Assembly (NCBI RefSeq): GCF_004365815.1
Contig: NZ_SODD01000008.1
Coordinates: 35,177-67,176, forward strand
DNA length: 32,000 nt
Direction: 5' to 3'
Origin: Breznakia blatticola
Lineage (GTDB): Bacteria > Bacillota_I > Bacilli_A > Erysipelotrichales > Erysipelotrichaceae
Shown here: positions 1-32,000 of the stretch, one piece after another
Position numbering within the stretch: position 1 is the stretch's first letter
Layout: each line of letters starts with the position of its first letter
Made by a program: the position numbers and the translations under genes
The notes under the pieces: generated by a model
Databases searched by the model: none
Told to the model about the DNA's origin: nothing
Seen by the model: the letters and a program-made list of their open reading frames with translations, nothing else

Positions 1-708
1 CCAATTGATGTTCGACCAAAGTGTATTGCTTTAAATGGAGCGCAGTTCTATGATAATCAAGGCAATTGTTTAGTTGTAAATCCATTAGAACGTGATGCAA
101 TTGTTGAAATTCAAGCAATTCTTGACACATTTGGACTTTCTCCTGACTATTATGCTACAGAAGGTCGTTATGCATTTTATGAAGGTGATGATTTTATCGG
201 TTATGTTCGTGAAAGAATTTTAAGATTATTTCATGGAGAAAAACAAGAAAACTTAGATGAAATCATTAAAAACTTTACAAAGGACTATCATGTTGAAAGT
301 AATCTTACAAATATTTTGGATTTAGAGATTTTAAAATTAGAAATTATTTGCACTGATGCACAAAATAAAATCGATGTACAAAAAGCACTTGAAGTAGTTC
401 AAGGTATTACCGTAACATCGTCACACGAATTGAACCTTGAAGTGAATGCTTTAGCAGCAACAAAAGGACATGCAATTCAACAAGTATGTGATGTGTATGG
501 GTATAAACCTGAAGAAGTACTCGTAGTTGGTGATGGCTTAAATGACATCTCAATGCTTGAGAAATTCGAGAATTCATATGCGATGGGACAGGCAAGTAAA
601 ACAGTTAAAAATGCTGCAAATTATGTAGCATTAAGCAATGAAGAAGATGGAATTGCAAAACTGATCTATAAAGTATTAGAAGACAATGAAAAAGAAGCAA
701 ATCAATAA
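1..708 (+). CDS. Cof-type HAD-IIB family hydrolase (5' partial, continues upstream of the window)
   Basis: Frame 1 is open from base 1; the ORF-track start at 316 is only an internal TTG. The C-terminal HAD motif GDGLNDISMLE...YAMGQA is typical of Cof/YbiV-type sugar-phosphatases. Confidence 0.8.
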   Translation, partial: PIDVRPKCIALNGAQFYDNQGNCLVVNPLERDAIVEIQAILDTFGLSPDYYATEGRYAFYEGDDFIGYVRERILRLFHGEKQENLDEIIKNFTKDYHVESNLTNILDLEILKLEIICTDAQNKIDVQKALEVVQGITVTSSHELNLEVNALAATKGHAIQQVCDVYGYKPEEVLVVGDGLNDISMLEKFENSYAMGQASKTVKNAANYVALSNEEDGIAKLIYKVLEDNEKEANQ

Positions 709-734
709 TGTGATATGATACGCTTCTTTTTTTA

Positions 735-1619
735 CTATTTTGCTTCCCAACGTCCGTAGATTCCACATGGCAAAACTTGATTTGTATATGTGATTGGTAA
801 TCCAATTTCACCACAAGTAACTTGACCTTGGCCTTGTTGCTTTTTCACGGTTAAGTGTAAAACATTTTCTAGTACAGTTGCCCCTAATCCGGTTGTATAC
901 GAGTTTACTAGGAAAAATAATGCATCTTTATCTAAGATATCTAGACAAGCAGAGATTAGTGGATACAATTGTTCTTCAATTTTCCACATTTCACCATTTG
1001 GTCCTCTTCCATAACTTGGTGGATCCATAATAATTGCGTGATATGTACGTCCACGTCTTGCTTCGCGTTTTACGAACTTGACACAGTCTTCAACAATAAA
1101 ACGAATTTTCTTATCTGTTAGATGACTGAGTTGCATATTTTCTTTTGCCCAGTTGACCATTCCTTTTGATGCATCAACGTGAACTACTTCACTTGCGCCT
1201 GCACTGGCACATGCAAGAGTTGCTCCACCAGTATAAGCAAATAGATTTAAAACTCGAATGTCATCACGTCCACTATTTCTAATTGTATCCATCATATAGT
1301 CCCAGTTTGCTGCTTGCTCAGGGAATAAACCTGTGTGTTTAAATCCTGTAGGGCTAACTTTGAAAGTCAGTTCTTTATATGAAATTGTCCAATGTTCAGG
1401 AACTTTCTTGATAAACTCCCAATGACCACCGCCAGATTTTGAGCGATGATAATGCGCGTCAACTTTTCTCCACATAGAGTTTGACGTATCGACTGGCCAT
1501 ATAACTTGAGGATCTGGACGACGTAAAATCACGTTCTTCCAACGCTCTAATTTTTCTCCATTTCCACAATCTATACATTCATAATCTTTCCAGTTATTTG
1601 CTATTAATTTCATAGACAC
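735..1619 (-). CDS. Class I SAM-dependent methyltransferase (RlmI/YccW-type catalytic domain, no PUA domain)
   Basis: 294 aa ORF. SAM-binding motif VLNLFAYTGGATLACASAGASEVVHVDAS and downstream IIMDPPSYG (DPP-type motif IV). Confidence 0.7.
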   Translation of the reverse strand: MSMKLIANNWKDYECIDCGNGEKLERWKNVILRRPDPQVIWPVDTSNSMWRKVDAHYHRSKSGGGHWEFIKKVPEHWTISYKELTFKVSPTGFKHTGLFPEQAANWDYMMDTIRNSGRDDIRVLNLFAYTGGATLACASAGASEVVHVDASKGMVNWAKENMQLSHLTDKKIRFIVEDCVKFVKREARRGRTYHAIIMDPPSYGRGPNGEMWKIEEQLYPLISACLDILDKDALFFLVNSYTTGLGATVLENVLHLTVKKQQGQGQVTCGEIGLPITYTNQVLPCGIYGRWEAK

Positions 1620-1667
1620 CTCATAATTTCTTTTCCTATTATACCATGGTGTGCAATTGTTTAAAAA

Positions 1668-1699
1668 AGGAATCTACATTATTTGATTTATGGTATAAT
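1668..1699 (+). promoter_or_regulatory. Extended -10 promoter (TGGTATAAT) for the lipoprotein gene
   Basis: tggtataat at 1691-1699 lies about 25 nt upstream of the AGGAGG RBS at 1714-1719. Confidence 0.45.
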
Positions 1700-1723
1700 G
1701 TTTTGGTATATGCAGGAGGCACT

Positions 1724-2362
1724 ATGAAAAAACTTGGAAAATTATTTCTTGTCGCAATGCTGATTACTTTGGTCGCATGTGGTGGATCAAAGAATGATGA
1801 AGTAGAAGTGGCAAAGACACAAATAAAAACAAATGAAGTATATGAAGCACCAAAAAATGCATTTGAATATCAAGTGGTAACTTACAATGAATTAACAGAT
1901 GCACTTAAATCAAATGATGAAGAAAAAATTGCAAATTTAGTTGCACAAAACTTTGCGATTGATTTCTTTAGTTTAAAAAATAAAGAAAGTTCAGAAGATG
2001 TTGGTGGATTAACATACATCCCTGAAGATCGTCGTGAGGAATGGAAGACGTTTGCCATGAACTACGTATATGCAAATTACCGTTTCATCAGTGATGATTA
2101 TGGAAAAGCAAACTTACCAGTCGTAAGTGAAGCGAAAGTAACAAATACGACTACAGAAGCATTAAGTTATACAGTTACAGTTCCTGGAAATGAAGCTGAA
2201 GGAACAACAGATACGGTAGAAACACAAGATTTTGATGCATATGTTGTTACAATTTCAATTTCATATGAAGATACAAGTGTAAAAGCTGATGAATTGAAAA
2301 GTGAAGCAACGATTTATGTCATCAACAACAATGGTCGCTTAGAAATTATCAAACTTCAATAA
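1724..2362 (+). CDS. Lipoprotein of unknown function
   Basis: ATG at 1724 is preceded by AGGAGG. The N-terminus MKKLGKLFLVAMLITLVACGG has a lipobox (LVAC). The ORF-track start at 1646 lacks an RBS. Confidence 0.75.
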   Translation: MKKLGKLFLVAMLITLVACGGSKNDEVEVAKTQIKTNEVYEAPKNAFEYQVVTYNELTDALKSNDEEKIANLVAQNFAIDFFSLKNKESSEDVGGLTYIPEDRREEWKTFAMNYVYANYRFISDDYGKANLPVVSEAKVTNTTTEALSYTVTVPGNEAEGTTDTVETQDFDAYVVTISISYEDTSVKADELKSEATIYVINNNGRLEIIKLQ

Positions 2363-2363
2363 T

Positions 2364-2822
2364 ATGGATGTATGTCTAATTGAAGATGTAAAACAAAAAG
2401 AAACTATTGCGCGTGCGGTGTTAGAGCGGTTAGAGACTTGGTTTGGTATAGAAAGTTCACGTGAAAATTATATCGAGCAAACACGTAATGAAATTTGTTT
2501 TGTAGTATTTGAAACAAATAAACCAGTTGGTTTTATTAGTTTGAAAAAAACAAGCGAAGTAACTTTAGAAGTAACAGTAATGGGTGTTTATATCGATAAA
2601 CAACGAAAAGGATATGGTCATGCTTTACTTCAACAAGCAGAAATCTATGCAAAAAATCATGGATACAAAATGCTTCAAGTAAAAACAGTCGCAAGTGGAC
2701 ATTATGCATCGTATGATCAAACGAATTTGTTTTACCAAAAGGAAGGTTTTCTACCAGTAGAGATATTTCCAACCTTATGGGATGCTCATAATCCTTGCCA
2801 ACTCTATGTAAAATGTATATAA
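2364..2822 (+). CDS. GNAT family N-acetyltransferase
   Basis: 152 aa with an acetyl-CoA motif region VYIDKQRKGYGHALLQQAE (Q/RxxGxG/A). Confidence 0.75.
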   Translation: MDVCLIEDVKQKETIARAVLERLETWFGIESSRENYIEQTRNEICFVVFETNKPVGFISLKKTSEVTLEVTVMGVYIDKQRKGYGHALLQQAEIYAKNHGYKMLQVKTVASGHYASYDQTNLFYQKEGFLPVEIFPTLWDAHNPCQLYVKCI

Positions 2823-2850
2823 AAAAAGGAACTCGTAAGTTCCTTTTTTT
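2821..2850. terminator. Bidirectional intrinsic terminator between convergent genes
   Basis: AAAGGAACT-cgta-AGTTCCTTT, flanked by an A-run and a T-run. Confidence 0.7.
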
Positions 2851-3691
2851 AGAAGTTTGCTGTATCTGGATCTGTGTTAGAGTTTGTATCCTCATAAGGT
2901 AATGCGTCGATATAATTCATGTCTTCTGTTGTGATATCAAAATCAAAGACATCTAAGTTAGAGGCAATACGCTCTGGATTTGTTGAACGAGGTAGTGGCA
3001 AGAAGTCATGTTGTAAGTGCCAACGTAAAAGTAATTGTCCAACATTTTTATTGTATTTTGCAGCTAATTCCACGATTTCTTTTTTCTGAATCAAATCACC
3101 GCTTGCTAATGGGCTCCAAGCTTCAATTAGAATTTCATGTTCACGGCAATACGCTACCGTTTCTTTATGTAATTGACCAGGGTGTAATTCAATTTGATTC
3201 ACCATTGGTGCAATTTCCATTGTTTTCTCTAATTCTTGCAGATGGTGTGGTAAGAAGTTTGATACTCCAATTGCACGCACCTTTCCTTCTTTATATAAGT
3301 ATTCCATCGCTTTCCATGAAGCAGCATTCATCGCTTGCCAGTTCTCACGATATTTTACTGGGTTTGGCCAGTGAATTAAATATAAATCAATATAGTCTAC
3401 ACCTAGTTTTTCTAGTGAAGTGTTAAATGCATCCAGTGTTTCGTCATAACCGCGTACGTCGTTCCATAGTTTTGTTGTGATGAATAGACTTTCACGATCT
3501 ACATTTGCATCACGAATGGCTTCACCAACGAACTCTTCATTGGCATACACTGCAGATGTATCAATATGTGTATATCCTGCTTTAATTGCTTCTTTCACGC
3601 TTGGATAAGCGAGTTCTCTTGTGTTTAATTTCCAAGTACCAAATCCAATTCTTGGAATTTCAACACCATTTTTTAATGTATAGTTTTGCAT
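2849..3691 (-). CDS. Aldo/keto reductase (YvgN/YtbE, 2,5-diketo-D-gluconate reductase-like)
   Basis: 280 aa with GFGTW, HIDTSAVYANEE, LYLIHWP and IEAWSPL motifs of the AKR superfamily. Confidence 0.9.
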   Translation of the reverse strand: MQNYTLKNGVEIPRIGFGTWKLNTRELAYPSVKEAIKAGYTHIDTSAVYANEEFVGEAIRDANVDRESLFITTKLWNDVRGYDETLDAFNTSLEKLGVDYIDLYLIHWPNPVKYRENWQAMNAASWKAMEYLYKEGKVRAIGVSNFLPHHLQELEKTMEIAPMVNQIELHPGQLHKETVAYCREHEILIEAWSPLASGDLIQKKEIVELAAKYNKNVGQLLLRWHLQHDFLPLPRSTNPERIASNLDVFDFDITTEDMNYIDALPYEDTNSNTDPDTANF

Positions 3692-3702
3692 AATTTTCTC
3701 CT

Positions 3703-4215
3703 TTAGTATGTATTGTGATGCACGATTGCATCAATTTCGCGTCTTGGACGTTTTGCATATGGTTCATTTGCATATCCTAGAGGCATAAGGGCAACAACTT
3801 TATAAGTTTCTGGAATGTTTAGTAAGGTTTTTACTTCTTCTTCAGGGAATACACCAACCCAGCAAGTACCTAATCCTTGATTTGTTGCTTCTAGGCTTGC
3901 GTGCGTAATTGCGATTGCTGTATCTGCCATGTAGTATGGTTTTTCATCACGTAGTCCACTACTGTCTGGTCGAGCAATGAATACAAGGTTATGTGAACAC
4001 ATCGTATAGGCACTTTCACTTGGGTTATAGCGCACAAGGGCACCTAGTTTTTCTAATGTTTGACGATCATCAACCACAATCACTTCAAAGCATTGTTTGT
4101 TTTTCCAAGTTGGAGCACTTTGAATTGCATGAAGAACTTCTTGTAACTTTTCATCTTCTACAACTTTGTCGTGATATTTTCGAATACTACAACGTTTATT
4201 AAAAACTTCTAACAT
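3703..4215 (-). CDS. Nitroreductase family protein
   Basis: 170 aa. The N-terminus RCSIRKY...SAPTWKNKQ and the later GLGTCWVG are typical of FMN nitroreductases. Confidence 0.85.
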   Translation of the reverse strand: MLEVFNKRCSIRKYHDKVVEDEKLQEVLHAIQSAPTWKNKQCFEVIVVDDRQTLEKLGALVRYNPSESAYTMCSHNLVFIARPDSSGLRDEKPYYMADTAIAITHASLEATNQGLGTCWVGVFPEEEVKTLLNIPETYKVVALMPLGYANEPYAKRPRREIDAIVHHNTY

Positions 4216-4298
4216 TATGAATCCTCCTTAACTATGTACATTATAAGACAATTTATTAAAAATGAAAAACATATGCAACTTTATGATACAATACGGAC

Positions 4299-6512
4299 AT
4301 GAAAAAAATTGAGTTATTGGCACCAGCCGGAAATAAAGAAAGTGCGATTGCTGCCATTCAAAATGGAGCAGATGCTTTATATTTAAGTGGAGAATTGTTT
4401 GGGGCAAGAGCCTTTGCGGCAAACTTTTCAATGGATGAAATACGCGAAATGGTTCAGTATGCGCATGCATATGGATGTAAAATTTATATAACTGTTAATA
4501 CACTAATTTACCAACATGAATTCCACAACGTGATGCATTACATTGATGATTTATATCATGCGCAAGTAGATGCTTGTATTGTGCAAGATTTAGGCTTACT
4601 TTATGCAATACGTAAAACATATCCTGATTTTGAAGTGCATGCTTCTACACAAATGCATATATACAATCATGAAGCATTAGCCTTTTTGCATAGTCAAGGT
4701 GTTAGCCGTGCAGTACTCGCCCGTGAGACTTCATATAAGCAAATGTTAAGCTATAGAGACATAGATATAGAAAAAGAAGTATTTGTGCATGGAGCACTTT
4801 GTATTTCATTTTCAGGACAATGTCTATTTTCTGCGCTTCATATGCATCGTAGTGGAAATCGTGGAATGTGTGCGCAAAATTGTCGTATGCTATATCGCTT
4901 ATATGAAAATGGAACGATGGTACACGATTATGCATATTTACTAAGTCCAAAAGATAACTTTTTATTAGAAGATATTGACCAGTTAAAAAATGCCGAAGTG
5001 CATTCACTGAAAATTGAAGGTCGAATGAAAAGTCCACAATATGTTGCATATACAACGATGTTGTATCGTCAAGCAATTGATCAAGAACATTTCAAGATAC
5101 GAGATGATCAATTGGACCAGTTGAAGGTATTGTTTAATCGTCATTACACAAAAGCTCATTTTCATGAAAAGAATGATAAGCAAATGATGAATCACGAAAG
5201 ACCAAATCATGTCGGTATTCCTTTAGGTAAAGTTGTATATATTCGCAACAATCGTATTGGAATTTCACTAGTTGCAGATATTAAACAACATGACGGGATT
5301 CGTTTTCTAAATGAAAGTAATGATGGATTTACACTGAATCGAATTTATGTACAAGACTTACTAGTCAATGGTGCCAATAAAGGAGATGTAATCGAGATTG
5401 ATAAAGGAAAACTTTCCGTTAAAGTTGGCTGTGAAGTAGTTAAGACAAAGGATGTGCAACTTGAAGCAACAATTAGTCAAAGTTATCAACACCTAAAACG
5501 AAAAGTAGATGTGTATGCAAAAGTGAAATTACGCATTGGTAAACCTTTAGAAATAACTGTCAGTGATGGTATCCATGAAGTGCAAAAAGTAAGTGATTGT
5601 AATATTGATAAAGCACAAAAGCGTCCAGTTGAAGCAGCAGATATTCAAAAACGTATCGATAAAACCAACGATACAATATTTGCCTTTAAACAAATTGAAG
5701 TAGAAAAAGATGATGATATTTTCTTACCTTTACAGCAAATTAATGCTTTACGTCGACAAGCATTGGATGCACTTTATGATTTGCGGGTACAAGATTTCAC
5801 ACGTAAACATGTACAATTTGCATGTGCACCTATCAAGGACACATTTGAAAGTTTTTCACTTGAACTTACGGTACTAAACGAGGAACAATTACTTGCATGT
5901 AAAGATGTAAAAGCTAGCCTATTCACAAGCAATTATGAGTTGTATAAAACCTACAAAGATCAAATGCCTGTTATGTATCGCCAGAGCAATGTTGTAAGTA
6001 CACAATGTGATGAAGCTAAGATGGTCGGGGATATCGGAGGTCTAAATCAAGGAAAAATCATTGATGAAAGTCTTAATGTATCCAACAGTGAATCTTTGGC
6101 ATATTTACAATCGATGCAAAATCAACATATTTATGTGTCACGCGAATTGACGCATGAAGCAATTTTTGATCTTGTTCAAGACTTTCAAAAGACATATCAC
6201 TTTTTACCGAATATAGGTGTTGTTCTTTATGGAAAAGCAAAAGTGATGCATATCAAAACCAATATTATCAAAGCAGCAATTTCAAGGACAAATGTAAATG
6301 CGCAATATTATTTAGAGGATTTACATAAGCATCGATATTATCTTCAAGAAGATAAAGATGGCTACATTTCCATCTATCAAGATATGCCAAAAGATGAAAT
6401 TGCAAATATTGATCAATACAAGCAAATGGGAATTGAACACTTTCGACTTGATTTTACAGATGAATCAGAAAAAGAAGTTAAAGCGATTCTTGCAAAAATT
6501 CCAAATTATTAG
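4299..6512 (+). CDS. Peptidase U32 family protein (long form with C-terminal extension)
   Basis: 737 aa. N-terminus MKKIELLAPAGN...GADALYLSG, and EVFVHGALCISFSGQCLFS...SGNRGMCAQNCR is the U32 signature. Confidence 0.9.
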   Translation: MKKIELLAPAGNKESAIAAIQNGADALYLSGELFGARAFAANFSMDEIREMVQYAHAYGCKIYITVNTLIYQHEFHNVMHYIDDLYHAQVDACIVQDLGLLYAIRKTYPDFEVHASTQMHIYNHEALAFLHSQGVSRAVLARETSYKQMLSYRDIDIEKEVFVHGALCISFSGQCLFSALHMHRSGNRGMCAQNCRMLYRLYENGTMVHDYAYLLSPKDNFLLEDIDQLKNAEVHSLKIEGRMKSPQYVAYTTMLYRQAIDQEHFKIRDDQLDQLKVLFNRHYTKAHFHEKNDKQMMNHERPNHVGIPLGKVVYIRNNRIGISLVADIKQHDGIRFLNESNDGFTLNRIYVQDLLVNGANKGDVIEIDKGKLSVKVGCEVVKTKDVQLEATISQSYQHLKRKVDVYAKVKLRIGKPLEITVSDGIHEVQKVSDCNIDKAQKRPVEAADIQKRIDKTNDTIFAFKQIEVEKDDDIFLPLQQINALRRQALDALYDLRVQDFTRKHVQFACAPIKDTFESFSLELTVLNEEQLLACKDVKASLFTSNYELYKTYKDQMPVMYRQSNVVSTQCDEAKMVGDIGGLNQGKIIDESLNVSNSESLAYLQSMQNQHIYVSRELTHEAIFDLVQDFQKTYHFLPNIGVVLYGKAKVMHIKTNIIKAAISRTNVNAQYYLEDLHKHRYYLQEDKDGYISIYQDMPKDEIANIDQYKQMGIEHFRLDFTDESEKEVKAILAKIPNY

Positions 6513-6520
6513 CAGATACT

Positions 6521-6550
6521 ACCACATGGATGCGCATGTGGTTTTTATTT
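6521..6550 (+). terminator. Intrinsic terminator after the U32 gene
   Basis: ACCACATG-gatgcg-CATGTGGT followed by TTTTTATTT. Confidence 0.7.
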
Positions 6551-6582
6551 GCTATATTAATTTCAAGAGAGGGGTGATGAGT

Positions 6583-6648
6583 ATGCAAAACATTCAAGGA
6601 TCAGTAAGTGAAGAAATCATCATCCCAATTTTTTTGTTTGTTTCATGA
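6583..6648 (+). CDS. Candidate 21-codon sORF / leader peptide (MQNIQGSVSEEIIIPIFLFVS)
   Basis: GAGGGG Shine-Dalgarno 8 nt upstream of the ATG at 6583. The stop codon abuts the next terminator stem. It is below the size cut-off of the ORF track as an independent gene. Confidence 0.35.
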   Translation: MQNIQGSVSEEIIIPIFLFVS

Positions 6649-6671
6649 TGCGAAGAGAATTCGCATTTTTT
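6648..6671 (+). terminator. Second intrinsic terminator (possible attenuator) immediately upstream of the ankyrin gene RBS
   Basis: ATGCGAA-gagaa-TTCGCAT followed by TTTTTT. Only about 24 nt separate the T-run from the ATG at 6695. Confidence 0.65.
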
Positions 6672-6694
6672 AGTGAATGAAAGGAAGTGTTGAA

Positions 6695-7363
6695 ATGGAC
6701 GAGCAAATGAAAATCCTGTGGAACACAGGAGCTACGGGGGATGTAACTACACTAGTTGCCCAAATTAAAAAGGGATTGGATATTAATTATCAAAATCCAG
6801 AAGGAAGAACCATTCTCATGCGTGCTGCTAAAAGAGATTATAAAGATGTCGTACGAATTTTAATTGATAATGGTGCAGATGTAAATTTAAGAGACAATCA
6901 AGGAAGAACTGCATTGATGGGAGCAGCAAAAAAAGGTAATAAGACCATCGTAAAGAAATTAATGGAAGCAGGAGCGGATATTAATATTCAAGATTGCAAG
7001 GGACGCACAGCATTGATGCGTGCAGCATTCTTGGGGTATGATCGTGTAATTCGTGAATTATTGAAAGGTGATTTAATGCTCGATTTACGTGATGAAAAAG
7101 GAAGAACCGCATTAATGGAAGCATGTCTAGCGTATAAACAAGATGCAATTGATTTATTGCTAGTGGCAAAAGCAGATGTAAACTTACAAGATAATAATGG
7201 TTGTACTGCATTAATGCGCGCAGCATATGCTGGATATGCAGGATTAGTTGAAAAATTACTTGATTATGGTGCAGATAAAAATATTGAAGATGAAGATGGA
7301 AAGAAAGCCATCAATTATGTTCGAGAGTCATTAAAAAGTGAACTTGAACCGTTATTAGGATAG
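6695..7363 (+). CDS. Ankyrin-repeat protein (about 6 ANK repeats, cytoplasmic)
   Basis: 33-aa periodic G(R)TALM.AA..G....V..L...GAD.N..D repeated about six times. The ATG at 6695 has an AGGAAG RBS 7 nt upstream; the ATG at 6677 has none. Confidence 0.85.
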   Translation: MDEQMKILWNTGATGDVTTLVAQIKKGLDINYQNPEGRTILMRAAKRDYKDVVRILIDNGADVNLRDNQGRTALMGAAKKGNKTIVKKLMEAGADINIQDCKGRTALMRAAFLGYDRVIRELLKGDLMLDLRDEKGRTALMEACLAYKQDAIDLLLVAKADVNLQDNNGCTALMRAAYAGYAGLVEKLLDYGADKNIEDEDGKKAINYVRESLKSELEPLLG

Positions 7364-7374
7364 GGGGACAAAGT

Positions 7375-9459
7375 ATGAGAGATTATAAATCAAGTGAAAT
7401 ACGTAATGTCGCCGTGTTAGGACATAGTGGTTCAGGAAAGACTTCTATTTTAGAAGCGATGCTTTATTTTACAAAAGCAAGTGATCGTTTTGGAAAAACA
7501 AGTGAAGGAAGTTCACTTATTGATTATGACAGTGAAGAAATTGCGAGAGGAATGTCGATTTATACATCGATTGTTCCAATTGAGTGGCAAGATTATAAAA
7601 TTAACTTCTTAGATACTCCAGGATATCTAGATTATATTGGAGAACAAGAAGCAGCAATGGAAGTTTGTGATAATGCATTAATTATTGTGAGTGCAAAAGA
7701 TAAAGTACAACCAGGAACGATTAATGCGTGGGAAGCTGCAAAGGATAAAAAGATTCCAGCAATTTTCTTTATTAACAAACTAGATGAAGATCATACATCA
7801 TTTGATGAAACATACAATGCATTGCGTGATACATTTGGGAAAAGTGTTATTCCTTTTGAGATGCCAATTTTAGAAAATGGAGAAGTAATTGGTTCAATTA
7901 ACATTTTAAGAGATAAAGTGTGGTACTTTAAAGGTGAAAAGGCTAGTCGTGATACAGCATATGATGTACCTGATGACTATCGTGAAATCGTTGATACATA
8001 TAAAGCACAAATTGCAGAAACTGTAGCAATGGGTGATGATGAATTGATGGAAAAATACTTTAGTGGAGAAGAATTCACTGAAGCACAACTTACAAAAGGT
8101 GTTCGTATTGGTGTTCGTAATGGGGATATTGTTCCTGTATTTAGTGGTTCAGCAACGTTATCAGTTGGTATTGAACGTTTAATGGACCTTATTGTGAAGT
8201 ATTTTCCAACGTATGGTGAGCAAGGTACAATTGTTCTGACTGACACAAAAACAAATGAATTAGTGGAACTACAAACAGCAGAAGATGAAGCGTTAAGCGC
8301 ACTTGTATTTAAAACAATTGTTGACCCATTTGTTGGTAAAATTTCGTTCTTAAAGGTGTTAAGTGGTACACTGACAAGTGATACGGCAGTATACAACCCG
8401 AAAAAAGATGAAATGGAGAAAATCTCACAAATCTTTATTATCAAAGGAAAGCACCAAACTGCTGTAGGAAAACTATTTACAGGTGATATTGGAGCGGTAA
8501 GTAAATTACAATTTACACAAACGAATGATACACTTTGTGATAAAGGAAAACATTATGTGGCAGATCCAATACCATTTACAAAAGGACTACTTGGTCATGC
8601 AATTCGTCCAAAGACAAAAGCGGATGATGATAAAGTAAATGGAGCACTTCAAAAAGTACTCGAAGAAGATCAAACAACATGGATCGATAACAATAAAGAA
8701 ACGAAACAAATTGTTCTTTATGGAGTTGGAGAACAACACTTTGAAGTGATTGTTAATAAAATGAAAAATCGCTATAAAGTCGATGTTGAATTAAGTGATC
8801 CAAAAGTACAATATCGTGAAACGATTAAAAAGAAAGTGGAAGCCGAAGGTCGACACAAGAAACAATCTGGTGGTCATGGACAATTCGGACATGTATTTAT
8901 TGAATTCTTACCGAATCCAGATGAAGAAGAAATGGTTTTTGAGACACGAGTTGTTGGTGGAGCAGTGCCAAAAGGATATTTCCCAGCAGTTGAAACAGGG
9001 TTACGTGAAGCTATGGAAACTGGAGTACTGGCTGGATACAAAATGGTAAACACAAAAGCGGTTTTATATGATGGTAAATATCATGATGTCGATTCAAATG
9101 AATTATCATTTAAACTTGCTGCAAGTTTAGCTTATAAAGATGGTATTCCTAAAGCAAACCCAGTATTATTGGAACCAATTATGAGTTTGAGAATTTCAGT
9201 TCCTGATGAATACACAGGAAATGTAATTGGTGAAATCAATAAACGTAGAGGAATGATTATTTCGATGGATCTTGAAGGAGGAAAACAGGTAATTACAGCA
9301 ACTGCACCATTAGCAGAAATACTTGACTTCCCAACGATACTACGTGCTTGTACACAAGGTCGTGGACATTATACGCAAGAATTTGAACGCTATGATGAAA
9401 TACCAAATGCAATGAAAGATCAAATCATTGATAAGGCACGAAAAGCAAAAGAAGCATAA
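7375..9459 (+). CDS. EF-G paralogue, EF-G2-like translational GTPase
   Basis: 694 aa. G1 GHSGSGKT, G3 DTPGY (Tyr in place of the catalytic His of DTPGH), G4 NKLD. The domain IV region DGKYHDVDSNELSFKLAAS is EF-G-like. It is not in an rpsL-rpsG-fusA-tuf context. Confidence 0.85.
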   Translation: MRDYKSSEIRNVAVLGHSGSGKTSILEAMLYFTKASDRFGKTSEGSSLIDYDSEEIARGMSIYTSIVPIEWQDYKINFLDTPGYLDYIGEQEAAMEVCDNALIIVSAKDKVQPGTINAWEAAKDKKIPAIFFINKLDEDHTSFDETYNALRDTFGKSVIPFEMPILENGEVIGSINILRDKVWYFKGEKASRDTAYDVPDDYREIVDTYKAQIAETVAMGDDELMEKYFSGEEFTEAQLTKGVRIGVRNGDIVPVFSGSATLSVGIERLMDLIVKYFPTYGEQGTIVLTDTKTNELVELQTAEDEALSALVFKTIVDPFVGKISFLKVLSGTLTSDTAVYNPKKDEMEKISQIFIIKGKHQTAVGKLFTGDIGAVSKLQFTQTNDTLCDKGKHYVADPIPFTKGLLGHAIRPKTKADDDKVNGALQKVLEEDQTTWIDNNKETKQIVLYGVGEQHFEVIVNKMKNRYKVDVELSDPKVQYRETIKKKVEAEGRHKKQSGGHGQFGHVFIEFLPNPDEEEMVFETRVVGGAVPKGYFPAVETGLREAMETGVLAGYKMVNTKAVLYDGKYHDVDSNELSFKLAASLAYKDGIPKANPVLLEPIMSLRISVPDEYTGNVIGEINKRRGMIISMDLEGGKQVITATAPLAEILDFPTILRACTQGRGHYTQEFERYDEIPNAMKDQIIDKARKAKEA

Positions 9460-9467
9460 GAGAAATG

Positions 9468-9496
9468 ACCGGTAGTTTTTAACTATCGGTTTTCTT
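9468..9496 (+). terminator. Intrinsic terminator after the EF-G2-like gene
   Basis: ACCGGTAG-tttttaa-CTATCGGT followed by TTTCTT. Confidence 0.7.
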
Positions 9497-9537
9497 GCAT
9501 ATCAATATTGAATATTACGTGAAGTGTATGATTGCAA

Positions 9538-9566
9538 TTGTAAAAGTATCAGATACTTAGTATAAT
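9538..9566 (+). promoter_or_regulatory. Sigma-A type promoter
   Basis: TTGTAA, 17 nt, TATAAT, lying 28 nt upstream of the ATG at 9594. Confidence 0.5.
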
Positions 9567-9593
9567 AATTATTGTTAGAATTGGGAGCGCGTT

Positions 9594-10265
9594 ATGAAAA
9601 AGAATCAAGAAGTTAATGAACAAAAAGAAAATGTTGAAAAAAATGGTGGTGACTGGGAAGTTGCTGAGCAAAAAGTAAAAATAGGAACTGAATGGAAAAG
9701 TGCAGACCAATTAAAGAAGAGTTTCTTTGTTGAACTTTTAATCGCAATTGCCTTTGCGGTATTAACTGTTTATGCATTTACACTTAGTATCTTTTTAGGA
9801 GTAGTTATTTTATTCATTACGTTATTCTTTGTTTTAACGGCAATGGGTTCAATTAGTGCATTAAAATCCATTGATGAACGAATTGAGTTTACACCTAATA
9901 TTAATTTTAAAGACAAAGTAAACGGATTGCGTAAAAAAGTAGATGTAAATGCTAGCATGCGTAAACGTATTGTGATGACTACAGAAGTAGAAACAGAACT
10001 ACCAGATGCATATAACTCAATTGCAATTGGATCTAAAATTATCGTAGAAAAAGAAAAGGTGTCTTTAGATAATGGAACTTTCTTAGGAAGTATCAATAAA
10101 AAAGATATGACGAAACTTCGTGCATATCTTAAAGAAAATAAAGATGTTACTGGTTTTATTGGACGTGTCTTAAATGTAAAAGAAAAAGATGGTGATTATG
10201 TTGAAATTGAGATTTCAGCACAAGTGGATCCTGAGACAGTAACACCAACTCCAGAGAATAAGTAA
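9594..10265 (+). CDS. Membrane protein of unknown function (two predicted TM helices)
   Basis: 223 aa with a GGGAG RBS. A charged N-terminus is followed by the hydrophobic stretches FFVELLIAIAFAVLTVYAF and IFLGVVILFITLFFVLTAM. No family is recognised. Confidence 0.7.
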   Translation: MKKNQEVNEQKENVEKNGGDWEVAEQKVKIGTEWKSADQLKKSFFVELLIAIAFAVLTVYAFTLSIFLGVVILFITLFFVLTAMGSISALKSIDERIEFTPNINFKDKVNGLRKKVDVNASMRKRIVMTTEVETELPDAYNSIAIGSKIIVEKEKVSLDNGTFLGSINKKDMTKLRAYLKENKDVTGFIGRVLNVKEKDGDYVEIEISAQVDPETVTPTPENK

Positions 10266-10293
10266 AATTATTTCAAATAGTGAGCAAAACCTA

Positions 10294-10322
10294 TTTACAA
10301 ACGGTATCTTTTTGTTTATAAT
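10294..10322 (+). promoter_or_regulatory. Sigma-A type promoter for tRNA-His
   Basis: TTTACA, 17 nt, TATAAT, ending 22 nt before the tRNA 5' end. Confidence 0.55.
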
Positions 10323-10343
10323 AGGTAATGCTTACTGAAATAT

Positions 10344-10420
10344 GGCGGTCGTGGTGAAGTGGTTAACACAGCGGGTTGTGGTCCCGTCATGCGTGGGTTC
10401 AAATCCCATCGGTCGCCCCA
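10344..10420 (+). tRNA. tRNA-His (anticodon GTG), CCA encoded
   Basis: Hand-folded cloverleaf. There is an extra 5' G (G-1) pairing with C73, which is the His identity element. The anticodon stem GCGGG/CCCGT carries the loop TTGTGGT. The T-arm is GTGGG-TTCAAAT-CCCAT, and the 3' end is CCA. Confidence 0.9.
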
Positions 10421-10431
10421 TATAAAGCAAT

Positions 10432-10458
10432 AAACCTCTAGCAATAGAGGTTTTTATT
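10432..10458 (+). terminator. Intrinsic terminator after tRNA-His
   Basis: AACCTCTA-gcaa-TAGAGGTT followed by TTTTATT. Confidence 0.75.
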
Positions 10459-10471
10459 ATGCTCATTCGAT

Positions 10472-10493
10472 TTTGGCATACATTTGGCATACA
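10472..10493. repeat. Perfect tandem direct repeat TTTGGCATACA x2, followed by the small palindrome CATAC-aat-GTATG
   Basis: Read directly: tttggcataca tttggcataca atgtatg. The second copy supplies the TTGGCA -35 of the promoter below. Confidence 0.6.
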
Positions 10494-10513
10494 ATGTATG
10501 TCATTTTTACAAT
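10485..10513 (+). promoter_or_regulatory. Candidate promoter upstream of the LytTR operon
   Basis: TTGGCA, 17 nt, TACAAT. It would give a leader of about 125 nt before the ATG at 10647. Confidence 0.45.
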
Positions 10514-10646
10514 CTCAAGTGCAGATAACTACTTAAAAGCGTGCATGATGCTCAATTATTGCATCTTAACCGTAAATTCTTACCACTTAGCGTGAAAGCC
10601 TATGTTTTTTCATTGAGTTTAGTATAATACATGTAAGGAGAATTTT

Positions 10647-11108
10647 ATGAAGATACACATTGAGTTAATTGAAGATGATAATGATGAAGAAATTGTCATT
10701 AAAACAAAAGATATAACTAAAGAAATAAAAGATATACAAAAATTCATCCAAAATCGACTCAAAGGGGTAAAACGGTTAGTACTCTACAAGGGTGAAGAAG
10801 AATTGTATGTACCAGTGGAAAACATTCTCTTTTTTGAAACATCAGAAGACAGCGTGTATGCCCACACGAAGAATGATGCGTATATGGTTAAACATCGACT
10901 ATACGAGTTAGAAAAAGAATTACCAGAATACTTTATGCGAGTAAGTAAATCGACGATTATAAATATCACTAAAGTGATGTCGATTCAAAAGAACCTCACA
11001 AGCAGCAGTTTGGTTCGGTTCATGAATAGTGTAAAAGAAGTTTATGTTTCTAGAATGTATTACAAAGAATTGAAGCTACGTCTTCACGAAAGGAGTTATT
11101 ATGAATAA
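10647..11108 (+). CDS. LytTR family DNA-binding protein (no receiver domain)
   Basis: 153 aa with an AAGGAG RBS. The C-terminal two thirds (VPVENILFFETSEDSVYAHT...HRLYELEKELP..FMRVSKSTIINI) match the LytTR fold pattern. Confidence 0.85.
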   Translation: MKIHIELIEDDNDEEIVIKTKDITKEIKDIQKFIQNRLKGVKRLVLYKGEEELYVPVENILFFETSEDSVYAHTKNDAYMVKHRLYELEKELPEYFMRVSKSTIINITKVMSIQKNLTSSSLVRFMNSVKEVYVSRMYYKELKLRLHERSYYE

Positions 11109-11811
11109 AAAAACAAATTGGCTATGGGGAATTGTGTTTATAGCAGTAGGGGTCATGATTGTACTTGTTCCTATGTTAGGATTATCTATCAATCTAATGC
11201 ATATGATTTGGACTGTACTATTACTGCTATGTGTTGTAAGTAATATTAAATACAGAAACTGGTTTTTAATTGTAATGCCACTATGTTTGGCAGTATGGAT
11301 TAATCGTTCCTATCTACAAATTGAAGATGTCTTAAGCTTCTTTCCATTAATGGGTGCTGGGGTGTTTGTAAGTATTGGACTTTCTATTATATTCAAAGAT
11401 CACTCCTATCGTTACAATCATATTCGCTATCACCGTAGTGGAAAACATGCAGATTATACAAAACAAAGCAGCCATGATGAAAGTGTGATCAATATTGATA
11501 CTGCATTATCAGGAAGTGCACAATATATACATTCACAAAATCTACGACTAATTACAGCAGAAGTTAGTTTAGGTTCTCTTCAATTATATTTACAACAAGC
11601 AAAACTAGATCCAGAGGGAGCGACAATCAAACTAGATGTATCACTTGCTACTCTTACTTTATATATTCCAAAAGAATGGAACACACAAGTTGATGTATCT
11701 TCTAGTTTAGGTGGTGTAGATGAAGGTTTTCATGAAAGAGACTATAATCTACCAAAACTTCTTATTACTGGAGAAGTAGCTCTTGGGAATTTGGAAATCA
11801 TCTATATTTAG
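11101..11811 (+). CDS. Polytopic membrane protein with a C-terminal LiaF/YvqF-like (DUF2154-type) domain
   Basis: 236 aa. Its start overlaps the LytTR stop by 8 nt (ATGAATAA). It has four hydrophobic helices followed by a beta-rich repeat-like C-terminus (GSLQLYL...LDVSLATLTLYIP...GEVALGNLEIIYI). Confidence 0.65.
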   Translation: MNKKTNWLWGIVFIAVGVMIVLVPMLGLSINLMHMIWTVLLLLCVVSNIKYRNWFLIVMPLCLAVWINRSYLQIEDVLSFFPLMGAGVFVSIGLSIIFKDHSYRYNHIRYHRSGKHADYTKQSSHDESVINIDTALSGSAQYIHSQNLRLITAEVSLGSLQLYLQQAKLDPEGATIKLDVSLATLTLYIPKEWNTQVDVSSSLGGVDEGFHERDYNLPKLLITGEVALGNLEIIYI

Positions 11812-11861
11812 GTGATTTTTTCTTTATTATAATATAATCCTACTAAACGTGTAGGAAATGC

Positions 11862-11889
11862 TTGACATTGTTTTCTTTTATGGTATTAT
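11862..11889 (+). promoter_or_regulatory. Strong sigma-A promoter with no downstream CDS
   Basis: TTGACA, 16 nt, TGgTATTAT (extended -10). Confidence 0.55.
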
Positions 11890-11895
11890 ATAGAC

Positions 11896-12108
11896 AGGAT
11901 AGGAAAGGTATACATACCAAAATGTTCACCAGGGAAGGGTGAACAAAGTAATATCTTATTTTCCTACTAGGAAGGTAGGAAATGTCGAGTTTTTGTCTAA
12001 AATTCATTGTTATCCCCCCAAAACATTAATTTTGACATGCGCTTTGTAGGAAGGGCGTCTACTCAAAATAAAAAGCAATCATCAACACGCATGATTGCTT
12101 TTTATTTT
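11896..12108 (+). ncRNA. Candidate sRNA 1 (about 210 nt) with multiple GGA/UAGGAAG motifs in hairpin loops
   Basis: It runs from the promoter at 11862-11889 to the terminator AAGCAATCAT-caacacgc-ATGATTGCTT+TTTATTTT (12072-12108). Two hairpins are visible: GTTCACC[AGGGAAG]GGTGAAC at 11924-11944 and TTTCCTAC[TAGGAAG]GTAGGAAA at 11960-11982. There are six GGA triplets and no credible CDS. Confidence 0.45.
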
Positions 12109-12145
12109 CAATTTATTTACATTAATGAAAAAATTCAAATTAATA

Positions 12146-12174
12146 TTTACATTTCTTTGACCTATTGCTATAAT
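12146..12174 (+). promoter_or_regulatory. Sigma-A type promoter with no downstream CDS
   Basis: TTTACA, 17 nt, TATAAT. Confidence 0.45.
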
Positions 12175-12180
12175 GAACTA

Positions 12181-12267
12181 AGTAAAACGAGGTTAAATAT
12201 CCCTTTCCTATCTTCCTACCTTGTTTTACATCCTAATTAATAAAGCCCAATTTAAGGGCTTTTTTTA
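12181..12267 (+). ncRNA. Candidate sRNA 2 (about 85 nt) presenting a CU-rich loop complementary to sRNA 1
   Basis: An 11-bp stem GTAAAACGAGG/CCTTGTTTTAC (12182-12229) encloses the 26-nt loop TTAAATATCCCTTTCCTATCTTCCTA. It is followed by the terminator AAGCCC-aatttaa-GGGCTT+TTTTT (12242-12267). Confidence 0.4.
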
Positions 12268-12672
12268 TGTTCTCTTTGAAAATTTTGTTTTACACTTTGG
12301 ACAAGTGATTTCAATTTTACCTTTTCCACTAGGCACACGTACAACTTGTTTGCACTTAGGACATTTGTAGTACTTATGACTCTTATCTTCAAATCTGCGT
12401 TTTGTGCGTCTAAAAGGAGCACGGATTTTATACCACATTCCTAGAAACTTATTGTTTTCAATACGACGGCGATATACTTTACGTGAGAAGAAACGAAACC
12501 AGAAAATGATAAGCGGAATCCACGTTATTGTGGCAGTAATCCAATTACTACCCACAAATAATGCCATTACAATGTTGAAGACTACTGCAAATGCCAACAA
12601 GAAAGTGTTCAGTTGGTCATTTCCATAACGTCCTTGCATAAATTGATATAACTTGTATTTTAATTTATTCAT
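12265..12672 (-). CDS. Membrane protein with a C-terminal zinc-ribbon
   Basis: 135 aa. There are two hydrophobic helices, then CPKC...CPKC (YYKCPKCKQVVRVPSGKGKIEITCPKCKTKF). Confidence 0.75.
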   Translation of the reverse strand: MNKLKYKLYQFMQGRYGNDQLNTFLLAFAVVFNIVMALFVGSNWITATITWIPLIIFWFRFFSRKVYRRRIENNKFLGMWYKIRAPFRRTKRRFEDKSHKYYKCPKCKQVVRVPSGKGKIEITCPKCKTKFSKRT

Positions 12673-12800
12673 GTCTACCTCTTTTGTATTAAGATATATT
12701 ATATTCCTGTTAAAGAATAATACAAGGGCTGTTGATATTTTTCAGGTAAAGTTCACAGTTTGGTGTATAATAGTAATCATAAAGTAAAGGATGGAAGTTT

Positions 12801-13412
12801 ATGGCAAAATTAAAACCAGAAACAATGGACACCTTGGCAAGGACATCTTTGTCTGAATTGCAGCGACCACATGTGTTTGTTGTGGATATGATTAATGGCT
12901 TTATCAAAGAAGGAGCACTTAGTGATTCTTACATTATGCATATTACAAATCCAATTCAAGATCTTGTAAAACAAGCACATGCAACGACATTTATATGTGA
13001 TTCTCACAACTTGGATGCAAAAGAATTTGATGCATATCCAATTCACTGTATTAAGGATACTAGTGAAAGTGAAGTGATTGATGAAATGCAACCACTAGTT
13101 AAACGATTGATTCATAAAAATAGTACCAATACATTTATGGCAAAAGAATTTCAAGATCAATTACCTGACTTATTAAGTCAATTTGATGATTTTGTCTTAG
13201 TTGGTTGTTGTACAGATATTTGCATTTTACACTTTGCATTAAGTTTACAAACATTTATCAATGAACATAATCTAAGTGATAAACGTGTTATTGTACCTGT
13301 GAATATGGTGGAAACGTATGATATTCCAGAAGTACATTCTCGTGACAAGGCAAATCAAACTGCTTGTGAATTAATGATAAACAATGGTATTCAAGTTGTG
13401 GTAATGGAGTAA
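12801..13412 (+). CDS. pncA: Isochorismatase-family hydrolase, probable nicotinamidase
   Basis: 203 aa with a cysteine-hydrolase pattern (VVDMINGF..., LVGCCTDICI). It lies immediately upstream of pncB, which gives the NAD-salvage context. Confidence 0.75.
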   Translation: MAKLKPETMDTLARTSLSELQRPHVFVVDMINGFIKEGALSDSYIMHITNPIQDLVKQAHATTFICDSHNLDAKEFDAYPIHCIKDTSESEVIDEMQPLVKRLIHKNSTNTFMAKEFQDQLPDLLSQFDDFVLVGCCTDICILHFALSLQTFINEHNLSDKRVIVPVNMVETYDIPEVHSRDKANQTACELMINNGIQVVVME

Positions 13413-13416
13413 TATT

Positions 13417-14898
13417 ATGAAAACATACGATTTAAAATTTGATTTACGTGATGCACGTAATTTATCACTTGTGATGGACTTCTATGAGTTGACGATGTCT
13501 CAAGTGTACTTTAATGAAGGAAGACAAGACCAAGTTGTAACTTTTGATTACTTCTATCGTAAAAATCCAGATAATGGAGGATTTGCAATTTTTGCAGGAC
13601 TAGAAGAATTGATTGGTTACATTCAAAACTTGCATTTTAATGAAGAAGATATTTTCTATTTACAATCATTGGGACGTTTCGATGAAAAGTTTCTAGATTA
13701 TTTACGTCACTTTATTTTTACAGGTAATGTATATGCAGTAAAAGAGGGAACTGTCGTATTTCCAAACGAACCAATTATTCGTGTCGAAGCACCAATTATC
13801 GAAGCACAGTTAATTGAAACGGCTTTGCTATTATGTTGTAATCATCAAAGTTTAATTGCAACAAAAGCAAATCGTGTCGTTCGTGCAAGTAAAGGTAGAA
13901 GTGTATTAGAGTTTGGAGCACGACGTGCACATAACTTTGATGCTGCAAACTATGGAGCAAGAGCAGCATATATTGGTGGGGTATTTGGAACAAGTAATAC
14001 AAAAGCAGGACAAATGTTTCATATGCCTGTCTCAGGAACAATGGCGCATAGTTTTATTCAAAGCTATCCAAGTGAGTACGAAGCGTTTGTTGCATATGCA
14101 AAACACTTTCCAAAAGAAACATCATTATTGCTAGATACTTATGACACATTAAACAGTGGTCTACTTAATGCCATTCGTGTGCATAAAGAAGTTCTGCTAC
14201 CACAAGGAAACTACTTACAAAGTGTTCGAATTGATAGTGGGGATATTGCCTATTTATCAAAACGAATTCGTGAACGATTGGATGCAGAAGGAATGCAGGA
14301 CACAAAAATTATTGCATCTAATTCATTTGATGAATATATTATTAAGTCACTAATTGATCAAGGTGCTAAAATTGATGTTTTTGGAGTTGGTGAAAACTTA
14401 ATTTGTTCAAAAAGTTCTCCAGTCTTTGGTGGAGTGTATAAACTAAGTTCAATTAAAGAAGAAGATGGAAGTTATACGCCAAAAATTAAAGTATCAGATA
14501 ATGCTATCAAGCTTACAAATCCTGGAAAGAAAGAATTATATCGTGTATATTGCTTAAAAAATGGAAAAGCACTTGCTGATTTATTAACACTCTCTCACGA
14601 AGTGTTAAATGAAGAAGAAGATCTTGTGATTTATCACCCACAAGATGTTTGGAAGTTTAAAACTATTGAAAAAGGAACGTATCGTTTGGAACGCTTATTG
14701 GTTCCAATTATTGAACATGGAAATCTTGTTTATGATTGCCCAAGTTTAGAAGATATTCGTAAACATGCAAATGCAAGTAGAGAAACGATGTGGGATGAAA
14801 TCTTACGTTTTGAATATCCACAAGAATACTATGTAGATTTATCGAAGGAATTGTTAGATTTGAAACTAAGCTTATTAGAAAGTGTACGAAAAAAATAA
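13417..14898 (+). CDS. pncB: Nicotinate phosphoribosyltransferase
   Basis: 493 aa with FYELTM...VY, EFGARRAH, SGTMAHSFIQ, DTYD and RIDSGD motifs typical of NAPRTase. Confidence 0.9.
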   Translation: MKTYDLKFDLRDARNLSLVMDFYELTMSQVYFNEGRQDQVVTFDYFYRKNPDNGGFAIFAGLEELIGYIQNLHFNEEDIFYLQSLGRFDEKFLDYLRHFIFTGNVYAVKEGTVVFPNEPIIRVEAPIIEAQLIETALLLCCNHQSLIATKANRVVRASKGRSVLEFGARRAHNFDAANYGARAAYIGGVFGTSNTKAGQMFHMPVSGTMAHSFIQSYPSEYEAFVAYAKHFPKETSLLLDTYDTLNSGLLNAIRVHKEVLLPQGNYLQSVRIDSGDIAYLSKRIRERLDAEGMQDTKIIASNSFDEYIIKSLIDQGAKIDVFGVGENLICSKSSPVFGGVYKLSSIKEEDGSYTPKIKVSDNAIKLTNPGKKELYRVYCLKNGKALADLLTLSHEVLNEEEDLVIYHPQDVWKFKTIEKGTYRLERLLVPIIEHGNLVYDCPSLEDIRKHANASRETMWDEILRFEYPQEYYVDLSKELLDLKLSLLESVRKK

Positions 14899-14926
14899 AA
14901 GAGAATCGCGGATTCTCTTTTTATTT
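14897..14926. terminator. Bidirectional intrinsic terminator (pncB / tetR convergent)
   Basis: AAAGAGAATC-gcg-GATTCTCTTT, flanked by A- and T-runs. Confidence 0.75.
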
Positions 14927-15502
14927 TGGGATTTCATTTAAGCTTTTCAAACCGTGGTATACAAGATTTGCAGTTAGTTTTTGATATTCAAGAAAGCTGA
15001 TTTCATCTGGTTGTTCAAGCCACATACGATAACAATGTACGATATTTTCAAGTACATAAGATGAAATGATTTGCGCAACCTTATCATTACAATGGTATTT
15101 CTTTAAAATATACGTTTTTACGTGTTTTACATATCGCTTTTTTACACCGTTGAATATAAACATATAGGAGTTTGCTTGCATTAGATAATTGTAAAACGAT
15201 TGATCACAGTTGATGAAATCATATACAACTTGCATTAGCAGTTCATAGTTTATTTCATCAACATCTTTGAAGTTGTGATCATTGACCATCATCAATTGAT
15301 TATAGATGGTATCTTGCAGTTCAATGAAATAATCATCAAGGGATGGATAGTGTATGTAAAAGGTCTTGCGATGAATGTTACAGCGTTTAGTTACTTCTTG
15401 AACGGTAATTTTGTGGAAGGGCATTTCTACTATCATCGCTTTCAGTGTTTGATCAATATGATGTTTTGTCTCTAATCCTTTTTCAATTTGTGATGTATTC
15501 AT
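14921..15502 (-). CDS. TetR/AcrR family transcriptional regulator
   Basis: The ATG at 15502 has a GAGGT RBS 8 nt upstream; the ORF-track start at 15535 is a GTG without an RBS. The N-terminal HTH is FHKITVQEVTKRCNIHRKTFYIHY. Confidence 0.85.
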   Translation of the reverse strand: MNTSQIEKGLETKHHIDQTLKAMIVEMPFHKITVQEVTKRCNIHRKTFYIHYPSLDDYFIELQDTIYNQLMMVNDHNFKDVDEINYELLMQVVYDFINCDQSFYNYLMQANSYMFIFNGVKKRYVKHVKTYILKKYHCNDKVAQIISSYVLENIVHCYRMWLEQPDEISFLEYQKLTANLVYHGLKSLNEIPK

Positions 15503-15536
15503 TTTTCTACCTCGTTCGTCAATTGTTTTACACACA

Positions 15537-15554
15537 CCAGATTTTAAAATCTGG
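15537..15554. promoter_or_regulatory. Perfect 18-bp palindrome, candidate TetR operator
   Basis: CCAGATTTTAAAATCTGG lies in the tetR-ohyA divergent region, directly upstream of the ohyA -35. Confidence 0.5.
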
Positions 15555-15557
15555 TTA

Positions 15558-15586
15558 TTGTACCTCTATTGTACGCTAAATATAAT
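15558..15586 (+). promoter_or_regulatory. Candidate promoter of the oleate hydratase gene
   Basis: TTGTAC, 17 nt, TATAAT. It is embedded in the direct repeat TATTGTAC (15556-15563 and 15567-15574). Confidence 0.5.
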
Positions 15587-15668
15587 AGGAGCATGCAACT
15601 AATGCACATGAACTAATTAATTATATAGTGGAAATGTATGCAGGAATGTTGAGATACAGGAGGAAGAT

Positions 15669-17438
15669 ATGAAATATACAAATGGAAATTATGAAGCATT
15701 TGCTAGACCAAGAAAACCACAAGGAGTTGATGATAAGTCTGCACATATTGTAGGTTCAGGTTTAGCAGGACTTGCTGCAGCGGTCTTCTTAATTCGTGAT
15801 GGTCAAATGAAAGGTAGTAATATTCATATTTATGAAGAGTTAGGTATCAATGGTGGTTCTTTGGATGGAACATTTATACCACACGATGGATTTGTTGTCC
15901 GTGGTGGACGTGAAATGGAAAATCACTTTGAGTGTTTATGGGACTTATTTCGTTCTGTGCCATCACTAGAAGTAGAAAATGCATCTGTACTTGATGAGTT
16001 TTACTGGTTAGATAAAGATGATCCAAACTCTTCAAATTGTAGAATTATCGAAAAACGCGGACAAAGAGTTACTGATGATGGTATGTTTACTTTAACAAAA
16101 CAAGCCCAAAAAGAGATAGTTGAATTATTTATGACAAGTGAAGATCGTCTAATTGGTAAGAAAATAGAAGATGTATTTACAGATGAATTCTTCGCATCGA
16201 ATTTCTGGATTTACTGGAGTAGTATGTTTGCTTTTGAAACATGGCATTCAGCTATTGAAATGCGTCGATATATTATGCGTTTTATTCACCATATTAAAGG
16301 ATTACCTGATTTCACTGCATTAAAATTCACAAAGTATAATCAATATGAGTCATTAGTCAAACCATTGTTGAGTTACTTGGAAAAAGAAGGTGTACATTTT
16401 GAGATGAATACACGAGTGGATAATGTACTTGTTGATATAACAGAGCATAAAAAAGTCGCAAAAATCTTAAAGCTTGTTAAGGATGATGAGCCTATGGAAG
16501 TTGTACTATCAGAAAATGATTTAGTCTTTGTAACAAATGGTTCTATCACTGAAAGTTCAACTCAAGGTGATCACAATACACCTGCACGAATCACACATGA
16601 ATTAGGTGGAAGTTGGAAGTTATGGAAAAACTTAGCAAGTCAAAGTAAAGAGTTTGGTAATCCGGATGTGTTCTGCGAAAATCTACCAGAAAAAAGTTGG
16701 TATGTTTCAGCAACAGTAACGTTTAAAAACTTTGATATCGAACCATATTTAGAACGTTTGACACACCGTAAAATGCGCTCAGGCAAAGTGGTGACTGGTG
16801 GAATTGTCACAGTGAAAGATTCAAATTGGATGTTATCATTTACAATGCATAGACAACCACACTTCAAGGAACAAAAAGACAATGAAAGCGTTGCATGGGT
16901 ATATGCGCTATATTCTGGAATTCCAGGAAACTACATCAAAAAACCAGTTGAAGAATGCTCGGGTAAAGAAATTGCTGCGGAGTTGATGTATCACTTAGGT
17001 GTACCAGAAAATCAAATTGATGCGATGGTAAATAGTTGTGTCTCAATTCCAGTGTATATGCCATTTATCACTTCGTATTTTATGGTACGTAAAGAAGGTG
17101 ACCGTCCACTTGTTGTACCAAAAGATGCAACGAATTTAGCCTTTATTGGAAATTTTGCGGATACAAAAAGAGATACCGTTTTCACAACTGAATATTCAGT
17201 TCGTACGGCAATGGAAGCTGTATATCAATTACTTGATATTGAACGTGGTGTTCCTGAGGTCTTTGCATCAGCTTACGATCTTCGTGAACTTGCCAATTCA
17301 GTATATTATCTATCAGATAAAAAGAAACTTAGTGAAATGGAATTACCATTTGTTGAAAAGCATTTGGTTAAACATTTCATGAAGAAAATAGATGGAACAT
17401 ATATTGAAGAATTACTTAAAAATGCAAAACTTTTATAA
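15669..17438 (+). CDS. ohyA: Oleate hydratase (MCRA family, FAD-dependent)
   Basis: 589 aa. The N-terminus [13 protein letters not shown]...[21 protein letters not shown] (FAD Rossmann) and [16 protein letters not shown] are typical of fatty-acid hydratases. Confidence 0.9.
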
Positions 17439-17450
17439 GTATGTGTATAT

Positions 17451-17495
17451 AAAAAATGAAGCACTTGAATCATCAAGTTGCTTCATTTTTGTTTT
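17451..17495. terminator. Bidirectional intrinsic terminator (ohyA / hydrolase convergent)
   Basis: Long hairpin AAATGAAGCACTTGA-atca-TCAAGtTGCTTCATTT, flanked by A- and T-runs. Confidence 0.7.
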
Positions 17496-18246
17496 GTATA
17501 TCGACAGGTTGTTCTTCATTGTTTTCAGCATATGGATCAAATGCCTGTGGTCGAAGTTTTGTCACGATTCGATCATGCATAAAAGCATCAAATAATTCGT
17601 AGACTTCGTTGTTTGTATTTGTCATTAGCATTAAGCGATGAACACCCTCATGTAAGGTGTATAAACGCTTCTCCTCGTGTTTTATCTTATTGTATGCATT
17701 AATGCTACTGCGTAATGGAATTACAGGATCACTGTCACCGTGAATGAATAGAACTGGACAAGTGACTGCTGCAATATCATCCTTACATGCACTAACGACT
17801 TCACGAAATGCTTGTGTATGTTTTACTGACATATCGGATGGGTTTTTCTGTTGCGAGAGTAATTTTCCGACAACTTCTAAAACCGTTTTTGCACTAATAT
17901 ATTCAAATGCAGGGGCAAGCAGTATCAACTTCTTTACTGGATATTTACTTGCTATATGACTTGCAAGTACACCACCCATAGAAAAGCCGATAACATATAC
18001 TTCATGATGTTTTTGAAGGAGTTGTTCCATTTGTATTTCACATCGCTGAATCCATTGATTTGCATTGGTATCTGCTTCATCTTTGTAGTCAAAGATATCA
18101 AAAGTTACAAACTCATAATCCTCTTGTCCCCATAGTTTAAAGTTATCATATTCGTGTGAACGGCGACGCCCAAATCCATGGATACAAAGAATCACAGGTT
18201 TCTTATAAAAGCGACGATGGAACCATTTCTTTATAAATTGAATCAT
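17473..18246 (-). CDS. Alpha/beta hydrolase (serine hydrolase/esterase)
   Basis: ILCIHGFG, the nucleophile elbow GFSMGG and later IHGDSDP. I prefer the ATG at 18246 because the 18387 start is a TTG and the extra 47 aa overlie the T-box promoter. No clear SD is present. Confidence 0.7.
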   Translation of the reverse strand: MIQFIKKWFHRRFYKKPVILCIHGFGRRRSHEYDNFKLWGQEDYEFVTFDIFDYKDEADTNANQWIQRCEIQMEQLLQKHHEVYVIGFSMGGVLASHIASKYPVKKLILLAPAFEYISAKTVLEVVGKLLSQQKNPSDMSVKHTQAFREVVSACKDDIAAVTCPVLFIHGDSDPVIPLRSSINAYNKIKHEEKRLYTLHEGVHRLMLMTNTNNEVYELFDAFMHDRIVTKLRPQAFDPYAENNEEQPVDIQNKNEAT

Positions 18247-18311
18247 AGGTATATTATGACATAAAAGTAATGTGTCGTCACAAATTTTGAAAAAAAGATA
18301 TGTAAAATCTG

Positions 18312-18340
18312 TTGACAATAAAAAATGAATAGCATAAAAT
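18312..18340 (+). promoter_or_regulatory. Sigma-A promoter of the met T-box leader
   Basis: TTGACA, 17 nt, TAAAAT. Confidence 0.6.
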
Positions 18341-18346
18341 GAACTC

Positions 18347-18608
18347 AATACAAAACAAATACGATGAAAAGAAGAGTAGAGTTTCAAAAGTCTTCATAGA
18401 GAGTCCTGGTTGGTGAAAAAGGATAAGATAAGTCGAACTTGAATATGGTCTTGGAGTAGTACAGTTGAGAGCTTGCTTTAGATTGTACCGTGTGCACCCG
18501 TTAACGTGCTAGAGTTTGATAGAACTTGAAGAGGTTATTGTAGTGATGCAATAATGAACTAAGGTGGTAACACGATGACATTCGTCCTTATGGGTGAATG
18601 TTTTTTTT
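18347..18608 (+). promoter_or_regulatory. T-box riboswitch leader, probable Met (AUG) specifier, with terminator
   Basis: The AGAGAG stem-I motif is at about 18400. A candidate specifier, gaatATGg, is at 18445-18447. The T-box sequence AACTAAGGTGGTAACACG is at 18557-18574. The terminator is a 10-bp stem (18578-18601) plus T8. Confidence 0.8.
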
Positions 18609-18625
18609 ATGATTTTGGAGGATAT

Positions 18626-19660
18626 ATGGAAAAGGTTGTCTTAAAACACATTTCGAAAACGTTTCAAGTAAAAACACATGATGTGCATGCAGTAAAAGAT
18701 GTATCGCTAAGTGTGGATGAAGGCGATATCTTTGGTGTCATTGGATTTAGTGGAGCAGGAAAAAGTACACTTATACGTTGTATCAATTTGCTTGAAAGAC
18801 CAACGAGTGGTGAAGTATGGGTAAATGGGAAAAACTTAATTGAATTACCAGCAAAGCAATTGCGTGAAGAACGTAAGAAAATCGGAATGATTTTTCAACA
18901 TTTCAATCTGATGCGTTCAAGAACGGTTGCACAAAATATTGCCTATCCATTAAAAGGTAGTGGAAAAAGTAAAGCTGAAATCGAAGCAAAAGTAAGTGAA
19001 TTACTTGAACTTGTAGAATTGTCAGATAAAGCAAAAGCATATCCAAGTCAACTGTCTGGTGGACAAAAACAAAGAGTTGCCATTGCAAGAGCGCTTGCAA
19101 ATGATCCAAGCATCTTGCTTTGTGATGAAGCAACAAGTGCACTGGATCCACAAACAACACAATCGATATTGCAATTACTAAAAGAAGTTAATGAGAAATT
19201 AAAACTTACAATTGTTATCATCACGCATGAAATGGCGGTTGTAAAACAAATTTGTAATCGTGTTGCGATTATGGAAAATGGAGTCGTGGTTGAACAAGGA
19301 AATATTGTGGATATCTTCAGTAACCCACAAAATCAGACAACAAAGAATTTCATTAATACGACAACTTCGATTAATGAAATATATGAAATGATTGAAGAAG
19401 AAAATCCACTTGTTAAGTTGGAAGAAAATGAAACGATGCTTCGTTTAACATATGGTTCAAGTAACACCGATGAACCAATCATGTCAGAATTGGTTAACCA
19501 ATTTAATTTAGAATTTAATATCGTATTTGCGAATGTTGAAGTACTAAGTGCAACTCCAATTGGAAATCTCGTTGTAAAACTAAAAGGTGAAACCAAAGAT
19601 AGACAAGATGCTATTTCATATATCGAAAAACAAGGTGTGAAAGTTGAGGTGTTAAATTAA
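18626..19660 (+). CDS. metN: Methionine ABC transporter ATP-binding protein
   Basis: The ATG at 18626 follows a GGAGGA RBS. Walker A GFSGAGKST, signature LSGGQKQR, Walker B LLCDEATSALD, and a C-terminal NIL domain. Confidence 0.9.
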   Translation: MEKVVLKHISKTFQVKTHDVHAVKDVSLSVDEGDIFGVIGFSGAGKSTLIRCINLLERPTSGEVWVNGKNLIELPAKQLREERKKIGMIFQHFNLMRSRTVAQNIAYPLKGSGKSKAEIEAKVSELLELVELSDKAKAYPSQLSGGQKQRVAIARALANDPSILLCDEATSALDPQTTQSILQLLKEVNEKLKLTIVIITHEMAVVKQICNRVAIMENGVVVEQGNIVDIFSNPQNQTTKNFINTTTSINEIYEMIEEENPLVKLEENETMLRLTYGSSNTDEPIMSELVNQFNLEFNIVFANVEVLSATPIGNLVVKLKGETKDRQDAISYIEKQGVKVEVLN

Positions 19661-20397
19661 TGGGAAGTCAAATTTCACAATTCTTTGAATTGATCATTGG
19701 TAAAGTTATTGAATTAATTGATCATATACTACCAATGGAATTTATGAATGATCCAATTATGGTGAAAGAATTAGTTAATGCAACTTGGGAAACCATATGG
19801 ATGTTACTTGCATCTGGTATTGTTGCATTATTACTTGGACTACTTGTTGGAGTGATTGTGACAGTTACAAACAAAGATGGCTTGTTGGAAAACAAAATTA
19901 TCTACTTTGTATTTGATAAATTTATCAATTTCTTTAGAGCAGTACCATTTGTTATTTTGATTCCATTGATGATGGGATTATCAAGAGTACTTGTAGGTAC
20001 GGCGACAGGGACCACAGGAATGCTTGTGACACTTGTTTTTGGAATTATTCCATTCTTTGCTAGACAAGTACAAAGTGCATTGGCAGATGTGGATTCTGGA
20101 TTGATTGAGGCAAGTATCTCAATGGGGGATTCCCCCTTACAAATTATTACAAGAGTTTACATTAAAGAAAGTATTCCAGGATTGATACGTTCTATATCGA
20201 TGACACTTGTTTCTGCATTAGGACTTACAGCAATGGCAGGACAAGTTGGTGGTGGAGGATTAGGTGCCTTCGCTATTCGTTATGGATATCAAAGACATGA
20301 ACTTGATGCAACATGGACAACGGTAGTCATTATATTAGTTATTGTTGTAATTATTGAATCAAGTGCAAATTATTTCGCAAAAAAATTAACACATTAA
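19660..20397 (+). CDS. metI: Methionine ABC transporter permease
   Basis: Its start overlaps the metN stop. It is polytopic, with an EAS-type loop (EASISMGDSPLQ). Confidence 0.9.
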   Translation: MGSQISQFFELIIGKVIELIDHILPMEFMNDPIMVKELVNATWETIWMLLASGIVALLLGLLVGVIVTVTNKDGLLENKIIYFVFDKFINFFRAVPFVILIPLMMGLSRVLVGTATGTTGMLVTLVFGIIPFFARQVQSALADVDSGLIEASISMGDSPLQIITRVYIKESIPGLIRSISMTLVSALGLTAMAGQVGGGGLGAFAIRYGYQRHELDATWTTVVIILVIVVIIESSANYFAKKLTH

Positions 20398-20423
20398 AAG
20401 TGTATCTTAAGGAGGATAAGAAG

Positions 20424-21260
20424 ATGAAAAAAATTATTGCAAGCTTAATTGTTGGTTTATTGGTTTTAACAGGATGTGGAGGATCAGATGATAGTGCTGG
20501 CGCTGATGACAAACTAGAAAAGATTACAGTTGCAGCAAGTGCGACACCACATGCTGAAATTTTAGAAGAAGTAAAAGAAGATTTAAAAGAAGCAGGATAT
20601 GAATTAGAAGTAAAAGTATTTGATGATTACATTTTACCAAATACAGTTGTAGATGATGGAGAAATTGATGCAAACTTCTTCCAACATGAACCATACTTAA
20701 TCAGTTTTAATGAAGATAATGGAACAGACTTAGTAGCTGTAGCAAATATTCACATTGAACCTTTAGGAATTTATGCAAAGGATAATGAAAAAACAAACTC
20801 AGATTTTTCAGTTGCTGATGTAAAAGAAGGAGCAGTTATTACTATTCCAAATGATCCATCAAATGAATACCGTGCATTACTATTGTTACAAGAAAAAGGC
20901 ATTATCAAAATCAAAGATAGCAACAACTTAAAATCAACAGTTGTAGATATTGTAGAGAATCCAAAAAATGTAGAAATCAAAGAAGTGGAAGCAGCTGGAA
21001 TTCCAGCAACACTACCAGATGTTGATTACGCTGTAATTAATGGAAACTATGCACTTACAAATAAAGTTGAAGATAAACTAATTGTTGCAGAAACAAAAGA
21101 TTCAAAAGGTGCATTAAAATATGCAAACATCCTTGCAGTTAAAAAAGGAAACGAAGACAGTGCAAAAACAAAAGCTTTAATTAAAGCGTTACACACAGAA
21201 AAAGTTAAAACATTCATTGAAGAAACATTTGGTGACTTAGTCATTCCAGCTTTTGATTAA
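20424..21260 (+). CDS. metQ: Methionine-binding lipoprotein (MetQ/NlpA family)
   Basis: The ATG at 20424 follows an AAGGAGG RBS. The lipobox is LLVLTGCGG, and NlpA-family motifs are present (FQHEPYL, NDPSNEYRALLLL). Confidence 0.9.
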   Translation: MKKIIASLIVGLLVLTGCGGSDDSAGADDKLEKITVAASATPHAEILEEVKEDLKEAGYELEVKVFDDYILPNTVVDDGEIDANFFQHEPYLISFNEDNGTDLVAVANIHIEPLGIYAKDNEKTNSDFSVADVKEGAVITIPNDPSNEYRALLLLQEKGIIKIKDSNNLKSTVVDIVENPKNVEIKEVEAAGIPATLPDVDYAVINGNYALTNKVEDKLIVAETKDSKGALKYANILAVKKGNEDSAKTKALIKALHTEKVKTFIEETFGDLVIPAFD

Positions 21261-21268
21261 TTATTTTG

Positions 21269-21297
21269 ACCCAATAGATAATATCTGTTGGGTTTTC
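21269..21297 (+). terminator. Intrinsic terminator after metQ
   Basis: ACCCAATAGAT-aat-ATCTgTTGGGT followed by TTTTC. Confidence 0.75.
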
Positions 21298-21371
21298 TTA
21301 TGTGCATGAATCAATAATAGACAAGCATTTCTTATTTGTATGGTATAATCAATGCAAGGAGCGTGAGGTCT

Positions 21372-22085
21372 ATGGAGTTTGTGAAACGAAATAAAATTTT
21401 TGTTGCACTTGCATCAGTGCTTTTGCTATTGATTGCAATATTGACTTATGAGTTTGTTCAGCCAAGTAACACCCCAAACACGGTTGTTGCAGGAAATGAT
21501 AGTGAGAAAACTACTAGTATTTCTAATTTCTCGTTAAAGTTGACTTCTGCAAACGACTTAACGTTTCATTGGGAAATAAATCAAGGTAGTGAAACAATTT
21601 CAAAGATTGAGATTTTTCATGATACAACCTTACTAAAAGATGTCACTAGCCAAGCAGTTTACTCAACTCCACTATTTCAAAGTGGAATTAAAACAGGAAA
21701 TAATGAGTTTACGATAAAAGTAACGTTAGGAAATGGGAAAGTACTAGAAAAACGTTTGTATCGTTATATCGATGAGGTATTGAGTTTCAAGGAGGAACAT
21801 CGACTTGAAGGGACTACTTTATATATGGAAACTACATATTATGTGCAAAAAGATCAAAAACCACGCACACCTATGGTTTCTTATACGCTAAATCAAAAGG
21901 GAGTTATTCCATTTGAGTATGTGAAAAGTGAAACCGTAAAAGTTGAAGGTGATTACCAACAACAAAAAGATTATTATACATTTGATCTGTCTCAAGTGAA
22001 TTCAGGAACATATGTGTTTTATTTGAATTTCAATTATAATGAGTTCAATTTAATGTTTAAACGTACAATCAGTGTAGACATATAA
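21372..22085 (+). CDS. N-terminally anchored extracytoplasmic protein of unknown function
   Basis: The ATG at 21372 lies downstream of a TGGTATAAT promoter (21340-21348) and an AAGGAG RBS. There is a single N-terminal TM helix (IFVALASVLLLLIAILTY). Confidence 0.65.
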   Translation: MEFVKRNKIFVALASVLLLLIAILTYEFVQPSNTPNTVVAGNDSEKTTSISNFSLKLTSANDLTFHWEINQGSETISKIEIFHDTTLLKDVTSQAVYSTPLFQSGIKTGNNEFTIKVTLGNGKVLEKRLYRYIDEVLSFKEEHRLEGTTLYMETTYYVQKDQKPRTPMVSYTLNQKGVIPFEYVKSETVKVEGDYQQQKDYYTFDLSQVNSGTYVFYLNFNYNEFNLMFKRTISVDI

Positions 22086-22113
22086 AAAGCCTCGCAATCA
22101 AGCGAGGCTTTTT
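22085..22113. terminator. Bidirectional intrinsic terminator
   Basis: AAAAGCCTCGC-aatcaa-GCGAGGCTTTTT. Confidence 0.8.
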
Positions 22114-22125
22114 ATATATCTAAGA

Positions 22126-24225
22126 CTAATCTGCTACTGAGTATAATAAATCTCCATATGATGGGAATGGCCAGTATTCTTTAGAACAGTTTTGTTCGAT
22201 TTCATCAACCACTGCACGTAAGTCTACCATTTTTGCTAATACACTTTCACCATAGTATGTCGCGTTTTTAATGTTATCGCTAATGCCGTTTGCGGCAACA
22301 ATATCATCTGCTAATAACTCAGTTTTTGTGTATACTTCATGGATTAACTTGTTTAGTTTTTTAATCATAGCTTCTTCGGTAATGCAATCTAAATCAGCAA
22401 CAATTGATTTTTTTACAGCGACAGTTTCACTTAAGTCCTTAATGTATTTTAAGACGGAAGGGATAATGTTTTTCTTTGCCATATTTACCATTGTTTCTGC
22501 TTCAATATTGATTGCTTTTGAGTATTCTTCAATCAATACATCCATACGAGCTTTCATTTCATTGACAGTATAGATATGATTTGAAGTAAATAGTTCTACA
22601 TTTTTAGCATCCATATAGTGAGGAAGTGCTTCATATGTAGTGCGTAAGTTTAATAGTCCACGATTTTGTGCTTCAACTACCCAACTATCATCATATCCAT
22701 TTCCATTAAAGATGATGCGCTTGTGTTTTGTGAATGTTTCTTTGATTAAATCATGTAAATCTTTTTGAAGATCACTAGATGCTTCTAAGCGGTCTGCAAA
22801 TTCTTTAAATGCTTGTGCAACAATCGTATTTAACATAATGTTTGGACAAGAAATAGATAGTTGAGAACCAAGCATACGGAACTCGAATTTATTCCCTGTA
22901 AAGGCAAAAGGGGAAGTACGGTTACGATCCGTATTGTCTTTTTTAAATTCTGGTAGTGAGTCAACACCAATTTCGATCTTTCCAGCACTGTGGTTACATT
23001 GAGGCTTATCTTCAATGATACATTCAATGATGGCTTCTAAATCTGTACCTGTGAAAATTGAGATAATTGCAGGAGGTGCTTCTTGTGCCCCTAAACGGTG
23101 ATCGTTTCCAGCACTTGCAACTGAGATACGCAATAAATCTTGGTTTTCATCAACTGCTTTAACTAAAGCTGCAAGAACCAACAAGAATTGTGCATTTTCT
23201 TCAGGTGTTGCACCTGGCTCTAATAAGTTTTCACCTTGATCAGTAGCCATTGACCAGTTGTTGTGCTTTCCTGAACCATTTATCCCTGCGAATGGTTTCT
23301 CGTGAAGTAGACAAACAAGTCCGTGACGAAGTGCCACTTTCTTCATAATTTCCATTGTTAGTTGGTTTTGGTCTGTAGCAACATTGGTAAGCGTGAAGAT
23401 TGGTGCAAGCTCATGTTGAGCAGGAGCAACTTCGTTGTGTTGCGTTTTGGCAAGAACACCAAGTTTCCATAATTCAACGTTTAAGTCATCCATAAAACGA
23501 GCAACTTTTGGTTTTAATACACCAAAGTAATGGTCATCAAGTTCTTGTGTTTTTGGGGGACGAGCTCCATATAAGGTGCGTCCTGTATAAATTAAATCTT
23601 TACGTTTATCCCATAGATTTTTATCAATAAGGAAGTATTCTTGTTCAGCACCAACGGTTGTATTCACTCGTTTTACATCGGTTTTGCCAAAAAGTTTAAG
23701 AATACGTAACGCTTGACGATTCAGTAATTCTTGTGATTTCAGTAATGGTGTTTTCTTATCTAGTGATTCTCCATTGTATGACATGAACACACTAGGAATA
23801 CAAAGAATTCCTTCTTTGATAAACACACATGAGGTTGGATCCCAACCTGTGTATCCACGAGCTTCATATGTATCACGTAGTCCACCATTTGGGAAACTTG
23901 AAGCATCAGGTTCACCCTTGATTAATTCCTTACCAGAAAATTCCATAATGATACTACCATCTCCACTAGGGGTAATGAATGCATCGTGTTTTTCTGCTGT
24001 AATTCCTGTCATTGGTTGGAACCAGTGTGTGTAATGCGTTGCACCATTTTCAATTGCCCAGTCTTTCATGGCAGTTGCAATCGTACTCGCACATTCTGGA
24101 TCAAGCGGTTTTCCTTCTTCAATCGTTGCTTTATATTTCTTGTAAATGTCTTTAGGCAGTTTTGCCTTCATACAACGATCGTCGAAAACCTTCGATCCGA
24201 AAATCTCAGTAACGTTAGTTCTCAT
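22126..24225 (-). CDS. glnN: Glutamine synthetase type III
   Basis: 699 aa. The N-terminus FGSKVFDD..M...LPKDIYKKY and THYTHWFQPMTG are typical of GSIII. The catalytic-region motifs look intact to me (GAEQEYFLID, HNEVAPAQHE, NGSGKHNNWS); I did not check the C-terminal motifs. Confidence 0.9.
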   Translation of the reverse strand: MRTNVTEIFGSKVFDDRCMKAKLPKDIYKKYKATIEEGKPLDPECASTIATAMKDWAIENGATHYTHWFQPMTGITAEKHDAFITPSGDGSIIMEFSGKELIKGEPDASSFPNGGLRDTYEARGYTGWDPTSCVFIKEGILCIPSVFMSYNGESLDKKTPLLKSQELLNRQALRILKLFGKTDVKRVNTTVGAEQEYFLIDKNLWDKRKDLIYTGRTLYGARPPKTQELDDHYFGVLKPKVARFMDDLNVELWKLGVLAKTQHNEVAPAQHELAPIFTLTNVATDQNQLTMEIMKKVALRHGLVCLLHEKPFAGINGSGKHNNWSMATDQGENLLEPGATPEENAQFLLVLAALVKAVDENQDLLRISVASAGNDHRLGAQEAPPAIISIFTGTDLEAIIECIIEDKPQCNHSAGKIEIGVDSLPEFKKDNTDRNRTSPFAFTGNKFEFRMLGSQLSISCPNIMLNTIVAQAFKEFADRLEASSDLQKDLHDLIKETFTKHKRIIFNGNGYDDSWVVEAQNRGLLNLRTTYEALPHYMDAKNVELFTSNHIYTVNEMKARMDVLIEEYSKAINIEAETMVNMAKKNIIPSVLKYIKDLSETVAVKKSIVADLDCITEEAMIKKLNKLIHEVYTKTELLADDIVAANGISDNIKNATYYGESVLAKMVDLRAVVDEIEQNCSKEYWPFPSYGDLLYSVAD

Positions 24226-24240
24226 AGTTCTCCTCCTGAA

Positions 24241-24286
24241 TAAACAAAAAGGGTGCCGTAGACAAAAATATATCTACAGCACCCTT
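24241..24286 (-). terminator. Intrinsic terminator inside the glnN 5' leader (attenuator)
   Basis: On the minus strand: AGGGTGCTGTAGA-tatatttttg-TCTACGGCACCCT (13 bp, one G-U) followed by TTTTTGTTTATT. It ends about 10 nt before the AGGAGGA RBS of glnN. Confidence 0.7.
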
Positions 24287-24291
24287 GCTGT
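24276..24291 (-). promoter_or_regulatory. Hexaloop hairpin overlapping the terminator 5' arm (ANTAR-substrate-like half-site)
   Basis: On the minus strand: ACAGC[AAGGGT]GCTGT, a 5-bp stem whose hexaloop has A at position 1 and G at position 4. I could not find a convincing partner hexaloop hairpin upstream. Confidence 0.3.
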
Positions 24292-24329
24292 TACCATGAG
24301 TTTAATCAATAATTACGTATAAGTCAAGG

Positions 24330-24422
24330 TTAATTTGAATCTTTTTTACCAATATCACTTACTTTGATTGCAATGTAAAGTAACAACATCAGTTGAATAA
24401 CATCATAGATAAATTTGTACAT
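24330..24422 (-). CDS. Candidate 30-aa hydrophobic small protein (MYKFIYDVIQLMLLLYIAIKVSDIGKKDSN)
   Basis: An AAAGGAG RBS lies 7 nt upstream of the ATG. It is not in the ORF track because it is under 60 aa. It sits between the divergent promoter region and the glnN attenuator. Confidence 0.4.
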   Translation of the reverse strand: MYKFIYDVIQLMLLLYIAIKVSDIGKKDSN

Positions 24423-24627
24423 GATAAGCTCCTTTCATTTACTCATATGATTGTGTTTCTAATACAAGTGTAGCACATACATATAAAAGAGTTAACCCTA
24501 CAGGATTCCTTGATAGAAGAGCTAGATGTAAAGTATATGTAAATTACAAACAATTTTTAGTAATCTATTTTGCATAATGTAAAAAGTGTGATATGAATAG
24601 AAAGAGTTACAAGTATGAAATCTTTTA

Positions 24628-24656
24628 TTGACAGGAATTTAGTTGTAAACTATAAT
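24628..24656 (+). promoter_or_regulatory. Consensus sigma-A promoter of the GS-like/ANTAR/pyrG operon
   Basis: TTGACA, 17 nt, TATAAT, both hexamers perfect. The leader before the RBS is only about 20-25 nt. Confidence 0.65.
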
Positions 24657-24688
24657 CATAAAATAGATTTTGAAGAAGGAGCGTGACT

Positions 24689-25957
24689 ATGGAGCTACAA
24701 GATATTTTGCAATACATTCAACAGCATCATGTGAAATTTGTGCGACTCGCTTTTTGCGACATTTTTGGAACCCTCAAAAATCTCTCAATTAATGCAGAAG
24801 ACTTCGAAGATGCAACAACATTTGGAGTTAACTTGGATGCTTCTATAGTTAACGGTTTTATGAACTTCAAAAAAACGGATTTACTCTTGTTTCCTGATTT
24901 GGAAACCATGACAGTACTGCCTTGGCGCAGCAATCATGAGAAAGTTGTTCGTTTTTTTTGTGATATTCGTCATGTGGATCACCGTCCATTTGAAGGTGAT
25001 GGTCGTTATATTTTAAAGCAAGCGATGGAAGCTTGCGAAGCTTATGGATATACACCACGAATTGGAATTGAAAGTGAGTTTTATGTTTTTAAAAATGATG
25101 AAGATGGAAAACCGACAAATCTTCCAGTCGATGATGCATCGTATTTAGATGTAACACCACTTGATAAGTGTGAAAATATTCGTCGTGATGTATGTTTGGC
25201 TCTTGGTGAAATGGGGGTAAAAACGACTCTTTCCTACCATGAAAAAGGTCCGGGACAAAATGTTATTATGTTTCAAAAAGACCATGCACTACCGAGTGCT
25301 GACAATTTTATCACTTTTAAAAATGCGGTAAAAAGCATTGCGTTGGTAAATGATTTGTATGCAAGTTTTATGCCACGTCCAATGGCAAATGAGGCTGGTA
25401 GTGGACTTCGTATTAAAGTGATTTTAAGTAAAAATGATCGGAATATTTTTGATGATGAATTTGAAGTTAATATTCAAGAACAAAGAAGTTTCATCGCTGG
25501 AATATTAAATCGAATTGATGATATGAGTGCATTTTTAAATCCAATACATAATTCATATGAACGTTTAGGACGTGAAAAAGCACCAAAATACATAACGTGG
25601 TCAAAAGAAAATGAAAGTGAATTAATTCGTGTTAGTGAGAAAAATGATGAGTATTCATTTATTACACTACGTTCACCTGATGCAGCATGCAATCCATATA
25701 TTAGCTTTGCTTTATTGTTGTTTGCTGGAGTTGAAGGAATGAAAAATCATGAAGAACTTCATGAAAATACAAAAAGTCCAAGAATGCTACCAGATAGCTT
25801 GAAAGAAGCAATTAAAAAACTGGAGACATCAACGTTTATAAAAACGTATTTAAATGAGAAAACACTTGAGACATTTATTCGTGCCAAAAAAGAAGAAGTA
25901 GAACAAATTGATAAAGAAGCTTCTTTTGCCTTGGATCCATACTTCCGCCTAATTTAG
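24689..25957 (+). CDS. Type-I glutamine synthetase homologue with a degenerate active site (predicted pseudoenzyme or sensor)
   Basis: The ATG at 24689 lies 8 nt after a GAAGGAG RBS; the GTG at 24683 is too close to the RBS. The GS-I fold is clear (GIESEFYVF, SYHEKGPGQN, AGSGLR, NSYERL, RSPDAACNPY), but many canonical ligand positions are substituted (see findings). Confidence 0.85.
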   Translation: MELQDILQYIQQHHVKFVRLAFCDIFGTLKNLSINAEDFEDATTFGVNLDASIVNGFMNFKKTDLLLFPDLETMTVLPWRSNHEKVVRFFCDIRHVDHRPFEGDGRYILKQAMEACEAYGYTPRIGIESEFYVFKNDEDGKPTNLPVDDASYLDVTPLDKCENIRRDVCLALGEMGVKTTLSYHEKGPGQNVIMFQKDHALPSADNFITFKNAVKSIALVNDLYASFMPRPMANEAGSGLRIKVILSKNDRNIFDDEFEVNIQEQRSFIAGILNRIDDMSAFLNPIHNSYERLGREKAPKYITWSKENESELIRVSEKNDEYSFITLRSPDAACNPYISFALLLFAGVEGMKNHEELHENTKSPRMLPDSLKEAIKKLETSTFIKTYLNEKTLETFIRAKKEEVEQIDKEASFALDPYFRLI

Positions 25958-25973
25958 TAGGAGTGGATACAGT

Positions 25974-26540
25974 ATGCCAAGTTGTTTAATTGTATCGAGT
26001 TTGGATAAAAGTTTAGATGCACTGACTAAACTTTTATCAAGTATCGATTTAAAGAAAATAGAATGTGTAAAAAGTGCAACAGAAGCAAGACAGGTTCTGG
26101 CAAAACAAGCATTTGATATGGTGTTGATTAATGCTCCATTATCAGATGAATTCGGACATGAATTGACATTACAAATTACCGAAAACTCTACAAGTGGTGT
26201 CCTTTTTCTGGTGAAAAATGAACTGGTTGATGAACTGAGTAGCAAACTAACAAGACATGGCGTGATGGTTATTGGAAAACCGTTGAATCGTCATATGTTT
26301 ACACAAGCGGTTCGTATGGGATTATCCACACATCAACGCTTGTCACAAGCAGAAAAAGAAAATTTGCGATTACATGCCAAAGTGGAAAATTTAGAATTGA
26401 TCAGTCGTGCAAAATACACACTGATGGAGTATTTAAATATGGGAGAAGCGCAAGCACATCGTTATATAGAAAAGAAAGCGATGGATGCTAGAATTTCCAA
26501 AGAAGAAGTTGCGAAAGATATATTAAAAACATATGGTTAG
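25974..26540 (+). CDS. ANTAR-domain RNA-binding antiterminator with an AmiR-like pseudo-receiver domain
   Basis: 188 aa. The C-terminal ANTAR pattern is [43 protein letters not shown]. The N-terminal receiver-like fold lacks the acidic residues. Confidence 0.85.
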
Positions 26541-26551
26541 AAGGAGTTAAG

Positions 26552-28159
26552 ATGAGAAAATACATATTTGTTACCGGTGGAGTAGTAAGTGGATTAGGTA
26601 AAGGGATAACCGCAGCAAGTTTAGGACGTATGTTGAAAGAACGTGGGTTGAAAGTCATCGCACAAAAGATGGATCCATATATCAATGTGGATTGTGGAAC
26701 CATGTCACCATACCAACATGGGGAAGTGTTTGTTACCGATGATGGTGCTGAAACCGATTTGGATTTAGGACACTATGAACGTTTTATCGATGAAGATCTG
26801 AATCGATTTTCGAATCTAACAAGTGGAAAAGTGTATTGGAATGTATTAAACAAAGAACGTAAAGGTGAATACTTAGGAGATACAGTTCAAGTTATTCCAC
26901 ATATTACACAAGAAATTAAAGATTTTATTTATGCTGTAGGTGATGAAGATGAAGCGGATATTGTCATCTCGGAAATTGGAGGAACAACGGGAGATATTGA
27001 ATCGCAACCATTTTTAGAAGCAATTCGTCAAGTCGGTTTAGAAGTTGGACGTGAAAACGTATTATTTATTCACGTTACACTTGTGCCTTACATTAAAAGT
27101 AGTGGGGAACACAAAAGTAAACCAACCCAACACAGTGTAAAACAACTGCAAAGTTTAGGTATCTCACCAGATATCATCGTTTGTCGTGCAGATGAAGATT
27201 TAGAACCAAGCATCTTACAAAAGATTTCACTGTTCTGTAATGTAAAGCAAGATTGTGTAATTCAAAATAAAACATTACCTGTGTTATATGAAGCACCATT
27301 AATGCTTGAAGAGGCAAACTTCTCGGATATTGTTTGTCGTGAATTGCATTTAAAGACAAAGAAACCTGATGTAAGTGAATGGAAAAATCTAGTCGAACGT
27401 ATTAAACACGTAAATAAAGAAGTACATATCGCTTTAGTTGGTAAATATGTAAAACTACATGATGCCTATTTATCTGTTGTTGAAGCATTAAAACATGGTG
27501 GATATGAAAATGATGCGGATGTAAAAATTACATGGGTAGACAGTGAAGCACTAACGGATGAAAACTGCTCGAAATATTTCGAAGGTATGGATGGAATTAT
27601 CTTACCTGGTGGCTTTGGTGGCCGTGGAATTGAAGGAATGATTGCAGCATGTCACTATGCACGTGTGAATAATATTCCATATTTTGGTATTTGTTTAGGA
27701 ATGCAAATTGCATCCATTGAGTTTGCACGTTATGGATTAGGCTTGAGGGATGCAAATTCAAGTGAGTTTACACCTGCAGGTGCAAACAATGTAATTGACT
27801 TGATGGAAAGTCAAGTTGATGTGACTTCTAAAGGAGGAACGATGCGTTTAGGTGCATATCCTTGTCATATTCAAGCAAATAGTATTTTACATAAAGCATA
27901 CCAAAATGATGATATTAGTGAACGTCACCGTCATCGCTATGAGTTTAATAATGCATATCGTGAACGATTCCAGGAAAATGGAATGCATATTACTGGGACA
28001 AGTCCTGACAATATGCTAGTGGAAGCGGTAGAGTTTAGTGATAATAAATTCCATATCGGTGTACAATATCACCCTGAATTTAAATCACGTCCAAATAAAG
28101 CACACCCGCTGTTCCGTGAGTTCATAAAAGTTGCAGTAGTAAACAAGCATTTAGTATAA
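26552..28159 (+). CDS. pyrG: CTP synthase (glutamine-hydrolysing)
   Basis: 535 aa. [19 protein letters not shown], and the GATase triad region GICLGMQ...HRHRYE. Confidence 0.95.
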
Positions 28160-28314
28160 GCAAAAGATTCATAAAATATTCTTATTTAAAATGGATGAAA
28201 CGCATGTAGTTCGTGTGTATTTGTCCATTTTTTATTGTTGAGCGTTAACGTTTCTTCTATATACGCATAATTTCACATGTGATATATTAATTGTGTGTTA
28301 GAGGGGATTACATT

Positions 28315-30969
28315 ATGAATCAATTTGAAAACATCTTAGAATTTAGAGGGACATGGAGGTTATATCAAAAACGAGTGTTGAATAATTTTGATCAACATGC
28401 TACAGACAAGAAAATACATATTGTTGCTGCTCCTGGATCAGGAAAAACAACTGTTGGTATAGAAATGATAAAGAGATTAGGTCAAAACTGTCTAATCTTA
28501 ACTCCTAGTATCACTATCAGAGAACAATGGCTTGCTAGAGTGGAAGATGTTTTTTTATGTAACAAAAATGATGCGAAAGATTATTTATCTAATACTCTTT
28601 CATCATATAAACCAATTACGGCAATTACATATCAAGCAATGCATAGTATATATGCAAAAGAAACAAGTGAAGAGAATATAAAAGATATTGAGATTGTTAA
28701 TTTGTTGAATGAACACAATGTAAAAGTCATCTGTCTAGATGAAGCACACCATATGCGTAATGAATGGGTAAAAGCACTTGAACAAATTATTTCGAAGCTT
28801 GAAGATGTTCAACTTATATCATTAACCGCAACACCACCATATGATGCGAATTTTAATGAATGGAAACGATATATCGATTTGTGTGGACCAATTGATGAAG
28901 AAATATTTACACCTGAGTTAGTAAAGGAAGAGAGTTTATGCCCACATCAAGATTATGTGTACTTTAACTGGCCAACAAAAGAAGAAAGAGCAGCAATTGA
29001 AAAACATAATAAACAAGTTTTACTGGCTAAAGAAGAACTGATGAACTCACCTGCGTTATTTGAACTTGTAAAAACACATCCTGCATTGACAAACCCACAA
29101 GATTGTTTGGATTCGTTGCTTGAAAATCCCGCATATTTATATGCTTTGATTTTGTATATGGAAGAAAAGAAGATTGTATATCCTAGTATGTTAAGTCAAG
29201 CGTTATCAGTGAAAAAAAGAAAACTGCCTACAGTATCCATCAAATATTTAGAGATACTTATGCAGGGTATCCTATTTCACGATTTATCAAGTTTTAATGC
29301 AAACGATAACAAGGTTGAAACGTTGCGAGCAATTTTAAAAAAGTATGGATGCATATATCGGAATGAAGTACGAATGCTGACAAATGAGAACATTAATAAA
29401 TCGTTAATTAATAGTAAAGGAAAACTTGAAAGTATAAAGAAAATCGCATTAGCTGAATATCATAATTTAGGTGAGCAACTTCGTATGTTGATTCTCTGTG
29501 ATTTTATTAAAAAAGAATCTTTAGAATTGATTGGTAGTGGAACCATGAATCAAAGCATTGGGACGGTACCTGTTTTCGAAGCGTTACGCACACAAAACAC
29601 ACAGATGAAACTATCGATTCTTAGTGGTAGTATCATTGTTTTACCCAAAACTACAGCAGTTTCTATTTGTAAGGCTCTTATAGATATGGGATATGAAGCA
29701 CATATGATACAGTTAAACGTAGATGAATATGTTCGAATCAATAGCAATGCGGATAACGGGGTGTTGGTCAAATGTGTAACTGATGCATTTGAACAAGGAG
29801 AAATTCAGATTTTGATTGGTACTAAGGCACTACTTGGAGAAGGTTGGGACTCACCTTGTATTAATTCTTTAATTTTGGCTTCATTTGTTGGTTCATATGT
29901 TTCTAGTAATCAAATGCGAGGACGCGCAATTCGAAAAGATTCAATGCATCCAGATAAAGTAAGTAATATTTGGCATTTGGTGTGCATAGAACCGAAATCG
30001 AGTATACATGATATTTTTTATGATCCTTACACCTCATATGATTTGCAAATGTTAAAACGACGCTTTGCGACGTTTTTAGGTGTTCACTATACCAAACCAC
30101 TTATTGAAAGTGGTTTTACAAGGTTGAGTTACATTCAGGAGTATGGGAAAGATTTGAATAAAAACACAATCACAAAAATAAATAATCAAATGTTAGATGC
30201 ATCAACAAAACGCGAAGAATTACGAGATCGTTGGAATGAAGCGTTGGTTTGTATTAGTGAGCAAAATCCTGTTGAAGATGTTTTAGAACTTGAAGTAGAG
30301 ATGTTAAAAAAGAATTATGTATTTGCAAACCATTGGCTATTCATTGTATGTACAATCATTTCTTCATTTGTAATGCAGTTTGTACGAGGAGTATCTTTAA
30401 AATTAGAGCAAAATGTATTTGGAGTCATTGGTTTATTTGTCATCTTTGTTTTTCTTATTTTTGTGTTGGATATCGGATTATCGAAACTTTTAGCGTATAT
30501 TACACCACAACACACAGTAAAAAAAGTAGGACAAGTAATACTTGCTACACTAGAAGATTTGAATATAGTTAGTCATGAAAGTAAATATGTACGAATCAAA
30601 GACGTAAAAGGAACAGGAGTGATGTTAGTATATCTAGAAGGTGGAAATGCAAAAGATAAGCATTTGTTTTCTACATGTATGGAGGAGTATTTTTCCAGTA
30701 TTGATAATCAAAGATATATTATTGTACGCAAAGGCTTTAAAAATGCATTAAATAAGTATTTTGCAGTTCCTGAGATTTTTGCGAAACGGAAGCAAGACGC
30801 ACAAATATTTACATCACATATAAAACGCGTTCTTGGTCTATGTGAGTTAGTCTATACAAGAAATGCAGAAGGGCGAAAAATGTTATTAAAGGCACGTGGA
30901 AAATGTTTCGGGTTTCGAAATGAAAAAATGGTTGACTCTAAACGTAAAGTTCTTGGTAAGTATGAGTAA
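28315..30969 (+). CDS. SF2 (DEAH) helicase-family protein with a C-terminal two-helix membrane hairpin and an extra C-terminal domain
   Basis: The ATG at 28315 lies 7 nt after a GAGGGGA RBS. Motif I AAPGSGKT, Ia LILTPSITIREQW, II DEAH, III SLTATP, V/VI LLGEGWD...QMRGRAIR. It then has TM helices WLFIVCTIISSFVMQFV and VFGVIGLFVIFVFLIFVLDIGL, followed by about 165 aa. Confidence 0.8.
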   Translation: MNQFENILEFRGTWRLYQKRVLNNFDQHATDKKIHIVAAPGSGKTTVGIEMIKRLGQNCLILTPSITIREQWLARVEDVFLCNKNDAKDYLSNTLSSYKPITAITYQAMHSIYAKETSEENIKDIEIVNLLNEHNVKVICLDEAHHMRNEWVKALEQIISKLEDVQLISLTATPPYDANFNEWKRYIDLCGPIDEEIFTPELVKEESLCPHQDYVYFNWPTKEERAAIEKHNKQVLLAKEELMNSPALFELVKTHPALTNPQDCLDSLLENPAYLYALILYMEEKKIVYPSMLSQALSVKKRKLPTVSIKYLEILMQGILFHDLSSFNANDNKVETLRAILKKYGCIYRNEVRMLTNENINKSLINSKGKLESIKKIALAEYHNLGEQLRMLILCDFIKKESLELIGSGTMNQSIGTVPVFEALRTQNTQMKLSILSGSIIVLPKTTAVSICKALIDMGYEAHMIQLNVDEYVRINSNADNGVLVKCVTDAFEQGEIQILIGTKALLGEGWDSPCINSLILASFVGSYVSSNQMRGRAIRKDSMHPDKVSNIWHLVCIEPKSSIHDIFYDPYTSYDLQMLKRRFATFLGVHYTKPLIESGFTRLSYIQEYGKDLNKNTITKINNQMLDASTKREELRDRWNEALVCISEQNPVEDVLELEVEMLKKNYVFANHWLFIVCTIISSFVMQFVRGVSLKLEQNVFGVIGLFVIFVFLIFVLDIGLSKLLAYITPQHTVKKVGQVILATLEDLNIVSHESKYVRIKDVKGTGVMLVYLEGGNAKDKHLFSTCMEEYFSSIDNQRYIIVRKGFKNALNKYFAVPEIFAKRKQDAQIFTSHIKRVLGLCELVYTRNAEGRKMLLKARGKCFGFRNEKMVDSKRKVLGKYE

Positions 30970-31119
30970 TGTATATGCTTAAAGTAATTACATAAATCGA
31001 TTTATGGTATAATTGCAAAGAACAATTTGCCAAAAAAGTGGTTTTATTATGAAATTAGGTAAATGCGTTTACAATTCGTGCGTTTTGCATATAATGAAGT
31101 GTAGAAAAGTGAGGGAAAC

Positions 31120-31959
31120 ATGGCAAGAAAAGAAAAGGTTAAAAAAGAGAAAAAGAAAGTTGGACCTGTACGTCGACTGATCGAAACGCTGTTGTTGATT
31201 GTGGCAATATGTGTGTTTATCTATGCAGGTTTCAATTTATATAAAATTTATTCGCAAAACTGGGAAGAAAGTAAAGAAACCGAAAAACTACAAGAGATTA
31301 TTAATGTGCCAAAAGATGAGAAAAAGCTGGATACATTTGAACCTGATTTTGCAGGAATAAGAGAAATAAATCCTGATATTGTTGGATGGATTGTCGTGTT
31401 AGATACAGATATTTCATATCCAGTCGTAAAAGGACAAGATAATGAATATTACTTAACACATACGGCATATCATACAAATAACTATGCAGGAGCAATCTTC
31501 ATGGATTATCGTCAAAATCCAGATTTATCTGCAAAAAATACGTTTATTTATGGACATAATGTGCATCATGGAACGATGTTTGCTGAATTAGCTAATTACA
31601 TGGATCAGTCATTTTTAAATGAACACCGCTATTTCTATTACTATACGCCTGAGGCAAACTATAAACTTGAAGTATATAGCGCATATGTAGATAAGGGGAC
31701 TTCAGATAGTTATACATTAAGTTATGCAGATGATAATGCATATCAAAATTATTTGAATTATGTAAAATCATTAAGCCGTGTACAAACAGATGTGGAAATG
31801 AGTGCAGATGACCATATGATTACATTATATACATGTTCATACGAGTCAGGACAAAACCCATCAAATACAAATACATCAGATATTGAAGATCGTTACTTTA
31901 TTCATGGTAAAATCATCAAAGCCTTAAAAGGTGATTTACCAAAGACTAACGAAATATAG
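31120..31959 (+). CDS. srtB: Class B sortase
   Basis: 279 aa with an N-terminal TM anchor. NPDIVGWI...DISYPVV, FIYGHN and the catalytic LYTCSY (TLxTC-type) fit the SrtB-like pattern. Confidence 0.8.
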   Translation: MARKEKVKKEKKKVGPVRRLIETLLLIVAICVFIYAGFNLYKIYSQNWEESKETEKLQEIINVPKDEKKLDTFEPDFAGIREINPDIVGWIVVLDTDISYPVVKGQDNEYYLTHTAYHTNNYAGAIFMDYRQNPDLSAKNTFIYGHNVHHGTMFAELANYMDQSFLNEHRYFYYYTPEANYKLEVYSAYVDKGTSDSYTLSYADDNAYQNYLNYVKSLSRVQTDVEMSADDHMITLYTCSYESGQNPSNTNTSDIEDRYFIHGKIIKALKGDLPKTNEI

Positions 31960-31967
31960 TAAAAATT

Positions 31968-31994
31968 ACCAGGAGTAAAAGCTTCTGGTTTTTT
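31968..31994 (+). terminator. Intrinsic terminator after srtB
   Basis: ACCAGGAG-taaaag-CTTCTGGT followed by TTTTT. Confidence 0.7.
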
Positions 31995-32000
31995 CTTGTC

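Follow-up and report, generated by a model that had tools for sequence, protein, structure and literature searches.

Introduction

In Bacillus subtilis, the glutamine-bound form of a class I-alpha glutamine synthetase (GSI-alpha) serves as a trigger enzyme that binds TnrA and GlnR and relays nitrogen status. In clostridia, type I glutamine synthetase (GS) genes adjoin genes for ANTAR proteins: a glnA-nitR pair with antitermination by NitR is known from Clostridium saccharobutylicum NCP262 (PMC6316151), the ANTAR gene Clo1313_2030 of Clostridium thermocellum lies beside Clo1313_2031, which encodes a type I GS (PMC4676874, PMC9888227), and control by NitR antitermination has been proposed for the GS/GOGAT nitrogen-assimilation genes (PMC6316151, PMC4676874, PMC9888227). 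The literature searched gives no account of how NitR senses nitrogen. In the AmiC-AmiR and NasS-NasT systems, an adjacently encoded ligand-binding protein sequesters a non-phosphorylated pseudo-receiver ANTAR protein, which a change in ligand state sets free (PMC3369936, PMC3795266). The canonical RNA target of ANTAR proteins consists of two hairpins, neither of which is dispensable for antitermination by EutV in vivo (PMC3369931, PMC8934654), and the crystal structure of EutV with RNA defines a single hexaloop as the minimal target (PMC8934654).

Here, we analyzed a 32-kb window (the whole stretch of DNA under analysis) of the genome of the gut bacterium Breznakia blatticola. We propose, with a probability of roughly 0.55, that it encodes a nitrogen-control module acting by attenuation, in which an ANTAR protein would be the antiterminator for the type III GS gene glnN and a GS-like pseudoenzyme would be the sensor.

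Organization of the glnN locus

The following features of the window are referred to in the text (with the evidence in brackets):
22126..24225, minus strand: glnN, type III glutamine synthetase (GSIII), 699 aa, the predicted regulated target (Pfam GSIII_N, Gln-synt_C, Gln-synt_C-ter)
24239..24286, minus strand: intrinsic terminator and U-tract (scan, folding, covariation)
24276..24291, minus strand: putative antiterminator hairpin ACAGC-AAGGGU-GCUGU, a hexaloop with A1 and G4 (covariance model, folding)
24299..24327, minus strand: predicted glnN promoter, TTGACT-17-TAAACT (sequence scan)
24628..24656, plus strand: predicted sigma-70 promoter of the GS-like/ANTAR/pyrG operon (12/12 consensus match)
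24689..25957, plus strand: putative pseudoenzyme of 422 aa with the GSI-alpha fold, proposed as ligand sensor (Pfam Gln-synt_N, Gln-synt_C)
25974..26540, plus strand: NitR-like ANTAR protein of 188 aa with a pseudo-receiver, proposed as antiterminator (Pfam ANTAR, Response_reg)
26552..28159, plus strand: pyrG, glutamine-dependent CTP synthase, predicted to be co-transcribed (11 nt 3' of the ANTAR gene)

The glnN gene, starting at ATG 24225, encodes every catalytic motif of the B. fragilis GSIII 3O6X in identical form (E = 1e-188). An earlier note on this DNA had called it the only intact-looking GS here, which agrees with our result, the scope for GS genes as well as for ANTAR partners being the 32 kb of genome in the window. 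Divergently from glnN runs an operon that starts with a GS-I-like gene and continues with the receiver-ANTAR gene and pyrG, the first two lying on the same strand with a 16-nt gap between them. For the GS-like gene, the start codon ATG 24689 was preferred over GTG 24683, and the resulting 422 aa equal the length in the NCBI record. The perfect-consensus promoter already pointed out for this gene was recovered as TTGACA-17-TATAAT at 24628-24656 on the plus strand, the sole 12/12 match in 6.5 kb; the same perfect sequence is found at the operon in locus L001 of the relatives, and close variants in L002 (18-nt spacer) and L004 (TAAAAT). The operon leader is only about 25 nt long, and no attenuator was found in this leader in Breznakia, L001, L002 or L004.

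A family-wide pseudo-receiver in the ANTAR protein

The ANTAR protein matched Pfam ANTAR (E = 7.8e-14) and Response_reg (E = 3.2e-7). Its receiver domain has SS in place of the DD pocket (LIVSS) and Asn in place of the phospho-acceptor Asp (LINAP), the latter as the earlier note had read from the sequence, and it retains K102-P103. The Asn pseudo-receiver is a trait of the whole family rather than a local oddity: 120 of 121 relatives of the protein have Asn at this site, together with an invariant INxPLxD(D/E)FG loop and the conserved Lys-Pro. In the AlphaFold2 model (pLDDT 94), the receiver fold is followed by a long helix spanning residues 106-154, and three helices make up the end; RNA-bound EutV (6WW6, TM 0.82) was its best Foldseek match, with Rv1626 and AmiR (TM 0.66) also retrieved. 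EutV contacts its RNA through E160, Y164, M172, N173 and R175 (PMC8934654). In a by-eye alignment, E158, M170, D171 and R173 of the Breznakia protein fall on EutV RNA-contact positions, and the aromatic position is occupied by His162, with a Tyr two residues on; the positions of E158, His162, M170 and R173 are invariant or nearly so in the family alignment. The presence of His in this family where EutV has the Tyr that stacks on G4 is a counterpoint to the model.

The glutamine synthetase-like protein and the conserved gene pair

The GS-like protein aligned with M. mazei GS over residues 6-408 (phmmer, E = 4e-88), and its AlphaFold2 model (pLDDT 83; TM 0.91 to M. mazei GS) has the two-domain fold of GSI-alpha, a GS class with solved structures of complexes with GlnR peptides and with GlnK1; GS-GlnR peptide complexes are among the structural neighbours. 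Compared with M. mazei and other GSI-alpha structures, it carries E220V, H269R, E357T, R339E, N264A and a change from N/H to K at position 271, and three of the six metal ligands of GS (E129, E131, E212, E220, H269 and E357) are lost, namely E220, H269 and E357. E327 aligns to K, an ambiguous assignment because a Glu sits one residue earlier. On the other side, E129, E131, E212, D50, Y179, G265, R321, R344 and R359 are kept. The earlier note's claim that most metal, ATP and glutamate ligands are substituted is thus an overstatement; the glutamate/glutamine-binding residues are largely retained. Judged from the loss of three of the six metal ligands and of R339, the protein is probably catalytically dead. 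It scored 309.1 bits with TIGR00653 (type I glutamate-ammonia ligase), below the cut-off of 429.15, and none of the ncbifam models reached its cut-off for this protein. Nevertheless, it is under purifying selection, with a dN/dS of 0.065 that is rough because dS is saturated (>1).

A GS-I-like gene was found directly upstream of the ANTAR gene in 74/74 loci and the ANTAR gene directly downstream of the GS homologue in 7/7 sampled, the order of the two being constant across all sampled loci; in some loci, the pair closes an archaeal-type GOGAT cluster. Of 59 distinct partners, 24 are missing one or more metal ligands through differing substitutions, corresponding to at least six independent losses with the pairing retained, and about 60% have all metal ligands intact. 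R321, G265 and E131 are nearly invariant among the partners. The earlier note had regarded a dead GS with a pseudo-receiver ANTAR protein as a new pairing; the dead GS is borne out at the level of residues, but because about 60% of the partners keep their metal ligands, the pair is otherwise that of the clostridial glnA-nitR, with the dead GS as a recurrent variant. Since about 60% of the partners look catalytically competent, their adjacency could on its own be a sign of co-regulated metabolism.

The best surviving alternative, though an unlikely one, is that the ANTAR protein antiterminates glnN upon a signal from elsewhere, for which a PII protein, a second-messenger nucleotide or the direct binding of a metabolite would be candidates, and that the GS-like protein merely shares the operon and has an unrelated structural or residual role. 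Consistent with this, the ANTAR protein NasT is described as being under the control of c-di-GMP as well as of NasS (PMC10783516), and a fused amtB-PII gene occurs in the L007 locus; however, the unbroken pairing, its survival through at least six independent catalytic losses, and the purifying selection on a dead GS-like protein all argue for the GS partner, and no other candidate partner gene was conserved beside the ANTAR gene in the loci inspected. Less probable is that the GS-like protein still catalyses a reaction, but of a changed kind (for example, as a gamma-glutamyl ligase poor in metal or with an amidase-like activity), and that it is placed beside the ANTAR gene only through a shared nitrogen operon. 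The intact fold, the retention of E129, E131, E212, R321, R344 and R359, and the precedents of gamma-glutamylputrescine synthetase and glutamate-methylamine ligase in the GS family would fit such an enzyme, but the lineages lose different catalytic residues (e.g. E129R/E212K/H269K; E129R/E212S/E220I/R344Y; E357Q/R359I), which does not suggest one new chemistry, the acidic metal ligands are frequently changed to Lys or Arg, and the lack of an ncbifam model at cut-off also speaks against it. The preferred reading is that the GS-like protein would act as the sensor partner of the ANTAR protein.

A recurrent leader RNA element

The glnN leader contains a terminator on the minus strand at 24286..24249, for which the scan gave 16 pairs, including 7 G-C pairs, around a 6-nt loop. 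It is followed by the tail UUUUUGUUU, folds with -27.1 kcal/mol (z = -8.8 versus shuffles) and ends 13 nt before AGGAGGA, the ribosome-binding site of glnN. An intrinsic terminator had been noted at this place with a length of 13 bp; the terminator itself was recovered, but it has 14 contiguous pairs, or 16 with the extension. Upstream, the hairpin ACAGC-AAGGGU-GCUGU (24291..24276) shares its loop and 3' arm with the 5' arm of the terminator. It begins 8 nt past the -10 box, which places its start on the transcript's predicted 5' end or no more than a few nt from it, has a folding energy of -7.1 kcal/mol, and is the sole significant match of the covariance model in the window (22.4 bits). The hairpin fits the ANTAR hexaloop rule (A1, G4) and, like P2 of the canonical target (Ramesh et al. 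2012), shares sequence with the terminator's 5' arm, and it agrees with the EutV target consensus AGCAANGRRGCUY at 11/13 positions (PMC3369931). No Rfam family matched the glnN leader element.

The promoter-hairpin-terminator unit recurs 5' of glnN in L001, L002, L004, L006, L007, L038, L046 and L088, and TTGACA-17-TAAACT/TAAAAT/TACAAT is found at the same glnN-promoter position in L001, L002, L004, L006 and L007, where the flanks differ. Hairpin-terminators are also located 5' of amtB, the gene for the GOGAT GATase_2 subunit, asnB, glmS, gdh and pyrG, and in some loci 5' of the GS-like/ANTAR operon itself; pyrG follows the GS-like/ANTAR pair in many loci, in several with its own copy. They always lie just downstream of a promoter, with the -10 box ending 7-12 nt before most hairpins and about 21 nt before that in L007. 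The RNA target appears to be a single 5' hexaloop hairpin, unlike the canonical dual hairpin, in which an upstream hexaloop hairpin (P1) is expected 5-12 nt away (Ramesh et al. 2012): apart from two weak candidates of 3 bp, one each in L010 and L046, no second A1/G4 hairpin was found upstream of the listed promoter-proximal instances, and the room between promoter and hairpin is insufficient for P1 in any instance. One hairpin per leader, whereas EutV needs two in vivo, is another counterpoint to the model.

A structure-based screen yielded 43 matches in 768 kb, versus 3.5 in dinucleotide shuffles. In the hairpin (28 instances), 95% of the cells pair and four of the five pairs have double changes, and in the terminator (30 instances), 94.8% of the cells pair and 10 of the 14 pairs have compensatory changes, the paired percentages being inflated because all instances were selected by a pairing screen. 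Both alternative helices thus covary, and the element is kept, with covariation, from Erysipelotrichia to Peptostreptococcaceae. The AARGGY loop and its closing C-G pair are nearly invariant and the stems covary, which points to a sequence-specific reader. That the leader escapes protein control, being a constitutive partial attenuator, a metabolite-sensing RNA or a site of 5' reiterative transcription with a coincidental resemblance to ANTAR targets, is the least probable of the alternatives: the element is short, with a single hairpin and no Rfam match, and one member of the motif set, pyrG, is controlled by reiterative transcription in Bacillus, but the near-invariant loop over covarying stems obeys the A1/G4 rule, every instance comes from a locus bearing this ANTAR gene, and a 16-nt hairpin is below the size of known metabolite aptamers.

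Proposed regulatory model

Taken as attenuation by an ANTAR protein, the predicted control of glnN is well supported by the leader and protein comparisons, and purely comparative evidence supports the GS-like protein as the putative sensor partner. The sequence elements with their conservation and covariation, the strict pairing of the genes, the recurrent catalytic losses and the purifying selection are observed here; RNA binding by the ANTAR protein, its contact with the GS-like protein, which ligand is bound and in which direction regulation runs are inferred. In this model, a strong unregulated promoter would supply the GS-like pseudoenzyme, the NitR-like ANTAR protein and CTP synthase. 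By default, the glnN transcript from its own promoter would form the 14-16 bp terminator once about 45 nt have been made, and transcription would therefore halt ahead of the coding region. Upon induction, a free ANTAR dimer would bind the hexaloop hairpin that approximately 16 nt at the start of the transcript form; because the hairpin occupies the 5' arm of the terminator, the latter would be blocked and GSIII could be made. The GS-like protein, which appears to retain the amino-acid pocket (E131, G265 and R321) and to have lost the metals, may have glutamine as its ligand, with glutamate, ATP or 2-oxoglutarate as further possibilities. Under nitrogen-replete conditions, it would hold the ANTAR pseudo-receiver, comparable to AmiC with AmiR and to glutamine-bound B. 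subtilis GS with TnrA/GlnR.

A broader proposal, to which we give slightly less than even odds, is that the nitR-adjacent type I GS of Clostridia and Erysipelotrichia could be the nitrogen sensor (trigger enzyme) of NitR, that in Breznakia and other lineages, at least six in all, it could have lost catalysis and become a dedicated GS-fold glutamine receptor, often with Lys or Arg side chains where the metal ligands had been, and that the regulon could be read via a minimal single hexaloop at the extreme 5' end of each transcript. If true, the long-missing nitrogen sensor of NitR would be found, a trigger enzyme would be seen to govern an RNA-binding protein, and the leaders would be the first set of ANTAR attenuators from nature that use a single hexaloop.

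Comparison with known systems

By sequence, the Breznakia system probably represents a clostridial glnA-nitR with a pseudoenzyme partner. In both, a GSI-alpha gene has a receiver-ANTAR gene directly behind it on the same strand, in a setting of nitrogen assimilation, a likeness that is drawn from gene order and description. They differ in that the Breznakia GS lacks three of the six metal ligands, the real enzyme being the divergently transcribed GSIII, and in that the proposed sensor operon is not itself preceded by an attenuator. As in AmiC-AmiR and NasS-NasT, a pseudo-receiver ANTAR gene stands beside the gene of a putative ligand-binding partner; however, this partner is a GS-fold protein, probably assembled into a large oligomer, unlike the periplasmic-binding-protein fold of AmiC and NasS, and the predicted RNA target is a single 5'-terminal hexaloop. 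With EutV/EutW, the system shares the architecture of ANTAR domain, coiled-coil and receiver as well as a hairpin overlapping the 5' arm of the terminator, but it has no kinase and no phospho-acceptor Asp, one hairpin in place of P1 and P2, and His for the G4-stacking Tyr. Finally, the proposed use of a GSI-alpha protein as transmitter of nitrogen status resembles GS-TnrA/GlnR of B. subtilis, where an active GS acts on DNA-binding regulators, whereas in Breznakia a dedicated pseudoenzyme would act on a predicted RNA-binding regulator.

Organization of the glnN locus

The genes and signals concerned are arranged as follows, with coordinates relative to the window.

22126-24225, minus strand: glnN, type III glutamine synthetase (GSIII)
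24291-24276, minus strand: hairpin ACAGC-AAGGGU-GCUGU, 8 nt after the glnN promoter
24327-24299, minus strand: glnN promoter, TTGACT-17-TAAACT
24628-24656, plus strand: promoter TTGACA-17-TATAAT, ahead of the GS-I-like gene
24689 (ATG) to 25957, plus strand: GS-I-like gene (422-aa GS-like protein)
25974-26540, plus strand: receiver-ANTAR gene (188-aa ANTAR protein)
26552-28159, plus strand: pyrG

A divergent intergenic region of 457 bp separates the GS-I-like gene from glnN, which retains all the catalytic motifs of the B. fragilis GSIII and therefore looks as intact as the earlier note had held. The GS-like, ANTAR and pyrG genes each have a separate ribosome-binding site; as the gaps between them are short (16 and 11 nt) and no terminator is present between them, they form a single operon. 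The promoter ahead of this operon, claimed to be of perfect consensus, proved to be the sole 12/12 match in the region, and the leader of ~25 nt is too short to leave room for an attenuator. A GTG start of the GS-like gene would give a 424-aa product without an exact-sequence database match, and hence the ATG was favoured. The GS-like protein shares 100% identity with an entry from Breznakia blatticola (Erysipelotrichaceae).

Elsewhere in the window, a T-box leader (Rfam RF00230, 118.6 bits; 18355-18592, plus strand) lies directly 5' of a metN/metI/metQ-like ABC transporter operon (18575-21260), and a 228-aa ankyrin-repeat protein with strong Pfam Ank matches is encoded (6677-7363, plus strand) just 5' of an EF-G-like GTPase gene; the host is a cockroach-gut bacterium. 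An MCRA-family gene (15669-17438, plus strand; oleate hydratase is a common annotation in this family) and a tRNA gene (10345-10417, plus strand) are apparently unrelated to the glnN system. Between pyrG and a sortase-like gene sits a gene (28291-30969, plus strand) for a helicase of the ResIII/DEAD type, 892 aa long and hydrophobic in its C-terminal part. It looks like a B. blatticola insertion, because in Erysipelotrichaceae MTC7 (L001, one of the loci from other genomes and metagenomes fetched for comparison) the sortase-like gene lies directly 3' of pyrG, with no helicase between.

A probable hairpin-terminator switch in the glnN leader

The intrinsic terminator that had been noticed ahead of the glnN ribosome-binding site was recovered by the scan with 16 pairs, at -27.1 kcal/mol (z = -8.8), followed by UUUUUGUUU and ending 13 nt before the ribosome-binding site. 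The promoter-proximal hairpin has 5 bp and a hexaloop whose first and fourth nucleotides are A and G, and agrees with the EutV target consensus AGCAANGRRGCUY at 11 of 13 positions (PMC3369931). The terminator 5' arm starts with the 11 nt that make up the loop and 3' arm of this hairpin, so the two structures are mutually exclusive. Since the hairpin alone reaches -7.1 kcal/mol versus -27.1 kcal/mol for the terminator, termination is the default, and a factor has to keep the hairpin in place.

Within the window, the glnN leader (22.4 bits) alone counted as a real match to a covariance model of the hairpin; a second match in the GS-like coding region (25475-25494, 13.6 bits) was treated as chance, because its loop is AAAGAA and no terminator follows. 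Against Rfam, the glnN leader matched no family, whether at the gathering threshold or with E relaxed to 10; the hits that did appear came from miRNA and snoRNA families, fell on the terminator hairpin and were spurious. The divergent intergenic region also contains a hydrophobic 30-codon ORF, MYKFIYDVIQLMLLLYIAIKVSDIGKKDSN (24422..24330, minus strand), with an AAAGGAG ribosome-binding site. It was rejected as a leader peptide of the switch, since it lies 5' of the conserved glnN promoter and is missing from MTC7.

Conservation and putative regulon of the unit

The same unit of promoter, hairpin and overlapping terminator precedes glnN in MTC7, Breznakia PF5-3 (L002), L004, an Erysipelotrichia MAG (L006) and Intestinibacter bartlettii (L007), in flanks that are unrelated in sequence among these loci. 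In PF5-3, the GS-like gene and the glnN promoter are separated by an inserted 205-aa ORF (7314-7931, minus strand), GNAT acetyltransferase-like by the look of its sequence, and the promoter and hairpin-terminator start immediately after its stop codon. A structure-based screen of all the fetched loci (768 kb) returned 43 units of hexaloop plus overlapping terminator (~30 of them distinct) versus 3.5 in dinucleotide shuffles, the motif set being drawn from ANTAR-gene-carrying loci alone. Genes 3' of the units include glnN, amtB, asnB, glmS, gdh, pyrG and the GATase_2 subunit of archaeal-type GOGAT clusters. The unit lies between the ANTAR gene and pyrG in L047, L048, L061, L063 and L072-L074, and 5' of amidotransferase genes or gdh in L071 (3722, 9047 and 3592), L044 (9588) and L025 (5268), with at least three copies in one L071 locus. 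Because pyrG, glmS and asnB, preceded by the unit in other taxa, encode glutamine-consuming amidotransferases, the regulon spans both the synthesis of glutamine and its use. In L039 (558-603, minus strand), a spoVG homologue is likewise preceded by a unit of promoter-proximal layout, with loop AAAGGA; this instance is doubtful, being either a spurious hit or an unforeseen member of the regulon.

In some loci the unit also precedes the GS-like/ANTAR operon itself. This proposed sensor operon carries no attenuator in the Breznakia clade (the window, L001, L002 and L004); it carries one in L006, L007 and L066, whose GS proteins have intact ligands.

In most instances the hairpin starts 7-12 nt after the end of a sigma-70 promoter (~21 nt in L007). 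The loop follows the consensus AARGGY and is closed by an invariant C-G pair. Paired cells amounted to 95% in the hairpin and 94.8% in the terminator, percentages inflated by the selection of instances through a pairing screen. Double changes occurred in four of the five hairpin pairs (covariation score 0.68 versus 0.21 in shuffles), and 10 of the 14 terminator pairs were compensatory. Stem switches such as ACAGC/GCUGU, UGAAC/GUUCA, AGAC/GUCU and AUAAAC/GUUUAU are still informative despite this selection. A second hexaloop hairpin (P1) 5' of the first was sought at every instance and none was found beyond two weak 3-bp candidates (L010, L046); the canonical dual-hairpin model was therefore rejected for this family.

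The ANTAR protein and its GS partner

As the earlier note had read it, the receiver domain of the ANTAR protein has no phospho-acceptor aspartate: Asn stands in its place and SS replaces the acidic pair. The 120 relatives retrieved form a tight family of ~190 aa, and Asn occupies the phospho-acceptor position in 120 of the 121 sequences. In place of the acidic pair the family has S/T plus A/S; the Lys-Pro is retained, and the loop INxPLxD(D/E)FG does not vary. The predicted model of the window protein (pLDDT 94) best matches RNA-bound EutV (TM 0.82), followed by Rv1626 and AmiR. By-eye alignment with the EutV RNA contacts shows E158, M170 and R173 kept, whereas the Tyr that stacks on G4 in EutV is replaced by His162.

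The active site of the GS-like protein was read by alignment to GSI-alpha structures. Three of six metal ligands are lost (E220V, H269R and E357T), accompanied by R339E, N264A and a change of position 271 to K; position E327 is ambiguous, aligning to K with a Glu adjacent. E129, E131, E212, D50, Y179, G265, R321, R344 and R359 are kept. The claim that most metal, ATP and glutamate ligands are substituted is too strong: the metal and ATP-phosphate sites are damaged, but the amino-acid pocket is largely kept. The protein scores 309 bits, below the curated GS cut-off of 429, and its predicted fold is that of GSI-alpha (pLDDT 83, TM 0.91 to M. mazei GS). The gene is under purifying selection, with a dN/dS of 0.065 against an 86%-identical orthologue at saturated dS.

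An initial genome-contig search with a single-protein query returned two true relatives and an unrelated gammaproteobacterial GS (L003). This query being too narrow, the ANTAR-family alignment was used against metagenomes, yielding 80 loci. Among these and the previously collected loci, 74 ANTAR loci had over 400 nt of upstream sequence, and in all 74 the ANTAR gene directly follows a GS-I-like gene on the same strand; from the GS side, the ANTAR gene is directly downstream in 7 of 7 sampled homologues. GSIII is often divergent upstream of the pair and pyrG often downstream. All six metal ligands and the four checked arginines are kept in 35 of the 59 distinct partner GS proteins; the other 24 are each missing one or more metal ligands, in about ten patterns (e.g., E129R/E212K/H269K, E129R/E212S/E220I/R344Y, D50N/R339N/E357Q/R359I and E131Q/E212L/G265R/H269F). 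The motifs around the lost ligands are well aligned, and parsimony on a neighbour-joining tree of the partners gives at least six independent losses. Lys or Arg often replaces acidic ligands, and the amino-acid-substrate residues R321, G265 and E131 are nearly invariant. Such a pattern would be expected if the selected function were ligand and partner binding, with catalysis dispensable given another GS.

Dead or intact, all ANTAR-paired GS-I proteins have QNE (QSE in a few) in place of the canonical GSI-alpha QHE at position 219. Position 264 is other than Asn in almost all of them, and the E327 flap is shorter by one residue in all those included in the active-site alignment. These three features are a family signature of ANTAR-paired GS-I.

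Proposed mechanism

In the mechanism we propose, binding of the ANTAR dimer to the 5'-terminal hexaloop keeps the terminator from forming on the nascent transcript, and the GS-like protein acts as the reporter of nitrogen status, glutamine being the simplest candidate signal. When nitrogen is plentiful, the GS-like protein would sequester the ANTAR protein through its pseudo-receiver, as in the precedents of AmiC-AmiR, NasS-NasT and glutamine-bound B. subtilis GS with TnrA/GlnR; here the sign of regulation and the identity of the ligand are what we infer. Roughly 30 nt would be available for catching the hairpin until the terminator is complete. Because no P1 hairpin pre-loads the ANTAR protein, a high constitutive level, as from the perfect promoter, may be needed.

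Comparison with known systems

Deletion of the C. thermocellum GS (Clo1313_2031) reportedly deregulates nitrogen metabolism, as the title of Rydzak 2017 states, and nitrogen genes are reported to be up in the mutant. In this species the ANTAR gene Clo1313_2030 lies beside this type I-alpha GS and a GOGAT cluster, and there are three GSIII genes besides (PMC4676874, PMC9888227). In C. saccharobutylicum, which has the glnA-nitR pair, NitR is a proposed antiterminator of GS/GOGAT genes (PMC6316151, citing Stutz 2007). No explanation of how clostridial NitR-type antiterminators sense nitrogen was found in the literature searched. That the partner GS has repeatedly become a pseudoenzyme while the gene pair stayed together is natural-history evidence for a non-catalytic job of the GS, and makes it a concrete, testable candidate for the NitR nitrogen sensor.

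ANTAR motifs 5' of nitrogen genes were reported in 2012. The single hexaloop of the glnN-type units departs from the dual-hairpin model of that year and agrees with the EutV-RNA crystal structure, in which both ANTAR domains of the dimer grip one hexaloop and by which the minimal target was redefined as a single hexaloop (PMC8934654). The ~30 natural candidate single-hexaloop antiterminators bear on a question raised by that structure, whether one hexaloop suffices for ANTAR antitermination. The regulon (glnN, amtB, GOGAT, asnB, glmS, gdh and pyrG) and its switch are relevant to gut anaerobes and to the engineering of nitrogen flux in clostridia used by industry, C. thermocellum among them. 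The literature searched yielded no description of a catalytically dead GS partner, of the universality of GS-ANTAR pairing or of a single-hairpin 5'-terminal target set; we take the system to be a variant of the known glnA-nitR pair with a dead GS partner.

Follow-up and report, generated by a model that had tools for sequence, protein, structure and literature searches.

C. saccharobutylicum carries a glnA-nitR pair, in which a type I glutamine synthetase (GS-I) gene is followed by an ANTAR gene, as part of an antitermination-controlled nitrogen-assimilation cluster (PMC6316151). The corresponding C. thermocellum cluster is composed of GOGAT, a type I-alpha glnA (Clo1313_2031), and an ANTAR gene (Clo1313_2030) (PMC4676874, PMC9888227). 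In AmiC-AmiR of Pseudomonas aeruginosa, the ANTAR protein is held and released by a ligand-binding protein that is separately encoded by an adjacent gene (PMC12591593), and NasT of Paracoccus denitrificans is held and released in the same way by its adjacent ligand-binding protein, NasS (PMC3795266). The canonical ANTAR substrate, found in the EutV, NasR, and AmiR leaders, is a hairpin with A1 and G4 in its hexaloop and a 3' side that overlaps the 5' arm of a terminator (PMC3369931, PMC12591593), and EutV requires a dual hairpin with a linker and both hairpins present (PMC3369931). The feedback-inhibited Bacillus subtilis GS-I-alpha dodecamer, a 'trigger enzyme', senses nitrogen status through glutamine binding and passes it to a gene regulator by direct contact, and glutamine is read out by the flap residue Glu304 and by Arg62 of the D50 loop (PMC9249791). 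How nitrogen is controlled in Clostridia and in many of the dominant anaerobes of gut and rumen is poorly understood. A full-text literature search found neither a proposal of a GS-like sensor for an ANTAR protein nor an explanation of nitrogen sensing by the NitR-type antiterminator, and a 2025 review of RNA-binding antiterminators (PMC12591593) does not mention GS.

Here we describe a locus in a 32,000-nucleotide stretch of Breznakia blatticola DNA (the window), where a gene for a GS-like protein is followed by an ANTAR gene and faces a divergent type III GS (GSIII) gene, glnN (Table 1). We consider it probable, at roughly 0.6, that the GS-like protein acts as a noncatalytic nitrogen-signaling partner of the ANTAR antiterminator and not as an enzyme. 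The retention of such a protein would be explained by its context, which combines the ANTAR neighbor, the divergent GSIII gene with an attenuator leader, and the recurrent degeneration of its counterparts in other lineages.

Table 1. Features of the locus and of the GS-like protein. Positions refer to the window. Residue numbers of active GS follow Salmonella; the second number is that of the window protein.
Feature	Position	Strand	Properties
Type III glutamine synthetase gene glnN	22126-24225	-	GlnN, 699 aa; divergent; catalytic motifs all intact
glnN ribosome-binding site, AGGAGGAG	24230-24237	-	Straight after the terminator
Intrinsic terminator, 16-bp stem then UUUUUGUUUAU	24240-24286	-	-27 to -31 kcal/mol; z -6 to -9
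Antiterminator hairpin, ACAGC-AAGGGU-GCUGU	24276-24291	-	Hexaloop with A1 and G4 (ANTAR type); at or near the 5' end of the glnN transcript
Promoter-like site for glnN, TTGACT-17-TAAACT	24299-24327	-	Conserved in MTC7
Promoter-like site, TTGACA-17-TATAAT	24628-24656	+	12/12 sigma-70 match; serves the operon of the GS-like gene
Ribosome-binding site, AAGGAG	24676-24681	+	7 nt 5' of the ATG at 24689
GS-I-like gene, putative pseudoenzyme	24689-25957	+	Intact, from the ATG to the end of the stop codon; 422 aa; Gln-synt_N + Gln-synt_C; E220, H269, E357, E327, R339, R355, and N264 lost
NitR-like ANTAR antiterminator gene	25974-26540	+	188 aa; pseudo-receiver; own ribosome-binding site; starts 16 nt after the stop of the GS-like gene
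pyrG (CTP synthase, glutamine amidotransferase)	26552-28159	+	11 nt after the ANTAR stop
Motif SQHEI of active GS, GQNVI here			E220 to V192
Motif NGSGMH of active GS, AGSGLR here			N264 to A236; H269 to R241
Motif PGYEAP of active GS, REKAP here			E327 to K297; flap shorter by one residue
Motif QNRSSLIRIP of active GS, ENESELIRVS here			R339 to E309
Motif TRIELR of active GS, SFITLR here			R355 to F324; E357 to T326

A GS-I fold with a substituted active site

The window GS-like protein is 100% identical to a Breznakia blatticola protein of the same length (P0001). Pfam identified the Gln-synt_N (1e-22) and Gln-synt_C (2e-76) domains. The score against the GlnA equivalog TIGR00653 is 309 bits, under the cut-off of 429, and all NCBIfam equivalog scores are far under their cut-offs. 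The AlphaFold2 model has a pLDDT of 87.4 and a pTM of 0.91, and it compares with M. mazei GS (8s59) at a TM score of 0.91 and an rmsd of 2.1 Å and with the GS structures 4lni, 7tfa, and 7tf6 at TM scores of about 0.9. The model confidently predicts that the GS-I fold is preserved, which agrees with a preliminary description of the gene.

That description aligned the active-site motifs by eye, and its register was reproduced exactly when phmmer was used to align the protein with solved GS-I structures (M. mazei 8s59, E = 5e-88, residues 4-406). The register is right, and half of the metal ligands are not conserved. The changes that had been read from it all stand: loss of the Glu220-equivalent metal ligand in GQNV, Arg for the metal ligand His269 in AGSGLR, Lys for the flap residue Glu327 in REKAP, Glu for Arg339 in NESELIRVS, and loss of the Arg355 and Glu357 equivalents in FITLRSPD. 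The further change of NSYKRL to NSYERL is also present (K320 to Glu), but it carries no information because this position varies freely in the whole subfamily. Altogether, three of the six GS metal ligands are replaced (E220V, H269R, and E357T), and both metal sites are hit, with n1 lacking E220 and n2 lacking H269 and E357. The flap Glu (E327K) and two Arg residues of the ATP/phosphate site (R339E and R355F) are replaced as well. The residues that are kept are E129, E131, and E212 of the metal ligands together with R321, R344, R359, D50, and S53, and the amino-acid pocket is largely retained (E131, R321, R359, Y179, and D50). Each of E220, H269, and E357 is present in 111 of the 120 nearest homologues, and the ligand losses are confined to a single clade with nine members (P0001-7, P0009, and P0010; 51-100% identity). 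As judged from its sequence, the window protein is a homologue of an enzyme without the residues essential for catalysis, the property by which a pseudoenzyme is recognized, and we infer that it is catalytically inactive.

It is quite improbable that the protein has remained an enzyme, whether as a ligase whose chemistry or substrates have changed, like the gamma-glutamyl-amine ligases, which diverged from GS, or as a weak GS that uses Arg or Lys in place of the second metal. The retained E129, E131, and E212 are most of metal site n1, and R321, R344, and R359 are in place. There is a weak NCBIfam match to gamma-glutamylputrescine synthetase (207 bits against a cut-off of 650), and the PDB entry for glutamate--methylamine ligase, 9qur, is an example of a GS-like family with another substrate. 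These points are countered by the ligands missing from both metal sites, by Glu, Phe, and Lys at the positions of R339, R355, and the flap Glu, and by the low equivalog scores. A single new chemistry does not fit either because the residues lost differ between sister lineages and include E129, E131, and E212.

The preliminary description regarded the gene as encoding a pseudoenzyme and not as decaying, and it pointed to an intact reading frame with a strong ribosome-binding site and promoter; both signals are found in front of the gene (Table 1). No terminator and no hexaloop leader were detected between this promoter and the start codon. A gene in decay, redundant with GSIII and open by chance, would fit the intact GSIII gene next door and the greater divergence of the GS-like protein, which is 86% identical to its counterpart in the closest relative, MTC7, compared to 95% for GSIII and PyrG. 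This explanation is essentially refuted by the selection and conservation data. The dN/dS ratio determined against MTC7 is 0.065 for the GS-like gene at a dS of about 1.4, and the ratios for the same species pair are 0.052 for the ANTAR regulator, 0.035 for GSIII, and 0.018 for pyrG. MTC7 keeps the promoter and ribosome-binding site of the GS-like gene base for base, as well as the glnN promoter, whereas the middle of the intergenic region has diverged. The losses are common to all nine proteins of the clade, and the open reading frames with these substitutions are intact in lineages down to 51% identity. Together with the confident AlphaFold model, these data indicate that the GS-like gene is under purifying selection and is not a pseudogene.

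The ANTAR regulator and the glnN leader

The window ANTAR protein aligns to AmiR (1qo0) and Rv1626 (1s8n). The phospho-acceptor Asp of its receiver domain is replaced by Asn53, and the acidic pair is Ser-Ser. Of 83 homologues, 74 have Asn at the phospho-acceptor position, 5 have Ser, and only 3 have Asp. These residues indicate that the window receiver domain cannot be phosphorylated. AmiR is likewise not known to have a receiver that can be phosphorylated. The pyrG gene is probably in the same transcript as the GS-like and ANTAR genes, and it occurs in the same gene order at three other loci (L001, L003, and L087).

GSIII matches B. fragilis GSIII (3O6X) with E = 1e-188, and the motifs EQEYF, HNEVAPxQxE, NGSGKH, HRLGAxEAPP, and NRTSPFAFTGNxFEFR are identical in the two proteins. 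On the basis of these motifs, GSIII is presumed to be a working GS and the target of regulation.

The glnN leader is arranged in the order promoter, ANTAR-type hexaloop hairpin, overlapping strong terminator, and ribosome-binding site. The position of the promoter places the transcription start about 1-2 nt 5' of the hairpin. The hairpin and the terminator are mutually exclusive because the 5' arm of the terminator includes both the hexaloop and the hairpin's 3' arm. Their energies differ widely, with -7 kcal/mol for the hairpin compared to -27 kcal/mol or stronger for the terminator. The same leader element is present at L001, L003, and L087, and the same promoter-hairpin spacing, with the end of the -10 box about 7 nt before the hairpin, is found in dozens of species. 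About 27 of 35 GSIII leaders from other species contain the hairpin, whose background frequency is 0.18 per 380 nt. Of 58 leaders, 40 carry the loop AAAGGC or AAAGGT; AAAGGC is the form in most species, and the window has AAGGGU. The closing pair is always C-G, and stem pairs 2 and 4 covary (G-C in 34 and A-T in 22 for pair 2; C-G in 29 and G-C in 22 for pair 4).

A second (P1) hexaloop hairpin was sought 5' of the glnN hairpin and was not found in the window or in dozens of species, where this position is occupied by promoter-like boxes. Searches of the window for further copies of the element, using the pattern with three mismatches and a generic hairpin-plus-terminator scan, returned only the glnN leader. 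Comparison of the leader to Rfam gave nothing at gathering thresholds and only spurious hairpin matches at E values up to 10. A 30-aa open reading frame on the minus strand (24422-24330) was considered as a leader peptide and was rejected because the closest relative lacks this stretch.

Pairing across species and a proposed role

A genome scan seeded with the ANTAR protein gave at least 572 species matches, and the best 80 loci were inspected. In all of these loci with upstream sequence, the gene directly 5' of ANTAR is GS-I-like and on the same strand, with two exceptions. L077 carries a fusion, and L075 has an ANTAR gene without any GS-like gene; therefore, the regulator can exist alone. 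All eight contexts seeded with a GS-like protein have ANTAR directly downstream. Among the loci are some from Ruminococcus, Oscillospiraceae, Faecalibacterium-like organisms, Sedimentibacter, Romboutsia, and Erysipelotrichaceae. An Acetivibrio locus with the thermocellum-type architecture, which serves as the stand-in for the C. thermocellum and C. saccharobutylicum GlnA sequences, encodes a GS-like subfamily member with 46% identity to the window protein.

The partners were compared in a non-redundant set of 76 proteins from 76 species. All six metal ligands are kept in 44, only 15 of which also have the flap Glu, R339, and R355. At least one ligand is lost in 32 partners and at least two in 28. 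The losses follow at least 10 different substitution patterns, and Lys or Arg accounts for 36 of the 82 ligand replacements. These patterns indicate that the catalytic residues of the GS-like partners have been lost repeatedly and independently. The 44 partners with all metal ligands may be working enzymes, so the pairing could have begun, and in places may remain, as simple co-expression of an enzyme and a regulator.

In one clade, Gln-synt_N, the pseudo-receiver, and ANTAR are fused into a single protein of 300-303 aa. The fusion forms four 90%-identity clusters that have diverged to 68% identity and comes from more than 20 contigs of independent samples. Its N-domain shows 59-76% identity, with a pN of 0.22 compared to a pS of 0.82. 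The fusion bears on another explanation, in which the protein is noncatalytic but unrelated to ANTAR and instead modulates GSIII by contact, buffers glutamine or glutamate, or forms a scaffold, and the operon link reflects shared nitrogen-related expression. The GS-like gene has GSIII as a neighbor in the window and at roughly half of the related loci, the residues of its amino-acid pocket are retained, and small protein partners are known to regulate GS enzymes, as GlnK1 and sP26 do in M. mazei (structure 8tge). However, GSIII is within 8 kb at only about half of the loci, whereas ANTAR is immediately downstream at nearly every one. In the fusion, the GS N-domain is attached to the ANTAR protein and not to GSIII, and a pseudo-receiver needs some partner or ligand to take the role of the kinase. 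We regard a role without ANTAR as unlikely.

In the preferred reading, the GS-like protein as signaling partner of the ANTAR antiterminator, a ligand that reports nitrogen status, most likely glutamine or glutamate, would bind in the remnant of the active site. The ligand state would determine whether the GS-like protein binds or releases the ANTAR protein, comparable to AmiC-AmiR, NasS-NasT, and glutamine-loaded Bacillus GS with TnrA or GlnR. Free ANTAR protein would then stabilize the weak 5' hexaloop hairpin against the terminator, and GSIII would be transcribed. The least certain step is the polarity, in which nitrogen excess would lead to sequestration and termination, and nitrogen limitation to release and read-through. 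The Bacillus mode of glutamine sensing was considered as a direct model and was rejected because Arg62 and Glu304 are not conserved. The window protein has Lys297 at the Glu304 position and Asn at the Arg62 position, where Arg does not predominate anywhere in the subfamily.

A wider generalization is offered tentatively, with odds somewhat short of even. Across Clostridia and Erysipelotrichia (at least 572 species matches), a GS-I paralogue may have become the receptor subunit of a dead-receiver antiterminator. Its active site would have been dismantled independently at least 10 times, often with Lys or Arg at metal positions, because its job is sensing and not catalysis, and one lineage would have reduced it to a beta-grasp-only fusion. 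The RNA counterpart would be a previously undescribed single-hairpin ANTAR site (loop AAAGGC) at the 5' end of GSIII, GOGAT, and GS-like transcripts.

Deletion of glnA in C. thermocellum, in a strain of biotechnological interest, was reportedly described by Rydzak in 2017 as causing 'deregulated nitrogen metabolism'. A sensor function of the GS-like protein would account for this puzzling phenotype. It would also mean that hundreds of 'glutamine synthetase' genes in gut metagenomes are non-enzymes, which would affect metabolic reconstructions. The partner, which exists in degenerate, intact, and fused forms, would then provide a clean natural experiment.

Comparison with known systems

The window locus resembles glnA-nitR and Clo1313_2031/2030 in having a GS-I or GS-I-like gene directly followed by an ANTAR gene on the same strand, separated in the window by the 16-nt gap. 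It also shares with the NitR-type module a nitrogen-assimilation gene, here glnN, behind a terminator that overlaps an ANTAR-type hexaloop hairpin. The GS-I of the two clostridial pairs is treated as an enzyme, whereas the window protein lacks metal and ATP ligands. Co-expression of enzyme and regulator is assumed for the C. saccharobutylicum pair, and its glnA is said to have complemented an E. coli glnA mutant.

The glnN leader is like the canonical ANTAR RNA in its A1/G4 loop and in a hairpin that is exclusive with the terminator. The canonical RNA has two tandem hexaloop hairpins, whereas the glnN leader has a single hairpin directly after the promoter.

Compared to the active GS-I-alpha enzymes, M. 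mazei GlnA1 and B. subtilis GlnA, the window protein has the same two-domain fold at about 37-38% identity and keeps E129, E131, E212, R321, R344, and R359. It differs from them by the seven replacements listed in Table 1, by the shortened flap, and by a score below the TIGR00653 cut-off. Vertebrate lens lengsin likewise kept a GS-I-class fold after the loss of catalytic residues and has a non-enzymatic role. Lengsin is a eukaryotic structural protein without a link to gene regulation, unlike the window protein in its setting.

Bacillus GS with TnrA or GlnR is related to the window pair by the same fold (TM about 0.9), and the window protein is probably a 12-subunit oligomer. Bacillus GS is a fully active enzyme whose partners are DNA-binding proteins of the MerR type, whereas the window partner binds RNA.

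The likeness to AmiC-AmiR lies in an ANTAR receiver without a phospho-acceptor Asp beside a separately encoded partner. Complex formation has been shown for AmiC-AmiR and NasS-NasT, and for the window pair it is suggested by synteny and by the natural N-domain fusion. AmiC and NasS have the periplasmic-binding-protein fold, whereas the window partner has the glutamine-synthetase fold. A sensor function would make the GS-like protein the first receptor with an enzyme fold to be described for an ANTAR protein.

Active site and conservation of the GS-like protein

The ORF that the preliminary description had called intact, with a ribosome-binding site and a promoter, encodes a 422-residue GS-like protein (pseudo-GS; identical to database protein P0001 of Breznakia blatticola, Erysipelotrichaceae), and both signals are present. 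Pfam detects both GS domains, and the score against the NCBI GlnA equivalog model is 309 bits, below the cut-off of 429. The residue register was set with phmmer against GS-I proteins of solved structure (M. mazei 8s59, E = 5e-88), and the motif assignments made earlier by eye are right at each residue. In Salmonella numbering, three metal ligands are replaced (E220 by V, H269 by R, and E357 by T), the flap is shorter by one residue and carries Lys for E327, and R339, R355, and N264 become Glu, Phe, and Ala. E129, E131, E212, R321, R344, R359, D50, and S53 are retained. The K320 to E substitution listed earlier is real, but it is uninformative because this position is free to vary in the subfamily. 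The AlphaFold2 model (pLDDT 87.4, pTM 0.91) compares with M. mazei GS at a TM of 0.91 and an rmsd of 2.1 Å, and the GS-I fold is intact in the model.

E220, H269, and E357 are present in 111 of the 120 nearest database homologues; the remaining nine form a single group (51–100% identity to pseudo-GS) with common losses. The pseudo-GS orthologue in the closest relative, MTC7 (Erysipelotrichaceae; locus L087), is 86% identical. The dN/dS values against MTC7 are 0.065 for pseudo-GS, 0.052 for the ANTAR regulator, 0.035 for GSIII, and 0.018 for pyrG; dS is ~1.4, near saturation, so the ratios are rough, yet far from 1. The pseudo-GS promoter and ribosome-binding site are almost base-for-base unchanged in MTC7, where the mid-intergenic stretch is deleted. 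These data indicate that the gene is not under decay, as had been proposed from the sequence alone.

Features of the window and of homologous loci from other genomes
Feature	Positions	Strand	Remarks
tRNA gene	10345-10417	+	unrelated to the pseudo-GS finding
MCRA-family (oleate-hydratase-like) gene	15669-17438	+	unrelated to the pseudo-GS finding
T-box leader	18355-18592	+	118.6 bits; 5' of the transporter
MetNIQ-like ABC transporter	18575-21260		ATPase with NIL domain, permease, lipoprotein
249-aa ORF	21336-22085	+	predicted N-terminal membrane segment
GSIII (glnN), type III GS	22126-24225	-	699 aa; divergent from pseudo-GS; B. fragilis enzyme, E = 1e-188
AGGAGGAG, then GSIII ATG	3' of terminator	-	
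Terminator	24286-24249	-	16 bp, U-run; 5' arm is the loop and 3' arm of the hairpin
Hairpin	24291-24276	-	ACAGC-AAGGGU-GCUGU
GSIII promoter-like element	24327-24299	-	TTGACT-17-TAAACT
Whole GSIII leader	24240-24327	-	
30-aa hydrophobic ORF	24330-24422	-	MYKFIYDVIQLMLLLYIAIKVSDIGKKDSN; RBS GAAAGGAG; between two divergent promoters
Pseudo-GS promoter	24628-24656	+	TTGACA-17-TATAAT, perfect match
Ribosome-binding site	7 nt 5' of pseudo-GS ATG	+	AAGGAG
Pseudo-GS ORF	24689-25957	+	intact
ANTAR regulator	25974-26540	+	188 aa; starts 16 nt 3' of pseudo-GS; receiver-like and ANTAR RNA-binding domains
pyrG	26552-28159	+	begins 11 nt after the ANTAR stop
ResIII/DEAD helicase-like ORF	28291-30969	+	892 aa; between pyrG and sortase gene
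ANTAR gene and GSIII, L075	5546-8561		ANTAR gene adjoins divergent GSIII, without any GS-like gene
ANTAR gene, L094 (related to Eubacterium ventriosum)	2433-2714		called at a mere 93 aa
Fusion ORF, L077 (Oscillospiraceae MAG)	7665-8570		301 aa
Fusion ORF, L089	7001-7903		

Aligned to Rv1626 and EutV, the ANTAR regulator has Asn53 where the phospho-acceptor would be and Ser-Ser in place of the acidic pair, and its receiver domain is classed from these residues as a pseudo-receiver. The catalytic motifs of GSIII are those of the B. fragilis enzyme; GSIII is therefore the presumed working glutamine synthetase.

Other features of the window were also compared. The 30-aa ORF is probably not a conserved gene because the whole stretch holding it is missing from MTC7. 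The helicase-like ORF appears to have been inserted in B. blatticola, because the sortase gene directly follows pyrG in MTC7. The last part of the T-box falls inside the ATPase ORF as called, and the real start of the ATPase is therefore probably further downstream. The 249-aa ORF and its counterparts in L003, L087, and L088 (237–238 aa) have no Pfam match; their position is conserved, directly downstream of the GSIII 3' end on the opposite strand.

Pairing with ANTAR genes and degeneration of the partners

Four aligned ANTAR homologues served as the query in a scan of one genome per species, which gave at least 572 confirmed matches. The best 80 of these at least 572 loci all come from Clostridia or Erysipelotrichia-type organisms. 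Within these 80, the same-strand gene directly 5' of the ANTAR gene is GS-I-like wherever upstream DNA is present, except in L075 and L077, and about half of the loci have GSIII no more than 8 kb away. Conversely, each of the eight contexts found with a GS-like protein as the seed has an ANTAR gene directly 3'. The phospho-acceptor position is Asn in 74 of 83 ANTAR homologues and Asp in only three; the Asn is general among them. The short L094 call suggests a truncation or frameshift. The genes pyrG, carAB, purA, dapF, and an aminotransferase recur in an operon with the GS-like/ANTAR pair (window, L001, L003, L087, L089, and L091–L093); these companions are glutamine-consuming or nitrogen-related.

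The GS-like partners encoded beside ANTAR genes (76 non-redundant proteins from the best 80 of at least 572 loci) are a distinct subfamily with DAS for DGS, GPGQNE, and a flap shorter by one residue. All six metal ligands are intact in 44 of the 76, and only 15 of these 44 also keep the flap Glu, R339, and R355. At least one ligand is lost in 32 partners and at least two in 28. The partners show at least 10 distinct substitution patterns, including E212D/E220V (Romboutsia), E129K/E212K/H269S (Ruminococcus), E129R/E212K/H269K, E131Q/E212L/H269F, and E129S/E357I; Lys or Arg accounts for 36 of the 82 replacements. Judged from these patterns, a single loss event for all partners is incompatible with the data; the crude neighbour-joining tree leaves the precise count of independent events uncertain. 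R321, R359, H211, Q218, the NSYxR motif (Salmonella numbering), and structural residues are kept in at least 95% of all partners. These residues make up much of the amino-acid pocket; the metal and nucleotide sites are not preserved. Over half of the partners may still be enzymes.

The L077 ORF joins GS-like residues ~1–100 (the β-grasp domain without the D50 loop) to a pseudo-receiver/ANTAR protein, and the GS catalytic domain is absent. Fusion proteins of ~300 aa (also P0121, P0122, P0123, and P0125) group into four clusters at 90% identity, which have diverged to 68% identity, and more than 20 contigs of independent samples carry them. The N-domains are 59–76% identical with pN 0.22 versus pS 0.82, values indicating that this domain is still conserved. 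CarAB and pyrG come 3' of the fusion gene. The fusion provides Rosetta-stone-type evidence that GS-like and ANTAR proteins work together and, from its predicted architecture, shows that the GS catalytic domain is entirely dispensable in this form.

The GSIII leader and its relatives

Positions 1 and 4 of the GSIII-leader hexaloop are A and G, as is characteristic of ANTAR substrates (PMC3369931; PMC12591593). Folding gives −27 to −31 kcal/mol for the terminator (z −6 to −9) and −7 kcal/mol for the isolated hairpin. The terminator is far stronger; read-through would therefore need a factor that stabilises the hairpin. A hexaloop/terminator leader was not found 5' of the window pseudo-GS operon.

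All loci were scanned for A..G.. hexaloop hairpins overlapping a terminator, giving 58 leaders with a C-G-closed AAnGnn loop. The first class (stem CAGC/GCUG) precedes GSIII, and the second (GAAC/GUUC) stands 5' of either the GOGAT operon or the GS-like/ANTAR operon. Forty of the 58 loops read AAAGGC or AAAGGT. The C-G pair that closes the loop does not vary, and covariation is seen at stem pairs 2 and 4; the stems were chosen through a pairing filter, and the evidence is their variation, positions, and loop conservation and not pairing itself. About 27 of 35 GSIII 5' regions have the element, compared with a background of 0.18 such hairpins per 380 nt. In nearly all leaders a TTGACA-17-TATAxT promoter ends ~7 nt 5' of the hairpin, which therefore is placed at the transcript 5' end as a single hairpin. 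The order σ70 promoter, AAAGGC-hexaloop hairpin, overlapping terminator, and RBS recurs in dozens of Clostridia (window, L001, L003, and L005–L086). Rfam has no match for the GSIII leader or for the conserved leader as a family.

Comparison with known sensor–regulator systems

These comparisons show a GS-I fold, predicted to be catalytically stripped yet under selection, whose apparently obligatory operon partner is a predicted RNA-binding, non-phosphorylatable ANTAR protein, and a putative ANTAR-type attenuator that precedes GSIII, the presumed real GS. Regulatory moonlighting by GS, sensor/ANTAR pairs, and glnA-nitR synteny are already known. In the literature searched, we did not find described a repeatedly de-catalysed, dedicated GS paralogue as a presumptive ANTAR receptor, the GS N-domain/ANTAR fusion, or the single 5'-terminal AAAGGC hairpin. 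Its wide spread among gut anaerobes and its direct testability give the system above-average interest.

We infer that the GS-like protein would sense nitrogen status, for which glutamine and glutamate are the foremost candidate ligands, and may set ANTAR availability through direct binding. The models for this are AmiC-AmiR, a partner-controlled antiterminator, NasS-NasT (PMC3795266), and glutamine-loaded Bacillus GS acting on TnrA/GlnR (PMC9249791). Flap Glu304 and Arg62, the residues of the Bacillus read-out, are not conserved in the GS-like subfamily. The EutV substrate is a dual hairpin, and the single hairpin departs from this established ANTAR substrate. C. thermocellum has the same GOGAT/type I-α glnA/ANTAR cluster (PMC4676874; PMC9888227). 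An Acetivibrio locus of this architecture encodes a ligand-complete subfamily member with 46% identity to pseudo-GS. Deletion of C. thermocellum glnA reportedly "deregulates nitrogen metabolism" (so the title of Rydzak 2017), and nitrogen-assimilation genes are said to be up in that mutant despite high glutamine. Because of C. thermocellum and the AmiC-AmiR, NasS-NasT, and Bacillus GS analogies, the favoured polarity is that the partner would hold the regulator when nitrogen is plentiful.
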